From: Clostridia bacterium
Lineage (GTDB): Bacteria; Bacillota; Clostridia; Oscillospirales; CAG-272
Reading direction: 5' to 3'
DNA length: 42,393 bases
NCBI GenBank assembly: GCA_017625915.1
Contig: JAGAJV010000062.1
Coordinates: 1 to 42,393 of the forward strand
Shown: piece by piece, positions 1 to 42,393 of the stretch
Position numbering within the stretch: position 1 is the first letter of the stretch
Layout: every line of letters begins with the position of its first letter
Made by a program: the position numbers and the translations under genes
The notes under the pieces: model-generated
Told to the model about the DNA's origin: nothing
What the model saw: only the letters and a program-made list of their open reading frames with translations
The model's database searches: none

Positions 1-684
<684 letters not shown>

Positions 685-700
685 TTTAAACCGTATAAAC

Positions 701-734
701 AAAAATGCTTCGGAGCTTTCCGAAGCATTTTTAT
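701..734. terminator. Bidirectional intrinsic terminator between gap and ktrA
   Basis: Stem aaatgcttcgga / tccgaagcattt with loop gctt, A-run before and T-run after; lies between convergent genes. Confidence 0.8.
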
Positions 735-1394
735 TTAAGCCTTAGATGTAATCTTAAATACATCAGTAGGCTTTCCGATAACTACAATATGGTCATCTCT
801 GCCAAATACATAGCTTGCACTGGGTGAAGGAATTAATGTTGAGCCAACCTTTATGGCGATAATGCTAATCTTGTAATTTTGTCTAACATTAATTTCAACA
901 ATAGTCTTACCAACCCATTCCTTTAAAATTGGAATTTCATAAATAGAATAGTCACTAGTTAATTGAATATAGTCAAAAATATTGTCTGAGTTATATCTCA
1001 TAGCTAACTTTTCAGCAATTTCCTTTTCGGGATAAACAATTTCGTCAGCGCCGATTTTTTTAAGTAAATCTGCCTGAATATCCTGATTTGCTTTAGCAAC
1101 AACGCACTTTGCACCCAACGCTTTTAAATAAGATGTGATAATAAGAGAAGACTGAAAATCCTCACCAATAGTAACAAAGCAAATATCAAATTCACTAACA
1201 TCAAGTGCCTTTAATACATCCTCGTTAGTGCAATCACCAATTGTGGCATCAGGACATTTTGTTGACATTGCATCAATTATTGAAACATCCTTATCAATAA
1301 TCATAACATCATTTCCCATATCAAGCATACGAAGTGCCAAATTTCTGCCAAATCGTCCCATACCGATTATTAAAACGGATTTTGATTTTTTCAT
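735..1394 (-). CDS. ktrA: K+ uptake system peripheral NAD-binding subunit (TrkA/KtrA family, single RCK)
   Basis: 219 aa, N-terminal Rossmann GMGRFG motif, RCK_C-like C-terminus, immediately downstream of a TrkH/KtrB-type membrane gene. Confidence 0.85.
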   Translation of the reverse strand: MKKSKSVLIIGMGRFGRNLALRMLDMGNDVMIIDKDVSIIDAMSTKCPDATIGDCTNEDVLKALDVSEFDICFVTIGEDFQSSLIITSYLKALGAKCVVAKANQDIQADLLKKIGADEIVYPEKEIAEKLAMRYNSDNIFDYIQLTSDYSIYEIPILKEWVGKTIVEINVRQNYKISIIAIKVGSTLIPSPSASYVFGRDDHIVVIGKPTDVFKITSKA

Positions 1395-1403
1395 ATAATT
1401 TAC

Positions 1404-2735
1404 CTATCCTATCAATATTTTTTCATAAGGTCGTTCAATTTTAGCCTCGTGCTGCTTTTCAGCAATAGCAAGAAGCAATGTAAGACCGCCTAAACGACCG
1501 AAATACATAGTAAAGCACAAAATTAATTTAGAAGCAACAGATAAAAACGGAGTAATACCTTGCGTCAGACCAACTGTTGCAATAGCAGATACAACCTCAA
1601 ATATTATACTTCCAAGAGAGAATCTATCCCCTTCGATTAAGCATATTAAAACAGCCACAGTGCAGGTTGCTAAAAGATAAAGAGTCATAATAGCGCAAGC
1701 CTGCTTTACAGTAGAATCGTGAATTTTTTTCTTAAACGCAGTTAAGCTATCCTTATTTCTGGCAAAGCAAATTGCATTCAAAATTACTACAGCAAAGGTA
1801 ATTGTTTTTATACCACCGGCAGTTGACCCGGGCGAGCCGCCTACAAGCATAAGTGCAACCGAAACAACGTTACCGCCAGAGCTTAAGCTTGCTTGATTTA
1901 CAGAAGCAAATCCGGCTGTACGAAGAGTAACCGATTGAAAGAACGCATTTAACCATTTTTGCCCCTCGTTCATTCCCAAAAAAGCAACGTTTCTTTCAGT
2001 TATATATAGTAAAACCATTCCACCTATTATTAAAATACCTGTTGCCACAAGGGCGAGCTTGCTGTGTAGCTTATACTTTTTAATTTTAAAGCCGTGTGCG
2101 ATAAAATCATTCCAAACAAGAAAGCCAATTCCACCAATAATTATAAGTAGTGAAACTGTAATAAGCACCAAGGGATCACTGTTAAAGCTCTCAAGGGAGT
2201 CACTGCCTAAAATATCAAAGCCTGCATTACAAAACGCAGAAATTGAATGGAAAATTCCTCTCCATAAGCCACCTAAAAAGGAATAACCCTTTGTCCAAAA
2301 TCTAAATGAAAGAATTAAAGCGCCGATACCCTCAATAATAGCAGTGCCACAAACCACCTGCTTAATAAGCTTTAAAATACCGCTAAGCTCAAGCGAGCCT
2401 GTCGCTTGTACCATTAGCTTTCTTTCGTGTAGGGAAAAACGCTTATTTGCTAAAATAGCACTTAAGGAAATAAAGGTCATAAAGCCAAGACCGCCAATTT
2501 GTATTAGCAAGATTATAACAATTTTTCCAAAAAGCGTCCAATGGGTAGCAGTATTTAGCGTAACAAGACCGGTAACACAGGTAGCACTAGTTGCAGTAAA
2601 TAACGCATCAATAAAGCTCGTATTCCCTTCATAGCTTGCAATAGGCAAGCACAAAAGCAAAGCACCAACAAATATTACAGCAAGAAAGCCAAGTGCTAAA
2701 AATTTTGCAGGTGAAAGCTTAAATTTACTTTTCAT
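1404..2735 (-). CDS. ktrB: K+ transporter membrane subunit, TrkH/KtrB family
   Basis: 443 aa polytopic protein with repeated selectivity-filter-like TGF/AGF/GG motifs (TATCVTGL, NAGFD, RTAGF, TVGLT); RBS aaaggag; TAG stop at 1404-1406. Confidence 0.85.
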   Translation of the reverse strand: MKSKFKLSPAKFLALGFLAVIFVGALLLCLPIASYEGNTSFIDALFTATSATCVTGLVTLNTATHWTLFGKIVIILLIQIGGLGFMTFISLSAILANKRFSLHERKLMVQATGSLELSGILKLIKQVVCGTAIIEGIGALILSFRFWTKGYSFLGGLWRGIFHSISAFCNAGFDILGSDSLESFNSDPLVLITVSLLIIIGGIGFLVWNDFIAHGFKIKKYKLHSKLALVATGILIIGGMVLLYITERNVAFLGMNEGQKWLNAFFQSVTLRTAGFASVNQASLSSGGNVVSVALMLVGGSPGSTAGGIKTITFAVVILNAICFARNKDSLTAFKKKIHDSTVKQACAIMTLYLLATCTVAVLICLIEGDRFSLGSIIFEVVSAIATVGLTQGITPFLSVASKLILCFTMYFGRLGGLTLLLAIAEKQHEAKIERPYEKILIG

Positions 2736-2803
2736 AAAAGCTCCTTTAAAAATCTATCTTTACATATTATAACACATTTTTATCATAAATGGAATAAAAA
2801 TAT

Positions 2804-2831
2804 AAAAACGAGCACTTAAATGCTCGTTTTC
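2804..2831 (-). terminator. Intrinsic terminator downstream of trkH
   Basis: Stem aaaacgagca / tgctcgtttt with loop cttaaa; U-run present on the minus strand. Confidence 0.7.
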
Positions 2832-2835
2832 GCTA

Positions 2836-4365
2836 TTATACCCTTTTCCAAGCACGAGGATTAAATAAAATCAGTACCGGCAAAATTTCAAGTCTGCCAA
2901 TCAACATAGTAAATGTCAAAATCAGCTTAGAAAATGCATTATAATCTGCATATGATGCGTAAGGACCGACTGCCTCAAAGCCAGGACCTATATTAGAAAT
3001 ACAAGCCAAAGAAGCAGAAAAGTTAGAAAAGAAGCCGTGCTCGTTTACGTCACTGATAGGGTCAAAGGAAAGAAGCAATGTTGCAGTTAAAAGTATAAAA
3101 AGGTAAAGAGTAATAAAGGAGAAAACATCGTTAGTTGTCTTTTCCTCTAGGCTTTTGCCTTCAAACTTAGCCTTAGGCACATATCTGGGATTAATCAGCT
3201 TTCTTACGTTAATAAATGTACCCTTTACAGCTATAACAATTCTTGATAGCTTAATACCGCCGGCTGTGGAGCCTGCCATAGCACCGGTAAACATAAGCAG
3301 AATAAGCACCATTTTAGAAACCATCGGCCATAAATTAAAGTCCGTTGTAGAATATCCCGTTGTTGTCATAATAGATGCAATTTGAAACAGTGTATGCCTA
3401 AATGCTTCTTCAATGGAATATCCTAAGGATTCTAGCCTTAAGCACAAATTTACAAAAACTAAAGCAACACTGGATACTATGATAATTAGATAGCATCTGA
3501 ATTCCTCGCTTCTAAACACCTCTTTAATTTTACCCAACAAAATTAAATAGTATAAACCAAAATTGCAACCAAAAATAAGTAAGAAAATAGAAATTACATA
3601 TTGTGCATACGGTGTCATAAATTCCATACTGTTAGGTATAAAGCCAAAGCCACCGGTGCCTGCCGAGCCAAAGCTTGTAAGCAAAGCGTGGAAAAGCTTA
3701 TCACCCTCATAAGAGCTATAACCGGCATCGGTAAGTGCATCATGGTTAATTAATGGACCGCATAATAGGAAAATAACCTCTAAAACTGTAAGACAAAGAT
3801 AAATAAGATACAAAATTCTTGCAGTTACCTTCATTTTAGAAGCAATTTTACCCACCTGAGGACCGGGAGATTCAGCACGAAGAAGATGCATTGAGGAGCC
3901 GTCATCACTTTCAGGAATGAAAATAAGCACGAATACAAGTATTCCCATGCCGCCAATCCAGTGTGAAAAGCTTCTCCAAAATAGAGAGGAATGTTCCAAA
4001 ACAGTAATATCCTTAAGAATACTTGCGCCGGTTGTTGTAAAGCCGGACATAATTTCAAAGCAAGCATCAATGTAGTTTGGAATATCTCCATTTATAACAA
4101 ACGGAATAGCACCGAAAACAGTCATTACTATCCAAACTAATGCAACAAGTGCGAAGCCCTCTTTTTGATAAAGAGATTTTCTCTTAGGCTTAGGCTTTAG
4201 CATTAAGCCGCCCAATACCGTTAAAGCAATAATAGGAATTATAAAGGCAAGCTTATATTTTAATTCTTCCCCGTAAATAAAGCTTACGATTAATGGAGCA
4301 AGCATCAAAGCTCCCTCAATAATCATAATCCTTCCTAAAATCCTACCGATTAGTTTAAAATTCAT
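2836..4365 (-). CDS. trkH: TrkH family potassium uptake protein
   Basis: 509 aa polytopic membrane protein with TrkH-type motifs (MSGFTTTGAS, GSAGTGGFG, MTTTGY, AGSTAGGIK); RBS aaggtga. Confidence 0.85.
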   Translation of the reverse strand: MNFKLIGRILGRIMIIEGALMLAPLIVSFIYGEELKYKLAFIIPIIALTVLGGLMLKPKPKRKSLYQKEGFALVALVWIVMTVFGAIPFVINGDIPNYIDACFEIMSGFTTTGASILKDITVLEHSSLFWRSFSHWIGGMGILVFVLIFIPESDDGSSMHLLRAESPGPQVGKIASKMKVTARILYLIYLCLTVLEVIFLLCGPLINHDALTDAGYSSYEGDKLFHALLTSFGSAGTGGFGFIPNSMEFMTPYAQYVISIFLLIFGCNFGLYYLILLGKIKEVFRSEEFRCYLIIIVSSVALVFVNLCLRLESLGYSIEEAFRHTLFQIASIMTTTGYSTTDFNLWPMVSKMVLILLMFTGAMAGSTAGGIKLSRIVIAVKGTFINVRKLINPRYVPKAKFEGKSLEEKTTNDVFSFITLYLFILLTATLLLSFDPISDVNEHGFFSNFSASLACISNIGPGFEAVGPYASYADYNAFSKLILTFTMLIGRLEILPVLILFNPRAWKRV

Positions 4366-4373
4366 AATTCACC

Positions 4374-5729
4374 TTAATCAAGTATATCATTCAAGTCATC
4401 AAAATTTTTGTGTGTAGTAACAACAATAACATTATCGCCCCACTGAATACAGGAATTACCGTCAGGGATAATAACCTCATTTTCTCTTATAATGCAAGCT
4501 ATAAGACAATTTTCCTTGGTTTTTAGAGTTTTTAATGGCTTATTAAAGAATTTTTCTTGCTTTTTAGCTGAAAATTCAAGCGCCTCAACTCTATCGTTAA
4601 CTAAACGGTAAAGGGTTAAAACATTACTGCCTCTCTTATTTGTCAAGGCTCTGATATAGCTAATAATTCTATCAGCAACAATTCGCTTGGGAGAAACAGT
4701 ATTTTTAATACCAAGCTCACCAAGCATATCATAAAGCTCGTCGCTTTTAATTTGAGTAATTGTTTTGGCTACATTCATTTTATTAGCAAACATTGATACA
4801 ATCATATTTTCCTCGTCAATGTTAGTAAGAGCAACAAATGCATCCATAGCCTCAATACCCTCTTCAATGAGCAGGTCGTGCTGAGTGCCATTACCGTGAA
4901 TAATAGTAACCTTGGGAAGCATATCAGCAAGCTCCTCGGCTCTGCTTATATCACTTTCCAAAAGCTTTATGGAATATTTTTTCTTAGAAAGCTCCTCAGC
5001 AAGATAATAGCCAATTTTATCACCGCCAACAATCATAACATTTTTAAATGGCGATTTTTCAAGCTTAGCCTCAGCTAGAAAATCACGAAGAGAATTTGCA
5101 TCGGAGGTAAAGTGAACTCTATCTCCAGCCTCAAACATAAATGTACCGGAAGGAATAATAACCTCATCACTACGCTGAACAGCGCAAACAAGCACCTTAG
5201 TATTTAGCTTTTTACCAAGAGAAATAAGAGTTTCACCAATCAGGGTACAGTCCTCGTCAACAACAATCTCGGCAAGAAGCACCCTACCCTTAGCAAAATG
5301 CTCCATTTGAGAAATAGACGGTAGGTTAATAAGATTGAAAATTTCCTCAGCGGTTTCCTTTTCAGGATTTACAATCATAGAAATTCCAAGCTCGTCCTTC
5401 ATATCACTAATTTGCTGTCTGTAATCTGGATTTCTTACACGGGCAATAGTGTTCTTAACCCCTGCCTTTTTTGCAGTTAAGCAAGCAAATACATTTAATT
5501 CATCACTATTTGTAAGGAAAATAGCAAGGTCGGTGTCCTTAATACCGGCTTCCTTTTGTATATCCATACAAGCACCGTTACCAACAACACCGAAAACATC
5601 ATATTTTTCAATCATGCCCTCAACCTTTTCCTTGTTTTCGTCAATAATGGTAATTGTGTGACCCATATTAGATAAGCTTCTTAGGACAGTCTTACCAATA
5701 GTGCCTAAGCCTACAATAATAATTTTCAT
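4374..5729 (-). CDS. trkA: Trk system NAD-binding protein TrkA (tandem RCK domains)
   Basis: Two Rossmann repeats (MKIIIVGLGTIG and VMIVGGDKIG). Start moved from the ORF-track 5786 to the ATG at 5729, which is preceded by aggag and begins the canonical MKIIIVG N-terminus. Confidence 0.85.
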   Translation of the reverse strand: MKIIIVGLGTIGKTVLRSLSNMGHTITIIDENKEKVEGMIEKYDVFGVVGNGACMDIQKEAGIKDTDLAIFLTNSDELNVFACLTAKKAGVKNTIARVRNPDYRQQISDMKDELGISMIVNPEKETAEEIFNLINLPSISQMEHFAKGRVLLAEIVVDEDCTLIGETLISLGKKLNTKVLVCAVQRSDEVIIPSGTFMFEAGDRVHFTSDANSLRDFLAEAKLEKSPFKNVMIVGGDKIGYYLAEELSKKKYSIKLLESDISRAEELADMLPKVTIIHGNGTQHDLLIEEGIEAMDAFVALTNIDEENMIVSMFANKMNVAKTITQIKSDELYDMLGELGIKNTVSPKRIVADRIISYIRALTNKRGSNVLTLYRLVNDRVEALEFSAKKQEKFFNKPLKTLKTKENCLIACIIRENEVIIPDGNSCIQWGDNVIVVTTHKNFDDLNDILD

Positions 5730-5885
5730 AATTACACTCCTGATTTCTTTAGTGTATGCACACCTATTATACCACCTTTGTTGCAAAAATGGAAGAATAA
5801 AACCTAAAATTATTATAAATGTAACAAAGAACGAAAAAAGTCATATTATGTAATGAACGGTAAAATCGTTCAGAAGGAGACAAAT

Positions 5886-6194
5886 ATGAAATTTGACGGA
5901 GGCTATAGAGGCTCACAAAGAGCCGATTATGAGCAATTTTCAAAATTTCTTGGCTTGAACAACAGACAATCACCAAGAATGGAGGAAAGACCAAGCTACA
6001 ATAACGATTCAGATAATCATAATTGTGCTTGCGTAAATAATACACATCTTGCAATGGTATATCCGGTAAAGCAGGAGTGGTGCGACATCTATGATGTTGA
6101 AATTGCACTAATAAACGGAACAATATTCAATCAGTTAAATAAACCATTTTATCCTACAGGATGCTCAGGCAAAATGAAGGAGGGATGCTTATGA
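5886..6194 (+). CDS. cotJA: Spore coat-associated protein CotJA
   Basis: LAMVYPVKQEW...IFNQLNKPF motif typical of CotJA; first gene of a cotJA-JB-JC arrangement. ATG at 5886 follows aaggaga, whereas the ORF-track start 5853 lacks an RBS. Confidence 0.7.
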   Translation: MKFDGGYRGSQRADYEQFSKFLGLNNRQSPRMEERPSYNNDSDNHNCACVNNTHLAMVYPVKQEWCDIYDVEIALINGTIFNQLNKPFYPTGCSGKMKEGCL

Positions 6195-6448
6195 TGAATA
6201 ACTCTAGAGAAAGATTATTAAAGCAAATCCAAGCCTACGATTTTGCAGTATATGATACACTTTTATATCTCGATGCTTATCCAAGCTCTAAGGAAGCACA
6301 ATGCTTTTACAATAAATACAAAAAGCTAAGCATGCGAGCAAAGCAGGAATACGAGCAGAAATACGGACCTCTTACAATGCCCGAGGAAACAGCCGATTGG
6401 CAATGGACAGATGGACCTTGGCCATGGCAGGCTGACGAAAGGAGATAA
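6191..6448 (+). CDS. cotJB: Spore coat protein CotJB
   Basis: LLKQIQAYDFAVYDTLLYLDAYP motif; ATG 6191 overlaps the cotJA stop (ATGA) and follows aaggaggg. Confidence 0.8.
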   Translation: MMNNSRERLLKQIQAYDFAVYDTLLYLDAYPSSKEAQCFYNKYKKLSMRAKQEYEQKYGPLTMPEETADWQWTDGPWPWQADERR

Positions 6449-6453
6449 TAGAA

Positions 6454-7062
6454 ATGTTTTTATACGAGAAAAAGCTACAGTATCCTGTAAAAATCAAAAA
6501 TCCCAACCCTAAATACGCTCAAATCATTGTGTCCCAGCTTGGTGGTCCAGACGGTGAGATCGGCGCATCCCTTCGTTACCTAACTCAGCGCTTTGCAATG
6601 CCATACGATAAGGTTGTCGGCATACTTACTGACGTTGGCACCGAGGAGCTTAACCATGTAGAAATGGTATCATCAATCCTTTATCAGCTTACAAGAAGCT
6701 TAAGCCCGGAGGAAATAAAGAAGAGTGGCTTTGACACCTACTTCGTTGACCATACAACAGGTATTTATCCTGTTGCTGCAAGTGGTTATCCATACACAGC
6801 AGCCCAATTCCAATCAAAGGGTGATGTGCTTGCCGATTTGAACGAGGACCTGGCAGCCGAGCAAAAGGCAAGAGTTACCTACGATAATATTTTACGCTTA
6901 GTTGACGATCCCGATGTTTGCGACGCTATAAAATTCCTTCGTGCAAGAGAGGTAGTACATTATCAACGCTTCTGTGATGCATTAGGAATTGCACAAGACC
7001 ATATGGATTCTAAGAATTTCTATGGCTACAACCCGGCCTTTGATAAGGTTAAAAAGCAATAA
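6454..7062 (+). CDS. cotJC: Spore coat protein CotJC (manganese catalase family)
   Basis: 202 aa with di-metal ligand motifs (GEIGASLRYLTQRF, EELNHVEMV, REVVHYQRF). Confidence 0.9.
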   Translation: MFLYEKKLQYPVKIKNPNPKYAQIIVSQLGGPDGEIGASLRYLTQRFAMPYDKVVGILTDVGTEELNHVEMVSSILYQLTRSLSPEEIKKSGFDTYFVDHTTGIYPVAASGYPYTAAQFQSKGDVLADLNEDLAAEQKARVTYDNILRLVDDPDVCDAIKFLRAREVVHYQRFCDALGIAQDHMDSKNFYGYNPAFDKVKKQ

Positions 7063-7066
7063 TCAG

Positions 7067-7096
7067 AAAACAAACGCATTTTGCGTTTGTTTTTTA
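7067..7096 (+). terminator. Intrinsic terminator after cotJC
   Basis: Stem acaaacgc / gcgtttgt followed by ttttt. Confidence 0.75.
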
Positions 7097-7107
7097 CATA
7101 TTAGCAA

Positions 7108-7136
7108 TTGACAAATATAATATTAAATGTTAAAAT
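7108..7136 (+). promoter_or_regulatory. Sigma-A-type promoter upstream of nadK
   Basis: TTGACA (7108-7113), 17-nt spacer, TAAAAT (7131-7136). Confidence 0.55.
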
Positions 7137-7170
7137 ATATTATTAATAAAATCTTCGAAAGGAGATACAA

Positions 7171-8007
7171 ATGAAAAACGCAATAATAATTCCAAACTAT
7201 TTAAAGGAAAAAAGCTTAGAGTTTTCAAAAAAGGCAAAAATGCTTTTAGAAGAAAAAGGCTATAACCCAATTATATTAAGTGAAAACGAAGCGTTTGATG
7301 GAAAAGCTGATTTTGCCCTTGTATTAGGTGGCGACGGCACAATTATCCGTGCAAGCAAACAGCTATATGGCACAGATATTGCAGTTTTAGGCATCAATTT
7401 TGGCAATTTAGGCTATCTTACCGAGTGTAATCCGGAAACAGCCATAGATGCAATAAATAAGCTTATAAGTGGCGACTACACTATCGAAAACCGTCTTATG
7501 ATAAGTGGCGAAATCGTAAGAGAGGGCAAGACAATACATAGCTTTATTGCTTTAAATGAGGCATCGCTTTACCGTGCAACACTTATGAAAGCCTTTAAAA
7601 TGGAAATTTACATAAATAATAAGCATACAAACACAGTTTTAGGTGATGGCTTAATTATTGCAACCCCAACAGGCTCAACCTCGTATAACCTATCAGCAGG
7701 TGGACCAATTTTAACACCAACTGCAAATAATATGGTTATAACTCAAATTGCGCCATTTTCATTCCCGGGCACACCTCTTGTAATTGCAGGTGATGATGTT
7801 ATCGAAATCAGAATAAAAATTGATAATATTACTAAAAAGGGAAATGTGTCAATGGAATTTGACGGAAGCGAAAGCGTTGAAATTCAAGACGGGGACATTA
7901 TAAGAATACAAAAAGCAGAGCATAATGCGAAAATTATTAAGGTAAGCGATAGAAGCTTCTATCAGCTTTTGAAGGAAAAGCTATCAAAGGCAAATAACGA
8001 GATTTAA
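7171..8007 (+). CDS. nadK: NAD+ kinase
   Basis: GGDGT motif (LVLGGDGTIIRA), ATPTGSTSYNLSAGGP motif; RBS aaaggaga. Confidence 0.9.
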   Translation: MKNAIIIPNYLKEKSLEFSKKAKMLLEEKGYNPIILSENEAFDGKADFALVLGGDGTIIRASKQLYGTDIAVLGINFGNLGYLTECNPETAIDAINKLISGDYTIENRLMISGEIVREGKTIHSFIALNEASLYRATLMKAFKMEIYINNKHTNTVLGDGLIIATPTGSTSYNLSAGGPILTPTANNMVITQIAPFSFPGTPLVIAGDDVIEIRIKIDNITKKGNVSMEFDGSESVEIQDGDIIRIQKAEHNAKIIKVSDRSFYQLLKEKLSKANNEI

Positions 8008-8015
8008 GAGGAAAT

Positions 8016-8855
8016 ATGTTTAAAATAGTAAGAAAAAAGGTGCTTAACCCAACAGTTACGCTTATGGAAATTGAAGCACCGTTAGTAGCAAAAAAAGCAG
8101 AGCCGGGACAGTTCATAATTTTAAGAACTGACGAAAGGGGAGAAAGAATCCCTCTTACTGTGGCTGATTTTGATAGATACAAGGGAACAGTAACTATTAT
8201 TTTTCAAGTAGTAGGAGCAACAACTGAAAAGCTAAATCACTTAAACGAGGGCGATTATTTACATGACTTTGTAGGACCTCTTGGCAAAGCAACACATACC
8301 GCGGGACTTAAAAGGGTTGCCGTTGTAGGCGGTGGTGTTGGATGCGCAATTGCCTACCCTGTGGCTAAAAAGCTACACGGGCAGGGCTGTGAGGTGCACG
8401 CAATTTGTGGCTTTAGAACAAAGGATTTAGTAATTTTAGAGGACGAATTTAAAAATGCATCCTCAAAATATATTTTAATGAGTGACGATGGCACATCAGG
8501 CGAAAAAGGACTTGTTACAGACGCGCTTAAAAAGCTAATTGAGAGTGGTGAAAAGTACGACGAGGTTATCACAATAGGACCACTTATTATGATGAAATTT
8601 GTCTGTGCTCTGACAAAAGAGTATGATATAAAAACAGTAGCCTCAATGAACCCAATTATGATTGACGGAACAGGAATGTGCGGTGGCTGTCGTTTAACAG
8701 TAGGTGGCAAAATGGTATTTGCCTGTGTGGATGGTCCTGAATTTGACGGACATCAAATTGATTTTGATGAGGCAATCTCCCGTTCAAATATGTACTATGG
8801 CTTTGAACGCCATAAGCACGAGGATACCTGTAATCTTTTTAAGGGGGCAAGATAA
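8016..8855 (+). CDS. FAD/NAD(P)-binding, 2Fe-2S oxidoreductase subunit (NfnA / sulfide-dihydroorotate dehydrogenase-like)
   Basis: FNR-like fold signature (GQFIILR...RIPLTVAD, VGGGVGCA) and C-terminal Cys cluster (CGGCRLTVGGKMVFACVDGP). Confidence 0.85.
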   Translation: MFKIVRKKVLNPTVTLMEIEAPLVAKKAEPGQFIILRTDERGERIPLTVADFDRYKGTVTIIFQVVGATTEKLNHLNEGDYLHDFVGPLGKATHTAGLKRVAVVGGGVGCAIAYPVAKKLHGQGCEVHAICGFRTKDLVILEDEFKNASSKYILMSDDGTSGEKGLVTDALKKLIESGEKYDEVITIGPLIMMKFVCALTKEYDIKTVASMNPIMIDGTGMCGGCRLTVGGKMVFACVDGPEFDGHQIDFDEAISRSNMYYGFERHKHEDTCNLFKGAR

Positions 8856-8856
8856 T

Positions 8857-10275
8857 ATGGCAAATATGTCCTTAAAAAGAAATGAAATGAATGTACAAGA
8901 CCCAAATGTACGAAATAAAAACTTTAAAGAGGTAGCTCTTGGTTATACCGAGGAGCAAGCTATTGACGAGGCGAAAAGATGCTTAAATTGTAAAAATAAG
9001 CCTTGCGTTGGCGGTTGCCCTGTAAAGATTTATATACCTGACTTTATTGCCAAGGTAGCAGAGGGAAAATTTGAGGAGGCATATGAGATAATTTCAAAAT
9101 CCTCATCATTACCAGCTGTTTGTGGCAGAGTTTGTCCACAGGAAAACCAATGCGAGGGCAAGTGCGTAAGAGGCATTAAGGGTGAAAGCGTTGCTATAGG
9201 CAGGCTGGAGCGCTTTGTTGCTGATTACCACAACGCAAATTGTAAGACTTGGTCCGAAAAAACAGTAAAAAACGGACACAGGGTGGCAGTAATTGGCTCA
9301 GGCCCATCAGGTCTTGCCTGTGCAAGTGATTTAGTGAAAATGGGCTATGACGTGACTATATTTGAGGCTTTACATACCGCAGGCGGCGTTTTAGTTTACG
9401 GTATTCCGGAGTTTAGACTGCCTAAGGCTATAGTTGAAAAGGAAATTAAGGGACTTGAAGCATTAGGCGTTGAAATTAAAACAAATGTAGTTATCGGAAA
9501 GACAATAACCATTGACGAGCTTATGGATGAAATGGGCTATGAGGCGGTGTTTATCGGCTCAGGCGCAGGCTTGCCTAAATTTATGAACATAAAGGGCGAG
9601 GGGCTTAAGGGAGTTTATTCTGCTAATGAATTTTTAACAAGAATGACTCTTATGAAGGCATACGAAAACGATTGCGACACACCTATAATGCAAGCAAAAA
9701 GGGTGGCAGTAGTAGGCGGTGGTAATGTAGCTATGGATGCTGCTCGCTGTGCAAAGCGTCTGGGCGCTGAGGTTTATGTTGTATATAGACGAGGTATGGA
9801 GGAATTGCCTGCCAGACACGAGGAGGTAGAGCATGCGGTTGAAGAGGGCATAATCTTTAAAACTCTAACAAATCCTATCGAAATTCTCGGCTACACAAAC
9901 GAAAATGATAAGCGCGATATTAAAAATAATACTGTTTGTGGTATGAAATGCGTAGAAATGGAGCTTGGCGAGCCAGATGCCAGTGGAAGACGCAAGCCTA
10001 TTATTAAGCAGAAAAGCGAATTTATACTGGATGTTGATTGTGTAATTATGGCATTAGGCACTTCCCCCAACCCGCTTATCAAATCAACCACAGAGGGACT
10101 CGAAACACATTCTTGGGGTGGTATTATCGCTGATGAAAACGGCAAAACCTCTCGTAAGGGTGTATTTGCAGGCGGCGACGCAGTAACGGGTGCTGCAACT
10201 GTAATTCTCGCAATGGGTGCAGGAAAAGCATCTGCAAAAGCAATAGACGAATATATAAAAACAAGTAAAATTTAG
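8857..10275 (+). CDS. NADPH-dependent glutamate synthase small-chain-like oxidoreductase (NfnB / GltD family)
   Basis: Two Fe-S Cys clusters (CLNCKNKPCVGGCP, CGRVCPQENQCEGKC) and two dinucleotide folds (VIGSGPSGLA, VVGGGNVAMD). Start set to ATG 8857, 1 nt after the upstream stop; ORF-track start 8704 overlaps the previous gene. TAG stop at 10273-10275. Confidence 0.85.
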   Translation: MANMSLKRNEMNVQDPNVRNKNFKEVALGYTEEQAIDEAKRCLNCKNKPCVGGCPVKIYIPDFIAKVAEGKFEEAYEIISKSSSLPAVCGRVCPQENQCEGKCVRGIKGESVAIGRLERFVADYHNANCKTWSEKTVKNGHRVAVIGSGPSGLACASDLVKMGYDVTIFEALHTAGGVLVYGIPEFRLPKAIVEKEIKGLEALGVEIKTNVVIGKTITIDELMDEMGYEAVFIGSGAGLPKFMNIKGEGLKGVYSANEFLTRMTLMKAYENDCDTPIMQAKRVAVVGGGNVAMDAARCAKRLGAEVYVVYRRGMEELPARHEEVEHAVEEGIIFKTLTNPIEILGYTNENDKRDIKNNTVCGMKCVEMELGEPDASGRRKPIIKQKSEFILDVDCVIMALGTSPNPLIKSTTEGLETHSWGGIIADENGKTSRKGVFAGGDAVTGAATVILAMGAGKASAKAIDEYIKTSKI

Positions 10276-10306
10276 CTAGCCTATATAGCTAGGCTAGCTT
10301 TTTTGT
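10274..10306 (+). terminator. Intrinsic terminator after the nfnB-like gene
   Basis: Stem agctagcct / aggctagct with loop atat, followed by tttttt. Confidence 0.75.
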
Positions 10307-10334
10307 TGACAATTTTCTTTATTTATGATAAAAT
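10306..10334 (+). promoter_or_regulatory. Sigma-A-type promoter (extended -10) upstream of the protease gene
   Basis: TTGACA (10306-10311), 17-nt spacer, tgaTAAAAT (10329-10334). Confidence 0.55.
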
Positions 10335-10367
10335 ATTAGCATAAATTTATTATAAGAAGGAAAAGTT

Positions 10368-12032
10368 ATGTTAAAAAAATTAATACCTATTTTTGTTTTA
10401 CTAATTTTAAGTGTCTTAATTTTATCTGCTTGTAGCGATAAATGTGAGCATAATTACATAGAAACCATAATCCCATCCACCTGCAAAAACAATGGCTATA
10501 CCCAAAGGCTGTGTGCAGACTGCGGTGATGAGCAAATATTTGATTACAAGCCCCTTTCCGGACATAGTGGAGAATGGTATGTTGCAAAGGAGCCAACCTG
10601 TCAAACAGTTGGTACAGAAGAACGACTTTGCTTAACCTGTAATACGATTTTTGAAACCCGTAGTATTACAAAGCTAGGACATGTAAGCGGTGAATGGAAA
10701 ACAACAAAAGCACCTACCTGTAAGAATACAGGCGAGGAAAAGCTGTTTTGCAACACCTGTGGCATTGACCTTGAAACAAGAGTGCTGGCGGTTACAGAGG
10801 AGCACGATTTTTTTAGTGAAGTAACCCCACCTACCATAAGCGCAGAGGGCTATACAACATATACCTGTAAAATATGCGATTTTTCAAAAAAGGACGACTA
10901 TGTGCCTAAAATTGAGGTGATTGAGGAGCTAAGCGCATCAGAAATTTACGAGCTAGCCTCAAAGGCTATGGTAAGAATTGATGCATATGATAAAAACGGA
11001 AAAAGATTTTCTCTTGGCTCAGGCTTTTTTATTAGTAACGATGGTAAAATTGCAACAAATTATCATGTAATTCAAGGCGCATATTCCTTAAAGGCAGTAT
11101 TGTATTATGACAATTCTACTCACAATGTAACAACTGTTTTAGGCTATAATTCAGCTCGTGACGTGGCTGTAATTCAAATAAATTTAACTAATACCTCACA
11201 CTTAGAGCTGTCAACTGATGAGGTTAAAACAGGTGACACTGTGTATACATTAGGAAGCCCTATGGGTATAGATAACATCTTTAGCTCAGGTATAGTTTCC
11301 AATCCTAGCAAGAAGGTTTCAGGAAACGAATGTATTGCCTTTACAGCGCCTATTTCATCGGGTAATAGTGGCGGACCGTTACTCAACAACAAGGGGCAGG
11401 TAATCGGTATAAATACTATGACCGTTACCGATTCTCAAAGTCTAAACTTTGCTGTTATGGCTAAGCAAATCACTAATTTGAATACTGAAAATGCAATCAC
11501 ACCGTCCGCTCTTTACAATAAAACAATCAGCGAAAATGCATTTGAACTACTATATCTCAATATAATGCTAAATGCACAATCGGTATCCAATGACCAATAC
11601 ATTATATACACCAATACCCCGGAAACTGCCGACAATGTAGGCACAGATACCTATTTTATTGCCGATAGCGAAAAGGAAACCGTTACAATCAGAACACATA
11701 TTGTCAAAAACGGAAAGCGTTTATATACAACTGAGCTTGTGTTAAGCGGAGTTAGAGAGCAATACTTGTTTACGCTTTATGATATTAGCTTAGGTCAGTA
11801 TGGAATAGAGTCCGCTGTAAATGCTAAGAGCCCAGCTAAGTCATACGAAGCCGATTATGAGGCTCTATTCAATATTGTCACATTTAGATATACAGATACC
11901 GATAAAGTCCCTGCTGAAAATATGAGACAGGTATATTTCTTAATGTACACTTTAACTATGGAAAGCTTAAGTAGTTATTTGAACAAATCAAATACAGGAC
12001 TTGCTCTAGCACACTTTAATTTCAATTATTAA
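10368..12032 (+). CDS. Lipoprotein trypsin-like (S1C/HtrA-like) serine protease with N-terminal Cys-rich repeats and an uncharacterised C-terminal domain
   Basis: Signal peptide with lipobox LSAC; about four repeats of P-[ST]-C-x3-G-x4-5-C-x2-C...H; protease core with HVIQG, DVAVIQ and GNSGGPLLN catalytic-triad motifs; ~180 aa C-terminal region with no recognisable motif. Confidence 0.8.
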   Translation: MLKKLIPIFVLLILSVLILSACSDKCEHNYIETIIPSTCKNNGYTQRLCADCGDEQIFDYKPLSGHSGEWYVAKEPTCQTVGTEERLCLTCNTIFETRSITKLGHVSGEWKTTKAPTCKNTGEEKLFCNTCGIDLETRVLAVTEEHDFFSEVTPPTISAEGYTTYTCKICDFSKKDDYVPKIEVIEELSASEIYELASKAMVRIDAYDKNGKRFSLGSGFFISNDGKIATNYHVIQGAYSLKAVLYYDNSTHNVTTVLGYNSARDVAVIQINLTNTSHLELSTDEVKTGDTVYTLGSPMGIDNIFSSGIVSNPSKKVSGNECIAFTAPISSGNSGGPLLNNKGQVIGINTMTVTDSQSLNFAVMAKQITNLNTENAITPSALYNKTISENAFELLYLNIMLNAQSVSNDQYIIYTNTPETADNVGTDTYFIADSEKETVTIRTHIVKNGKRLYTTELVLSGVREQYLFTLYDISLGQYGIESAVNAKSPAKSYEADYEALFNIVTFRYTDTDKVPAENMRQVYFLMYTLTMESLSSYLNKSNTGLALAHFNFNY

Positions 12033-12036
12033 GCAT

Positions 12037-12070
12037 AAATGCCCTGCCATCACAGGGCATTTGTTTTATT
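12037..12070 (+). terminator. Intrinsic terminator after the protease gene
   Basis: Stem aaatgccctg / cagggcattt with loop ccatca, then a T-rich tract. Confidence 0.75.
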
Positions 12071-12086
12071 TATTTTTTATAATCTA

Positions 12087-12115
12087 TTGCAAAAAATATA
12101 TTTTAGTGTTATAAT
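12087..12115 (+). promoter_or_regulatory. Sigma-A-type promoter
   Basis: TTGCAA (12087-12092), 17-nt spacer, TATAAT (12110-12115). Confidence 0.55.
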
Positions 12116-12150
12116 ATAATGAAAATATGCTGGGATTAAAGGAGATATTT

Positions 12151-13272
12151 ATGAGAATAGGACTTTTAGGCTTCGGCTCTATGGGAAAAACGCACCTATA
12201 CTGTGTCAACAATCTTAAATACTTCTTTGGTAATGACTATAATGCTGAAATTGTGTCTGTATGTACAAAAAGCATTGAAACTGCAAAAAAAGCAAGCGAA
12301 CAGTTTAATATAGATGGCTATACAAATAACGAGGATGACATTATTTACGATAGCACAATAGATGCAGTTGATATTTGTACTCCTAATATTTATCATTACG
12401 AAACTGCAAAAAAAGCAATATTGGCAGGCAAGCATATTTACTGTGAAAAGCCCCTTGCAATAAATTATGAGCAGGCTAAGGAGCTAAGCGACCTTGCAAA
12501 AAAGCATAATGTAAAATGCCATATGGTGTTTAACAATCGCTTTTTATCTCCGGTTTTAAAAGCAAAGGAGCTAATTAGCGAGGGCAAGCTAGGACGCATT
12601 TTGTCCTTTAACGGTGCATATCACCATTCAAGCGCTCTTGATGTAAATAAAACAGGCTGGAAGCAGGACAAGGATATTTGCGGCGGTGGCGTGCTGCTTG
12701 ATTTAGGCTCACATATAACCGACCTTATTTATTACCTTTGTGGAAATTTCAAAAGCGTAATTGGTAAAAGCCAAATCGCATTTCCTGTAAGAACAGGTGT
12801 AAACGGTGAAAAATGGCAAACCAACGCAGACGAAGCATTTTATATGCTGGCAGCTCTTGAAAACGGAGCAGCTGGCACTATAACAGTTAGTAAAATCACA
12901 ACAGGCTCAAACGACGACCTTTCCTTTGAAATTCATGGCGATAAGGGAAGCATTCGCTTTAATTTAATGAATCCTAATTTCCTTGAATTTTATTCCTGTG
13001 ATAGCGCTGACGGACAATATGGCGGAGAAAGAGGCTATACACAAATTGAATGTGTAAATAGATACCCACAGCCCGCTGGTATATTCCCGGGTATTAAAGC
13101 ACCAATCGGTTGGCTACGAGGACACCTTGGCAATTACTATTCCTTTGTTGACTCAGTAGTGAATAATAAAGAGCCATCAATCTCCTTTGAGGACGGAGCT
13201 TATGTTCAATTAGTGCTTGAAAAAGCATACCTATCCGACACCCTTAAAAAAGAGGTGACAATTAATGATTAG
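12151..13272 (+). CDS. Gfo/Idh/MocA family oxidoreductase
   Basis: N-terminal Rossmann MRIGLLGFGSMG and EKPLA motif. Start moved to ATG 12151, preceded by aaggaga. Confidence 0.85.
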   Translation: MRIGLLGFGSMGKTHLYCVNNLKYFFGNDYNAEIVSVCTKSIETAKKASEQFNIDGYTNNEDDIIYDSTIDAVDICTPNIYHYETAKKAILAGKHIYCEKPLAINYEQAKELSDLAKKHNVKCHMVFNNRFLSPVLKAKELISEGKLGRILSFNGAYHHSSALDVNKTGWKQDKDICGGGVLLDLGSHITDLIYYLCGNFKSVIGKSQIAFPVRTGVNGEKWQTNADEAFYMLAALENGAAGTITVSKITTGSNDDLSFEIHGDKGSIRFNLMNPNFLEFYSCDSADGQYGGERGYTQIECVNRYPQPAGIFPGIKAPIGWLRGHLGNYYSFVDSVVNNKEPSISFEDGAYVQLVLEKAYLSDTLKKEVTIND

Positions 13273-13861
13273 AATTGGAATATGTGGCTCGAGTGGCTCA
13301 GGCAAGGGCTATGTATGTAAGCTTTTTTCAACCTACGGCTTTAAATGGATTGATACTGATAGAGTGTATAGAGATTTAGCAACACCAAAATCAAAATGCG
13401 TTATGGAGCTACGAGAATATTTTGGTGATAGCATATTAAACCCCGACGGAAGCCTTAATAGAAAAGAGCTTTCAAAAAGTGTATTCGAGGGCAAAAATTC
13501 TAAGGAAAGATTAAATAAGCTGAACGAAATTACTCATTTTCACATACAAATTGAAACTGAAAGAATAATAAATGAATGTGAGCAAAGTGGCTATCGAGGA
13601 GCTTTGATAGATGCACCCGTGCTATTTGAAAGTGGCTTTGATAAGCTGTGCGATATTACAATATGCGTAACTGCCCCCATAGAATTAAAGCTAAAAAGAA
13701 TAGTAAACCGTGATAATATAACAGAAGAAAAGGCAAGGGCTCGCATAAGCAATCAATTAAGTGACGATATTTTAAGAGAAAAATGCACCTACGAGATTGA
13801 TAATTCCGAGGGCGCAGATATAGAAAAGCAAATTGCGGAAATAATAGCGAAATTAAATTAG
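13265..13861 (+). CDS. coaE: Dephospho-CoA kinase
   Basis: P-loop GICGSSGSGKG, ~198 aa, typical CoaE length and layout; overlaps the upstream gene by 8 nt; TAG stop at 13859-13861. Confidence 0.85.
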   Translation: MIRIGICGSSGSGKGYVCKLFSTYGFKWIDTDRVYRDLATPKSKCVMELREYFGDSILNPDGSLNRKELSKSVFEGKNSKERLNKLNEITHFHIQIETERIINECEQSGYRGALIDAPVLFESGFDKLCDITICVTAPIELKLKRIVNRDNITEEKARARISNQLSDDILREKCTYEIDNSEGADIEKQIAEIIAKLN

Positions 13862-13887
13862 TTTAAAATAAAAAAGGAGTATATATT

Positions 13888-15279
13888 ATGGACAAGAAAG
13901 AACTAAAGAAGCTAAAGGAAAAGCTATTTTACAAAAAGGAAAATGCTTTTGATGTAGCAACAGAAAAGGAAGCAAAGGCAGTAAGCGAATATGCTGAGGG
14001 CTATAAATCATTCCTTGACAATGCAAAAACAGAAAGAGAAGCAGTTAAGGAAGCTATTAAGATGCTTTCCAAGGAGGGCTTTAAGGAATATAAGCTCGGC
14101 GAAAAAATCGAAAAGGGTAACAAATATTACCTAAACAATAGAGATAAGAGCCTATTTGCATTTGTTGCAGGCACAGAGGACATCGAAAAGGGTATCAGAA
14201 TTTGCGCAGCTCATATCGATTCACCTCGTCTTGACCTTAAGCAACACCCAATGTTTGAAAATGAGGGCTTTGCTTACCTAAAGACACACTACTACGGTGG
14301 TATCAGAAAGTATCAATGGGTTACAATTCCACTAGCACTACACGGTGTAGTTTCAACTGTTGATGGCGAAAATGTAGAAATCACAATCGGTGAGGACGAA
14401 AACGATCCGGTATTCTGCATTACTGACCTTCTCCCACATCTTGCAAGAGAGCAATCACAAAAGCCACTTGGCACAGCTCACGCAGGTGAAAGCCTTAATC
14501 TCTTAATCGGCTCAGAGCCACTTGACGGCGCTACAGAGGATAAGGTTAAATTCAATATGCTAAAGATTCTTAACGATAGATATGGCATTACAGAAAGCGA
14601 TTTTGTAAGCGCAGAGCTAACAGCCGTTCCGGCAGGCAAGGCAAGAGACCTCGGTCTTGACCGTTCTATGATTGCTGCATACGGACACGACGACAGAGTA
14701 TGCTCATACCCATCACTTACAGCTATTATGGAATGTAAGAATAGCGAGCACACAATTATGTGTATCCTTGCAGACAAGGAAGAAATCGGCTCAGAGGGTG
14801 TAAGCGGTATGAAGTGCCGTCTAATCGTTGACTTAATTGAGGAAATTTCAACAAATCTTGGTGGTAATCCAAATGTTGTAAGAGCAAATTCAATGTGCCT
14901 ATCTGCCGATGTTAGCGCAGGCTATGACCCAATGTACCCGGAGGTATTTGAAAAGAGAAATAGCGCTATTGTAAACTGTGGCGTTGTTATGAATAAGTAC
15001 ACAGGCGGTGGTGGAAAGAGCTCCACAAACGATGCAAGTGCAGAATATGTAGGACATATCAGAAGAATATTCAAGGACGCAGGCGTAGTATGGCAAACAG
15101 CCGAGCTTGGTAAGATAGATGTTGGCGGTGGCGGAACAGTAGCTATGTATATTGCTAACCAAAATATCAACACAGTTGACCTAGGCGTTGCTGTTCTTTC
15201 AATGCACGCACCCTTAGAGGTTATTTCTAAGAACGACCTATACCAAACACACAAGGCTCTCGTAGCTTTCTGCAAATAA
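13888..15279 (+). CDS. M18 family aminopeptidase
   Basis: 463 aa with CAAHIDSPRLDLK, DKEEIGSEG and LSMHAP metal-ligand motifs typical of M18/aspartyl aminopeptidases. Confidence 0.85.
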   Translation: MDKKELKKLKEKLFYKKENAFDVATEKEAKAVSEYAEGYKSFLDNAKTEREAVKEAIKMLSKEGFKEYKLGEKIEKGNKYYLNNRDKSLFAFVAGTEDIEKGIRICAAHIDSPRLDLKQHPMFENEGFAYLKTHYYGGIRKYQWVTIPLALHGVVSTVDGENVEITIGEDENDPVFCITDLLPHLAREQSQKPLGTAHAGESLNLLIGSEPLDGATEDKVKFNMLKILNDRYGITESDFVSAELTAVPAGKARDLGLDRSMIAAYGHDDRVCSYPSLTAIMECKNSEHTIMCILADKEEIGSEGVSGMKCRLIVDLIEEISTNLGGNPNVVRANSMCLSADVSAGYDPMYPEVFEKRNSAIVNCGVVMNKYTGGGGKSSTNDASAEYVGHIRRIFKDAGVVWQTAELGKIDVGGGGTVAMYIANQNINTVDLGVAVLSMHAPLEVISKNDLYQTHKALVAFCK

Positions 15280-15295
15280 TAGCGAGGAAAATAAA

Positions 15296-16261
15296 ATGAA
15301 GGACATTTTTGATAGGCTTCACGATTTCGGACTAGTTCCGGTTATAAAAATTACAAAGGTAGAAAACGCAGTTCCACTTGCAAGGGCATTAAAGGCGGGT
15401 GGACTTAACTGTGCAGAAATAACATTCAGAACTGCTTGCGCTAAGGAAGCAATTGCAGAAATTACAAAGGCAGTTCCTGATATGCTCGTAGGCGCAGGTA
15501 CAATTTTAACACCGGAGCAAGCAGACGAGGCAATCGAGGCAGGCTCAAAGTTTATTGTTAGTCCGGGTCTTAACCCAAGAGTAGTAAAGCACTGTCTTGA
15601 AAAGGGCGTGCCTGTATTACCGGGCTGCGCAACACCTTCCGAGGTTGAGCAGGCTCTCGAGCTCGGCTTAAAGGCAGTAAAATTCTTCCCGGCGGAGGCA
15701 GCAGGCGGACTTAATATGATTAAGTCTATGAGCGCTCCTTACGGTAGCCTAAAGTTTATGCCAACAGGTGGCATTAACGAGGAAAATATGCTTGCATACC
15801 TATCCTTCAATAAAATTATCGCCTGTGGCGGTAGCTTTATGGTTAAGGATGCACTTATTGATGCAGGCAACTTTGAGGAGATTACAAGACTTACAAAGAG
15901 TGCAGTTATGAAAATGCTGGGCTTCAAGCTAGCTCATATTGGCATTAACTGCGAAAATAAGGAAAGCGCAACAAAGAGCGCAAAGCTTATTTGCACACTA
16001 TTTGGTCTTGATTATAAGGAGGGCAATAAGTCAACCTTCTGTGGCTCAGATTTTGAGCTTATGCACACACCGTATTATGGCACAAACGGCCATATCGCAA
16101 TAGCTACAAACTTCCCGGATAGAGCAAAAGCATATCTTGAAAGCCAGGGCATTGAGTTTATCGACGAAACTGCTGGCTACGACGATAAGGGCAACCTAAA
16201 GGTTATCTATGTAAAGGAAGAAATTGCAGGCTTTGCAATTCACCTAGTTAAAAAGGCATAA
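15296..16261 (+). CDS. eda: KDPG/KHG aldolase (Eda) fused to a C-terminal VOC/glyoxalase-like domain
   Basis: N-terminal ~205 aa match Eda signatures (GLVPVIK, EITFRT, KFFPAE, PTGGI); C-terminal ~115 aa (LAHIGINC...GHIAIAT...) resemble a VOC-fold domain. Confidence 0.8.
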   Translation: MKDIFDRLHDFGLVPVIKITKVENAVPLARALKAGGLNCAEITFRTACAKEAIAEITKAVPDMLVGAGTILTPEQADEAIEAGSKFIVSPGLNPRVVKHCLEKGVPVLPGCATPSEVEQALELGLKAVKFFPAEAAGGLNMIKSMSAPYGSLKFMPTGGINEENMLAYLSFNKIIACGGSFMVKDALIDAGNFEEITRLTKSAVMKMLGFKLAHIGINCENKESATKSAKLICTLFGLDYKEGNKSTFCGSDFELMHTPYYGTNGHIAIATNFPDRAKAYLESQGIEFIDETAGYDDKGNLKVIYVKEEIAGFAIHLVKKA

Positions 16262-16269
16262 GGAATTAT

Positions 16270-17334
16270 ATGTTTGATAAACTTTTAGAAGCAGAAAATA
16301 GATTTAATGAAATAGAAAAAAGCCTTGAGGACCCGGAAACAGTGTCCAATCAACATCTTTTTACCTCTTTAATGAAGGAATATAAAAGCCTGACTCCAAT
16401 TATTGAAAAGTACCGTGAGTACAAAAAGACTCAAAGCGATATGGAGGGCGCGAAAATCCTTATGGAAGAGGAAACGGGCGAGATGTACGAAATCGCTGTT
16501 GAGGAATATAAGGACTGTAAGGCTAAAATAGAGGGAATCGAGGAGGAATTAAAAATTCTTCTCATACCTAAGGACCCTAACGACGACAAGAACGTAGTAG
16601 TTGAAATTCGTGCAGGCGCAGGAGGCGAGGAGGCAGCACTCTTTGCTTACGACCTATACAGAATGTACTCAATGTACGCACAGGCTAACAACTTTAAATT
16701 TGAGCTTACAAACGCAAACGAAACAGGCTTAAAGGGCTTTAAGGAGGTTACCTTTATGATTTCCGGAGAGGGTGCATATTCTCGCTTTAAGTTTGAAAGT
16801 GGCGTTCATAGAGTGCAAAGAGTACCTGAAACTGAATCACAGGGCAGAGTACAAACATCAACAGCTACAGTAGCAGTATTGCCAGAGGCAGAGGATGTTG
16901 AGGTTGAGCTCAATATGGGCGATGTAATTGTTGAAACCTGTAAGTCCAGTGGCGCAGGCGGATAGCATGTCAACAAAACCGAGTCAGCTATCCGTCTTAT
17001 CCATAAGCCAACGGGCATCGTAGTTGAATGTCAGGACGAAAGAAGCCAGTTCAAAAACAAGGACAAGGCATTTAAGATTTTAAGAACAAAGCTTTACGAC
17101 ATAAAGGTTCGTGAGCAAAATGATAAAATTGCATCAGAGAGAAAAAGTCAGGTCGGTACAGGTGATAGAAGTGAAAAAATCAGAACCTATAACTATCAGC
17201 AAAGCCGTGTAACAGACCACAGAATTGGCTATACAATTTATTCTCTTGAAGCATTTTTAAATGGCGATATTGGCGAAATGCTGGAAAAGCTGGCAACAGC
17301 CGATGCTGCCGAAAAGCTAAAGGGCGGAAACTAA
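16270..17334 (+). CDS. prfA: Peptide chain release factor 1, reading frame interrupted by an in-frame TAG at codon 232 (the GGQ glutamine position)
   Basis: One continuous frame of 354 sense positions: RF1-type recognition region [26 protein letters not shown], then [37 protein letters not shown]..., TAA at 17332-17334. TAG occupies 16963-16965. The ORF track stops at 16965. Confidence 0.9.
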
Positions 17335-17335
17335 A

Positions 17336-18364
17336 ATGATAACCGAAATTTTCAAGGTAGATGAAAATAGTATATTAGAGCTAGAAAAGGCTTCTAAGCT
17401 ATTAAACGACGGTGAGCTAGTTGCAATTCCAACGGAAACCGTATATGGATTAGGAGCAAATGCTCTTAATAAAAATGCCTGCCTTAACATTTTTAAGGCA
17501 AAGGGCAGACCAAGCGACAACCCGTTAATTGTACATATAGCAAAGCCTGAGGATGCCGAGAAAATTGCATATACAAATGAGCTATACTATAAGCTGGCAA
17601 AACGCTTTATGCCGGGCCCGCTTACTGTAATAATGCCTAAGCGCGATATAATACCCTATGAGGTAACAGCAGGGCTTGAAACAGTGGCGGTAAGATGCCC
17701 GGAGCATAAGGTGGCACATAAGCTTATAGAAATAGCTAAAATCCCAATTGCAGCCCCATCTGCTAATACATCCGGAAAGCCATCACCAACCACTGCACAG
17801 CATGTGTATGATGATATGAATGGCAAAATTCCAATGATTTTAGATGGCGGTGAATGTAAATTTGGTGTAGAATCAACCGTAATTTCAATCACAAATGATT
17901 CTATAATGCTGCTTCGCCCGGGCTCAATAACCGTTGAAGCCTTAAAGGAAATATGTCCAAATGTAAAAATAGCCTCAGCAGTAAAAGAGGAGCTAAAGCA
18001 AGGCGAAACCGCCTTATCCCCCGGAATGAAATATAAGCATTATGCACCAAAGGCAAATTTATATTTGGTTAATGATAAAAATATAAACTTTATAGAATTA
18101 GCAAAAGAGAAGCAGAAAACTGAAAATTGCGCAATAATGTGCTATGACGAGGAAATTTCGCTTCTTGAAAATAAAAACCTTTTACCGGTCGGCAAAAAGG
18201 ACGATGTAAAGGAACAAACTAAAAGACTGTTTATTCTTTTACGCAGGGCAGACGATCTATGTGTCGATACTGTCTATGCACACCTTCCATACGATGAAGG
18301 AGAATCCCTAGCAATTTATAACAGAATGATACGTGCCTGCGCGCACAGAGTATTAGGAGGATAA
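17336..18364 (+). CDS. tsaC: L-threonylcarbamoyladenylate synthase (Sua5/YwlC type, YrdC plus Sua5 domains)
   Basis: IPTETVYGLGANA, KGRPSDNPLIVH, SANTSGKPSPT motifs; 342 aa two-domain length. Confidence 0.9.
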   Translation: MITEIFKVDENSILELEKASKLLNDGELVAIPTETVYGLGANALNKNACLNIFKAKGRPSDNPLIVHIAKPEDAEKIAYTNELYYKLAKRFMPGPLTVIMPKRDIIPYEVTAGLETVAVRCPEHKVAHKLIEIAKIPIAAPSANTSGKPSPTTAQHVYDDMNGKIPMILDGGECKFGVESTVISITNDSIMLLRPGSITVEALKEICPNVKIASAVKEELKQGETALSPGMKYKHYAPKANLYLVNDKNINFIELAKEKQKTENCAIMCYDEEISLLENKNLLPVGKKDDVKEQTKRLFILLRRADDLCVDTVYAHLPYDEGESLAIYNRMIRACAHRVLGG

Positions 18365-20590
18365 ATGGCAAAGACGAAGAAAAAACAGGAAAAAACAGAA
18401 TATATAGAAAGAGAACCATTTGTTCAACCTATCACAGATACGATTGAATCAAACTATATGCCTTATGCAGTCAGCGTAATGGTATCCCGTGCAATTCCGG
18501 AAATTGACGGTTTTAAGCCCTCACACAGAAAATTGCTTTATACTATGTATAAAATGGGACTGCTTACAGGACATAGAACAAAAAGCGCCAATATCGTTGG
18601 TGAAACAATGAAGCTAAACCCACACGGCGATGCTTCAATTTACGAAACCATGGTTCGTCTTACAAGAGGTAATGAGGCGCTTTTACATCCATTTGTTGAC
18701 TCAAAGGGCTCGTTCGGTAAGCAATACAGTAATATGGCTTTTGCGGCCTCCAGATATACCGAGGCAAAGCTTGACAGCTTCTGTACAGAAATCTTTTCTG
18801 GCATTGATAAAAATGCAGTTGATATGGTGGATAACTACGATAGCACCTTAAAAGAGCCGAGGCTTTTGCCAACCACCTTCCCAAATATATTAGTATCAGC
18901 TAATATGGGTATTGCAGTAGGACTTGCCTCATCCATTTGTTCCTTTAATTTAGGCGAAATATGTGATGCTACAATAGCACTCCTAAGAGCGCCAAGAACA
19001 GATATAGACAAGCTAATGGAAATCGTAAAAGCACCTGATTTTCCGGGCGGTGGCTATGTTGTTTACGATAGAGAGCAAATTAAAAGGGTTTACGAAACTG
19101 GTAAGGGTCCAATTAGACTTCGCGGTAAATATACATATGATGAAAAATCAAACTGTATTGAAATAACCGAGATTCCATATTCAACAACAGTTGAAGCTAT
19201 AATGAAGGAAGTATCCGAGCTTTATAAAGCAGGTAAGCTAAAGGAAATTAATGAGGTTCGTGACGAAACCGATATTAAGGGCTTGAAGCTGGCAATCGAC
19301 TTGAAGAAGGGCACAGACCCTGAGCAGATAATGCAAAAGCTTTATAAGTTTACTCCAATGGAGGATAATTTCGCTTGTAACTTCAATGTTTTAATTGACG
19401 GTGTTCCAAAGCAGCTCGGTATCAGAGGTATTCTTGTGGAGTGGATTCGCTTTAGAAAGGATTGCTTAACAAGAGAATTTACCTTCGAGCTTGACAAGAA
19501 AAGCGGAAAGCTTCACTTGCTTCTTGGTCTTGGCAAAATCCTACTTGATATTGATAAGGCAGTAAAAATCGTTAAGGAAACAGAAAAGGACGAGGATGTA
19601 GTACCAAACCTAATGGTAGGCTTTGATGTGGATAAGGAGCAGGCAGAATATATTGCAGACATTAAGCTCCGTCACCTTAACAGAGAATATATTATAAACA
19701 GATTAGCTGATATTGAGGAGCTACGAAAGGAAATCGCCTTCTATAAGGAAATTTTAAGCGACGACCTGAAAATGAAGGCTCAAATCATTAAACAGCTAAT
19801 GAATATAAAGAAAAAATATGCTAAGCCAAGAAAAACAGAAATTATTGAAGCCAGCTCAATCACAACCTTTGATAAGGAAATAATGATTGAGGACTATGTG
19901 GCTAAGCTATTCTATACAAAGGACGGCTACCTAAAGAAAATTACTCAGCAATCGCTAAGAGTCAATTCAGAGCAGAAAATCAAGGAGGACGACGAGCTTG
20001 TTTTTGAGGGCGACGTTAATAACAAGGACGAGGTAATATTCTTTACAAATAAGGCTCAGCTTTACTTTGCGAAAATATCTGATTTTGAGCTATCAAAGGC
20101 ATCAGAAATAGGTACATATGTTCCTAAAAAGCTCAAGTTCGATGATGATGAAAAGCCTGTATTTATGAAGATAAATCCTAATTTTGACGAAAATCAAAAT
20201 GTGATTTTTGTGTTTGAAAACGGTAAGGCTGTAAGAGTTCCGGCTAGCCAATATGCGACACAGGGTGCTCGTAAAAAGCTTAAAAAGGCATTTTCAGATG
20301 CTTCACCAATTGTTGGTGTAGTATGGGAGGGCAAGGACGATGAGCATATCTTAATTATAAACTCAGAGTCTAAGGCAATTTTAATTAGACCGTCACTAAT
20401 TCCTATAAAAACAACAAGAACCTCAATAGGGACAACTGTGTTCGCAATGAATCTAAAGAAAAAACAAAAAATTACTGAGGTATGTGGCGATTATTCAAGG
20501 AAATATCCGGATGCAATGTCTTATAGAAAGCTAAAGATACCGGCAACAGGCATTTTAATGAATCAAAAATATAGCAAAAAAACAACTTAA
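18365..20590 (+). CDS. Type IIA DNA topoisomerase subunit A (ParC/GyrA family)
   Basis: YMPYAVSVMVSRAIPEIDGFKPSHRKLLY, HPHGD-like NPHGDASIYETMV, catalytic Tyr context AASRYTEAKL; 741 aa (ParC-like length). No B-subunit gene is adjacent. Confidence 0.85.
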   Translation: MAKTKKKQEKTEYIEREPFVQPITDTIESNYMPYAVSVMVSRAIPEIDGFKPSHRKLLYTMYKMGLLTGHRTKSANIVGETMKLNPHGDASIYETMVRLTRGNEALLHPFVDSKGSFGKQYSNMAFAASRYTEAKLDSFCTEIFSGIDKNAVDMVDNYDSTLKEPRLLPTTFPNILVSANMGIAVGLASSICSFNLGEICDATIALLRAPRTDIDKLMEIVKAPDFPGGGYVVYDREQIKRVYETGKGPIRLRGKYTYDEKSNCIEITEIPYSTTVEAIMKEVSELYKAGKLKEINEVRDETDIKGLKLAIDLKKGTDPEQIMQKLYKFTPMEDNFACNFNVLIDGVPKQLGIRGILVEWIRFRKDCLTREFTFELDKKSGKLHLLLGLGKILLDIDKAVKIVKETEKDEDVVPNLMVGFDVDKEQAEYIADIKLRHLNREYIINRLADIEELRKEIAFYKEILSDDLKMKAQIIKQLMNIKKKYAKPRKTEIIEASSITTFDKEIMIEDYVAKLFYTKDGYLKKITQQSLRVNSEQKIKEDDELVFEGDVNNKDEVIFFTNKAQLYFAKISDFELSKASEIGTYVPKKLKFDDDEKPVFMKINPNFDENQNVIFVFENGKAVRVPASQYATQGARKKLKKAFSDASPIVGVVWEGKDDEHILIINSESKAILIRPSLIPIKTTRTSIGTTVFAMNLKKKQKITEVCGDYSRKYPDAMSYRKLKIPATGILMNQKYSKKTT

Positions 20591-20616
20591 AATAGAAGAT
20601 TTGGAGGACTAAAGAG

Positions 20617-20736
20617 ATGGAAAAGCAAACTAATCGCAAGAAGGCTAAGGTTAATGCAACAAGAGTTCTTTGCGGTATTCTTGCAGGCTTAATGCTCGCA
20701 GGCTCAATTGCAGCAATTATCGTAGCACTTATCTGA
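20617..20736 (+). CDS. Small (39 aa) basic, C-terminally membrane-anchored protein, not in the ORF track
   Basis: ATG 20617 preceded by ggagg at 9 nt; translation MEKQTNRKKAKVNATRVLCGILAGLMLAGSIAAIIVALI; TGA at 20734-20736; strong terminator follows. Confidence 0.5.
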   Translation: MEKQTNRKKAKVNATRVLCGILAGLMLAGSIAAIIVALI

Positions 20737-20748
20737 TTTATACACTTA

Positions 20749-20800
20749 AAAATAAAGGGGAGCAAACGAATCGAATTGTTTGCTCCCCTTTATTTTGTGT
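20749..20800. terminator. Strong bidirectional intrinsic terminator
   Basis: 17-bp stem aataaaggggagcaaac / gtttgctcccctttatt, T-run downstream, between convergent genes. Confidence 0.8.
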
Positions 20801-20828
20801 TTTTAAAAAAATGATAAAATATGCTATA

Positions 20829-22310
20829 CTACAGTCCAATAAATACTGCTAGCATTAAAAATCCAAGAGAAATACCGAACAAGATAAGCTGGAATAGAAT
20901 TGTTTTCTTAAACCATTCTGCAAAGCTTACATTGGCAAGACCTAAGCCAACAAGCAAGGTACCGCAGGTTGGATATAGAACGTTTGTATATCCGTCAGCA
21001 AATAAATATGTTAGTATAATAACGGTCTTGCTAATTCCATCTATTGGGGCAAGTGTAAGCATAGGAATAATCAAAACAGCCTTAGCTGATGCGCTTGGAA
21101 TGAAAAATTCAATAATAAGCACGAATGCATACAGAATGATAACTGCAAGATATGGCGAAATATTTGTTACAGAATTATAGAAATAATAGAATATTGTGTG
21201 CAATATATTCCCCTGCTGTGCTATATATGTAATTCCAAATGCAATCATAATGATTACGATTGAAGGGAGAACATCCTTAACTCCCTTTATAAAGCTCTTT
21301 CCAAGGCGCTTATATGAGCCTAGTAAAACTCTGCCTATAATAACCGTGCCTACAATAAATGCAACTGCCATAAATACCATAGCAAGTGATCTTAATGATT
21401 TTATTGCAGTAGTTATAATAACCGATAATAGCGCAATAGAGAATAGCGCAATAATCATTTTTGATTTACGAACATCCTCAGCGTGCTCCTCTTTAGAAAC
21501 TGTTACAAAGCCCTGAACATCAAATTTTTCGGTAGCCTTTCTTTCGTCACGCTTAGCCAATGCTGTTAAAAACAGAGAGGTAACTACATACATTACACAG
21601 AAAATAATAATTCTGTACCATATACCGTCAGTTACATTAACACCCGCAGCAATTGATGCAGTTCCTATTGTTAACGGATTGGTAATGGCTGTAGTAAAGC
21701 CAACTCCTGATGAAATTAAAACAAATGAAATAGCAGTAAATCTTGACCAGTTAAGCGCCGTGCATAGCATAGCAAAGACAGGATACAAAATAAGTAATTG
21801 CTCCTGAAGACCAAATACAGCAGATAAAATCATAATAACAGCGGTAATTGCCCAAATCGCAGCAAAGCGCTTTGCCTGAAGCTTCACCATAATTACTCTT
21901 ACAAGGGAAACTAAGCCACCGCTTTCCTCAAGCACCTTAAATGTACCGCCAAGCACTAATAAAAGAGCAATAATCATTATCATGTTGGTGCTATTGCTTC
22001 CTAAAATCAATGCCTCAAATGGAGAGAGTAACCAGCGCCACACAGGAAGACGAGAGGTGTTTTCCTCGTCAGTGAGCTCACGGAATGAATCAATTACAAT
22101 TTGCTTATCAAGAGAAGCGTCGGTAGTGTATTGATAAAATGGCTTATCAGCCTTTGATATATCAGTAGTATAAATTGTATACTGTCCGGCAGGTATCACA
22201 AAGGTGAGTATACCAACAACAAGCAAAACTACAAGCAGTATGGTAACAACCGTAATAAAGCTTTTAAGTCCAAATTTTACTTTTACATCTAATTCTTTTT
22301 CTTTACTCAT
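20829..22310 (-). CDS. YfcC/ArcD-like (C4-dicarboxylate anaerobic carrier superfamily) membrane transporter
   Basis: Polytopic ~490 aa protein with the N-terminus typical of the YfcC family (FGLKSFITVVTILLV...IPAGQY). Start set to ATG 22310 (MSKEKE), preceded by agggaga. Confidence 0.8.
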   Translation of the reverse strand: MSKEKELDVKVKFGLKSFITVVTILLVVLLVVGILTFVIPAGQYTIYTTDISKADKPFYQYTTDASLDKQIVIDSFRELTDEENTSRLPVWRWLLSPFEALILGSNSTNMIMIIALLLVLGGTFKVLEESGGLVSLVRVIMVKLQAKRFAAIWAITAVIMILSAVFGLQEQLLILYPVFAMLCTALNWSRFTAISFVLISSGVGFTTAITNPLTIGTASIAAGVNVTDGIWYRIIIFCVMYVVTSLFLTALAKRDERKATEKFDVQGFVTVSKEEHAEDVRKSKMIIALFSIALLSVIITTAIKSLRSLAMVFMAVAFIVGTVIIGRVLLGSYKRLGKSFIKGVKDVLPSIVIIMIAFGITYIAQQGNILHTIFYYFYNSVTNISPYLAVIILYAFVLIIEFFIPSASAKAVLIIPMLTLAPIDGISKTVIILTYLFADGYTNVLYPTCGTLLVGLGLANVSFAEWFKKTILFQLILFGISLGFLMLAVFIGL

Positions 22311-23604
22311 AAATTTCTCCCTTATCATAATCGTAAACATCTAAGCAGGCATTTGCCCATCTTTTGTCGTAAAGATTATGTATTTCCTCTGATGCTAAGG
22401 TCCATTTTATTAAGCACTTATTTTTATCATCCGGAATTATCATAAAATAATCGTTGTTGTGATAAAATTCCAAAAATCCCTTTGTAGAAAAGGTAAGTGA
22501 ATATATTGAATTTGCATCAAAATTAAAATCAACACAATGTCCATCAAGCATTCCTGTAAAATAAAGCCCCTTATTTGTCAATTTTACATTGCCAACGGAT
22601 AAAATTTGTCTGTTTTTCGGTTCTTTTCTTAATTTATCAAGCCTTAGTGTGCATAAGCTGCCACTTAGCTCCAGCTTGAAATTATCGTCCTTTATTTCCT
22701 TAGAAACACATCTGCGCTGCCATTTATACCACTCATCTATATTGACGGGCGCTTCCTTGCCACTTATATTTATTAAATCGTAATATTCGTTTATTTTTAC
22801 CTTGAAATCACAGGCCTTGCATATTACGGTATCATTATCAACATATAATGTGTGTTCTTCCTTGCAAGCAGGGCATTTGTAAAGTATTTTATCAATTCCA
22901 TACGCATTTGGCTTCTTACCAACATATTTATTGCGTGCCGTCTTATTGAATTCAAAATCGTTATAGCTGATTTTTTCAAAAATCATATTATAAATTTGCT
23001 CTTCACTAAGCTCCTCTAGCATTTGAGGCGTAAAAAGCAAAGAATAGGAAATGCTGATATATCCCTTTTTGCGATCACTTGAATATCTGTTTGTAGCTAA
23101 ATATGCACCCTTAGAGGTAGCTACCACAATATTAGCACGGCTTCTTTTAATAAATTGTGCAGTTGCAGGATTTATAGGATGTGTGCTTCCGCTTGCAGAC
23201 TGAATTCCTTCAGGAAAAAGTCCAAGCGCGCCGTTTCGCTTTAAAACCTTAAGCATGCTCTTTACACACACAAGGTCGGGCTGATATAAGTATTTGGATA
23301 TAACGCCTAACCAAATAAAAAAGCGATATATACCTCTTTTTAATATATTTTGATAACCGCATACCATATTTATATCCTTACGCTTAAATCCGTAAAGCGT
23401 ATATATAAATTCAAGCCTTGATGCGTGTGAGGAAAGCAAAATAGTTGGCTGTCCCTTCAGTGCCTTATGGTCATAGTCATAGCTAAATCTTACCTTATAC
23501 AATTTATTTAGCATACCCAGTAGCCACATAACGATTGTCATAAGTAAAACATTCGGCTTTTTAATTTTTCTATTTATCAGCTTTGCTTTTAAGTCTTTTT
23601 TCAT
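22303..23604 (-). CDS. Lysophospholipid acyltransferase (PlsC/LPLAT) family protein with a C-terminal zinc-ribbon-containing extension
   Basis: H(x)4[DE] motif SSHASRLEF and FPEG motif; C-terminal ~210 aa contain CPACKEE...ICKACDF. Overlaps the downstream transporter gene by 8 nt. Confidence 0.75.
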   Translation of the reverse strand: MKKDLKAKLINRKIKKPNVLLMTIVMWLLGMLNKLYKVRFSYDYDHKALKGQPTILLSSHASRLEFIYTLYGFKRKDINMVCGYQNILKRGIYRFFIWLGVISKYLYQPDLVCVKSMLKVLKRNGALGLFPEGIQSASGSTHPINPATAQFIKRSRANIVVATSKGAYLATNRYSSDRKKGYISISYSLLFTPQMLEELSEEQIYNMIFEKISYNDFEFNKTARNKYVGKKPNAYGIDKILYKCPACKEEHTLYVDNDTVICKACDFKVKINEYYDLINISGKEAPVNIDEWYKWQRRCVSKEIKDDNFKLELSGSLCTLRLDKLRKEPKNRQILSVGNVKLTNKGLYFTGMLDGHCVDFNFDANSIYSLTFSTKGFLEFYHNNDYFMIIPDDKNKCLIKWTLASEEIHNLYDKRWANACLDVYDYDKGEIYE

Positions 23605-23638
23605 AATATATGAATTCCTTTAAGTGTTCTCATATGAT

Positions 23639-23667
23639 ACAATACCACAAATTTAAACAAATTGCAA
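23639..23667 (-). promoter_or_regulatory. Candidate promoter for the acyltransferase-transporter operon
   Basis: On the minus strand, TTGCAA, 17-nt spacer, TATTGT. Confidence 0.4.
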
Positions 23668-23716
23668 TAAAAGGTTAATAAAATAAAAATAAATTAAAAA
23701 AATTACAAAAAAGGTC

Positions 23717-23745
23717 TTGACAAAACAAGTTTGTTTTAGTATAAT
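23717..23745 (+). promoter_or_regulatory. Consensus sigma-A promoter of tRNA-Leu
   Basis: TTGACA (23717-23722), 17-nt spacer, TATAAT (23740-23745), ~30 nt upstream of the tRNA. Confidence 0.65.
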
Positions 23746-23774
23746 AGTCAAGCAAGGTTAAAAGACCACTATAT

Positions 23775-23857
23775 GCGAGAGTGGCGGAATCGGCAGACGC
23801 GCACGTTTGAGGGGCGTGTGGGCAACCGTACGGGTTCAAGTCCCGTTTCTCGCACCA
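23775..23857 (+). tRNA. tRNA-Leu (anticodon GAG), class II with long variable arm, encoded CCA
   Basis: Acceptor GCGAGAG / TTCTCGC, anticodon stem CACGT / GCGTG with loop TTGAGGG, variable arm, T-arm ACGGG-TTCAAGT-CCCGT, 3' ACCA. Confidence 0.9.
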
Positions 23858-23888
23858 AAAAACGACAAGCTTTGGCTTGTCGTTTTTC
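23858..23888. terminator. Intrinsic terminator after tRNA-Leu (also abuts the tspO 3' end)
   Basis: Stem aaaacgacaagc / gcttgtcgtttt with loop tttg. Confidence 0.75.
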
Positions 23889-24360
23889 ATTTATTTAATA
23901 AGTATATTCCGAAATTTAAATATCCGGCAAATGCAACCCATACAGCATAGGGGATTTGTAAATATGATGCCACCTTGTTAATTTTATAGTATTCTACAAT
24001 AGTTTTAAGTATCAATACAAATAAAGCAACAAGCCAAATAAACGCAAATAAAAATTTTCTTAAATTAAAGAAAATCAAGCTCCAGGTAAAATTGAAAAAT
24101 AAGCTTACCGCATACACATATAATGCTTTTTTCTTTTCACCTGCGCTTGCATTGTCGCTTGTGTAAATCATAGCCGCGCTAATTCCCATTAGCACAAATA
24201 ATATGGTCCAAACAATAGGGAAAAGAATAGACGGAGGAGATAAGGGAGGAGTATTTACCTCACTGTATATTCTCATATTATCCATAGTAAGCAAGCTGGA
24301 TACAATACCGACACCTAATGAAATTAAAATTGAAAAAATATAAGGCTTAACCTTTTTCAT
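23887..24360 (-). CDS. tspO: TspO/MBR family tryptophan-rich sensory protein
   Basis: 157 aa, 5 TM segments, PPLSPPSILFPIVWTILFVLMG and W-rich motifs characteristic of TspO. Confidence 0.85.
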   Translation of the reverse strand: MKKVKPYIFSILISLGVGIVSSLLTMDNMRIYSEVNTPPLSPPSILFPIVWTILFVLMGISAAMIYTSDNASAGEKKKALYVYAVSLFFNFTWSLIFFNLRKFLFAFIWLVALFVLILKTIVEYYKINKVASYLQIPYAVWVAFAGYLNFGIYLLNK

Positions 24361-24406
24361 AAATTCACCACCTTCAATATATTTATATTAAATAATTCAA
24401 AATTTA

Positions 24407-24435
24407 TTGACAGAAAAATGAAAATATCTTATAAT
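24407..24435 (+). promoter_or_regulatory. Consensus sigma-A promoter
   Basis: TTGACA (24407-24412), 17-nt spacer, TATAAT (24430-24435). Confidence 0.6.
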
Positions 24436-24460
24436 TATAAAAAAGGAAGGGAGAGAAAAT

Positions 24461-24781
24461 ATGAGTAACGAATATCAAAACCCAATCGACGCACTTTACG
24501 ACGAGGAAAATTGTGACCCTATTTTATTATATAATGAAAAAGGAGAAGCAATCGCATTTGAGCAAATCGCGCTAATTCCCCTAAAGGATAAAACCTATGC
24601 AATTTTGAAGCCTATTAAGCCAATGGAGGGACTTGGCGAGAACGAGGGACTTGTTTTTTCAATTGAAGCATTAGAAATTGAGGAAACAGAGCAGGAAGCA
24701 TTAGTGCTTGTTACAGACGAAAAAATTATCGACGATGTATTTAAGGTATACGACGAATTAGTTGATGCCGAAAACGAATAA
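24461..24781 (+). CDS. DUF1292 family small acidic protein
   Basis: 106 aa, acidic, pattern DEENCDPILLYNEKGEAIAFEQIALIP...YAILKPI typical of DUF1292. Confidence 0.7.
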   Translation: MSNEYQNPIDALYDEENCDPILLYNEKGEAIAFEQIALIPLKDKTYAILKPIKPMEGLGENEGLVFSIEALEIEETEQEALVLVTDEKIIDDVFKVYDELVDAENE

Positions 24782-24782
24782 C

Positions 24783-24812
24783 AAAAATGCTCCTCTTTTG
24801 AGGAGCATTTTA
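24783..24812. terminator. Bidirectional intrinsic terminator
   Basis: Stem aaaatgctcctc / gaggagcatttt with loop tttt. Confidence 0.8.
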
Positions 24813-24822
24813 TGTATTAAAA

Positions 24823-25071
24823 TTAGTCAGCTAAAACTGTAATTCTGTTACTTGTAATTTCAGTTAGAAGGTCAACTATCCAAGCAATTAGGTTACCGAT
24901 ACCTGTGCAAAGAACAAGAATACCAACTACAAGTGTTACAACATTCTTTGTTTCAAGGAAACGAACAATACGATAAATACCGCCAACTACAGCGCCAAGA
25001 AGCAATTGAATAAGAACTTTAACGATCTTTGGTAGTGCCTCATATTGAGCTGTTAAAGAATTGTTTGCCAT
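24823..25071 (-). CDS. Small two-TM membrane protein, function unknown
   Basis: Start moved to ATG 25071 (MANNSLTAQYE...), preceded by aaaggag; two hydrophobic helices. The ORF-track N-terminal extension lacks an RBS. Confidence 0.55.
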   Translation of the reverse strand: MANNSLTAQYEALPKIVKVLIQLLLGAVVGGIYRIVRFLETKNVVTLVVGILVLCTGIGNLIAWIVDLLTEITSNRITVLAD

Positions 25072-25199
25072 GTTAAAACTCCTTTCAAGCATTGTAAGTA
25101 ATAAATATTTTATTACCGTGCTTATTATATCATATGCGACAATAAAAATCAAGATAAAAAATGCGGAAATAAAATTTATAATATATATTATAAAAAAAC

Positions 25200-25228
25200 T
25201 TGAATATTTAATAAAAATATGATAAAAT
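25200..25228 (+). promoter_or_regulatory. Sigma-A-type promoter (extended -10) upstream of miaB
   Basis: TTGAAT, 17-nt spacer, tgaTAAAAT. Confidence 0.55.
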
Positions 25229-25246
25229 TGATTAGATAAATATTTA

Positions 25247-26659
25247 ATGAGGAAAAATATGAGCTTTGTAAGTATTGAAGAAATGAAAAAGCAGGGGCTC
25301 TTTATAGATAATGTACGCGCTCAAATTGAGGGCAAGGGACTAAAGGCTTGCGTTTTTACTCTTGGCTGTCAGCAAAACGAGGCAGATAGCGAAAGAATGA
25401 GAGGCATTTTAAAAAGCCTGGGCTATGAAATTACCTATAAGGAGGACGAGGCAGATTTACTGCTTGTAAATACCTGTGCAATAAGAGAGCATGCCGAAAG
25501 ACGAGCGCTCTCAATTGTAGGCAGATATAAGCATTATAAAACTAAAAATCCCGACCTTATTATAGGTGTATGCGGTTGTATGACTGCACAGGAGCATAGA
25601 ATAGAGCATTTTAAGCATTCCTACCATTATGTAGATTTCGTATTTGGCACAGGCACTATGTATCGTTTGCCTGAATATGTATCAAACGCACTAAATAAGG
25701 GCAAAAGATTATTTACAATCGACCCACAAGCCCCGGAAATTGCCGAGGGTATTCCTGTTGTGCGTGAAAGCAATTATAAGGCTTGGGTAAGTATAATGTA
25801 TGGCTGTAATAATTTCTGTACATATTGTATTGTGCCATATGTAAGAGGCAGAGAAAGAAGCCGTAAAATGTCCGATATATTAGAGGAAATTAGAGGGCTG
25901 GCTAGCGAGGGCTATCACGATATAACCTTGCTTGGTCAAAATGTAAATTCCTATGGTAAGGATTTAGAGGGAAGTCCGACTATTGCAGATTTGCTTAACG
26001 AAATTGCAAAAATAGATGGCGATTTCCTTATCCACCTAATGACCTCACATCCTAAGGACGCATCTGACAAAATGATAGAAGCACTTAAAAATAATCCGCA
26101 CTGCGCAAACTGCTTCCATCTACCGTTACAGTCCGGCTCTGATGCGATTCTTAAAAAAATGAACCGTCACTATGATACCGAAAGATATCTCTCAATAATA
26201 GACAAATTACGCGAAAATAGAGAGGATATGGTATTAACCACCGATATTATTGTAGGCTTCCCTGGGGAAACAGACGAGGATTTTGAGAAAACAATTGAAA
26301 TTATTAAAAAAGTAAAATATGACTCAATCTTTAGCTTTATTTATTCACGAAGAAAGGGAACACCTGCCGATAAAATGGAGGACCATATTTCCGAGGAAAT
26401 AAAGCATAAAAGGTACGACCGTCTATGTGAGGTACAAAACGAAATTGCCCATGAGCTAAATGCGAAATATATGGGTAAAATCCTTCGCGTGCTGGTGGAC
26501 GGAAAAAGCAAAAACAACGAAAGCGTATATACCTCACGCACAGAGGGTGGCAAAATAGTCCACTTTGAAAGCGACAAGGATTATACAGGACAGTTTATTA
26601 CGTTAAAGATCAGTCGTACAGATACCTTTGCACTGTACGGTGAAATATATAAAGATTAA
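25247..26659 (+). CDS. miaB: tRNA (N6-isopentenyl-A37) methylthiotransferase MiaB
   Basis: UPF0004 domain Cys (TLGCQQNEADSE, VNTCAIRE, GVCGCM), radical SAM CNNFCTYCIVP, TRAM C-terminus. Alternative start ATG 25259 is possible. Confidence 0.9.
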   Translation: MRKNMSFVSIEEMKKQGLFIDNVRAQIEGKGLKACVFTLGCQQNEADSERMRGILKSLGYEITYKEDEADLLLVNTCAIREHAERRALSIVGRYKHYKTKNPDLIIGVCGCMTAQEHRIEHFKHSYHYVDFVFGTGTMYRLPEYVSNALNKGKRLFTIDPQAPEIAEGIPVVRESNYKAWVSIMYGCNNFCTYCIVPYVRGRERSRKMSDILEEIRGLASEGYHDITLLGQNVNSYGKDLEGSPTIADLLNEIAKIDGDFLIHLMTSHPKDASDKMIEALKNNPHCANCFHLPLQSGSDAILKKMNRHYDTERYLSIIDKLRENREDMVLTTDIIVGFPGETDEDFEKTIEIIKKVKYDSIFSFIYSRRKGTPADKMEDHISEEIKHKRYDRLCEVQNEIAHELNAKYMGKILRVLVDGKSKNNESVYTSRTEGGKIVHFESDKDYTGQFITLKISRTDTFALYGEIYKD

Positions 26660-26679
26660 ATTAAAAGGAGAATAAAATT

Positions 26680-27072
26680 ATGACAATTATGGAGCTTGCT
26701 GCTCAGCTTGGACAGGCTATTAAGGCAGACGAAAGAATCGTAAAAATGAACGAGGCAAGAGAGGCTTACGAAAAGGACGAGGACCTACAAAAGCTTATGC
26801 TTGAATACAATGTTCAACAAACAGCTTTAGCTGAGGAATACAAAAAGGAGCAGGTTGATCCGGCTATTATCGAGTCTATCGAGGCAAGACTTGACGCTAT
26901 CGTTAAGGAAGTAACAGAAAAGGATGTTTTCGTAGCTCTTAACGAGGCAAACGAGGCTGTTAACGCGCTTATGCAAGAGGTTAATGGCGAAATCGAATTT
27001 AATATTACAGGAGTTCGCCCATGCACACACGACTGTAGCTCCTGTGGCTCAGACTGTGGACATCACCACTAA
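26680..27072 (+). CDS. YlbF/YmcA family regulator with a C-terminal Cys/His-rich tail
   Basis: Helical 130 aa protein with a YlbF-like N-terminus (ELAAQLGQAIKADERIVKMNEAREAYEKDEDLQ) ending CTHDCSSCGSDCGHHH; conserved position upstream of mutS. Confidence 0.7.
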   Translation: MTIMELAAQLGQAIKADERIVKMNEAREAYEKDEDLQKLMLEYNVQQTALAEEYKKEQVDPAIIESIEARLDAIVKEVTEKDVFVALNEANEAVNALMQEVNGEIEFNITGVRPCTHDCSSCGSDCGHHH

Positions 27073-27108
27073 TATTTAATTTTTAGAATTTTCGGAGGGT
27101 AAAACAAT

Positions 27109-29688
27109 ATGACTCAAATGATGCTACAATATCTCGAGATAAAAAAGCAATATAAGGATTTTATATTGTTTTACCGTCTTGGAGATTTTTATGAAATGTT
27201 CTTTGATGATGCTATAACTGCATCAAGAGAGCTAGAGCTAACCTTAACAGGAAGAGATTGCGGCGAAAAGGAAAGAGCGCCAATGTGTGGCGTGCCTTAC
27301 CATAGCTGCGAGGGCTACATTGGTAAGCTTATTTCCAAGGGCTATAAGGTTGCAATATGTGAGCAAATGGAGGATCCCTCACAGGCAAAGGGTATTGTAA
27401 GGCGTGAGGTTGTAAGAGAAATCACTCCGGGCACGGTTATTGAAACCAATCTTTTAACTGAAAATAAAAACAACTATCTATCTGCCCTCTATTTTGAGGG
27501 TGCATATGTAGGCGTATGCTTTGCCGATGTTTCAACAGGCGAAATTTACGCAACAAGCATAGAAAAGGAGCAAGCTAAGCTCTTAAATGAGCTTGGCACA
27601 TACTCTCCCAAAGAAATTATAACAAATCTACCAAAGCTTGCGGGTGGCTATATTCAGGAATTTGCAAAATCAAGAATAGGCGCGCTTTGTGGCTTTGAAA
27701 TGGTAGAATATTTTAACGAGTCCGAGTGCAAGGACAGAGTAAACGCACAATTCGGCGAGGAATTTTTAAATAAATATGGCTCTGATAACCATTTAATTTG
27801 TGCAATAGGCGCAATTTTAGAGTACATACTAAAAACACAAAAAACAGATATTTCATATATCAACAATATTAATGTTTACGGCGAGGGACAGTATCTTGAA
27901 ATGGATTTAAATACCCGCCGCAACCTAGAGCTATGCGAATCTATGAGGACCAAGGAAAAGCGCGGAAGCCTTTACTGGGTTCTTGATAAAACAAAAACAT
28001 CAATGGGCGCAAGAATGCTACGCCATTTTGTTGAGCATCCACTAATTGATGTTAAGAAAATCATAGCTCGTCAAGGCGCTATAACTACATTTTATTCCAA
28101 TATGGTCTTAAGAGACGAAATTTCAAGGCTTTTATCAAATGTACTTGACCTTGAAAGACTTATGACTAAGGTAGTATATGGCACAGCAAACGGAAAGGAT
28201 GCAAGAGCAGTTGCATCAACAATTAAAGTAATTCCTGAAATTAAAAATCTACTCTTTACAGTAAACGATAAGGAGCTAAACGAAATAAGAGATAACCTTG
28301 ACGACCTGACGGACATCTTTACTCTTATTGACGATATGCTGGTAGATTTACCGCCATTTTCCATAAGAGAGGGTGGAATGGTCAAGGACGGCTACAGCAA
28401 AGAGGTTGACTATCTACGAAGCGTAATGAGCGACGGTAAGGGCTGGATTGAAAAAATCGAAGAGGCAGAAAGAAGCGCAACAGGAATTAAAACACTTAAA
28501 ATAGGCTATAACCGAGTTTTCGGATATTATATAGAGGTAACAAAATCCTTAATTTCTCAAGTACCGGATAGATATATAAGAAAGCAAACTCTATCCAACT
28601 GCGAAAGATATATAACAGAGGATTTAAAAAATATGGAAGCCACAGTTTTAGGCGCAAACGATAAGCTTTGCAATCTGGAATATGAGCTTTTTGTACAGTT
28701 AAGAAGCAAGCTTGAAGAAAATCTTAAGCGAGTTCAAAAATCAGCAAACATGCTAGCTCGTCTTGATACATATATTTCACTTGCCGAGGTAGCAATTAAA
28801 AATAATTACACCTGCCCTGAGGTTGATTATAGCGATGTAATTGACATTAAGGACGGTCGTCACCCTGTTGTTGAGCAATTTGTAAAGGATAGCTATTTTG
28901 TACCAAACGATACCTACCTGAACACTACAACTGACCGTCTGGCGCTTATCACAGGACCAAATATGGCAGGTAAATCAACATATATGCGTCAAAGCGCGTT
29001 AATAGTTTTAATGGCGCAAATTGGCTCATATGTTCCTGCAAAGCAAGCAAGAATAGGCATTGTAGATAAGCTGTTTACAAGAGTAGGCGCATCAGACGAT
29101 TTAGCATCAGGTCAATCAACCTTTATGCTTGAAATGAACGAGGTTGCATATATTCTTGAAAATGCAACCAAAAAGAGCTTTATTATCTACGACGAAATAG
29201 GCAGAGGCACATCAACCTACGACGGTATGAGCATCGCAAGAGCAATTGCAGAATATACAGCAGGCAAAAAAATCGGCGCTAAAGCAATGTTTGCAACCCA
29301 CTATCACGAGCTTACCTCACTTGAAAATGGCTCAAACGGTATTGTAAACTATAATATCGCAGCCAAAAAGCGTGGCGAGGACATTATATTCCTTCGCAAA
29401 ATCGTTAAAGGACCAACTGACGATAGCTACGGTATCGAGGTTGCCAAGCTGGCAGGCGTGCCAACCGAGGTTGTAAAGCGCGCAAAGGCTGTCCTTGCCG
29501 AAATGATTGAAAACGGAGTAGTTACCGAAAAAGCGCCAAAAGCAAAAACAACCGAGATAGGTATGGAAATGTCCTTTGAGGATATGAGTGTTTACGAGGC
29601 AGCCGACAGAATTAAAAAGGTAGACCTAAACACCCTTACCCCAATCGAAGCTATGAACTTTATATTCGAGCTTAAAAAATTATTTTAG
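27109..29688 (+). CDS. mutS: DNA mismatch repair protein MutS
   Basis: N-terminal TQMMLQYLEIKKQY...FYRLGDFYEMF, Walker A GPNMAGKST, DEIGRGTSTYDG; 859 aa; TAG stop at 29686-29688. Confidence 0.95.
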   Translation: MTQMMLQYLEIKKQYKDFILFYRLGDFYEMFFDDAITASRELELTLTGRDCGEKERAPMCGVPYHSCEGYIGKLISKGYKVAICEQMEDPSQAKGIVRREVVREITPGTVIETNLLTENKNNYLSALYFEGAYVGVCFADVSTGEIYATSIEKEQAKLLNELGTYSPKEIITNLPKLAGGYIQEFAKSRIGALCGFEMVEYFNESECKDRVNAQFGEEFLNKYGSDNHLICAIGAILEYILKTQKTDISYINNINVYGEGQYLEMDLNTRRNLELCESMRTKEKRGSLYWVLDKTKTSMGARMLRHFVEHPLIDVKKIIARQGAITTFYSNMVLRDEISRLLSNVLDLERLMTKVVYGTANGKDARAVASTIKVIPEIKNLLFTVNDKELNEIRDNLDDLTDIFTLIDDMLVDLPPFSIREGGMVKDGYSKEVDYLRSVMSDGKGWIEKIEEAERSATGIKTLKIGYNRVFGYYIEVTKSLISQVPDRYIRKQTLSNCERYITEDLKNMEATVLGANDKLCNLEYELFVQLRSKLEENLKRVQKSANMLARLDTYISLAEVAIKNNYTCPEVDYSDVIDIKDGRHPVVEQFVKDSYFVPNDTYLNTTTDRLALITGPNMAGKSTYMRQSALIVLMAQIGSYVPAKQARIGIVDKLFTRVGASDDLASGQSTFMLEMNEVAYILENATKKSFIIYDEIGRGTSTYDGMSIARAIAEYTAGKKIGAKAMFATHYHELTSLENGSNGIVNYNIAAKKRGEDIIFLRKIVKGPTDDSYGIEVAKLAGVPTEVVKRAKAVLAEMIENGVVTEKAPKAKTTEIGMEMSFEDMSVYEAADRIKKVDLNTLTPIEAMNFIFELKKLF

Positions 29689-29693
29689 CCGTT

Positions 29694-29764
29694 AGCTGTC
29701 AGCCGCTAGCAGTCAGCAGGCTTCCACTTTAGGGGAAGCTGTCGCTTTAGCGACTGATGAGGTG
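29694..29764. repeat. REP-like double-hairpin intergenic element (copy 1)
   Basis: AGCTGTCAGC...GGCTTCC-n8-GGAAGCTGTCGC-ttta-GCGACTGATGAGG; shares architecture and the AGCTGTC(A)GC / GC(T)GACTGA(T)GAGG blocks with 32966-33010. Confidence 0.5.
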
Positions 29765-29791
29765 TAATTAGAAAGGAAAGGAAGGTCAATA

Positions 29792-31717
29792 ATGGGAAAA
29801 ATTAATGTATTAGGCTTTGATATAGCCAATTTAATAGCCGCAGGCGAGGTTGTTGACCGTCCTTCGTCTGTTGTAAAGGAGCTCCTTGAAAACGCAATCG
29901 ACTCAGGAGCTGACAAAATCACAGTAGAAATCAAAAACGGTGGCACGTCCTTTATAAGAATTGCCGATAATGGCTGTGGTATAGAATATGATGATTTGCC
30001 AACTGCACTTTTACGCCACGCAACAAGCAAAATCAAGGAAGCCTCCGACCTTGACAGCATAATAACACTAGGCTTCAGAGGCGAAGCCCTTGCTGCTATA
30101 TCATCAGTTTCCAAAATAAGAATTTTATCAAAAACACAGAATTGTGAAATGGGCGCTATGCTTGAAGCCCACGCAGGACAGGTTCTGAATCACATAAAAG
30201 CAGGCTGTCAAGATGGAACAACTGTAATTGTTGAGGATTTATTCTATAATGTCCCTGCAAGAAAGAAATTTTTAAAAAGAGATGCTACAGAAGCGTCATA
30301 TATAACATCAATTGTTGAAAAGGTAGCAATGTCACGCCCTGACATTTCCTTTAAATACATAATTGATGGCGAGGTTAAATTTATAACCTCAGGCGATAAT
30401 AATACACAAAATGCAATCTATGCAATTTTAGGAAGCGATGTAGCCAAGAAAACAATCAAGGTATCAAGACAGAAAGCAGGCATTAAGGTTGAGGGCTTTA
30501 TTTCCTCACCAAATTTAAATAGAAGCAACAGAAACCTTGAAATATTTTACATAAACTCTCGCTATATAAGAAGTGGAGTTATGGCAAAGGCTCTAGAGCA
30601 AGCCTTTGAATCCTATATCCCATCAGATAAATTTCCCGTATGCGTAATAAATGTGGAAATTGACCCACTTTATGTCGATGTTAATGTTCACCCCTCAAAG
30701 CTAGAGGTTAAATTCTCAAACGAGCAGGTAATTTTCGATGCAATATATTACGCGGTGCGTACAGCTCTTGCAACAGGTATAGAGCGCCCAACGCTTTATA
30801 ATGAGCCAAAGGAAAGTGTTGCTAATACACCGTTTAAGGCATACGATAAGGAAGCACCAAAAAATGAAAAAATCGTATTTGATACAAATGGTAACATAGG
30901 CACAGAAAATAAGGATAAAACAATATCCTATATTCAACCGAAAATTGAGCCTAAGCAAGAGGAAAAGAAGGTAACAAAAATTGAGCTGCCTAGGGAAGAT
31001 GATTTTGTACCGGATTTTCTTAAAAAATACGATGCCACACCAACACTAAAGGTGTCAAATTCCTTTGAGCTATTTAATATGCAAGAGGAAGCGCCAAAGG
31101 AAGAAATCAAGCAGGAAGTAAAAGAAGAAAAAATAATTCCGGACTATAAAATAATAGGCGAAGCATTTAATTCCTATGTAATAGTTGAGCTGGGCGAAAT
31201 TCTATATTTAATAGATAAGCACGCAGCCCACGAAAGAATTATTTTTGAGGATTTAAAAAAGAAAATTAATGAAGCCACCCCGTCCTCTCAAATGCTGCTT
31301 ATACCAATAGAGGTAAGCTTAACAAGCGAGGAAATGGGCGCTTTAAATGAATATAACGAGGAAATAAGAAAAACAGGCTTTGGCTTTACGCTAAAGGAAA
31401 AATGCGCAAGCCTTGACGAGCTACCCTCGGAAATTGAGGTTGGATGTGGCGAGGACGCATTTTTAACTCTCGTATCCCGTCTTACACAGGGCGTGGAGGC
31501 AGGCAAATCAAGATATGAAAAGTTTGAGAAGGCTTTATACCAAGCATCCTGTAAGGCAGCAATTAAGGCAGGCAGAATTTACGATAGCGCCCATATAAAA
31601 TGGATTGTTGAAAGAACCTTAACTCTTGACAACATCAAATATTGTCCACACGGTCGCCCCGTAGCCTTTGAAATAACAAAGCATTTTCTCGAAAAGGAAT
31701 TTGAAAGGATTAAATAA
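29792..31717 (+). CDS. mutL: DNA mismatch repair protein MutL
   Basis: GHKL ATPase motifs (IAAGEVVDRPSSVVKELLENAIDSGA, DNGCGI, LGFRGEAL); C-terminal endonuclease-type region; 641 aa. Confidence 0.95.
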   Translation: MGKINVLGFDIANLIAAGEVVDRPSSVVKELLENAIDSGADKITVEIKNGGTSFIRIADNGCGIEYDDLPTALLRHATSKIKEASDLDSIITLGFRGEALAAISSVSKIRILSKTQNCEMGAMLEAHAGQVLNHIKAGCQDGTTVIVEDLFYNVPARKKFLKRDATEASYITSIVEKVAMSRPDISFKYIIDGEVKFITSGDNNTQNAIYAILGSDVAKKTIKVSRQKAGIKVEGFISSPNLNRSNRNLEIFYINSRYIRSGVMAKALEQAFESYIPSDKFPVCVINVEIDPLYVDVNVHPSKLEVKFSNEQVIFDAIYYAVRTALATGIERPTLYNEPKESVANTPFKAYDKEAPKNEKIVFDTNGNIGTENKDKTISYIQPKIEPKQEEKKVTKIELPREDDFVPDFLKKYDATPTLKVSNSFELFNMQEEAPKEEIKQEVKEEKIIPDYKIIGEAFNSYVIVELGEILYLIDKHAAHERIIFEDLKKKINEATPSSQMLLIPIEVSLTSEEMGALNEYNEEIRKTGFGFTLKEKCASLDELPSEIEVGCGEDAFLTLVSRLTQGVEAGKSRYEKFEKALYQASCKAAIKAGRIYDSAHIKWIVERTLTLDNIKYCPHGRPVAFEITKHFLEKEFERIK

Positions 31718-31723
31718 TATATA

Positions 31724-32860
31724 ATGCTAAAGATACTTAAAAAAGATGGCAGAGCAAGACGCTGTACCTTTGAAACTGTACACGGAACGATACAAACACC
31801 TGTATTTATGAATGTAGGCACCTGTGCCGCAATCAAGGGCGGTATATCCTCAATGGACTTAAAGGATGTAAAATGTCAGGTTGAGCTATCAAATACCTAT
31901 CACCTACACATTCGTCCGGGAGATAAGCTAATTCACGACTTAGGTGGACTTCATAAGTTTATGAATTGGGATAAGCCAATTTTAACAGACAGTGGTGGAT
32001 TCCAAGTGTTTTCACTTGCACAGTTACGCAAAATCACCGAGGAGGGTGTAAAATTCGCATCTCATATTGATGGTAAGCGTATATTTATGGGCCCTGAGGA
32101 ATCAATGCAAATTCAGTCAAACCTGGGCTCTACAATAGCTATGGCATTTGACGAATGTATTGAAAACCCTGCCAAATACGACTATACAAAGCAGTCCTGT
32201 GACCGCACTGTAAGATGGCTAAAGCGCTGTAAGGTGGAGCTGGATAGACTTAATTCATTACCGGATACTATAAACAAGCATCAAATGCTTTTTGGTATCA
32301 ATCAAGGAAGCACCTATGAGGATTTAAGAATTAAGCATATGCAGAAAATAGCTGAGCTAGACCTTGACGGATACGCAATAGGCGGTCTTGCCGTAGGCGA
32401 GGAAACTGAGGAAATGTATCGCATAATCGACATCGTTGAGCCTCATATGCCCGAAAATAAGCCAAGATACCTAATGGGTGTAGGCACGCCTTGTAATATC
32501 CTTGAGGCAGTACACCGTGGCATAGATTTCTTTGATTGTGTAATGCCATCAAGAAATGCAAGACACGGCAACCTCTTTACTTGGCACGGTAAAATGAACA
32601 TAATGAACGAGAAGTACCGTGACGATTCTCGCCCAATAGACGAAAATTGCGAGTGTCCTGCTTGTAAGCATTATTCAAGAGCATATATAAGACACCTAAT
32701 CAAAGCCAAGGAAACACTTGGAATGCGTCTATGTGTGCTCCATAACCTCTATTTCTATAACAACCTTATGGAAAAAATCAGAGAAGCACTTGATAACGAC
32801 TATTTTGAAAGCTTCTACCAAAAATATCGCAATATCTTAGGCGAGCGTAGCACTAATTAA
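31724..32860 (+). CDS. tgt: Queuine tRNA-ribosyltransferase
   Basis: TPVFMNVGT, LTDSGGFQ, GLAVGE, zinc site CECPACKHYSRAYIRHL. Confidence 0.95.
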   Translation: MLKILKKDGRARRCTFETVHGTIQTPVFMNVGTCAAIKGGISSMDLKDVKCQVELSNTYHLHIRPGDKLIHDLGGLHKFMNWDKPILTDSGGFQVFSLAQLRKITEEGVKFASHIDGKRIFMGPEESMQIQSNLGSTIAMAFDECIENPAKYDYTKQSCDRTVRWLKRCKVELDRLNSLPDTINKHQMLFGINQGSTYEDLRIKHMQKIAELDLDGYAIGGLAVGEETEEMYRIIDIVEPHMPENKPRYLMGVGTPCNILEAVHRGIDFFDCVMPSRNARHGNLFTWHGKMNIMNEKYRDDSRPIDENCECPACKHYSRAYIRHLIKAKETLGMRLCVLHNLYFYNNLMEKIREALDNDYFESFYQKYRNILGERSTN

Positions 32861-32905
32861 CAATTAGCAAGCTTGTAGGGGATGGTGCCCTCGACGTCCC
32901 GTAAA

Positions 32906-32958
32906 AAAGAAAGAAACAAATTATGACAAACAATTTTATGTGCTTTCAAAACTGAAGG
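32906..32958 (+). repeat. Upstream duplicate of the RBS and first codons of the deacetylase gene (contains a 10-codon mini-ORF at 32923-32955)
   Basis: 32906-32942 matches 33017-33053 with 1 mismatch in 37 nt, offset 111 nt; similarity continues in degenerate form to 32958 / 33070. The mini-ORF encodes MTNNFMCFQN then stop. Confidence 0.7.
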
Positions 32959-32965
32959 TATATAA

Positions 32966-33010
32966 AGGCTCCTTTGTGTAAAGGGAGCTGTCAGCGAAGC
33001 TGACTGAGGG
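32966..33010. repeat. REP-like double-hairpin intergenic element (copy 2)
   Basis: AGGCTCC-n10-GGGAGCTGTCAGC-gaa-GCTGACTGAGGG; same architecture as 29694-29764. Confidence 0.5.
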
Positions 33011-33033
33011 ATTGTCAAAGAAAGGAACAAATT

Positions 33034-33858
33034 ATGACAAACAATTTTATGTGTTATCCAAATTGGAAGGAAAAAGCATTAACCTTCAGCTACGATGACG
33101 GAAACATTAAGGATAGAGACCTAGTAGCGCTATTTAACAAATATAATGTAAAGGGCACATTTAACCTAAACAGTGCAATATTTTCAGAAAATGGAAAAGA
33201 AGATAACATTTCAAGAACCGAGGTTAAGGACTTATATAAGGGACACGAGGTTGCTGTTCATACAGTTACACACCCTCGCCTGGAGCTTTTACCAAGCAAT
33301 CTTATTACCTGGGAAATAACTGAGGATAAAGCAAGCCTTGAAGCACTATCCGACACAATTGTGCAAGGTATGGCGTACCCATTCGGCACATATAGCGACG
33401 AGGTTGTTGAAATCTGTGAAAAAGCAGGAATTAAATATTCAAGAACAGTTCATTCAACACATAATTTTGATGTAACCTACGACTGGCTAAGAATGCCTGC
33501 AACCTGCCACCACGCAGACGATAAGCTTTTTGCGCTTGCAGAAAAATTTGTAGCAGGCTCACCAAGCCTAGAGCGCTTCAAATATACAGGCTGGCTATTC
33601 TATGTATGGGGACACTCATACGAATTCAGAACAGAAGAGGACTGGCTCCGTATGGAGGGCTTTGTTTCAATGGTAGCAAACCGTGAGGATACATGGTATG
33701 CAACCAATATTGAAATTTATGAATATGTACAGGCATTCCGTAGCCTTGTTTACTCACAAGACGCATCTAAGGTATATAACCCATCTGCACTCCCTGTTTA
33801 TATGCTTCATAACTCCAAAAAATATGTTATCAAACCAGGCGAAACAGTAACATTTTAA
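33034..33858 (+). CDS. Polysaccharide deacetylase (CE4) family protein
   Basis: LTFSYDDG (Asp-Asp metal/catalytic motif), HTVTHP, AYPFG motifs. Confidence 0.8.
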   Translation: MTNNFMCYPNWKEKALTFSYDDGNIKDRDLVALFNKYNVKGTFNLNSAIFSENGKEDNISRTEVKDLYKGHEVAVHTVTHPRLELLPSNLITWEITEDKASLEALSDTIVQGMAYPFGTYSDEVVEICEKAGIKYSRTVHSTHNFDVTYDWLRMPATCHHADDKLFALAEKFVAGSPSLERFKYTGWLFYVWGHSYEFRTEEDWLRMEGFVSMVANREDTWYATNIEIYEYVQAFRSLVYSQDASKVYNPSALPVYMLHNSKKYVIKPGETVTF

Positions 33859-33860
33859 TA

Positions 33861-33905
33861 AAAAACAGCACTTAATCAAGCAATGTTGATTGAGTGCTGT
33901 TTTTA
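33861..33905. terminator. Bidirectional intrinsic terminator
   Basis: 18-bp near-perfect stem aaaacagcacttaatcaa / ttgattgagtgctgtttt. Confidence 0.8.
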
Positions 33906-34736
33906 TTTCCAAAGACCAATAGTTATTATTATATGTGCGTATGCTACACCAAAAAAGAAAAGCATTGTAAGCAAGTCAAAAATAAATGAATCTATTCCTT
34001 TATTTTTTCTTTGAGCAAATAATACAAAAGCATGGCCATGCTCCTCAATATTGTTTTGTATGCTGGTAAAAAGCCACATAACAGCAGAAAGAATATAAAG
34101 AATTATACTTAATGTACAAGTAATTAAGGAGGTTATCTTAAAAAATCCAAAAATGAAATGTAAAGAAAAAGTAATAAAAAACAAAATAGTGTATATCTTA
34201 TTCAAATAATATATTTTGTCAATTCCAAATTCTTTATGCAATGCTTCATACCACCAATAATTTCGTTTACCCTTTTTATGCTTGTTAATGTTAGTTTTAC
34301 TGATTTTCTTGCAGCCTTGTAAATAAAAATTTACACTGCCTCTAAAAAATGCATAAAAAATAAGAGTTGCAATAATAAATATCATTGATACAAAATAATA
34401 ATTTACCAAATTTTCATTGAATAAATGAGAATTAAACACCAATAATTCACTAATCGCAATTAAAGCACTACCTATAAGCACCAAAACAAGTGAAAATCCT
34501 CCACCTAATGATGATTTAGCAAATATCATTATTAAATTAAATAACCCTATTCCGATTATAAAAGAGCCTATGTATCCGATTACAATCCAAGCACTGTCGG
34601 GAGCATCTAAAATTATATTTGTTGTCATAAGCGCAAGCATTGGTAAAATAAGCAAAATTATTCCTAAAAACACCCAAATGCCGATATTGGCAGTATTAGC
34701 GTTTCTTTTTTTCTTTCTTTTATTTTTTGATTTCAT
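33903..34736 (-). CDS. Polytopic membrane protein of unknown function with highly basic N-terminus
   Basis: 277 aa, MKSKNKRKKKRNANT then ~7 hydrophobic segments; RBS agagg. No recognisable family motif. Confidence 0.6.
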   Translation of the reverse strand: MKSKNKRKKKRNANTANIGIWVFLGIILLILPMLALMTTNIILDAPDSAWIVIGYIGSFIIGIGLFNLIMIFAKSSLGGGFSLVLVLIGSALIAISELLVFNSHLFNENLVNYYFVSMIFIIATLIFYAFFRGSVNFYLQGCKKISKTNINKHKKGKRNYWWYEALHKEFGIDKIYYLNKIYTILFFITFSLHFIFGFFKITSLITCTLSIILYILSAVMWLFTSIQNNIEEHGHAFVLFAQRKNKGIDSFIFDLLTMLFFFGVAYAHIIITIGLWK

Positions 34737-34912
34737 AAATCATTTAACCTCTAAGCCTAATTAAATCGAAACAATTATATCATACAATTTTTAATAAGTC
34801 AATTAAACCAAAAGCAATATGGATTAAATTTATACAAAAGCGGAGCTTTTGCGATAGCAGTAGCAGTAAAGCTTTCGATGTGGGAAAATCTAGATTTTTC
34901 TTCTTTCTGCAA

Positions 34913-34941
34913 TTGACATTGTCACATATAAGTTGTATAAT
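34913..34941 (+). promoter_or_regulatory. Consensus sigma-A promoter upstream of the PHP/DMT/abfA cluster
   Basis: TTGACA (34913-34918), 17-nt spacer, TATAAT (34936-34941). Confidence 0.6.
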
Positions 34942-34971
34942 TTATTTATATAACTATAAAAGGAAAACATT

Positions 34972-35666
34972 ATGAAAAAGTATAAATATCAAATGCATAT
35001 CCACACAGCTCCTTGCTCAGCCTGTGGTCAAATGTCACCTAAGGAGCTATGCCAATCACTGCACGAAAACGGCTATCAGGGAACAGCGTTAACAAATCAT
35101 TTCTATCACGGCAATTCAGGCATAGATCGTAGCCTCTCGTGGAATGATTTTGTATCAGCCTACGAAAAGGATTATAATGAATGCTTAGAGGAAGCAAGAA
35201 AGTATGACCTAGACATAATTTTTGGCATTGAGGAGGCGGTTGTCCCAGGACTTGAGCTTCTATGCTATGGCATAACTCCAAAAATCCTTTATGATAACCC
35301 TGAGCTGCAAAACTGCTCACTTGAGGAATTTGTAGAAATAATGCACAAAAACGGTGCGGTTCTTATCCAAGCTCACCCATTTAGAGAAGCATTTTATATT
35401 CCCAATCCCGGACATTTGCCGGTTGAGCTAATCGACGGAGTGGAAATTTATAATAAAGGAAATTCTACCGAGGAAATGAACCAAAAAGCACTTGCTTTTG
35501 CAAATGAGCATCCGCATTTAATTAAAACCTCAAGCGCCGACGCACACACCACTGATCGGGTTATGTTTGGTGGAATTATAACGGAAAAGCGCATTAAAAG
35601 CTCGCAAGAATTAGCCGAAGTACTTCGCGCAGGCAGCTATCAGTTAATTATTCCCGGGGAAGAAAT

Positions 35667-35670
<4 letters not shown>
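34972..35670 (+). CDS. PHP domain metal-dependent phosphoesterase
   Basis: MHIHT N-terminal His motif, AHPFRE, SADAH motifs typical of the PHP fold. Confidence 0.75.
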
Positions 35671-38400
<2,730 letters not shown>

Positions 38401-38410
38401 AATACAACAA

Positions 38411-38448
38411 AAAGGATAGAGCAAATAGCCCTATCCTTTCGTTTTTTA
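38411..38448 (+). terminator. Intrinsic terminator
   Basis: Stem aaaggatag-gc / gc-ctatccttt, followed by cgtttttt. Confidence 0.6.
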
Positions 38449-38480
38449 TTATCGTAAATTAATAAGTGATCCCTTGTATT

Positions 38481-38775
38481 AAACAAAAATGACTAAGTCG
38501 GCAACACGGTCCCGTGTGTCGGGCTTAGTCATAGGTGGTCGAGATGACAGGAAGCATCGCAATAAATTGCTCGTAACACTTCGCGCGCAAATCGTGAGCG
38601 AGCTCCCATTTGCTTCGCTCGCTAGGCGCACCTGATTCAACTTGCGTTGAAAGCAGATGCGAACAGTCAACACAAACAAAAAAATCCTAAACCGAACATA
38701 AAGTTCAATTTAGGATTTTTATGGTCGAAGTGGCGATACCCGACTCGAACCTGCCAGAAAAAGTGTTTTGAAGCC
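38481..38775 (-). ncRNA. Unclassified structured-RNA-like element, copy A (core 38535-38727)
   Basis: 193-nt core about 93% identical to 41733-41927. On the minus strand: a 12-bp hairpin with U7, then a 4-way junction (P1 GCAUC/GAUGC, P2 UUCAAC-GCAA-GUUGAA, P3 GUGCGC/GCGCGC enclosing AGCGAGC/GCUCGCU, P4 short variable hairpin), then its own terminator (38491-38530 plus U-run). Overlapping ORF 38479..38679 judged non-coding. Confidence 0.6.
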
Positions 38776-38869
38776 TTTTGACATAAGGATTTAGGGCATA
38801 TTTATACTGGCAAAATAAAAATAGTTTTTGTAAAAAAGCAGATATTTGAAAGTATTTTTACGCAAAATA

Positions 38870-38898
38870 TTGATTTTTAAATAAAAATGTGCTAAAAT
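38870..38898 (+). promoter_or_regulatory. Candidate promoter for a short plus-strand transcript
   Basis: TTGATT (38870-38875), 17-nt spacer, TAAAAT (38893-38898); a plus-oriented terminator lies ~70 nt downstream. Confidence 0.4.
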
Positions 38899-38932
38899 AA
38901 AATCACGACTAAGTGGTGTGCTTTAGCATATC
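38891..38932. repeat. 42-nt direct repeat DR1 (partner at 40420-40462)
   Basis: gctaaaataaaatca-cgactaagtggtgtgctttagcatatc versus gctaaaacatatcatacgactaagtagtgtgctttagcatatc; contains inverted TGCTAAA...TTTAGCA. Confidence 0.7.
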
Positions 38933-38936
38933 ACAC

Positions 38937-38975
38937 AAGCATCAAAACTATTGGCGTAGTTTTGATGCTTTTTTA
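38937..38975 (+). terminator. Plus-strand-oriented intrinsic terminator
   Basis: 14-bp stem aagcatcaaaacta / tagttttgatgctt with loop ttggcg, followed by tttttt on the plus strand only. Confidence 0.6.
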
Positions 38976-38994
38976 TTTTTAGAAATCAAACCTT

Positions 38995-39333
38995 TCATTT
39001 TTCTATAAAGTTTACATTATTTGCACATATTTGTATATTATGATAAGAGCCAGTGACATCACTTTCAACACAAATATTAATTGAATTGTCTAATAATTCA
39101 ACCTTTACTATTTCATCGCTATTGATTTTGTAATTGTCATATGTGCAATTAGAACAATTAGAAAACTCAATTAGAACAATTCCGGTTTCTTTTTCACCAT
39201 CTTCAAAGGATGATTGTTGCCAATAGCAGAAATCAATTTCGAGACAAACGATATTGGCTGCTTTATCATAAGAAATGTCTTCAAGCAAACTACCTATTAG
39301 ATAGACTTTATTTATAAATTCTTTTATTGTCAT
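38995..39333 (-). CDS. Small acidic cytoplasmic protein, candidate immunity/antitoxin partner of the upstream gene
   Basis: Start moved to ATG 39333 (MTIKEFINK...), preceded by aaaggagg, 13 nt after the upstream stop; 112 aa, no signal peptide, no recognised family. Confidence 0.5.
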   Translation of the reverse strand: MTIKEFINKVYLIGSLLEDISYDKAANIVCLEIDFCYWQQSSFEDGEKETGIVLIEFSNCSNCTYDNYKINSDEIVKVELLDNSINICVESDVTGSYHNIQICANNVNFIEK

Positions 39334-39346
39334 TGTATACCTCCTT

Positions 39347-39682
39347 TTATGGTATAATGTGAGAAGCTTTTGAGTTTTTTGGCACGGGATTACCATTTTT
39401 ATCTAAATAATAATCGTGTTTTCCAGTGGAGTTGGGATTTAAAACATGGTAGTGGTCTTTTCCACCGTAGCCTCCTTGAGAGGCATCTCCTTTATCATAC
39501 CTTATGCTTAATCCATCTTTGTTTGTGTACATTTTTGAAGTAGTATTTTGCGACATACTAACAGGTGTAGTTTCTTTCCAGCCTTTTTCCAAAAGTTTAT
39601 TGGGATTTTTAGGCAAACTTTTTATAGTGGAGCGAATAGCACCACGAGAACCCGAATATCCTCCTGACATTCCTGAACCCAT
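39347..39682 (-). CDS. Small (111 aa) Gly/Ser-rich-N-terminus protein resembling a stand-alone polymorphic-toxin C-terminal domain
   Basis: MGSGMSGGYSGSRGA... then GW...LSIRYDKGD...GGKDHYHVLNPN...YYLDKNGNPVPKNSKASHI. The layout recalls small nuclease/RNase toxin CT domains (weak, by eye). ATG overlaps the upstream stop (TAATG), with an RBS aggagg inside the upstream gene. Confidence 0.5.
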   Translation of the reverse strand: MGSGMSGGYSGSRGAIRSTIKSLPKNPNKLLEKGWKETTPVSMSQNTTSKMYTNKDGLSIRYDKGDASQGGYGGKDHYHVLNPNSTGKHDYYLDKNGNPVPKNSKASHIIP

Positions 39683-40353
39683 TATAAATTCCTCCTTCGT
39701 TTAGTACTTATCCAGTCCGGATAGTTTACAAAGTCGGTTTTGTGCTTGAATTCATCAAATACGGAATTGGGCATAGCTCCGTAAACAAGTACAACTGTCG
39801 GTTCCAACTCATCAAGCATGGCTTTTAGACCTTCTCTAAAGTAGTGCTTGTTTTCTTGTCCTCTAATACAGCCATATGTGCTAATTGACACAATACTACG
39901 TTTGGGAACGCCTAAAAACGCAAACTTTTCAGGCAATTCTGTGGTGGTATAGCTTCGTTCATCTCCCCAACGAATATTTGGAATAACATATAACCCTTGC
40001 GCTTGCAAAAAGCTTCCAACTGCTCGGTTCATATATGTGTTTGCAATTTGCAAGCACAGAGGCATATCTCTATATAGAGAACAGTCTGGAGATATAATTG
40101 CAGAGAACTTCGAGAGCTCTGATAAGAAATTTTTTGTGCTTGTTAAAACATCAGAAAATTTTATATCATGCTCGTAAAAGTGAACGGCTTCAGTTTTGTC
40201 TTTGCTTCGTTTGATTTGAGTAAAAGGAATAACGGATTTTGGAATTATAATTTTATCGGGTTTTTTAATAACTGGTATTTCAAAAATACCATCAAAAAAA
40301 GCACTAGAAACGAGTTCGGAATTGAACCCATCATCTACTAAGTTTTTATTCAT
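39682..40353 (-). CDS. DUF4417-like protein, function unknown
   Basis: 223 aa; pattern HFYEHDIKF...ISPDCSLYRDMP...NRAVGSFLQAQGLYVIPNIRWGDERS...VSISTYG recalled as DUF4417-like, from memory and not verified. Confidence 0.55.
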   Translation of the reverse strand: MNKNLVDDGFNSELVSSAFFDGIFEIPVIKKPDKIIIPKSVIPFTQIKRSKDKTEAVHFYEHDIKFSDVLTSTKNFLSELSKFSAIISPDCSLYRDMPLCLQIANTYMNRAVGSFLQAQGLYVIPNIRWGDERSYTTTELPEKFAFLGVPKRSIVSISTYGCIRGQENKHYFREGLKAMLDELEPTVVLVYGAMPNSVFDEFKHKTDFVNYPDWISTKRRRNL

Positions 40354-40419
40354 GATATGTAACCTTTCTCCTCTAATAAAGAGGGATTTTTATTTTTAAA
40401 ATAGTTTAAAAAAGGGTAG

Positions 40420-40462
40420 GCTAAAACATATCATACGACTAAGTAGTGTGCTTTAGCATATC
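40420..40462. repeat. 43-nt direct repeat DR2 (partner at 38891-38932)
   Basis: About 85% identical to DR1, located 67 nt upstream of the DUF4417-like start codon. Confidence 0.7.
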
Positions 40463-40483
40463 CTTGCAATATTGGTTTTTGTT

Positions 40484-40521
40484 TTGTCAAGAGTAGTTGG
40501 CGCTAATCTTGACATTGTCAA
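40484..40521. promoter_or_regulatory. Cluster of TTGTCAAG / CTTGACA / TGTCAA half-sites including the perfect palindrome TTGACAtTGTCAA (40509-40521); candidate repressor operator
   Basis: Inverted repeats in the 200-nt gap between the ImmA gene and the DUF4417-like gene. Confidence 0.4.
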
Positions 40522-40556
40522 CAATCATAGTACATCACTCCTTTTAAAGTTTGTTT

Positions 40557-41081
40557 TTAATATTTTAATCTTTTTTTAGCAGCGGATTCAGAAACCCCAT
40601 ATGTGTTCATTAGTTCATTGATAGTCATGTTTTGAGTTGATTCATATGGCATCATAACTTCACCAGCTAGAGCCATAACTATCCATTCTATCCTTTTGTA
40701 TAAAGGAACATCTTGAGTTAGTTGACGAGAGAAAACAGGTTTAAAACCAAGCTTGTCAGCGAATGCATGCATGATTTCGTGCATAATATGCATGCGATGT
40801 CCACCTACCTTTTTTTCAAACGCTCCATTATAAACTGATTCCTTTATTTGAATTAGGTAGCCACTATCGTCAACAGAACATTGTGCGGGAACGTTTTTAG
40901 GTAAAACATTATTGTAAACAACATCATATCGCACATCTTCAAATCCTTCAAAATCAGGGAGCTTATCCAATAACTTTACAGGATCGACAGGTTCGTTTTC
41001 AGATAGTCCACAGATTGAACGGAACAATTTAGAATAAAGTCGAAGCTCATAACGGTTGGTTGCTTTAGTTTCGTAATCCAT
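40557..41081 (-). CDS. ImmA/IrrE family zinc metallopeptidase
   Basis: HEXXH motif (MHIMHEIMHAF), 174 aa, translationally coupled (TAATG) to the upstream HTH gene, the classic ImmR-ImmA arrangement. Confidence 0.8.
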   Translation of the reverse strand: MDYETKATNRYELRLYSKLFRSICGLSENEPVDPVKLLDKLPDFEGFEDVRYDVVYNNVLPKNVPAQCSVDDSGYLIQIKESVYNGAFEKKVGGHRMHIMHEIMHAFADKLGFKPVFSRQLTQDVPLYKRIEWIVMALAGEVMMPYESTQNMTINELMNTYGVSESAAKKRLKY

Positions 41082-41443
41082 TAATTTTCCTCCTTGTTAA
41101 GAAGTTTAATAATGGCAGCCGCTGTATCATCATCGAGCTTGTCAAAGGAACGCTGAAATTGCACAGCGAGATTTCTCTGAGAATTGCTAGCAGAAATAAG
41201 ATTAACTTTAACTTGGGTTTTTGAATATTCAACAGCTTCAATTAGTTCAGCTTGCTCTTGCTCATTTAATTGGTAGTGTGTGATTAGGATAGGAATCCAT
41301 TCATCGGGAACATTTCTTTTTCCGTTTTCGACGGTGGAAACAAAGGGAATCTTAACATTGAACAGTTTTGCAGTATCTCCCATTACCTCATGATGTTTAA
41401 CTCGTTGTATTCGCATAAATTCTCCAAATTTAGTATAGCTCAT
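41081..41443 (-). CDS. XRE-family helix-turn-helix transcriptional regulator
   Basis: HTH_3-like N-terminus (FGEFMRIQRVKHH..MGDTAKLFNVKIPFVSTVENGKRNVP). The second ATG (41443) has better spacing to aaaggag than the ORF-track start 41449. Confidence 0.75.
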   Translation of the reverse strand: MSYTKFGEFMRIQRVKHHEVMGDTAKLFNVKIPFVSTVENGKRNVPDEWIPILITHYQLNEQEQAELIEAVEYSKTQVKVNLISASNSQRNLAVQFQRSFDKLDDDTAAAIIKLLNKEEN

Positions 41444-41470
41444 ATTCATTCTCCTTTCCTGTTTGATTCA

Positions 41471-41499
41471 AGTATATCATAAGTTTACCTAAAAGTCAA
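41471..41499 (-). promoter_or_regulatory. Sigma-A-type promoter of the XRE-ImmA operon
   Basis: On the minus strand, TTGACT, 17-nt spacer, tgaTATACT (extended -10). Confidence 0.55.
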
Positions 41500-41690
41500 T
41501 AATTAATTTAACCTTTTTTTGATTAATTTTCGCAAAAGGATAAAAAAAAGACGAGTGAGCAACTCATCTTTAAGTAAATTGAGGTTCGAATCCTGCGTGA
41601 TAGACTGTGAGTTTCGAACTTTTTAGAAAAATGTGCAAATAAATTTGTGAATGTTTACCAAAATAAATGTTCATAAAATGTACAAATTAA

Positions 41691-41975
41691 ACAAAAAAGC
41701 AACTGAAATTTCAAAAGAAATTCCAGTTGCAAGTGGTCGAGATGACAGGAAGCATCGCGTACTACGTTGCTCGTAACACTTCGCGCGCAAATCGTGAGCA
41801 AGCCCACATTTGCTTCGCTTGCTAGGCGCACCTGATTCAACTTGCGTTGAAAGCAGATGCGAACAGTCAACACAAACAAAAAAATCCTAAACCGAACATA
41901 AAGTTCAATTTAGGATTTTTATGGTCGCAATGAGCCACCCTCAGTTGAACACCCTATTAAAAAGTGCAACAAACC
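41691..41975 (-). ncRNA. Unclassified structured-RNA-like element, copy B (core 41733-41927)
   Basis: Same architecture as copy A. P3b is AGCAAGC/GCUUGCU here versus AGCGAGC/GCUCGCU in copy A (a compensatory double change). It has a different P4 tip and a different terminator hairpin (41699-41730), followed by the same uuuuuguuuaau tail. Overlapping ORF 41655..41879 judged non-coding. Confidence 0.6.
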
Positions 41976-42300
41976 CATATAGCAAAAGGAGTTTTGTGAC
42001 TTTTTTACGAGGCGGAATTTTTTAGAAAAATGTAAATCGTATATCAAAAAGACCTCAAAAATATCACTTTTTGAAATTTGAGATTTTTATTTTAAGGGTG
42101 CAAAGACACAGATTTCAAGAGTGCAAAAAAGTAAAATTAAAGTTGCACTCTTTTGATTGAAAATCAGCAGATGTGCTGAAAATTTGGCACTACTGCTTTG
42201 AGAGGAATAAATTGCTCAAATGAGATTGTATAAGAAAAGATTTTATGATATAATAAAATATCAGTTAATCAATTAAAGAAGAAAGGTATGTATCAGTGAT

Positions 42301-42393
42301 ATGAAAAATTGCGACATCCATATTCGTGACCCATTTGTTATATTTGAAAACGGACGATACTATATGTATGGAACACGGGGCAAAAATTATGGC
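42301..42393 (+). CDS. Glycoside hydrolase family 43-like protein, N-terminal 31 codons (runs off window)
   Basis: MKNCDIHIRDPFVIFENGRYYMYGTRGKNYG: the RDPF...G.YY.YGT motif is typical of GH43 N-termini. The RBS is weak. Confidence 0.55.
   Translation, partial: MKNCDIHIRDPFVIFENGRYYMYGTRGKNYG

Follow-up and report, generated by a model that had tools for sequence, protein, structure and literature searches.

The amber codon that interrupts the gene for peptide chain release factor 1 (RF1, prfA) in this stretch of DNA is probably a one-base C-to-T discrepancy that is peculiar to a single MAG contig, in an organism whose RF1 is normal. The window, by which we mean the whole analysed stretch of 42,393 nucleotides, is one complete NCBI MAG contig. 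Within the window, the interrupted gene encodes RF1 and TAG serves as a stop codon, and the TAG at the catalytic position is a singleton among the genomes that were compared. From these observations we infer that the T at position 16963 is an error and not a mutation of a living strain.

The window and its prfA gene

By its Pfam annotation, the window belongs to the chromosome of a Clostridia bacterium with low GC (37.6%) and is a housekeeping region of the ordinary kind, with gap, ktr/trk, cotJ, nadK, nfnAB-like genes, coaE, the gene for an M18 peptidase, eda, prfA, sua5, a gyrA/parC-like gene, dcuC, tspO, a miaB-like gene, ylbF, mutS, mutL and tgt. The relatives of the window are MAGs from ruminants and other gut sources, with the labels Clostridia, Eubacteriales or Oscillospiraceae. 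The window proteins with strain-private missense alleles (P0121 and P0131) are present on one NCBI contig only, which indicates that no independent assembly of the same strain exists. The protein look-up returned no NCBI-derived RF1 protein for the prfA locus of the window; most probably, the TAG is part of the deposited record, in which the locus would stand without a protein.

Two direct repeats of 175 nt (38558-38732 and 41758-41932), which are 94% identical and lie 3.2 kb apart, bracket a cassette with a DUF4417 protein, an ImmA/IrrE-like M78 peptidase and three small unknown ORFs (38995-41449). Each repeat terminates in a hairpin-forming palindrome. The genes of the cassette, which has the appearance of a small mobile or integrated element, are called in conspecific contigs too.

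The features of the prfA frame are listed in Table 1, together with similar lesions on other contigs that are described further below. The local translation around codon 232 reads KSSGAGG followed by the TAG, and no other internal stop is present in the frame. With the Gln restored, the protein reached 498 bits against NF001859, where the cutoff is 400, and 490 bits against the TIGR00019 prfA model, where it is 423, in the HMM search, while the RF2 model gave 285, which is below its cutoff of 370. Thus, the protein has both the full-length equivalog match and the PxT tripeptide, here P-E-T, a motif that is established as RF1-specific. The gene order eda-prfA-sua5-gyrA/parC-like is the same in all conspecific contigs, where prfA is called as a gene for 354 aa. 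These results bear out the preliminary description, which had identified the gene as prfA, had assigned codon 232 to the Gln of the GGQ motif (a placement that translation and alignment both support) and had considered the C-terminal part intact up to the TAA: the 122 codons that follow the TAG contain no further lesion. Only in this contig is the motif not written in sense codons, since it reads GGC GGA TAG.

Table 1. Features of the prfA frame of the window, and bacterial release factor genes on other contigs that carry a lone TAG at the GGQ position.
Feature	Position	Strand	Basis
prfA (peptide chain release factor 1) frame, 354 codons, single interruption	16270-17334	+	translation, HMMs, synteny
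CCT GAA ACT = P-E-T, RF1-type PxT stop-codon recognition tripeptide, codons 186-188	16825-16833	+	sequence
GGC GGA, both Gly codons of the GGQ motif	16957-16962	+	sequence, alignment
TAG, codon 232, replacing CAG, the Gln of GGQ; C>T at 16963	16963-16965	+	sequence, conspecific comparison
122 codons 3' of the TAG, intact and identical to conspecific RF1	16966-17331	+	translation, comparison
TAA, natural stop of prfA	17332-17334	+	sequence
Lone TAG in an RF1 gene, contig L107 (GC 54%)	4633-4655	-	
Lone TAG in an RF2 gene, contig L110 (GC 60-65% with L117)	458-480	+	
Lone TAG in an RF2 gene, contig L117 (GC 60-65% with L110)	3219-3241	+	

TAG as a terminator in the window

TAG ends six of the 35 other long ORFs in the window. 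Among these are the four stops, at 1404-1406, 10273-10275, 13859-13861 and 29686-29688, on which the preliminary description had based its statement that TAG is a real stop in this DNA, and each of the four was confirmed. Additional support comes from a terminator hairpin at 10274-10299, which lies directly at the TAG stop 10273-10275, and from the orthologues of CoaE in related species, which stop at approximately the same place by means of TAA (18), TGA (7) or TAG (4). When TAG was read as sense, five of the six other TAG-ended genes gained just 12-22 junk codons, and ktrB would extend by 222 codons into a separate gene in the same frame (735-1394).

No further in-frame TAG was present elsewhere in the 42-kb window. 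The tRNA and Rfam scans of the window and of the conspecific flanks found no tRNA with a CUA anticodon, the sole tRNA in the window being tRNA-Leu(GAG), and the Rfam scan detected no recoding element in either the window or the flanks. The pattern of a reassigned codon, that is, several in-frame TAGs at conserved positions in a genome that does not use TAG as a terminator, is therefore not seen here. The earlier judgement that a genome-wide reassignment of TAG is unlikely agrees with these data, in which six ORFs end in TAG and a single TAG is found in frame over 42 kb.

Conspecific assemblies and related species

The window was compared with a conspecific set of 11 independent assemblies from ENA/SPIRE ruminant-gut re-assemblies, from Logan and from NCBI (GCA_965126865.1), which share 98.6-99.8% nucleotide identity with it. 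The motif reads GGC-GGA-CAG in all 11, and an RF1 of 354 aa is called in each of them. In three assemblies (L081, L083 and L084), the whole 1,065-bp prfA differs from that of the window at position 16963 alone, where they have C and the window has T, in agreement with the earlier remark that TAG is one C-to-T change away from CAG. For the 80 related species, which were represented by species-representative genomes with 62-96% protein identity, the codon was CAG in 77 matches and CAA in 4; there are 81 matches because one locus contributes two. TAG thus occurs in 0/11 conspecific assemblies and in 0/80 related species, so that the relatives carry CAG or CAA only, no TAG lineage is seen among them, and the codon is not conserved in the way a recoding codon would be. 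By this comparison, the TAG at codon 232 is a singleton, which makes it either an isolated error or a private mutation.

The exact look-up in protein and gene collections (~15 billion proteins) did not return the truncated product of 231 aa. The intact RF1 of 354 aa (P0001) is present on four other contigs, which come solely from Logan and ENA. P0001, with its Q at position 232, was also considered as a tool artefact or as the product of gene calling under a code in which TAG specifies Gln, and this origin was rejected because the Logan/ENA contigs in question have CAG.

A contig of Candidatus Monoglobus merdigallinarum (L073, DXIJ01000048.1) contains two RF1-type GGQHINK matches, at ~2592 and ~3700. 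They lie ~1.1 kb apart on one strand and have near-identical flanking peptide, and the pair is either a tandem duplication of prfA or a duplication introduced by the assembly.

Private variants of the contig

Approximately 42.1 kb of the window was covered by at least three conspecific samples, and a base was regarded as private if it occurred in no other assembly. The 27 private variants comprise 17 synonymous, 6 missense and 3 intergenic changes and 1 nonsense change, which is the TAG in prfA; the conspecific comparison revealed no private frameshifts in window genes. Transitions were represented by A>G (7), C>T (6), T>C (5) and G>A (4). A C>T excess of the kind caused by DNA damage was considered and rejected, since the spectrum of the private variants is balanced. 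Judged from its variants, the contig looks like that of a real and separate strain on which purifying selection acts strongly. Against such a background, the outlier is the stop codon, which falls on the most invariant residue of a gene that is normally essential.

The location of the change at a Gln codon is a smaller coincidence than it might appear. There are 13 single-base transition routes to a stop codon in prfA, and all 13 are at Gln codons (7 CAG>TAG and 6 CAA>TAA). Consequently, the chance that a nonsense change by transition falls on codon 232 is 1 in 13, which makes the placement less striking.

Some of the private SNPs are clustered. Three fall within 6 bp (10514-10519), three within 4 bp (35007-35010), and four synonymous ones within 109 bp just upstream of prfA (15919-16027). 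From this clustering, the SNPs seem to have been brought in on short tracts by recombination with a more divergent lineage, and not to have arisen as separate point mutations.

Gene-breaking or length differences that are limited to single assemblies were seen elsewhere in the data set too. ERZ28654397 scaffold_1797 (L081/L086/L123) has 101 extra bases in the miaB-like radical-SAM gene, at a place that corresponds to ~25796-25832 of the window, and its gene is split into ORFs of 200 and 263 aa, whereas the gene is intact, with 466-470 aa, in the window and in the other contigs. The spacer between tgt and a polysaccharide deacetylase gene contains an intergenic tandem repeat with a unit of 111 bp (window 32860-33034; L123 11183-11441). 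L123 has 2.3 copies of it, the window has one unit fewer and L127 has about one more, a difference that reflects either real variation or collapse of the repeat during assembly.

Readthrough context of the TAG

The preliminary description had pointed to the C that follows the TAG as a weak context for termination. The C is indeed present, but it is not a designed feature: the +4 base after the GGQ codon is C in every RF gene that we examined, because the invariant His codon (CAY) begins with it. The RNA structure of the 120 nt downstream of the TAG was no better than that of shuffled sequences (z = -0.55). Neither the fold nor the +4 base, which the His codon dictates, thus provides the dedicated cis stimulator of a programmed recoding site.

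TAG at the GGQ position elsewhere

A metagenome collection was scanned for TAG at the GGQ position with the pattern GGNGGNTAGCAYRTNAAYAARAC, which would match the window's own sequence as well. The scan returned 28 matches, and the window's own TAG allele was not found in this collection; the scan of the viral collection returned 0 matches. After translation, ~17 of the 28 proved to be RF1 homologues with many in-frame TAA and TAG codons at Gln positions, a pattern that matches the ciliate-type codes in which TAA and TAG specify Gln and so appears to represent a known reassignment. Another 8 were chance matches. The remaining 3 were bacterial genes that are otherwise intact and have a lone TAG at GGQ; one of them encodes RF1 (L107) and two encode RF2 (L110 and L117), and their contigs are unrelated. 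In the lineage of L107, the database search recovered dozens of intact RF1 proteins of 357 aa with 97-100% identity and no truncated RF1, and within the range of that search the L107 TAG is an isolated singleton in its lineage. Because UAG is not self-referential for RF2, and because RF1 is not enriched among these genes, they provide an internal control, which points to background lesions or errors. Outside the codes in which TAA and TAG specify Gln, the metagenome scan thus found TAG at the GGQ of class-I release factors in three scattered singletons only, a small negative result that should be of general use.

The RF1-like genes rich in TAA and TAG are located on low-GC environmental contigs (L094, L095, L098, L099, L102, L104-L106, L108, L111, L113-L115 and L118-L121), and their in-frame stops occupy, among other Gln positions, those of GGQ and of RVQRVP. 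Most likely, these genes are nuclear and encode the organellar RF1 of eukaryotes that use a ciliate code.

Explanations for the TAG in prfA

In the explanation that we favour, the T at position 16963 would be a base error of the consensus or of the assembly, or a minority variant that was picked up where coverage was low. The true prfA of the species would read GGC-GGA-CAG and would encode an ordinary RF1 that terminates normally at UAG and UAA, and no recoding, autoregulation or codon reassignment would be needed. An error is suggested by the CAG in 11/11 conspecifics, three of which differ from the window at one base of prfA, by the CAG or CAA in 80/80 related species, and by the fact that the product of 231 aa is unrecorded while the intact P0001 occurs on four other contigs. 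It is also consistent with the position of the nonsense codon as an outlier among private variants that are under purifying selection, with the scattered bacterial singletons that affect RF1 and RF2 without enrichment of RF1, and with the presence of other single-assembly differences in the same data set (the 101-bp insert and the 111-bp unit). On the other hand, the contig looks clean in other respects, without private genic frameshifts and with balanced transitions, so that it does not appear to be generally error-ridden. Furthermore, the change is a transition at a Gln codon, and no other class of nonsense change would let a near-cognate Gln restore the wild-type protein; it thus has the look of a real mutation that can be survived.

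This last point leads to the explanation, which we regard as unlikely although it deserves some weight, that the TAG is real: a living strain of the rumen or hindgut would have acquired this private nonsense mutation very recently and would tolerate it by autogenous suppression. As RF1 falls, near-cognate Gln-tRNA(CUG) would read the gene's own UAG more often and would yield RF1 with the wild-type GGQ; the cell would settle at a lower level of RF1, with leaky termination at UAG throughout the genome. If this were true, the window would contain a natural RF1/UAG counterpart of supK, the autogenous suppressor that involves prfB and UGA, and the UAG in the RF1 gene of one contig is, as in supK, a non-conserved in-frame stop that is cognate to the encoded factor. 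The remainder of prfA is intact and identical to that of the conspecifics, and the other variants of the contig resemble genuine strain divergence and not noise, both of which would be expected of a living mutant. However, the allele is found in one assembly only, and a comparable frequency of this TAG lesion is seen in RF2 genes, in which the mechanism cannot operate. GGQ-mutant release factors could moreover be dominant-negative. In E. coli that lacks RF1, Gln is inserted at UAG, and so are Tyr, Lys, Trp and Glu (PMC4333366); the latter four would yield an inactive factor if placed at the catalytic Gln. Loss of RF1 can be survived under some conditions, but in Salmonella RF1 is essential unless RF2 is amplified or mutated (PMC7530605).

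The other explanations are considerably weaker. It is very improbable that the window holds a decaying pseudogene copy and that the genome has another, intact prfA that supplies the function. NCBI apparently has no protein for the locus, which would agree with a pseudogene, but the lesion is a single one, the gene otherwise shows 100% identity with the functional copies of the conspecifics and lies at a conserved syntenic locus, and there is no sign of relaxed constraint. A programmed, evolutionarily maintained readthrough site, through which RF1 would autoregulate its own synthesis, can hardly be entertained. It has in its favour its conceptual elegance and the position of the codon, whereas the TAG is conserved at no depth, the sequence downstream shows no significant structure, the C after the TAG is forced by the His codon, and the scans gave no viral matches and only scattered bacterial singletons in both RF1 and RF2. 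The preliminary description had offered two interpretations, and they fare differently: a sequencing error or recent nonsense mutation accords with the singleton status of the TAG among the conspecifics, but the self-referential recoding site fails by the refuting condition that the preliminary description had itself set, since the TAG is absent from the 11 conspecifics and from the 80 related species. A conserved UAG at the Gln of the RF1 GGQ, if it existed, would add a new class to the known forms of translational autoregulation and would offer a natural way for UAG to become reassigned; the genomes compared here show that, as far as they represent it, this lineage has none. Equally hard to credit is the idea that TAG specifies Gln in this organism, in a code like code 15 or that of ciliates, and that prfA is intact as written. 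Although recurrent TAG at GGQ was seen only in genes of that kind, the ciliate-type RF1 homologues in which TAA and TAG specify Gln throughout, this reading is already contradicted by the 6/35 other long ORFs that end in TAG at orthologue-supported positions, one of them with a terminator, by the lack of a second in-frame TAG in 42 kb and of a tRNA(CUA) in the window or flanks, and by the CAG at codon 232 of the conspecifics.

Comparison with known systems

The closest likeness of the TAG in the window is to the single-lesion "internal stop" pseudogene calls of draft and MAG assemblies. In these, too, one base is affected in an otherwise perfectly conserved gene, the lesion is absent when the species is assembled from other data, and the locus has no deposited protein. 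We see no difference of substance between such calls and the TAG in the window, which most probably belongs to this category and is not novel biology. The lesson is that single-base lesions in MAGs can fall on spectacular sites and that a conspecific comparison is needed before recoding is claimed.

supK is reportedly an in-frame UGA in prfB (RF2) of an enterobacterial laboratory mutant whose phenotype has been demonstrated. The likeness consists in a stop codon that lies inside a release factor gene and is read by the gene's own product, so that a low level of the factor leads to more readthrough; furthermore, supK arose by mutation and is not a conserved feature. It differs from the window in that it concerns RF2 and UGA, while the window has UAG in RF1, at the catalytic Gln, in one metagenome assembly. 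An opal mutation in prfB and its autogenous suppression are the subject of Kawakami & Nakamura (PNAS 1990), as cited in PMC5373646. The autoregulation of prfB by a programmed +1 frameshift (Craigen & Caskey 1986, described in PMC5373646) likewise makes the factor limit its own synthesis through the stop codon that it reads. However, conservation of the prfB site extends to most bacteria, and the site is stimulated by an internal SD and the slippery CUU-UGA-C (PMC5373646), whereas the TAG in the window is shared by no relative, and the fold of the sequence after it gave no stimulatory structure. Finally, the codes in which TAA and TAG specify Gln, that is, the ciliate-type nuclear codes and code 15 of phages, are the sole setting in which TAG was found to recur at the Gln of GGQ. 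Genes in these codes have many in-frame TAA and TAG codons at Gln positions, in contrast to the window, where TAG occurs in frame exactly once and otherwise serves as a terminator.

Follow-up and report, generated by a model that had tools for sequence, protein, structure and literature searches.

Introduction

The arrays most similar to the locus studied here are anchored at tRNA genes. The "tycheposons" of Prochlorococcus, as outlined in a preprint (bioRxiv 10.1101/2020.12.28.424599), are tandem arrays of integrase-less cargo flanked by partial tRNAs, and direct repeats of tRNA 3' ends mark the tRNA-gene integration hot spots entered as tDNA islands in the Islander catalogue. Our locus lies in a stretch of 42,393 nucleotides from a Clostridia bacterium (contig JAGAJV010000062.1), which was analysed as a whole and is called the window below. 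As in tDNA islands and tycheposons, a tRNA gene anchors the array, and every junction bears a copy of the tRNA 3' end, which in our case is 17 nt long or consists of CGACCA alone; the cassettes are strain-variable and the cargo has no integrase of its own. The difference is in the repeat, which here is a unit of about 140 nt with covarying helices, a pseudoknot and a terminator, conserved across species. Also, units without cargo occur in tandem here, and no integrase was found at any unit-bearing locus.

Other known systems share single properties with the unit. tRNA-like domains within larger RNAs are known from tmRNA and from the bacterial Y-RNA-like YrlA. As in these RNAs, the 5' and 3' ends of the unit would form an acceptor-like stem with a single-stranded NCCA, and the interior is replaced, with a pseudoknot included. 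Unlike them, the unit has no T arm, D arm, anticodon arm or tag ORF; it exists in several copies linked to a single tRNA gene, and ARAGORN and the Rfam tRNA/tmRNA models miss it. With integron attC sites it shares the position of a repeated element at cassette boundaries, a structure conserved more than the sequence, and a recombinase that is not adjacent; it differs in having no R''/R' core, in its flanking terminators and tRNA-derived ends, and in cassettes that face either way and have promoters of their own. Like MITE/PATE elements, omega-RNAs and bridge RNAs, the unit is small and multi-copy, has terminal inverted complementarity and lies next to a fixed short sequence. In contrast to them, its copies are grouped in a single array, a variable guide and Rfam similarity are both lacking, and no gene for a cognate transposase, TnpB or IS110 protein was recognised.

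Organization of the repeat

The repeat search of the window returned 38558-38732 against 41758-41932 (175 nt, 94% identity) and 38535-38560 against 41733-41758 (26 nt, 100% identity). In pairwise alignment, identity between the copies collapses beyond 38535-38732 and 41733-41932. An initial annotation, made from the letters by a model, had claimed the recurrence of a core of about 193 nt. This is borne out at 94-100% identity, and every feature that it described is physically present where it was placed, with the identity of some pieces revised below. Its suggestion of paralogues also holds. A covariance model constructed from the relatives matches the window at the two copies and nowhere else, with 157 and 144 bits and on the minus strand each time, and all features below are read on that strand unless the plus strand is named.

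Copy A starts with a degenerate tRNA-like segment, left segment A (38722..38870), which ends in CACTTCGACCA with CGACCA at 38727->38722. It is followed by its Rho-independent terminator (38670..38721; AAAAATCCTAAA...TTTAGGATTTTT and a U tract, called at 38720->38680), by unit A (38535..38673; type I, about 140 nt, matched by the covariance model with 157 bits and E = 2e-41), and by terminator A (38481..38532), a hairpin of about 21 bp formed by ATGACTAAG...CTTAGTCAT with a U tract. Copy B has the same order: left segment B (41922..42070), also degenerate and tRNA-like, ends in CATTGCGACCA with CGACCA at 41927->41922; its terminator (41880..41921, called at 41920->41880) has the same sequence as the one that precedes unit A; unit B (41733..41873; type I, 144 bits) has the architecture of unit A; and terminator B (41699..41730; GCAACTGGAATTTC...GAAATTTCAGTTGC and a U tract), immediately 3' of unit B, is the left end of the cassette between the two copies. 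Inside this left end, a stretch at 41547..41640 holds, in this order, a partial copy of the 5' part of the left segment, an antisense tRNA-Pro T arm (AGGTTCGAATCCTG on the plus strand) and a terminator at 41571->41547; the related locus L064 has a palindromic counterpart of this stretch.

The hexamer CGACCA at both core ends and the tail ...CAUCUCGACCAC are as first described. The copy-specific terminators are present too, the one at 41730->41699 being called by terminator prediction and the one at 38532->38489 being recognised by eye. Two pieces receive another identity. The hairpin with a U7 tract, given as the first part of the element, exists (12-18 bp, AAAAAUCCUAAA), but it is the terminator of the preceding element and lies outside the unit; the same hairpin is found directly 3' of genuine tRNA-Pro genes in L005 and L007. 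The T-loop-like hairpin of the 5' extension exists as well and is part of the degenerate tRNA-like segment. Left segment A contains GCAGGTTCGAGTC, which agrees with the tRNA-Pro T arm GCAGGTTCGAATC at 12 of 13 positions, and its homologues precede units in L003, L006, L008, L010 and L053. A real tRNA was considered for the left segment in view of an anticodon-arm-like hairpin, CCTT-N7-AAGG, and rejected: ARAGORN and Rfam are unsupportive and the T stem is unpaired.

Both the U7 hairpin and the copy-specific 3' hairpins consist of a GC hairpin and a U tract on the transcribed strand, as intrinsic terminators do, and terminator-like sites number 12 versus 2.4 expected. Most units have their own terminator directly 3' on the tRNA-sense strand, and only a few kinds are used; for example, the type of terminator A also follows units in L003, L004, L006, L010 and L053. 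GC content is 0.50-0.55 in the units versus 0.25-0.30 in the neighbouring spacers. The module is composed of the intrinsic terminator of a tRNA or pseudo-tRNA and a GC-rich unit of about 140 nt, and it always starts directly after '...CGACCA'.

Relation to tRNA-Pro

The decisive feature was missed by the initial annotation: judged by sequence identity, the tail and the CGACCA hexamers are both tRNA-Pro 3'-end sequence. The tail TCCTGTCATCTCGACCA (38536..38552 in unit A, 41750->41734 in unit B) matches the 3' end of the species' own tRNA-Pro(UGG), located at 4331-4406 of L049, at 17 of 17 positions. It covers the 3' strand of the T stem, the 3' strand of the acceptor, the discriminator A and CCA. 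The 5' and 3' ends of the unit form an acceptor-type helix followed by discriminator and CCA, degenerate in the window copies. Like tDNA repeats, this block of tRNA 3'-end sequence recurs at element borders downstream of an intact tRNA gene.

The genomic context agrees with this identity. Of 13 unit-bearing loci checked, 9 have tRNA-Pro(UGG) upstream on the same strand; the units are co-oriented with it and usually a few kb away at most. In L001, L005, L007, L009 and L053, the unit comes directly after the terminator of the tRNA itself. All distinct units (27/27) lie directly 3' of a '...CGACCA' end, belonging to a genuine tRNA-Pro(UGG), a degenerate left segment or another unit. The 5' segment of the unit was also tried as an antisense T arm; this was dropped, since it aligns about equally well in sense orientation, and its orientation is ambiguous because the TTCGA core is palindromic.

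Secondary structure and covariation

The proposed fold of unit A is as follows. The closing stem P1 pairs 38672-38666 with 38548-38542. P2 is a hairpin (38651-38646 and 38641-38636, loop GCAA) extended by P1' (38658-38654 with 38634-38630). The helix PX (38629-38626 with 38586-38583), the hairpin H1 (38623-38617 with 38603-38597) and the pseudoknot helix H2 (GCAAAU 38613->38608 with AUUUGC 38592->38587) are housed in a core of 46 nt. P4 (38570-38567 with 38562-38559) is a short hairpin. Comparison of the units speaks for P1, P2, PX, H1, H2 and P4.

Several helices of the initial annotation survive comparison. P2 (UUCAAC-GCAA-GUUGAA) is present, with eight different perfect stems among the relatives. 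The outer GCGC/GCGC helix, its P3, is backed by covariation. The inner hairpin AGCGAGC/GCUCGCU, which is H1, changes from G-C in copy A to A-U in copy B in a compensatory manner. P4 is also found by comparative analysis and is 2 nt longer in unit B than in unit A. What does not survive is its P1, GCAUC/GAUGC. This helix is found only in window-type copies and clashes with the family-wide ACCUG/CAGGU helix that extends P2 (AUCUG/CAGGU in the window copies); in most relatives, the 5' partner reads GACCUG and is paired with CAGGU, so GCAUC/GAUGC was rejected as a family helix. Because that P1 is not conserved, the exact four-way-junction drawing is not conserved either. The real closing stem pairs 5' (A)GAUGAC with GUCAUCU of the tail. 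It is degenerate in the window copies, with GUGUUGAC as 5' strand and 5 of 7 pairs, and 78% paired across the family. In the units of L001, L003 and L053, 5' (U)GAGAUGAC pairs with GUCAUCUC(G)-ACCA, and the 9-bp stem is recovered by MFE folding. Variants of P1 stay paired: AGAUGAC/GUCAUCU, AGAUGAU/AUCAUCU (L006, compensatory) and UGCGG/CCGCA.

The initial annotation also missed H2, for which the alignments point to covariation of all six pairs. In alignment A3, which covers the central domain, 6/6 pairs of H2 are altered on both sides, and 82.6% of the cells are paired versus 22-50% with the partners slid. The covariation score of this domain is 0.33 versus 0.18, a value reached in 0/500 shuffles, controls that overstate the significance because the sample, from about 8 species, is small and its members, many of them mosaics of one another, are not independent. 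For the whole unit (alignments A4 and A5), 86-88% of positions are paired versus 26-39% when slid, with double changes in 10 to 17 pairs; the helices were derived from the same sequences that were used for the pair counts, and A5 was fitted to the model. H1 and H2 keep their complementarity through different sequences (GCAAAU/AUUUGC, GUCGAU/AUCGAC, AGYC/GRCU), and the central variants of types c, d, e and g fit H1/H2 partly. The count of G-U against A-C is 26 versus 11, which points to the tRNA-sense strand, i.e. the minus strand of the window. On that strand, the loops read GCAA, GAUA, GUUA, GACA and CUUG, those of P2 being mostly GNNA or CUUG.

MFE folding of the window units alone is weakly better than that of shuffled sequences (z = -1.5 and -1.8), and the support for the fold appears to be comparative rather than thermodynamic. 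RNAalifold additionally pairs GCGCCUAGC with GUUACGAGC, both strands of which are invariant across units. An 8-bp MFE helix, GAAGUGUU/GAUGCUUC, was discarded; it is lost in units with the tail GCGAAGUCAUCC. A protein-coding unit was rejected because the 2-nt indel in P4 shifts the frame between copies A and B and the 66-aa translation has no homologue; a protein-database search with the ORF spanning the unit, as a handle for further copies, gave no candidates.

Comparison with known RNA families

The Rfam scan proposed by the initial annotation was done with Rfam 15. At the gathering threshold, it returned tRNA-Leu alone in the window. At E<=10, the region 37500-42393 gave only weak terminator-driven matches far below threshold, and at E<=1, L001, L003 and L008 gave only their genuine tRNA-Pro. 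ARAGORN found tRNA-Leu(GAG) at 23775-23857 alone in the window and no tRNA or tmRNA at either copy; neither ARAGORN nor the Rfam tRNA/tmRNA models matched the units or left segments. The first description as an unclassified, structured-RNA-like element of the minus strand stands, without an Rfam match and with covariation for P2 as well as for the inner hairpin and outer GC helix. A literature search on DUF4417, partial-tRNA arrays and tRNA-like or tRNA-Pro motifs returned no description of the element.

Cassettes at the junctions

The two window copies enclose a 3.0-kb cassette (38722..41733) with its own terminator and a sigma-70-like promoter, which also includes left segment A. Its genes are XRE-like HTH (41449-41081), ImmA/IrrE-like M78 peptidase (41081-40557) and DUF4417 (40353-39682), a toxin-like set; its 111-aa and 133-aa ORFs have no family match. 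L064 has a closely related island (DUF4417 protein 91% identical) directly 3' of tRNA-Pro(CGG), bounded by the '...CCGACCA' of that tRNA and its own ...TCGACCA. The L064 island terminates in the same kind of segment as left segment A, which by this comparison is the right-hand end of the 3.0-kb island.

The proposal that the core marks where the island was captured agrees with L003, a related MAG that shares the GH43 flank and has one unit and no island. L049 and L053 are 98.5-98.6% identical to the window over the island region, yet they hold different cassettes between tRNA-Pro and the units. At about 6425 in L049, the CGACCA of a left segment adjoins the terminator and the unit is missing, so the core behaves like a discrete indel delimited by CGACCA. 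The unit was also considered as a part of the DUF4417 island itself. This was rejected: neither nhmmer nor the covariance model detects a unit in the islands of other Clostridia (L059-L070) whose DUF4417 protein is 66-91% identical to that of the window.

The island proteins, the scanned window ORFs and the precomputed Pfam lists for L049-L058 yielded no recombinase domain, and none was found beside tRNA-Pro, where the L049 genes upstream are a radical-SAM-like protein and one unknown. An integrase at one end of the element, the mark of a tDNA island, was not found either.

Interpretation

The anatomy of the unit, its strand, the covariation of its helices, its tail of tRNA-Pro sequence and its placement at cassette junctions are observed. 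On this basis, we consider the unit to be a new structured non-coding RNA module derived from tRNA-Pro, which would also recreate the tRNA 3'-end insertion site; we put its probability at roughly 55%. The 3' strand of the closing stem copies the tRNA-Pro 3' end and would leave a single-stranded (G)ACCA, as in an acceptor. Since the units sit downstream of a good terminator and have no promoter of their own, their transcription would depend on read-through, presumably from the strong promoter of tRNA-Pro or a pseudo-tRNA, and the RNA may be matured at its tRNA-like ends. The conserved junctions AAUCAGGUGCGCCUAGC and GCGAAGUGUUACGAGCA are candidates for a functional, probably protein-binding, core. 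At the DNA level, every unit would regenerate a tRNA-Pro-type '...TCGACCA' end, after which cassettes such as the XRE/ImmA/DUF4417 island are found, and would supply about 190 bp of homology. With both, the modules would propagate the insertion site and mediate the gain, loss and shuffling of cassettes, and the two window copies would be the modules flanking one such cassette. Since no recombinase was found, this DNA-level role is proposed from positions alone.

If the RNA reading is true, this is a new bacterial ncRNA family that combines a mimic of the tRNA acceptor end with a pseudoknotted core and has several diverged copies per genome, bound to one tRNA gene. Regardless of this reading, uncultured Clostridia of the gut and rumen have an array of strain-variable cassettes downstream of tRNA-Pro, at which toxin/immunity-type and sugar-utilisation cassettes come and go without a visible integrase. 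Deciding among an RNA gene, a structured recombination site and both would show how the array is constructed, and could reveal a tRNA mimic or recombination signal of a new type.

The units may instead be scars of DNA recombination with no RNA role, i.e. att arms and core (attL/attR or fused P/P' arms) from elements that target tRNA-Pro, with palindromes that bind protein. Their placement at cassette junctions suits this, a 17-nt tRNA 3'-end identity block is exactly what tRNA-targeting islands leave, and T-arm fragments and cassettes both occur in both orientations. Further support comes from L068, where, beside a DUF4417 island, a 25-nt direct repeat of a tRNA-Arg 3' end lies 176 nt downstream together with a 15-nt inverted T-arm copy. 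We regard a scar as unlikely, however. H1 and H2 keep pairing through different sequences, and a fixed binding protein would conserve the sequence; the G-U excess is strand-specific, the loops are stable RNA tetraloops, and a terminator follows most units. Moreover, the genes called at about 30 related loci include a single integrase-like match, an N-terminal Phage_int_SAM fragment in L070, a locus without units.

A non-autonomous mobile element of the MITE, PATE or SINE kind, the first two of which the initial annotation had also suggested, would be a terminator-plus-unit block inserted after CGACCA by a transposase or reverse transcriptase encoded elsewhere, and would be compatible with an RNA function. 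The left segment occurs with the unit in the window and without it in L049 and L064, CGACCA is at both ends, L007 has tandem copies, and in L003-type units the termini are an inverted repeat, TGGTTGAGATGAC...GTCATCTCGACCA. The module boundaries also coincide with RNA-processing sites, just past the upstream CCA and at the CCA of the unit itself. Against this, the scanned window ORFs and the called genes gave no recognisable transposase, TnpB or reverse transcriptase, the copies stay near tRNA-Pro and are not dispersed, their mosaic nature fits homologous recombination, and the 5' terminator part varies among modules, which is unexpected for a transposed block. We find such an element quite unlikely.

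Equally doubtful is a more active version, in which terminator-plus-unit would be an agent of cassette capture that needs no integrase gene of its own. The RNA or the folded DNA strand would target itself to ...CGACCA ends, and each insertion would be a new landing site. It might work through an RNA intermediate with ends made by tRNA-processing enzymes, or recruit a recombinase in trans. Arrays of the form tRNA-Pro-(unit-cassette)n would be built in this way, DUF4417 toxin islands could pass between species, and the tRNA-Arg arrangement of L068 would be a second instance, matched to another tRNA.

A folded single DNA strand would give equal covariation and an equal G-T bias, which counts against the RNA reading. 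In one alternative, the units would be attC-like sites that fold as single-stranded DNA, mark the cassette ends and are read as a structure by a recombinase in trans, with tRNA-Pro in the role of attI. The array form tRNA-Pro-(unit-cassette)n, the conservation of structure over sequence in P2 and H2, and the outermost helix adjoining the CGACCA of the junction speak for it, and attC clusters without a nearby integrase are known (CALINs). It is very unlikely all the same, as the cassettes point either way and bring promoters and regulators of their own, units also adjoin one another in tandem, an IntI-like gene is lacking, and the flanking terminators are not needed by such a site. P2 of the window has GTTGAAT, a sequence not kept in the variants GTCGCAA, GCAAAA and GCTTGAA, so there is no conserved R'/R'' (GTTRRRY) core.

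The initial annotation had further suggested a guide-RNA scaffold, omega- or bridge-RNA-like with a variable flank; in our version of this reading, it would program a nuclease or recombinase toward the tRNA-Pro 3' end. The unit has a sense copy of this end at its 3' side and a 5' segment readable as an antisense copy (ambiguously so), its compact pseudoknotted core is about the right size, and the flanking copies in L068 match tRNA-Arg instead. Nevertheless, no TnpA, TnpB, IscB, IS110 or Cas gene was recognised in the scanned window ORFs or the called genes of about 30 related loci, no DEDD/Tnp recombinase gene was found of the kind that adjoins an IS110 bridge RNA, Rfam has no match to such RNAs, and a terminator rather than a variable guide follows the unit. 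The covariance model R1 has no match to the L068 element, which is therefore at best an analogue and not a homologue. A guide RNA is thus highly improbable, and the IS200/IS605 suggestion goes with the same missing genes. A cis-regulatory leader or riboswitch, in spite of the structured, GC-rich, intergenic and terminator-ended sequence, is hardly credible, as the downstream genes differ at every locus and are usually convergent, and units occur in tandem and directly after tRNA genes.

Distribution of the units

In viral contigs, the 20-mer of P2 had 0 matches; 37 viral 15-mer matches were dismissed as chance, with 0 matching the unit by nhmmer, and blastn against phage and plasmid collections gave no match. 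The same P2 20-mer matched 8 Clostridia MAG species and a gapped pattern matched 3 metagenome contigs, with additional copies from same-species contigs. In total, 27 distinct related units were collected from the 8 species and the metagenome contigs. The module has turned up only in a small clade of gut and rumen Clostridia (Eubacteriales, Clostridia and Oscillospiraceae MAGs). The covariance model, a direct handle for further copies, gives 28 matches of 29-157 bits, all on the tRNA-sense strand.

Composition of the repeated core and its tRNA-Pro ends

In the repeat search of the window, 38558-38732 matched 41758-41932 over 175 nt at 94% identity and 38535-38560 matched 41733-41758 over 26 nt at 100%, which bears out the recurring core proposed in the initial annotation. 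In the pairwise alignment, the identity of the two copies collapses beyond these limits. The best-supported reading is that the core of about 193 nt consists of one terminator and one member of a putative new family of structured RNAs derived from tRNA-Pro, here called a unit and read on the minus strand. The units are GC islands (0.50-0.55, against 0.25-0.30 in the adjoining spacers). All the hairpins listed earlier are present, and the view that no known RNA family is involved also holds: the Rfam scan gave no family for the copies at the gathering threshold or at E<=10, nothing resembling the unit was found in Rfam 15, and the only ARAGORN call in the window was an unrelated, ordinary tRNA-Leu(GAG) with a long variable arm (23775-23857). 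No description of the element was found in the literature.

A search with a 20-mer from hairpin P2 returned eight loci, all in MAGs assigned to Clostridia, Eubacteriales or Oscillospiraceae. In three of them (L001, L005 and L007) the element lies directly 3' of a genuine tRNA-Pro(UGG) gene, and this position identifies the individual pieces. The unit tail, TCCTGTCATCTCGACCA, is the final 17 nt of tRNA-Pro, that is, the T-stem 3' strand, the acceptor 3' strand, the discriminator A and CCA, and it matches the same-species tRNA-Pro at 4331-4406 of contig L049. At its 5' edge the core takes in the CGACCA with which the tRNA or tRNA-like segment before it ends, and the first hairpin of the core is the terminator of that tRNA; an identical hairpin stands behind the real tRNA-Pro in L005 and L007. 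The 5' extension (38728-38775), previously described as T-loop-like, belongs to a degenerate tRNA-like left segment of about 150 nt in which GCAGGTTCGAGTC agrees with tRNA GCAGGTTCGAATC at 12 of 13 positions. Every unit not directly behind tRNA-Pro is preceded by such a segment (both window copies; L003, L006, L008, L010, L053), and 9 of the 13 unit-carrying loci checked have a co-oriented tRNA-Pro(UGG) upstream. Terminator prediction on the minus strand gave this large first hairpin of the core (AAAAAUCCUAAA) together with copy-specific 3' hairpins, and 12 terminator-like sites were observed versus 2.4 expected.

The left segments also contain a conserved 4-bp hairpin, CCTT-N7-AAGG (window 38780-38800 and 41975-41995; L003, L006, L008, L010, L049, L053). 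Its 7-nt loop resembles an anticodon loop, with T at position 2 and a purine at position 6, and the middle triplet varies by copy (GTC, GTC, GCT, ACT, AGC, GGC, GCC). Neither ARAGORN nor Rfam called a tRNA in this region.

Unit family and predicted pseudoknot

Units were collected from the genome matches, three metagenome contigs, and contigs of the window's species reached through the exact DUF4417 protein; pooled, these gave 27 distinct units. R1, a covariance model trained on 11 of the 27, found 28 copies, every one on the tRNA-sense strand, with exactly two matches in the window (unit A, 38535-38673, and unit B, 41733-41873) and none in the control loci. There are two subtypes: type I, that of the window, reads ...GCGCCUAGC-46 nt-GAAGUGUUACGAGCA-P4-GCGAWG..., and type II reads ...GCGCAAAAUUGCCC...GGGCAAUUCAACGGAACGCAGUGGAGUCAUCC.... 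Large central-domain insertions with a piece resembling a tRNA T arm (GGGGGTTCGATTCTC or GGGGGTTCGCG) were seen in units at L005 4250-4530 and L008 800-870, and the motif TATGCAYGGGAGCGTAGCGAGTCGCAGT in L005 occurs a second time upstream of the tRNA-Pro gene.

P2 is formed by eight different perfect stems of 6-7 bp, among them UUCAAC/GUUGAA, UUUGCGA/UCGCAAA, UUUUGC/GCAAAA (with three different loops), UUCAAGC/GCUUGAA, UUCAAGU/ACUUGAA and UUUUGCC/GGCAAAA, and its loops are GCAA, GAUA, GUUA, GACA, CUUG, UUU and UUG. Throughout the family the P2 stem continues into ACCUG/CAGGU, in the window AUCUG/CAGGU, and the GCAUC/GAUGC helix first proposed as P1 clashes with this conserved extension. The unit is closed instead by pairing of its 5' end with the tRNA-like tail (AGAUGAC/GUCAUCU), which leaves (G)ACCA single-stranded as in a tRNA acceptor end. 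L006 has the compensatory variant AGAUGAU/AUCAUCU of this stem, and in L049 it reads UGCGG/CCGCA or UGGG/CCCA. MFE folding recovered a 9-bp closing stem in L053 and L001; the window copies have a degenerate version with 5 of 7 pairs (GUGUUGAC).

In all copies the type I centre measures 45-48 nt, and its alignment (A3) is nearly gap-free. It contains the helix PX (GCGC/GCGC), the helix H1 (AGCGAGC/GCUCGCU, in which a G-C pair of copy A is replaced by A-U in copy B), and a helix H2 that crosses H1 to form an H-type pseudoknot. The sequence of H2 is GCAAAU/AUUUGC in the window, GUCGAU/AUCGAC in L049 and L053, and GUGU/ACAC in L006, and further classes have AGCC/GGCU, AGUC/GGCU and AGUC/GACU. The fit to H1 and H2 is incomplete in some central variants. 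Paired cells of the centre amount to 82.6%, compared with 22-50% for slid partners, and both sides are changed in 6 of 6 H2 pairs. The covariation score of 0.33 versus 0.18 in the control was reached by none of 500 shuffles, in a sample of few lineages whose copies are mosaics of each other and from which the helices themselves were derived. Over the whole unit the paired cells reach 86-88% versus 26-39% when slid (alignments A4 and A5, the latter fitted to the model). Taken by themselves, the window units gain little over shuffled sequences in MFE folding (z = -1.5 and -1.8). In the strand test, 26 G-U pairs were counted versus 11 A-C mismatches, and stable kinds of RNA tetraloop appear on the tRNA-sense strand only.

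Array organization

Contig L049 continues the window's own genome past its end. In the tRNA-sense direction it starts with a strong promoter, tRNA-Pro, and a terminator, followed by two units, each with a terminator behind it. Next come a MocA-type oxidoreductase gene on the opposite strand, a third left segment, a GH43 gene on the opposite strand, left segment B with a terminator and unit B, terminator B with the island, and finally left segment A, a terminator, unit A and terminator A. The third left segment (L049 6200-6480, about 1 kb past the window 3' end) ends ...CACTTCGACCA / ...GGTTCGAATTAGGTGTCGCCACTTCGACCA and is directly followed by a ATGACTAAG-type terminator, with neither the AAAAATCC terminator nor a unit. 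This marks the 193-nt core as a discrete block, inserted or deleted as such, with CGACCA at its limits.

Contig L053 is 98.6% identical to the window across the island region, and its array runs tRNA-Pro, unit, a second, inverted DUF4417 island, left segment with unit, an island of the window type, and again left segment with unit. L003 shares the GH43 flank with the window (96%) and has two units behind tRNA-Pro; at the position of the window's two copies and island it has a single left segment with a unit. L007 has two back-to-back units. All junctions fall at CGACCA, the common end of tRNA, left segment and unit, and directly after it comes one of several terminators, a unit or a cassette. 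The third unit of L053 has the 5' part found in the window and the centre of the first L053 unit; such mosaics point to frequent recombination among units.

Possible origin and function

The data show the anatomy, covariation, strand and positions of the units, and we propose a reading at two levels. A minus-strand RNA would be made, probably by read-through from a tRNA-Pro or pseudo-tRNA promoter, and this putative RNA would have a conserved pseudoknotted core and an acceptor-like closing stem that ends in ACCA. At the DNA level, every unit regenerates a tRNA-Pro 3' end, the site behind which cassettes occur, and contributes about 190 bp of homology, which would explain why units lie at every cassette boundary and why they are mosaic. 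Could the unit instead be a pure att-site scar, an attC-like site folded as single-stranded DNA, a MITE- or SINE-like mobile block or a guide-RNA scaffold? RNA is favoured by the way interleaved helices covary, by the strand bias and the tetraloops, and by the terminator behind most units; a folded DNA strand is the less likely alternative. A guide-RNA scaffold is the least likely of the four. Genes for TnpB, IscB, IS110, integrase, transposase or reverse transcriptase were not found in the scanned window proteins or the precomputed annotations of the unit-bearing loci. Partial-tRNA repeat arrays with integrase-less cargo are known in principle; a conserved, pseudoknotted, acceptor-mimicking RNA-like unit is not known as the repeated element of such arrays.

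The island between the copies

The cassette (38722-41733) encodes an XRE-type HTH protein (weak match), an M78 peptidase of the ImmA/IrrE kind, a DUF4417 protein (E = 8e-52) resembling a PHROG annotated as nuclease, and two small proteins without a family match. In homologous islands, the slot after DUF4417 holds a toxin-type domain (EndoU, Ntox50, DUF6883 or PBECR1), and small proteins of immunity-like character stand behind it. XRE and ImmA or Fic regulators lie upstream of the DUF4417 genes in the homologue loci L059-L070, and BrnT/BrnA and an integrase N-terminal fragment lie in the vicinity in L070.

The island of L064 is closely related (DUF4417 protein 91% identical) and sits between a tRNA-Pro(CGG) gene, which ends ...CTCCGACCA, and a left-segment-like terminus of the island itself, ...TTGTTCGACCA. 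This locus has no unit, so the island proper excludes the unit. From this layout, the island is located after tRNA-Pro-type CGACCA ends, and the tail of unit B in the window holds the position of the tRNA 3' end in L064. That the unit itself drives cassette capture seems to us improbable.

Other DUF4417 islands adjoin tRNA-Met (L059) and tRNA-Arg (L068). At L068 1299-1600, tRNA-Arg(CCG) and a terminator are followed by a 176-nt element that starts with a perfect 15-nt inverted copy of the T-arm and acceptor region of the tRNA and finishes in a perfect 25-nt repeat of the tRNA 3' end, a layout parallel to that of the tRNA-Pro units. Since R1 gives no match to it, the element is at best an analogue of the unit, not a homologue. 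Another 16-nt copy of the inverted piece occurs on the far side of the adjacent DUF4417 island (L068 3586-3601).

Within the window island, a 28-nt direct repeat, ACGACTAAGTRGTGTGCTTTAGCATATC, 96% identical (38905-38932 and 40435-40462), flanks the block of DUF4417 and the 111-aa and 133-aa proteins, one copy upstream of DUF4417 and the other just past the last gene. It is kept in the L064 island (2062-2089 and 3591-3618) and may be a sub-cassette boundary for toxin/immunity exchange, or an operator. The left end of the island (41547-41640, minus strand) repeats part of the 5' portion of the left segment, followed by an antisense copy of the tRNA-Pro T arm (plus strand AGGTTCGAATCCTG) and then a terminator. 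At the equivalent place, L064 904-945 carries a T-arm-like 13-nt inverted pair, AAAGTTCGAATCC / GGATTCGAACCTT. The island could use such T-arm-like repeats for recombination or for binding a protein.

Follow-up and report, generated by a model that had tools for sequence, protein, structure and literature searches.

We found five genes on the minus strand of the window (the whole stretch of 42,393 nucleotides that was analyzed), between abfA (36548-38035, with an Alpha-L-AF_C domain) and a GH43 gene that is truncated at the window end and whose Pfam domain, Glyco_hydro_43, is present in a longer contig (L006). Gene calls and Pfam confirmed the set listed in the first-pass annotation (XRE, M78/ImmA, DUF4417, a 111-aa toxin, and a 112-aa acidic partner), from which a 95-aa plus-strand ORF at 38113-38400 was absent. 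The XRE-like HTH regulator (120-122 aa, 41081-41449) matches HTH_31 below the Pfam cut-off (E=0.008). It is followed by an ImmA/IrrE-type M78 metallopeptidase (174 aa, 40557-41081) that contains an HEIMH motif, passes the Pfam cut-off (PF06114 Peptidase_M78, E=1.3e-5), and is assigned to phrog_87, by the DUF4417 protein (223 aa, 39682-40353; Pfam E=7.7e-52), by the putative toxin (111 aa, basic, pI 9.7, 39347-39682), whose C-terminal part, behind a Gly-rich leader, MGSGMSGGYSGSRGA, is a polymorphic-toxin domain from a family without a name, and by the putative immunity protein (112 aa, acidic, pI 4.2, 38995-39333), which has its own Shine-Dalgarno sequence, AAAGGAGG. The stop and start codons overlap (TAATG) at the XRE/ImmA and DUF4417/toxin junctions, and no disruption was seen in any of the five reading frames. 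Two cassettes, with three of the repeat elements described below, are present in another strain (L010); in its cassette 2, the gene equivalent to XRE carries HTH_19/HTH_3.

Upstream of XRE lies a promoter-like site, TTGACT-17-TATACT with TG (41471..41499, minus strand), and 3' of the immunity gene lies a bidirectional terminator-like hairpin (38937..38970, minus strand). A repeat search found a 28-nt motif on the minus strand ca. 80-110 nt upstream of the start of DUF4417 (40435..40462), a candidate operator or internal-promoter region, with a second copy (GATATGCTAAAGCACACCACTTAGTCGT, 38905..38932, repeat D2) downstream of the operon terminator; the same two-copy arrangement occurs in L010 and L039-L042. 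Searches of the island with Pfam, PHROGs, NCBIfam, and PADLOC found no integrase, transposase, RT, or structural genes, in agreement with the earlier statement that a recombinase is absent.

The block is bracketed by two direct repeats (38535-38728 and 41733-41928) that are co-oriented and ca. 94% identical, as described before for a length of ca. 195 nt; shuffled sequences are expected to give 0 such matches. The repeats actually reach ca. 258 nt, since 38729-38792 aligns as a diverged copy of 41929-41990. They had been called RNA-like, and they are indeed structured elements, but not anonymous ones. Although an Rfam search of both matched no family, the minus-strand end of each is TCCTGTCATCTCGACCA, the last 17 nt of a tRNA-Pro(UGG) gene found a few kilobases outside the window in the same species. 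In gene orientation, the left-hand copy is element B (41733..41928, minus strand) and the right-hand copy is element A (38535..38728, minus strand), which on the minus strand runs from a terminator through a structured body to the 17-nt tRNA 3' end. After element A comes a terminator-like stem-loop, hairpin H (38489..38532, minus strand, inverted repeat I19), which alignments also placed at the single-element sites of L031 and L037. The alignments further delimited the tail of element B (41929..42083, minus strand) and its diverged copy, segment T (38729..38792, minus strand), which contains a decayed tRNA T-arm/acceptor fragment with the terminus CACTTCGACCA. Position 42084 is a break point common to the L010 rearrangement and the element-free site of L035. 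The island-side junction is marked by a strong terminator hairpin that directly follows element B on the minus strand (41699..41730), and the upstream non-coding region of the island holds an inverted 14-nt fragment of the tRNA-Pro T-arm (41582..41595, plus strand; ca. 0.01 expected by chance).

The first-pass annotation had proposed an accessory insertion and a search for an empty site with a single RNA element. Such sites were found next to GH43 in other species (L031 and L037), and the site is element free in L035. Considering that other species have one element or none here, the ca. 3.2-kb island is, by sequence comparison, an accessory insertion. In the window's own species, the island is present in every contig that reaches the site, and empty sites occur in other species only. 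Comparison also showed that the island is located at the 3' end of the tRNA-Pro-derived RNA element and brings its own copy of it, which explains the bracketing repeats.

Sister islands occupy the 3' ends of thiC (L019, 125-nt flanking duplication), of a spoIVB-like gene in two species (L018 and L054, with three spoIVB 3' ends in a row), and of tRNA-Thr (L064), each flanked by the duplicated gene end and none containing a recombinase. In L039 the duplicated segment is intergenic (129 nt, just downstream of the preceding ORF), and in L071 the flanking duplication measures 176 nt. The flanking copies differ by 2 to 22%, and DUF4417 is the sole gene common to all of the repeat-flanked islands. 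Mobility with long duplications was shown for only about a dozen loci, and in many DUF4417 loci with long flanks no repeat of 35 nt or more brackets the locus. The recurrence of a compact, intact architecture at many unrelated loci makes it unlikely that the element is decayed, as had been suggested.

In gut Clostridia and their phages, the cassette is part of a large and widespread family. We took a census of the best 80 of 380 confirmed metagenome DUF4417 loci, with a simple in-house ORF caller applied to the metagenome contigs. A leader-bearing gene lies directly downstream of DUF4417 in 52 of the 56 loci having a downstream ORF among these 80; its Gly-rich N-terminal leader, MGxGxSGxYxNTKG, is conserved and its start overlaps the DUF4417 stop. 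The domains after the leader, in the same best 80, are EndoU_bacteria (five), DUF6883 (four), and Ntox50 (one), the others being without assignment. DUF6883 is listed among the BECR RNases in a preprint (bioRxiv 10.64898/2026.08.28.747851). The window toxin family also follows DUF4417 elsewhere, after a lone HTH or an AAA_21 ATPase. XRE homologs upstream of ImmA form the front end in 32 of the best 80 of 380 loci and Fic in 5, and an AAA_21 ATPase or a lone HTH can take this place. Hence, the earlier description of DUF4417, toxin, and immunity under ImmA/XRE control held for the combination but not for XRE/ImmA as its defining feature, the latter being exchangeable. Comparative genomics showed an invariant core of DUF4417, leader-tagged putative toxin, and immunity gene. 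The combination had been put forward as an unrecognized system, and neither a PADLOC model nor a published description in the literature searched corresponded to it.

The AF2 model of DUF4417 (pLDDT 90.5) has a predicted fold resembling DpdA/TGT, a partial TIM barrel. With Foldseek, its best PDB match is the DpdA structure 7ui4 (probability 0.99, TM-score 0.42), and its best non-DUF4417 match in BFVD is a phage DpdA-like "queuine tRNA-ribosyltransferase" (probability 1.0, TM-score 0.49). There is no PDB match at the sequence level; the similarity is structural only, at these TM-scores. Invariant acidic residues of the protein form an enzyme-like set.

A representative search with the window toxin matched 545 proteins at E<=1e-3, and many of the matches listed lie at the very C-terminus of RHS, WXG100, and phage-portal proteins. 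Judging from these relatives, the protein is a genuine polymorphic-toxin C-terminal domain, as had been suggested. Its AF2 model (pLDDT 86) has no fold match in the PDB, and it has neither a signal peptide nor a recognized secretion domain. Longer members of the leader family have, in our reading of the alignment, a hydrophobic insert behind the leader and ahead of the toxin, similar to the PT-TG pre-toxin domain. The acidic partner, which has no Pfam or PDB match, co-varies with the toxin: its homologs lie behind toxin homologs in L131 (42% identity), an orphan array, and in L129 (38%), and it is probably the cognate immunity protein.

The cassette has phage counterparts. In Streptococcus phage Javan23, a ParB_N-DUF4417 protein precedes an MGGRG... 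protein directly before the terminase, and in phages DUF4417 is fused to a ParB-like NTPase domain (bioRxiv 10.1101/2025.10.10.680097). Three IMG/VR contigs (L124, L126, and L127) have the order large serine integrase, M78, DUF4417, leader protein, and in L125 an "internal virion protein" gene precedes DUF4417. In the fecal phage scaffold MT835627, the neighbor of the cassette is a type I R-M methylase. No obvious immunity gene accompanies the phage versions of the DUF4417 and leader pair; hence, not every leader protein has to be a toxin.

We consider the block to be, with a probability of about 0.6, a mobile conflict cassette of ca. 3.2 kb that has no integrase. If the switch worked as ImmR/ImmA does in ICEBs1, the operon would be repressed by XRE until a stress or infection signal led ImmA to cleave this repressor, the pair being one of several seemingly interchangeable front ends. 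DUF4417, with its acidic residues and predicted fold, would act on DNA or tRNA, and it may serve the leader-tagged toxin as a carrier, as an activator, or as a specificity subunit, while the host would be shielded by the immunity protein. Overall, the cassette might function in abortive infection, addiction, or competition. Insertion was probably carried out by a recombinase supplied in trans, as for cis-mobilizable or satellite elements.

The functional version of this reading, abortive infection or anti-phage defense, can be held only tentatively. DUF4417 would sense or process invading, possibly base-modified, phage DNA and then free the leader-tagged toxin from the immunity protein, with XRE/ImmA adding transcriptional induction. 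Front ends such as ImmA/XRE, Fic, and AAA_21 ATPase are typical of defense modules, the L131 array adjoins GmrSD and a transposase, and the methylase beside the MT835627 cassette, the DpdA-like predicted fold, and RNases such as EndoU among the toxins are consistent with this role. However, PADLOC matched no model to the five proteins save for a weak HTH match and so lends defense no support, phages themselves carry DUF4417 and leader pairs next to terminase, and the toxin family otherwise sits on secreted RHS and T7SS proteins. The use of this domain in RHS, WXG100 (T7SS), and phage-portal fusions speaks for a secreted or phage-delivered toxin that kills neighbors lacking immunity, with the leader as export or virion-packaging signal and DUF4417 as loading partner. 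The PT-TG-like segment, the virion protein gene of L125, and the placement just before terminase in Streptococcus phages point the same way, but the toxin lacks a signal peptide and a recognized secretion domain and the island lacks secretion-system or structural genes, and we regard this role as unlikely.

The flanks bear on two further readings. The repeats resemble an attL and attR pair, the site being derived from a tRNA, and the island contains an inverted tRNA fragment, as would a prophage or ICE remnant in which immR-immA and cargo, immobile and functionless, were left between att sites after integrase deletion. The gene order of ICEBs1 is immR-immA-int, DUF4417 takes the int position, and the three IMG/VR contigs have a large serine integrase next to M78 and DUF4417. 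This is quite unlikely, however, given that the same small intact unit (2.0-3.6 kb) turns up in different organisms at targets that are unrelated, that each case would need two independent deletions, that the window genes keep their frames and overlaps, and that, to our knowledge, large serine integrases do not make repeats of >100 nt. The occupation of the int slot, the restriction of shared content to DUF4417 among repeat-flanked islands, the predicted resemblance to a DNA base-exchange enzyme, and the ParB-like fusions in phages could also mean that DUF4417 is itself the mobility enzyme, inserting the cassette at gene 3' ends with the toxin-immunity pair as addiction module. We find this highly improbable: we know of no strand-transfer chemistry for the TGT/DpdA-type fold, most DUF4417 loci lack flanking repeats, phage copies are fixed in position adjoining terminase, and the divergence of the flanking copies agrees better with a surrogate gene end carried by the element than with a newly made target duplication.

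The conflict cassette that we favor shares traits with several known systems. ImmR/ImmA of ICEBs1 and Firmicute prophages is a switch made of an XRE repressor and an M78 anti-repressor protease; similarly, the window HTH gene overlaps the following M78 gene with its HExxH motif, and both appear to be transcribed with downstream cargo, with a promoter-like site upstream. However, DUF4417 rather than an integrase follows immA, and sister cassettes have Fic, a lone HTH, or an AAA_21 ATPase in place of the pair. Polymorphic toxin systems (Rhs, LXG/WXG100 T7SS, and MuF-type phage toxins), reportedly cataloged by Zhang, Aravind and colleagues in 2012, likewise combine a conserved N-terminus with exchangeable C-terminal domains (here EndoU, Ntox50, BECR RNase, and the family of the window toxin); in both, the cognate immunity gene comes directly after the toxin gene and orphan arrays occur (L131). 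Unlike them, the cassette has a conserved N-terminus of only ca. 15 residues with no trafficking domain, its constant partner is a separate, translationally coupled DUF4417, and it rides a 3-kb island under its own regulator.

Cis-mobilizable elements (CIMEs) and tandem accretion at the 3' ends of tRNAs or other genes are reported for the Streptococcus thermophilus ICESt elements, and phages 21 and e14 carry a surrogate 3' end of icd. The island resembles CIMEs in lying between direct repeats of the target's 3' end without recombination genes, in having several att-like copies in succession (three elements in L010; three 3' ends of spoIVB in L018 and in L054), and in the empty sites of relatives. 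It differs in that no helper element or integrase was found, closely related cassettes use different targets, and one of the targets is an RNA element derived from a tRNA instead of a true tRNA. DpdA is a TGT-like DNA transglycosylase of 7-deazaguanine DNA modification, and DpdB is a ParB-like ATPase. DUF4417 matches DpdA in structure, and the phage ParB_N-DUF4417 fusions recall the pairing of DpdB with DpdA, but the TM-scores are low, DpdA is about twice as long as DUF4417, the cassette has no preQ0 synthesis genes nearby, and the partner of DUF4417 is a predicted toxin. Finally, three-component toxin-antitoxin modules consist of regulator, toxin, and antitoxin (e.g., paaR-paaA-parE), and the cassette also has a small basic toxin, an acidic neutralizer, and a dedicated HTH regulator in one operon; it differs in placing the toxin before the immunity gene, in its extra conserved enzyme-like protein, and in taking its toxins from the secreted polymorphic-toxin repertoire.

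Every credible gene between abfA (36548-38035, with an Alpha-L-AF_C domain) and the GH43 gene truncated at the window end lies on the minus strand. Gene calls, Pfam and a repeat search confirmed that these genes form a five-gene block between two repeats of the same orientation, as the first-pass annotation had described. The block codes for an XRE-like HTH protein (41081-41449; a weak Pfam match to HTH_31, E = 0.0078, 16.9 bits against a cut-off of 27), an M78/ImmA peptidase with an HEIMH motif (40557-41081; PF06114, E = 1.3e-5, 25.4 bits against a cut-off of 22), a DUF4417 protein (39682-40353; Pfam E = 7.7e-52), a basic protein of 111 aa (39347-39682; pI 9.7; hereafter the toxin) and an acidic protein of 112 aa (38995-39333; pI 4.2; the immunity protein). 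Stop and start codons overlap (TAATG) at the XRE/ImmA and DUF4417/toxin junctions, strong Shine-Dalgarno sequences stand in front of the toxin gene and likewise the immunity gene, the XRE gene is preceded by a promoter-like TTGACT-17-TATACT, and the operon is closed by terminator-like hairpins. Within the island, no gene for a recombinase, a transposase, an RT, a structural protein or a secretion system was detected with Pfam, PHROGs, NCBIfam or PADLOC, in line with the earlier view that it lacks integrase, transposase, RT and phage structural genes. A 95-aa ORF on the plus strand (38113-38400), between abfA and the island, has no family match and is kept and gene-called in all related contigs.

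Many of the relatives of the toxin are the tips of much longer proteins. Among 1.84 billion representatives, 545 proteins match the toxin profile at E <= 1e-3, and in many of them the domain is the extreme C-terminus. Pfam searches on these matches placed it at the tip of RHS-repeat proteins of 510-1923 aa, and further carriers are a WXG100 (T7SS) protein and a PT-HINT fragment. A word-index search gave 88 close homologues, one of them with a PT-HINT domain. In versions of about 190 aa, a hydrophobic segment is inserted after the shared N-terminus, and this segment appears, from the alignment, to resemble a PT-TG pre-toxin domain. The window toxin has no Pfam domain, and its N-terminus consists only of a 15-residue leader, with no secretion or trafficking domain of the kind found in polymorphic toxin systems. 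Another of the profile matches, P0300 (704 aa), is a phage portal protein with the window toxin domain fused at its C-terminus, which would make it a polymorphic toxin delivered by the virion.

In the unrelated loci L131 and L129, the toxin homologues are followed by relatives of the 112-aa protein (42% and 38% identity), the pattern expected of a cognate immunity protein. By these comparative criteria, the 111-aa protein is established as a polymorphic-toxin C-terminal domain and the 112-aa protein as its putative cognate immunity protein, so that the initial description of a toxin-CT-like protein with an acidic partner held up, both through the C-terminal tips of RHS, WXG100 and portal proteins and through the co-varying partner. 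If confirmed, this would give an assignment to an unnamed toxin/immunity pair. The toxin model (AF2, pLDDT 86) has no Foldseek match in PDB at E < 1, and an HNH/EndoVII-type nuclease, guessed from DHYH...SH motifs, is unsupported. A sequence search of PDB gave no significant match for either protein, and PADLOC, NCBIfam and PHROGs gave nothing informative on them.

We found the same architecture around DUF4417 in many other genomes. The census covered the best 80 of 380 confirmed metagenome DUF4417 loci. An ORF lies downstream of DUF4417 in 56 of these, and in 52 of the 56 the gene starting at the DUF4417 stop opens with the Gly-rich leader MGxGxSGxYxNTKG. Across homologous loci this leader is followed by at least seven unrelated C-terminal domains; among the best 80 of 380 loci they are EndoU_bacteria (five loci), DUF6883 (four), Ntox50 (one) and at least four unassigned families. 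DUF6883 is named among the BECR RNases in a preprint (bioRxiv 10.64898/2026.08.28.747851). The gene after the leader toxin codes for a variable small protein, such as DUF4926, which follows DUF6883. These comparisons establish a DUF4417-leader-toxin-immunity family.

The module upstream of DUF4417 is exchangeable. In the best 80 of 380 loci it is XRE plus ImmA in 32 and Fic in five; XRE homologues hold the same position in all 32, and the equivalent in the second cassette of contig L010 matches HTH_19/HTH_3. The arrangements found include Fic-DUF4417-DUF6883-DUF4926 (L016, L018), HTH-M78-DUF4417-EndoU-111 aa (L019), HTH-DUF4417-toxin-immunity (L129) and AAA_21 ATPase-DUF4417-toxin-immunity (L131, L132). 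In the window, an M78 peptidase with an HExxH motif stands beside a putative repressor gene, its start overlapping the XRE stop, which is the arrangement of an ImmR/ImmA switch, and by analogy the operon would be induced in an ImmA-dependent manner. Control by ImmA and XRE had been proposed as the basis of the system; the pair is indeed present, but with Fic, an AAA_21 ATPase or an HTH protein alone in its place elsewhere, it is a front end and not the essence. Locus L131 also carries (4327-7442) a tandem array of DUF4417, toxin and immunity genes followed by a truncated second DUF4417 and four small orphan genes, adjoining a transposase, a GmrSD-type restriction gene and a serine-recombinase fragment.

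A 28-nt direct repeat, GATATGCTAAAGCACAC[C/T]ACTTAGTCGT (minus strand), at 40435-40462 and 38905-38932 brackets the DUF4417-toxin-immunity sub-module of the window, and does so in both L010 cassettes and in L039-L042; it is absent from more distant cassettes. Such bracketing was rejected as a general cassette feature, being confined to the close lineage of the window (seen in 4 of 59 loci; a mismatched control gave 0 of 59). The repeat could act as an operator or mark a site of module exchange.

DUF4417 is also common in phages, occurring in 494 phage records, while its close relatives from metagenomes number more than 1,000. IMG/VR contigs show the order integrase-M78-DUF4417-MGTGFHGG... and, in another arrangement, tail genes, an internal virion protein, DUF4417 and MGGGRGAG.... 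In Streptococcus phage Javan23, a ParB_N-DUF4417 fusion lies just before the terminase, and its end is overlapped by the gene of an MGGRGASSG... protein, whose MGGRG start is its sole likeness to the second L010 toxin. ParB-DUF4417 fusions have been reported without a function (bioRxiv 10.1101/2025.10.10.680097). A fecal phage scaffold (L134, MT835627) carries at 3463-7654 an XRE-ImmA-DUF4417-leader toxin-immunity block with a type I R-M methylase on one side and a 260-aa resolvase-type serine recombinase on the other, the only case seen of a recombinase directly adjoining the cassette.

The repeats that bracket the island (38535-38728 and 41733-41928) have the same orientation and share about 94% identity, where shuffles predict 0 such matches. 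The duplication reaches about 258 nt, because the segment after the first copy (38729-38792) matches, in diverged form, positions 41929-41990 in the tail of the second (41929-42083). Rfam gave no family for them, either at the gathering threshold over the whole window or at E <= 10 in 38400-39000, and neither ARAGORN nor the Rfam tRNA model called a tRNA at either repeat. Read on the minus strand, the element consists of a terminator, a body of about 150 nt, TCCTGTCATCTCGACCA and a second terminator. The 17 nt of TCCTGTCATCTCGACCA are the T-stem 3' strand, the acceptor 3' strand and the ACCA of tRNA-Pro(UGG), the only tRNA parts kept, and about 85 nt stand where the T-loop would be. Copies of the element adjoining tRNA-Pro(CGG) end in the tRNA-Pro(CGG) 3' end instead. 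With a conserved 17-mer of the repeats as query, 19 loci were found; they belong to about 17 genomes of uncultured "Eubacteriales/Clostridia" whose sources were the guts of ruminants and other hosts. In 14 of 21 loci the last element is followed closely by an intact tRNA-Pro gene of the same strand.

When 23 distinct element copies were aligned, 23 pairs were predicted, with 97% of cells paired and compensatory changes in 12 of the pairs. The covariation score was 0.473, against 0.195 in shuffles (reached by 0 of 500), and pairing collapsed when the partners were slid against each other. In one helix, CAGG, TAGG or GGAG pairs with the tRNA-like CCTG, CCTA or CTCC; the element would thus keep the T-stem, its loop replaced by the 85 nt. 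G-U cells outnumber A-C cells (47 vs 9), favoring the minus strand as the folded one, a count biased by the structure having been predicted on that strand. Taken together, the alignments establish the repeats as structured, RNA-like units derived from tRNA-Pro, which share a strand with the cassette genes. A role as a riboswitch or leader for GH43 was rejected, since the strand on which they fold is opposite to that of GH43 and terminators close them. In some variants (L036, L037) the central hairpin is enlarged by an insert well over 100 nt long. Fourteen nt of the T-arm of tRNA-Pro, AGGTTCGAATCCTG, recur in inverted orientation (plus strand, 41582-41595; about 0.01 expected by chance) within the non-coding region upstream of the island genes.

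The island is present in the same-species contigs L001, L002 and L006-L009, and several assemblies of the species break at the repeats. In L010, from another strain, there are two cassettes separated by three elements, with an intact tRNA-Pro at the far end. The second cassette (HTH_19-M78-DUF4417-126 aa-92 aa-75 aa), oriented divergently, stands in place of the GFO_IDH and GH43 genes of L006 (L010 2389-5644 vs L006 4441-7825), and the break points of the replacement are element copies and the position matching window 42084. L006 contains besides two degenerate tandem elements (4492-4745) and a site (6358-6480) with the left-flank hairpin (window 38489-38532) and the segment matching 38729-38792, without the core element.

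Two loci from other species, L031 and L037, carry the hairpin, one element and the tail ahead of GH43, and this one unit can be aligned with the left flank and first repeat of the window and also with the second repeat and right flank. In L035, the GH43 region is 99% identical to that of the window and has no element at all. The comparison establishes, at the level of sequence, that the island is an insertion. An empty site with a single RNA element had been envisaged among close strains; it was found in L031 and L037, that is, in related species and not in the same species. The L031 block, about 405 nt long, has in turn been inserted between a GH4-like gene and GH43 (L031 1338-1781 vs L035 5560-5660), and a 12-13-nt duplication, TTTTTATTTTAA, flanks it. 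Because the block was inserted with such a duplication, the element may be a small non-autonomous mobile RNA gene.

Flanking repeats at several other cassettes derive from the 3' end of a gene: the last part of thiC in L019 (125 nt, 96%), the end of a spoIVB-like peptidase gene with its terminator in L018 (124 nt, 98%), a spoIVB-like gene end of another species in L054 (87%) and the 3' half of tRNA-Thr in L064 (94%). Repeats of 66-176 nt flank L039, just downstream of the preceding ORF, as well as L071, L087, L097 and L117. Long flanking repeats were rejected as universal, since only about 12 were found among loci with adequate flanks, two of them of other kinds (L102 has tandem palindromic units and L114 paralogous toxin genes), and no terminal motif is common to all islands beyond close relatives. 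The spoIVB-like 3' end occurs three times in a row in L018 (5384-5507, 8575-8698, 13032-13155) and also in L054 (1-107, 3375-3481, 4347-4431). The second L018 interval holds ordinary metabolic genes (LysR, ADH, aminotransferase), paralleling the GH43/GFO_IDH segment between elements at the window locus. Tandem element arrays lie downstream of tRNA-Pro in many uncultured gut Clostridia. The extra gene-end copies in L018 and L054 and the tRNA-Pro element arrays point to probable repeated accretion at one site.

The window island, with direct repeats of 196-258 nt ending in a tRNA-Pro 3' end and empty sites in relatives, is an integrated element that would be cis-mobilisable; it carries no tyrosine, serine or DDE recombinase of its own, as an autonomous integrative element would. 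Its sister islands are similarly compact (2.0-3.6 kb), and Pfam and precomputed annotations found no recombinase family inside the repeat-bounded ones examined. ORF translations judged by eye at the 19 genome loci gave no integrase consistently adjoining the RNA elements, and no helper recombinase was found. Phage 21 and e14 carry an element-borne surrogate gene end at icd, and the cassette repeats likewise fit such a surrogate better than a fresh target duplication, because the two copies of one island differ by 2-22%. With recombinase-free islands, surrogate ends and accretion, mobilisation in trans of satellite-like units is therefore the most economical reading, and we infer the insertion mechanism on this basis. 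A decayed element is unlikely, since an intact compact unit recurs at unrelated loci; the reading as a mobile accessory conflict module is supported. If confirmed, very small islands would enter gene 3' ends without their own recombinase, which would help explain the movement of accessory cassettes in uncultured gut Clostridia.

We class the island as an integrase-less polymorphic toxin-immunity or TA-like cassette, which would presumably serve in defence, competition or addiction. In PADLOC-DB 2.0, no catalogued anti-phage system matched ImmA, DUF4417, the toxin or the immunity protein, the sole match in the island being a weak HTH_VI for XRE, and the literature searched on DUF4417, PF14386, DUF6883 and polymorphic toxins with ImmA yielded no description of the DUF4417-toxin-immunity architecture. 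The first-pass annotation had likewise not recognised the combination as a known system. There is a real chance that the pairing of DUF4417 and leader is a new principle and, if confirmed, it would amount to a polymorphic-toxin architecture, or an abortive-infection module, of a new kind. DUF4417, a large family of phages and gut Firmicutes, would gain a testable context of an obligatory, translationally coupled partner, a conserved leader and swappable toxins.

Structure prediction had been held out as a way of placing the cassette proteins; it left the toxin without a PDB fold and gave DUF4417 (AF2 model, pLDDT 90.5) a predicted partial TIM barrel that may resemble DpdA/TGT. Its best Foldseek match in PDB is the DNA preQ0 insertase DpdA (7ui4; E = 1.7e-3, prob 0.99, TM 0.42), and in BFVD, after DUF4417 homologues, phage "queuine tRNA-ribosyltransferases" (E = 1.6e-4, prob 1.0, TM 0.49). 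No significant match in PDB was found with the single sequence or its profile. The many invariant acidic and aromatic residues, with D90, D96, D131, E61 and D63 among the invariant ones, suggest that DUF4417 is an enzyme; the predicted fold points toward nucleic-acid base exchange as its presumed role. We put at roughly one chance in five the reading that DUF4417, as a DpdA/TGT-like enzyme directed at DNA or tRNA, would form with any protein carrying an MGxGxSGxY leader a two-part system, an unrecognised way to arm, deliver or target exchangeable polymorphic toxins, common to temperate phages (with ParB-DUF4417 beside the terminase) and to integrase-less islands of 2-3.6 kb homing to gene 3' ends, a homing in which DUF4417 could also take part. 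The known partner of DpdA is DpdB, which is ParB-like, and the phage ParB-DUF4417 fusion parallels this pair, a likeness that is suggestive only.

Follow-up and report, generated by a model that had tools for sequence, protein, structure and literature searches.

What is the RNA-like element that occurs twice in a 42,393-nt stretch of Clostridia bacterium DNA (GCA_017625915.1, JAGAJV010000062.1; the whole of this stretch is called the window), and how did its two copies come to differ where they do? Copies A and B both lie on the minus strand (38536-38681 and 41734-41881, start-to-start distance 3200 nt) and are roughly 140-nt folded, pseudoknotted elements. The repeat is 94% identical over 175 nt, with an additional 26-nt identical block, and about 30 homologues are found elsewhere, which places it far beyond chance. 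A covariance model built from 22 such elements, hereafter U units, matches the window exactly twice (149.9 bits, E = 2.8e-30 for A; 146.3 bits, E = 1.7e-29 for B), and both copy regions are unusually stable by RNAfold, with z-scores of -5.0 and -7.3.

An earlier note on this DNA described a 107-nt block common to both copies and, beyond it, sequence changes that preserve base pairing. The block is confirmed as exactly 107 nt (38621-38727 and 41821-41927), with no extension on either side. The stem that we call P3 (its P3b) reads AGCGAGC/GCUCGCU in copy A (38617-38623/38597-38603) and AGCAAGC/GCUUGCU in copy B (41817-41823/41797-41803), such that one pair is altered on both strands from G-C to A-U, as claimed. 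The P3 loop was said to differ by 3 nt and in fact differs at two positions (GAAGCAAAUGGGA in A versus GAAGCAAAUGUGG in B). The P4 tip is indeed replaced (GCAAUUUAUUGC in A, GCAACGUAGUACGC in B, lengths differing by 2 nt); the small hairpin proposed for each version is predicted for the copy-A tip, and for most family alleles, but the copy-B tip alone is not predicted to fold. The 3′ hairpin is likewise replaced in its entirety (38481-38532 versus 41689-41730), with the preceding UCGACCAC and the following UUUUUGUUUAAU retained.

Do these differences record compensatory mutation? Among 22 homologues, 11 have G-C at the pair that differs in copy B, nine have G-U, copy B alone has A-U and the remaining one has a non-pair. 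Moreover, in a contig of the same species (L006) the orthologous copy A has a different allele of the whole P3 and pseudoknot, which is why the A/B differences look like swapped pre-existing alleles and not like stepwise compensatory mutation. Shuffling between copies affects entire modules as well as tails, and identical alleles recur across species.

The genome collection contains about 30 distinct relatives, which all belong to a single clade of uncultured gut Clostridia at genus level, and the covariance model yields 37 matches overall at E < 1e-6. A pattern scan of 185,579 species genomes (one per species) returned 22 loci, 21 of which are true and all of which derive from Eubacteriales, Clostridia or Oscillospiraceae gut MAGs; a scan of JGI metagenomes gave 16 matches, comprising one family member (L055) and 15 chance hits. 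Phages and plasmids searched with blastn gave no match, one viral-contig pattern scan gave none, and another gave two chance matches inside coding sequence. Contigs with identical neighbouring proteins carry further, more divergent copies. MatE neighbours from four of these species show 82-93% protein and 75-87% DNA identity, a divergence that confines the family to about one genus-level clade, and 41 alignment columns are invariant despite it. Rfam 15 has no match to the window at the gathering cut-off, to 38000-42393 at E up to 10 or to 20 loci at the gathering cut-off; what scored highest were terminator or microRNA-like matches that arise by chance and stay well under the cut-offs, including a weak MicC-like match at 38410..38440 that was rejected as terminator similarity only. 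A Bacteroidetes sRNA or promoter was also rejected, since the neighbours (Com_YlbF, MutS/L) and the homologous genomes are of Clostridia. A literature search found no description of the element. The U units are an undescribed family that is absent from Rfam 15 and belongs to no family tested.

The anatomy of the U unit is best described relative to a proline tRNA. From 5′ to 3′, the unit comprises a variable stretch, the P2 hairpin, (C/U)AGG followed by U(U/G)CG, an insertion, a T-stem 3′ strand, an acceptor 3′ strand and ACCA. The (C/U)AGG and U(U/G)CG segments equal the tRNA-Pro T-stem 5′ strand and the start of its T-loop, and the insertion, 85-190 nt in length, sits where the T-loop would be. 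Within the insertion are the 7-bp P3, a 6-bp pseudoknot that pairs the P3 loop with the segment after P3, the invariant GAAGUGUUACGAGCAA and the P4 helix with its tip hairpin, while a 4-bp helix is made up of the two strands of the split tRNA-Pro T-stem. In copy B, whose body spans 41734..41877, P2 lies at 41828-41860, the pseudoknot at 41808-41813/41787-41792, the invariant motif at 41767-41782, the P4 tip allele at 41757-41770, the P4a 3′ strand at 41749-41756 and the tRNA-Pro tail UCCUGUCAUCUCGACCA at 41734-41750. The corresponding positions in copy A (38536..38677) are 38628-38660, 38608-38613/38587-38592, 38567-38582, 38559-38570, 38551-38558 and 38536-38552.

Selection on RNA structure, which the earlier note had drawn from preserved pairing with changed sequence, is supported by the larger alignment of 22 distinct homologues. 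Pairing in P3 is kept in 90.6% of cells. The split T-stem helix is paired in 89.8% of cells and has changed on both sides at three of its four pairs (CAGG/CCUG, UAGG/CCUA, GGAG/CUCC, UGGG/CCCA), and so have all six pairs of the pseudoknot, a feature absent from the earlier note (GCAAAU/AUUUGC, GUCGAU/AUCGAC, AGCC/GGCU, AGUC/GACU). P2 is a 6-7-bp hairpin in 22/22 sequences, formed by at least six different stems that are all perfectly paired. The covariation score is 0.230, compared with 0.143 for shuffles (0/500 reach the observed value) and at most 0.123 for slid partners, although many of the sequences are related by recent copying and the shuffle statistics therefore overstate their independence. 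Across P3, the pseudoknot and P4a, G-U outnumbers A-C by 56 to 3 mismatch cells, an excess indicating that the pairing is read on this strand, either as RNA or as single-stranded DNA. Such pair-preserving covariation across homologues is what a structured non-coding RNA would be expected to display.

The outer, tRNA-like helices are less regular. The 3′ strand of the tail and ACCA are always present, and a few units have, as their variable 5′ stretch, (U)GAGAUG, which makes a perfect acceptor 5′ strand and leads into GAUUCGAC. However, the distal acceptor partner pairs 7/7 with the tail in only 2/28 units and 5/7 in the window copies, and it was rejected as a general feature for this reason. 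An invariant internal CGAAGUG pairs 7/7 with CACUUCG tails and 6/7 with CAUCUCG tails. The CAGG segment also has two alternatives, the 3′ CCUG of the split T-stem or an upstream CCUG (P2a, 7 bp in the window copies), and because of this second option the T-stem-like helix may not form in the window copies.

Could the conserved sequence instead encode small proteins? The 66-aa ORF (38479-38679) and the 74-aa ORF (41655-41879) overlap copies A and B, are both open from a TTG start, and have their first ~37 residues in common except for three substitutions. Past a 2-nt indel, however, the products diverge completely because of that indel, with nothing left in common, and each continues through its own unrelated terminator hairpin. 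Stops interrupt all three sense frames in 13/22 homologues, and the differences between alleles keep pairing, not codons. The argument against these ORFs thus survives the larger alignment, in which no reading frame is conserved, and we give protein coding virtually no credence.

What surrounds the two RNA bodies? The "5′ hairpin" that had been counted as part of the element lies outside the conserved body; it is a terminator-like hairpin with a U run (module d; 41878..41920, an 18-pair stem followed by TTGTTTGTGT) that stands between the copy-B body and a separate tRNA-like element ending in ...CGACCA. An identical module d precedes copy A (38678..38720), and in L033 the same hairpin follows a real tRNA-Pro gene. 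After ACCA comes one of the interchangeable hairpin modules a-e. Copy A is followed by module a (38481..38532; AUGACUAAG...CUUAGUCAU, then UUUUUGUUU), the commonest module behind U units in other genomes, and copy B by module e (41689..41730), an intrinsic terminator with a 14-pair stem and then TTTTTTGTTT. Hence the hairpins described as 5′ hairpin and terminator are separate, interchangeable modules. A second intrinsic terminator on the copy-A side (38410..38440) closes a conserved ~90-nt extension past module a that is also present in L010, and a second terminator after copy B (41547-41571) lies ahead of a cassette promoter. Terminator-like sites number 12 against 2.4 expected, and seven of the eight longest-stemmed are on the minus strand. 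The scan for intrinsic terminators called 41878-41920, 41689-41730, 38678-38720 and 38410-38440, all within the flanking modules and none within the RNA bodies.

The tRNA-like elements upstream of the units, termed S elements, are tRNA-sized and contain an anticodon-arm-like CCUU / 7-nt loop / AAGG as well as a T-loop-like GUUCAA or GGUUCGAGU. The element upstream of copy B (41922..42000, ~79 nt, minus strand) ends in ...CAUUGCGACCA, pairs its 5′ GUCACAA with its 3′ UUGCGAC at 6/7 positions and is not called as a tRNA by ARAGORN. Upstream of copy A is a tRNA-like remnant, S′ (38722..38795, minus strand), with the T-loop-like GGCAGGUUCGAGU and a tail, CACUUCGACCA, of the tRNA-Pro(CGG) type. Fifteen homologous S elements at other loci share the CCUU-7-nt loop-AAGG and GGUGUUCAACUGGGGUUGG, and their upstream sequence is conserved. 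The native S tail, UUGCGACCA, pairs with the element's own 5′ end (7/7 in L010, 6/7 in the window), whereas S elements that carry tRNA-Pro-type tails show no such pairing. Tails are thus swapped even where pairing breaks. In the U units, whose distal acceptor partner is seldom complete, identity of the tail to the tRNA is better kept than pairing, which points to exchange at the DNA level.

The connection to proline tRNA holds throughout the family. The tail of each unit repeats the final 12-19 nt of a genuine tRNA-Pro gene (...CCUGUCAUCUCGACCA), and the genuine tRNA-Pro(UGG) 3′ end, ...GCAGGUUCGAAUCCUGUCAUCUCGACCA, is identical to the last 17 nt of both window copies. ARAGORN places a tRNA-Pro gene (UGG or CGG) in 14/21 family loci, on the same strand as the units, and a U-type unit follows within ~330 nt downstream in 13/14; at the exception, L038, only module b follows the tRNA. 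Units usually stand behind a tRNA-Pro gene or a tRNA-sized pseudo-tRNA (an S element) plus a terminator hairpin, and are followed by another terminator, and the other tRNA genes and clusters in family loci have no units. L006 shows that in the window species a distance of ~3.6 kb separates the tRNA-Pro gene from the end of the window, beyond which it lies. ARAGORN and Rfam RF00005 find only a tRNA-Leu (23775-23857) in the window itself; the tRNA-Pro genes of other loci score 60-72 bits and the units do not register. The P2 loops are tetraloops, so the units have no anticodon loop.

The tails also follow the local form of the tRNA. Wherever both are visible (8/8 genomes), the T-stem variant of the tail is that of the genome's own tRNA-Pro, CCUGU in five genomes and CCUAU in L023, L032 and L033; in these last three the T-stem of tRNA-Pro(UGG) has GUAGG/CCUAU in place of GCAGG/CCUGU and the units end in CCUAUCAUCUCGACCA. 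Three types of tRNA-Pro 3′ end occur, CCUGUCAUCUCGACCA (UGG), CUCCGCACUUCGACCA (CGG) and UCUCACUCCGACCA (from a divergent CGG gene of L026). U units carry only tails of the UGG and CGG types, and the L026-type end is copied only in S-element tails. Since three tRNA-Pro 3′ ends, and those of no other tRNA, have been copied, a function tied to the identity, processing or gene maintenance of proline tRNA is suggested. A T-box/ProRS connection was rejected, as the T-box in L028 precedes a leuA-type gene and not proS. Subfamilies II and III combine tRNA-Pro-like ends with insertions that are entirely different yet occupy the same T-loop position.

On these grounds we favour, with moderate confidence, the hypothesis that U units are a family of structured non-coding RNAs derived from tRNA-Pro and still linked to tRNA-Pro genes, and on our best reading they may also serve as recombination junctions. 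Among known systems they would work most like a tRNA-derived RNA such as tmRNA, of which they are not members. As with tmRNA (ssrA), the U unit is tRNA-derived, with tRNA-like ends around a large pseudoknotted insertion, and the acceptor 5′ strand plus GAUUCGAC of several units recalls the GGAUUCGAC motif of tmRNA. Unlike tmRNA, however, the units have no T-arm, T-loop, tag reading frame or alanine identity pair, it is the T-loop and not the anticodon arm that the insertion replaces, the acceptor stem has largely degenerated, copy number exceeds one and the tail is specific to tRNA-Pro. ARAGORN detected no tmRNA in the window or 23 loci, nor did Rfam in the window or 20 loci. YrlA Y-RNA-like mimics and viral tRNA-like structures are similar in being non-tRNA RNAs that copy part of a tRNA and are handled by tRNA enzymes. 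These imitate the elbow and the T-arm, in association with Ro60 or with viral 3′ ends, whereas U units faithfully copy only the acceptor/T-stem 3′ strand, at chromosomal tRNA-Pro loci. The degenerate acceptor stem, the tails swapped despite broken pairing, the doubtful T-stem helix in the window copies and the missing space for a promoter directly ahead of the unit count against the tRNA-derived RNA hypothesis.

What lies between the units, and is copy B perhaps a control element for it? Copies A and B border a cassette of five minus-strand genes (38995..41449). Their products are a 122-aa protein that may be of the helix-turn-helix type, its hit being below the Pfam cutoff, a 174-aa M78 peptidase (ImmA/IrrE), a nuclease-like DUF4417 protein of 223 aa, and two proteins, of 111 and 133 aa, that gave no match. 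A defence-system annotation was rejected, as PHROGs gave only metallo-protease and DUF4417 nuclease-like matches and PADLOC found nothing in the cassette. Copy B is upstream of the HTH-ImmA-DUF4417 operon, on the same strand and with a terminator at its end, and could in principle act through that terminator as a cis-regulatory leader, either an attenuator or a riboswitch; a GUCAU in the tail could even pair with an AUGAC of module a as an antiterminator. Such a role is highly improbable. The first cassette gene is separated from copy B by two terminators and a promoter-like site (41499->41471, TTGACT-17-TG-TATACT). No gene follows copy A on its own strand, units in L035 and L039 are followed by convergent genes, and neighbouring genes change from locus to locus.

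The content of these intervals also varies within the species. In L006, two more units together with GFO_IDH and GH43 genes separate the tRNA-Pro gene from copy B; in L010, the interval contains one unit and a second, inverted cassette in place of other genes. The left breakpoint of this swap falls within ~35 nt after the tRNA, and the right breakpoint is not at a tail. Near the units, the Pfam families that recur among the 25 listed of 96 include GH43, MatE, HAD and TMEM164 (97 non-overlapping ORFs of at least 150 aa; loci spanning ~4 kb either side of the units). Targeted Pfam scans of the window cassette and of ORFs at the 21 loci found no tyrosine integrase, transposase or reverse transcriptase. 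One large serine recombinase occurs in the 21 loci, in L022, 1.9 kb from an S′-U pair, and within ~4 kb either side no recurrent integrase is linked to U units.

A different hypothesis is that the units form att-site arrays, being the conserved ends of small elements, integrative or mobilisable, whose target is the region from the T-loop to the 3′ end of tRNA-Pro genes. Each insertion would regenerate the tRNA 3′ end, repeated insertions would build tandem arrays that bracket cargo, and the folded part would be element-borne sequence and not a host RNA gene. Integrases that target tRNA genes classically have the span from T-loop/T-stem to CCA as their identity block, and the units carry just such a direct repeat of the tRNA 3′ segment, 12-19 nt in length and following the local variant. 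Furthermore, junctions fall exactly after ACCA and lead into the interchangeable modules, [terminator + unit] repeats stand in tandem in L037 and L006, gene content between units varies among contigs of the same species, tails are swapped regardless of RNA pairing, L035 has a 5′-truncated tRNA-Pro(CGG), and a recombinase is present in L022. That recombinase is of the serine type, however, and serine recombinases do not use long identity cores; no tyrosine integrase was found in the window cassette or in the ORFs examined within ~4 kb either side at 21 loci. The repeat common to neighbouring tails ranges from 6 to 19 nt, a spread that suits neither a fixed core nor a duplicated target site, the L006/L010 swap has its right breakpoint away from a tail, and protein-binding arm sites would leave the covarying pseudoknot and the G-U bias unexplained, as would the array model the cargo-free tandems. 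In addition, the order MatE - tRNA-Pro - unit - GH43 recurs across species whose MatE DNA is 75-87% identical, which suggests vertical inheritance. Known genomic-island repeats of tRNA 3′ ends, including integrase-less, cis-mobilisable accretion, offer the closest parallel to this hypothesis, in that they repeat the T-loop-to-CCA segment downstream of an intact gene, bracket variable cargo and follow the local tRNA sequence. U units differ from them in having no linked integrase, in the conserved, covarying, pseudoknotted ~125-nt body that precedes the repeat, in their cargo-free tandems and in the variable length of the shared tail. We regard att arrays as unlikely, while taking them as a serious competitor.

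The position of the tail invites a comparison with guide RNAs. A pseudoknotted scaffold of ~125 nt followed by a 12-19-nt 3′ segment identical to a DNA target is the layout of an omega-RNA, and the units could be orphan transposon modules of this kind (a TnpB omega-RNA, an IS200/IS605 miniature element or a bridge RNA), with a scaffold from the transposon end and flanking tRNA-Pro sequence as the guide. The insertion's place in a T-loop-like site, with UUCG on one side and (A)AU on the other, the copy number above one and the mosaic alleles would agree with this. Nevertheless, no TnpB, TnpA or IS110 is found among the 25 listed of the 96 Pfam families (97 ORFs) or in the individually scanned ORFs, an Rfam search with E as high as 10 gave no omega-RNA-type match, and P3 and P4b, the left and right hairpins, bear no relation to each other, unlike the ends of IS200/IS605. 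Subfamilies II and III with their wholly different insertions at one T-loop position also speak against it, the host "pseudo-tRNA" is never seen empty, and cutting its own tRNA-Pro genes would harm the cell. Guide modules are accordingly very doubtful candidates: U units resemble the omega-RNAs of TnpB and IscB, whose target-identical segment comes after (TnpB) or before (IscB) the scaffold, in the pseudoknotted scaffold and guide-length segment, and differ from them in having no nuclease gene, transposon ends, or sequence or Rfam similarity; neither tnpB nor tnpA is among the listed recurrent families, and P3 and P4b do not match each other as LE/RE hairpins would.

Other repeat systems were compared for the modular character of the units. 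BOX, BIME/REP and RUP elements are likewise intergenic and built of interchangeable hairpin boxes, but they are spread genome-wide in tens to hundreds of copies, whereas U units occupy one or two loci per genome, are tied to tRNA-Pro and have a pseudoknot and invariant single-stranded motifs. Integron attC sites were rejected, given that GCCUAAC-like motifs are present but lack a matching GTTRRRY partner, and that the genes are not oriented as in cassettes. A plus-strand primer-binding site of a tRNA-Pro-primed retroelement was rejected as well, with no reverse transcriptase in Pfam scans of neighbouring ORFs, an identity of variable length (12-19 nt) and terminators that read on the minus strand. 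A further reading, to which we give only a slim chance, makes the units recombination sites in an integron-like cassette system based at tRNA-Pro genes; the folded RNA or single DNA strand, together with the tail, would guide or template cassette insertion, excision and exchange precisely at ...CGACCA ends, with the enzyme encoded elsewhere.

How might a tRNA-Pro-derived RNA operate at these loci? Between the U run of the preceding terminator and the unit there is no room for a promoter, so expression would need read-through, and the RNA would be made by read-through from the promoter of the upstream tRNA or S element. The tRNA-like ACCA end could then let the tRNA 3′-end machinery define and protect the 3′ end of the RNA. 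G72 and A73 are the acceptor-end identity elements of tRNA-Pro, and the U-unit tail carries both; we hypothesize that the RNA acts in trans, in some process tied to tRNA-Pro. Several near-identical copies within a few kb would favour recombination among units, and in this model the units recombine with each other and with tRNA-Pro genes such that modules and tails are shuffled. Units would thereby become the borders of variable cassettes, for example the 3.2-kb HTH-ImmA-DUF4417 segment of the window.

To our knowledge, non-coding RNAs of tRNA origin are very rare among those described from bacteria, the examples considered being tmRNA and the Y-RNA-like RNAs. The U family would add a proline-specific tRNA-derived RNA in which a pseudoknotted insertion replaces the T-loop. 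If the units are only a decaying att array, they would stand as a warning that allele shuffling can yield covariation-like patterns, and if the integron-like idea were true, they would point to an RNA- or structure-directed building of variable islands behind a tRNA gene. The family would provide a compact natural case of structured RNA modules that border swappable cassettes beside a tRNA gene, and it bears on how tRNA-linked genomic islands form without a visible integrase.

Both window copies of the U unit, the tRNA-Pro-tailed structured RNA repeat, are immediately preceded by an S element (41922-42000 and 38722-38795, minus strand), and U units at several other loci likewise carry an S element directly on their 5' side. 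These elements are a second family of tRNA-sized modules resembling a pseudo-tRNA; each presents a hairpin with a 7-nt loop resembling an anticodon arm together with a motif resembling a T-loop. A conserved sequence, GATTTTACATTTTTCTCAAAATTTTCGA, lies 5' of the elements, and their tails, which read ...GACCA, are exchangeable. Members of the family are also found at the homologous loci L006, L010, L020, L022, L025, L027, L032, L033, L036 and L038.

Two additional subfamilies, II (L025:3314-3454, L028:6143-6284 and L031:3906-4046) and III (L032:4865-4994 and L033:5685-5811), combine tRNA-Pro-like ends with wholly different internal insertions, and one module is common to subfamily III and the long U variants. 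A truncated unit at L030:1-214 comprises the 3' domain and tail only; inverted repeats on its 5' side, four of GCATATCATCA and three of GATGATATAC(A), look like iterons or arm sites.

Terminator module a, the hairpin 3' of copy A, is followed by a conserved stretch of ~90 nt (window 38410-38480, minus strand; L010:2600-2720) that is closed by a second terminator and may be another small RNA. The weak MicC-like Rfam match in window 38410-38480 is due to the terminator alone. Within the window, a 28-nt repeat, which reads GATATGCTAAAGCACAC(C/T)ACTTAGTCGT on the minus strand, occurs in two copies that are 96% identical, one behind the last gene of the HTH-M78 peptidase-DUF4417 cassette (38905-38932) and the other between its M78 peptidase and DUF4417 genes (40435-40462). 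Separately, a 49-nt direct repeat (32906-32954 and 33017-33065, 90% identical, spacing 111 nt) covers an ATG 5' of the polysaccharide deacetylase gene.

Comparison of two loci from the window's species, L010:2799-5557 and L006:4442-7824, reveals a swap of ~3.3 kb adjoining the tRNA-Pro gene: L010 carries the HTH-M78-DUF4417 cassette a second time, in inverted orientation and with paralogues that have diverged, whereas L006 carries GFO_IDH and GH43 genes in its place. The sole recombinase seen near the units is a large serine recombinase (Resolvase, Recombinase and Zn_ribbon_recom domains; L022:4828-6345, minus strand), which neighbors DUF5677 and LexA-like genes and has a pair of S' element and U unit 1.9 kb downstream. 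At L035, a 5'-truncated tRNA-Pro(CGG), for which ARAGORN returned no call, stands immediately 5' of the U unit at 3143-3291 on the minus strand. Its first base falls within the anticodon stem, and this truncation suggests that the tRNA gene was either rearranged or the target of an old integration.
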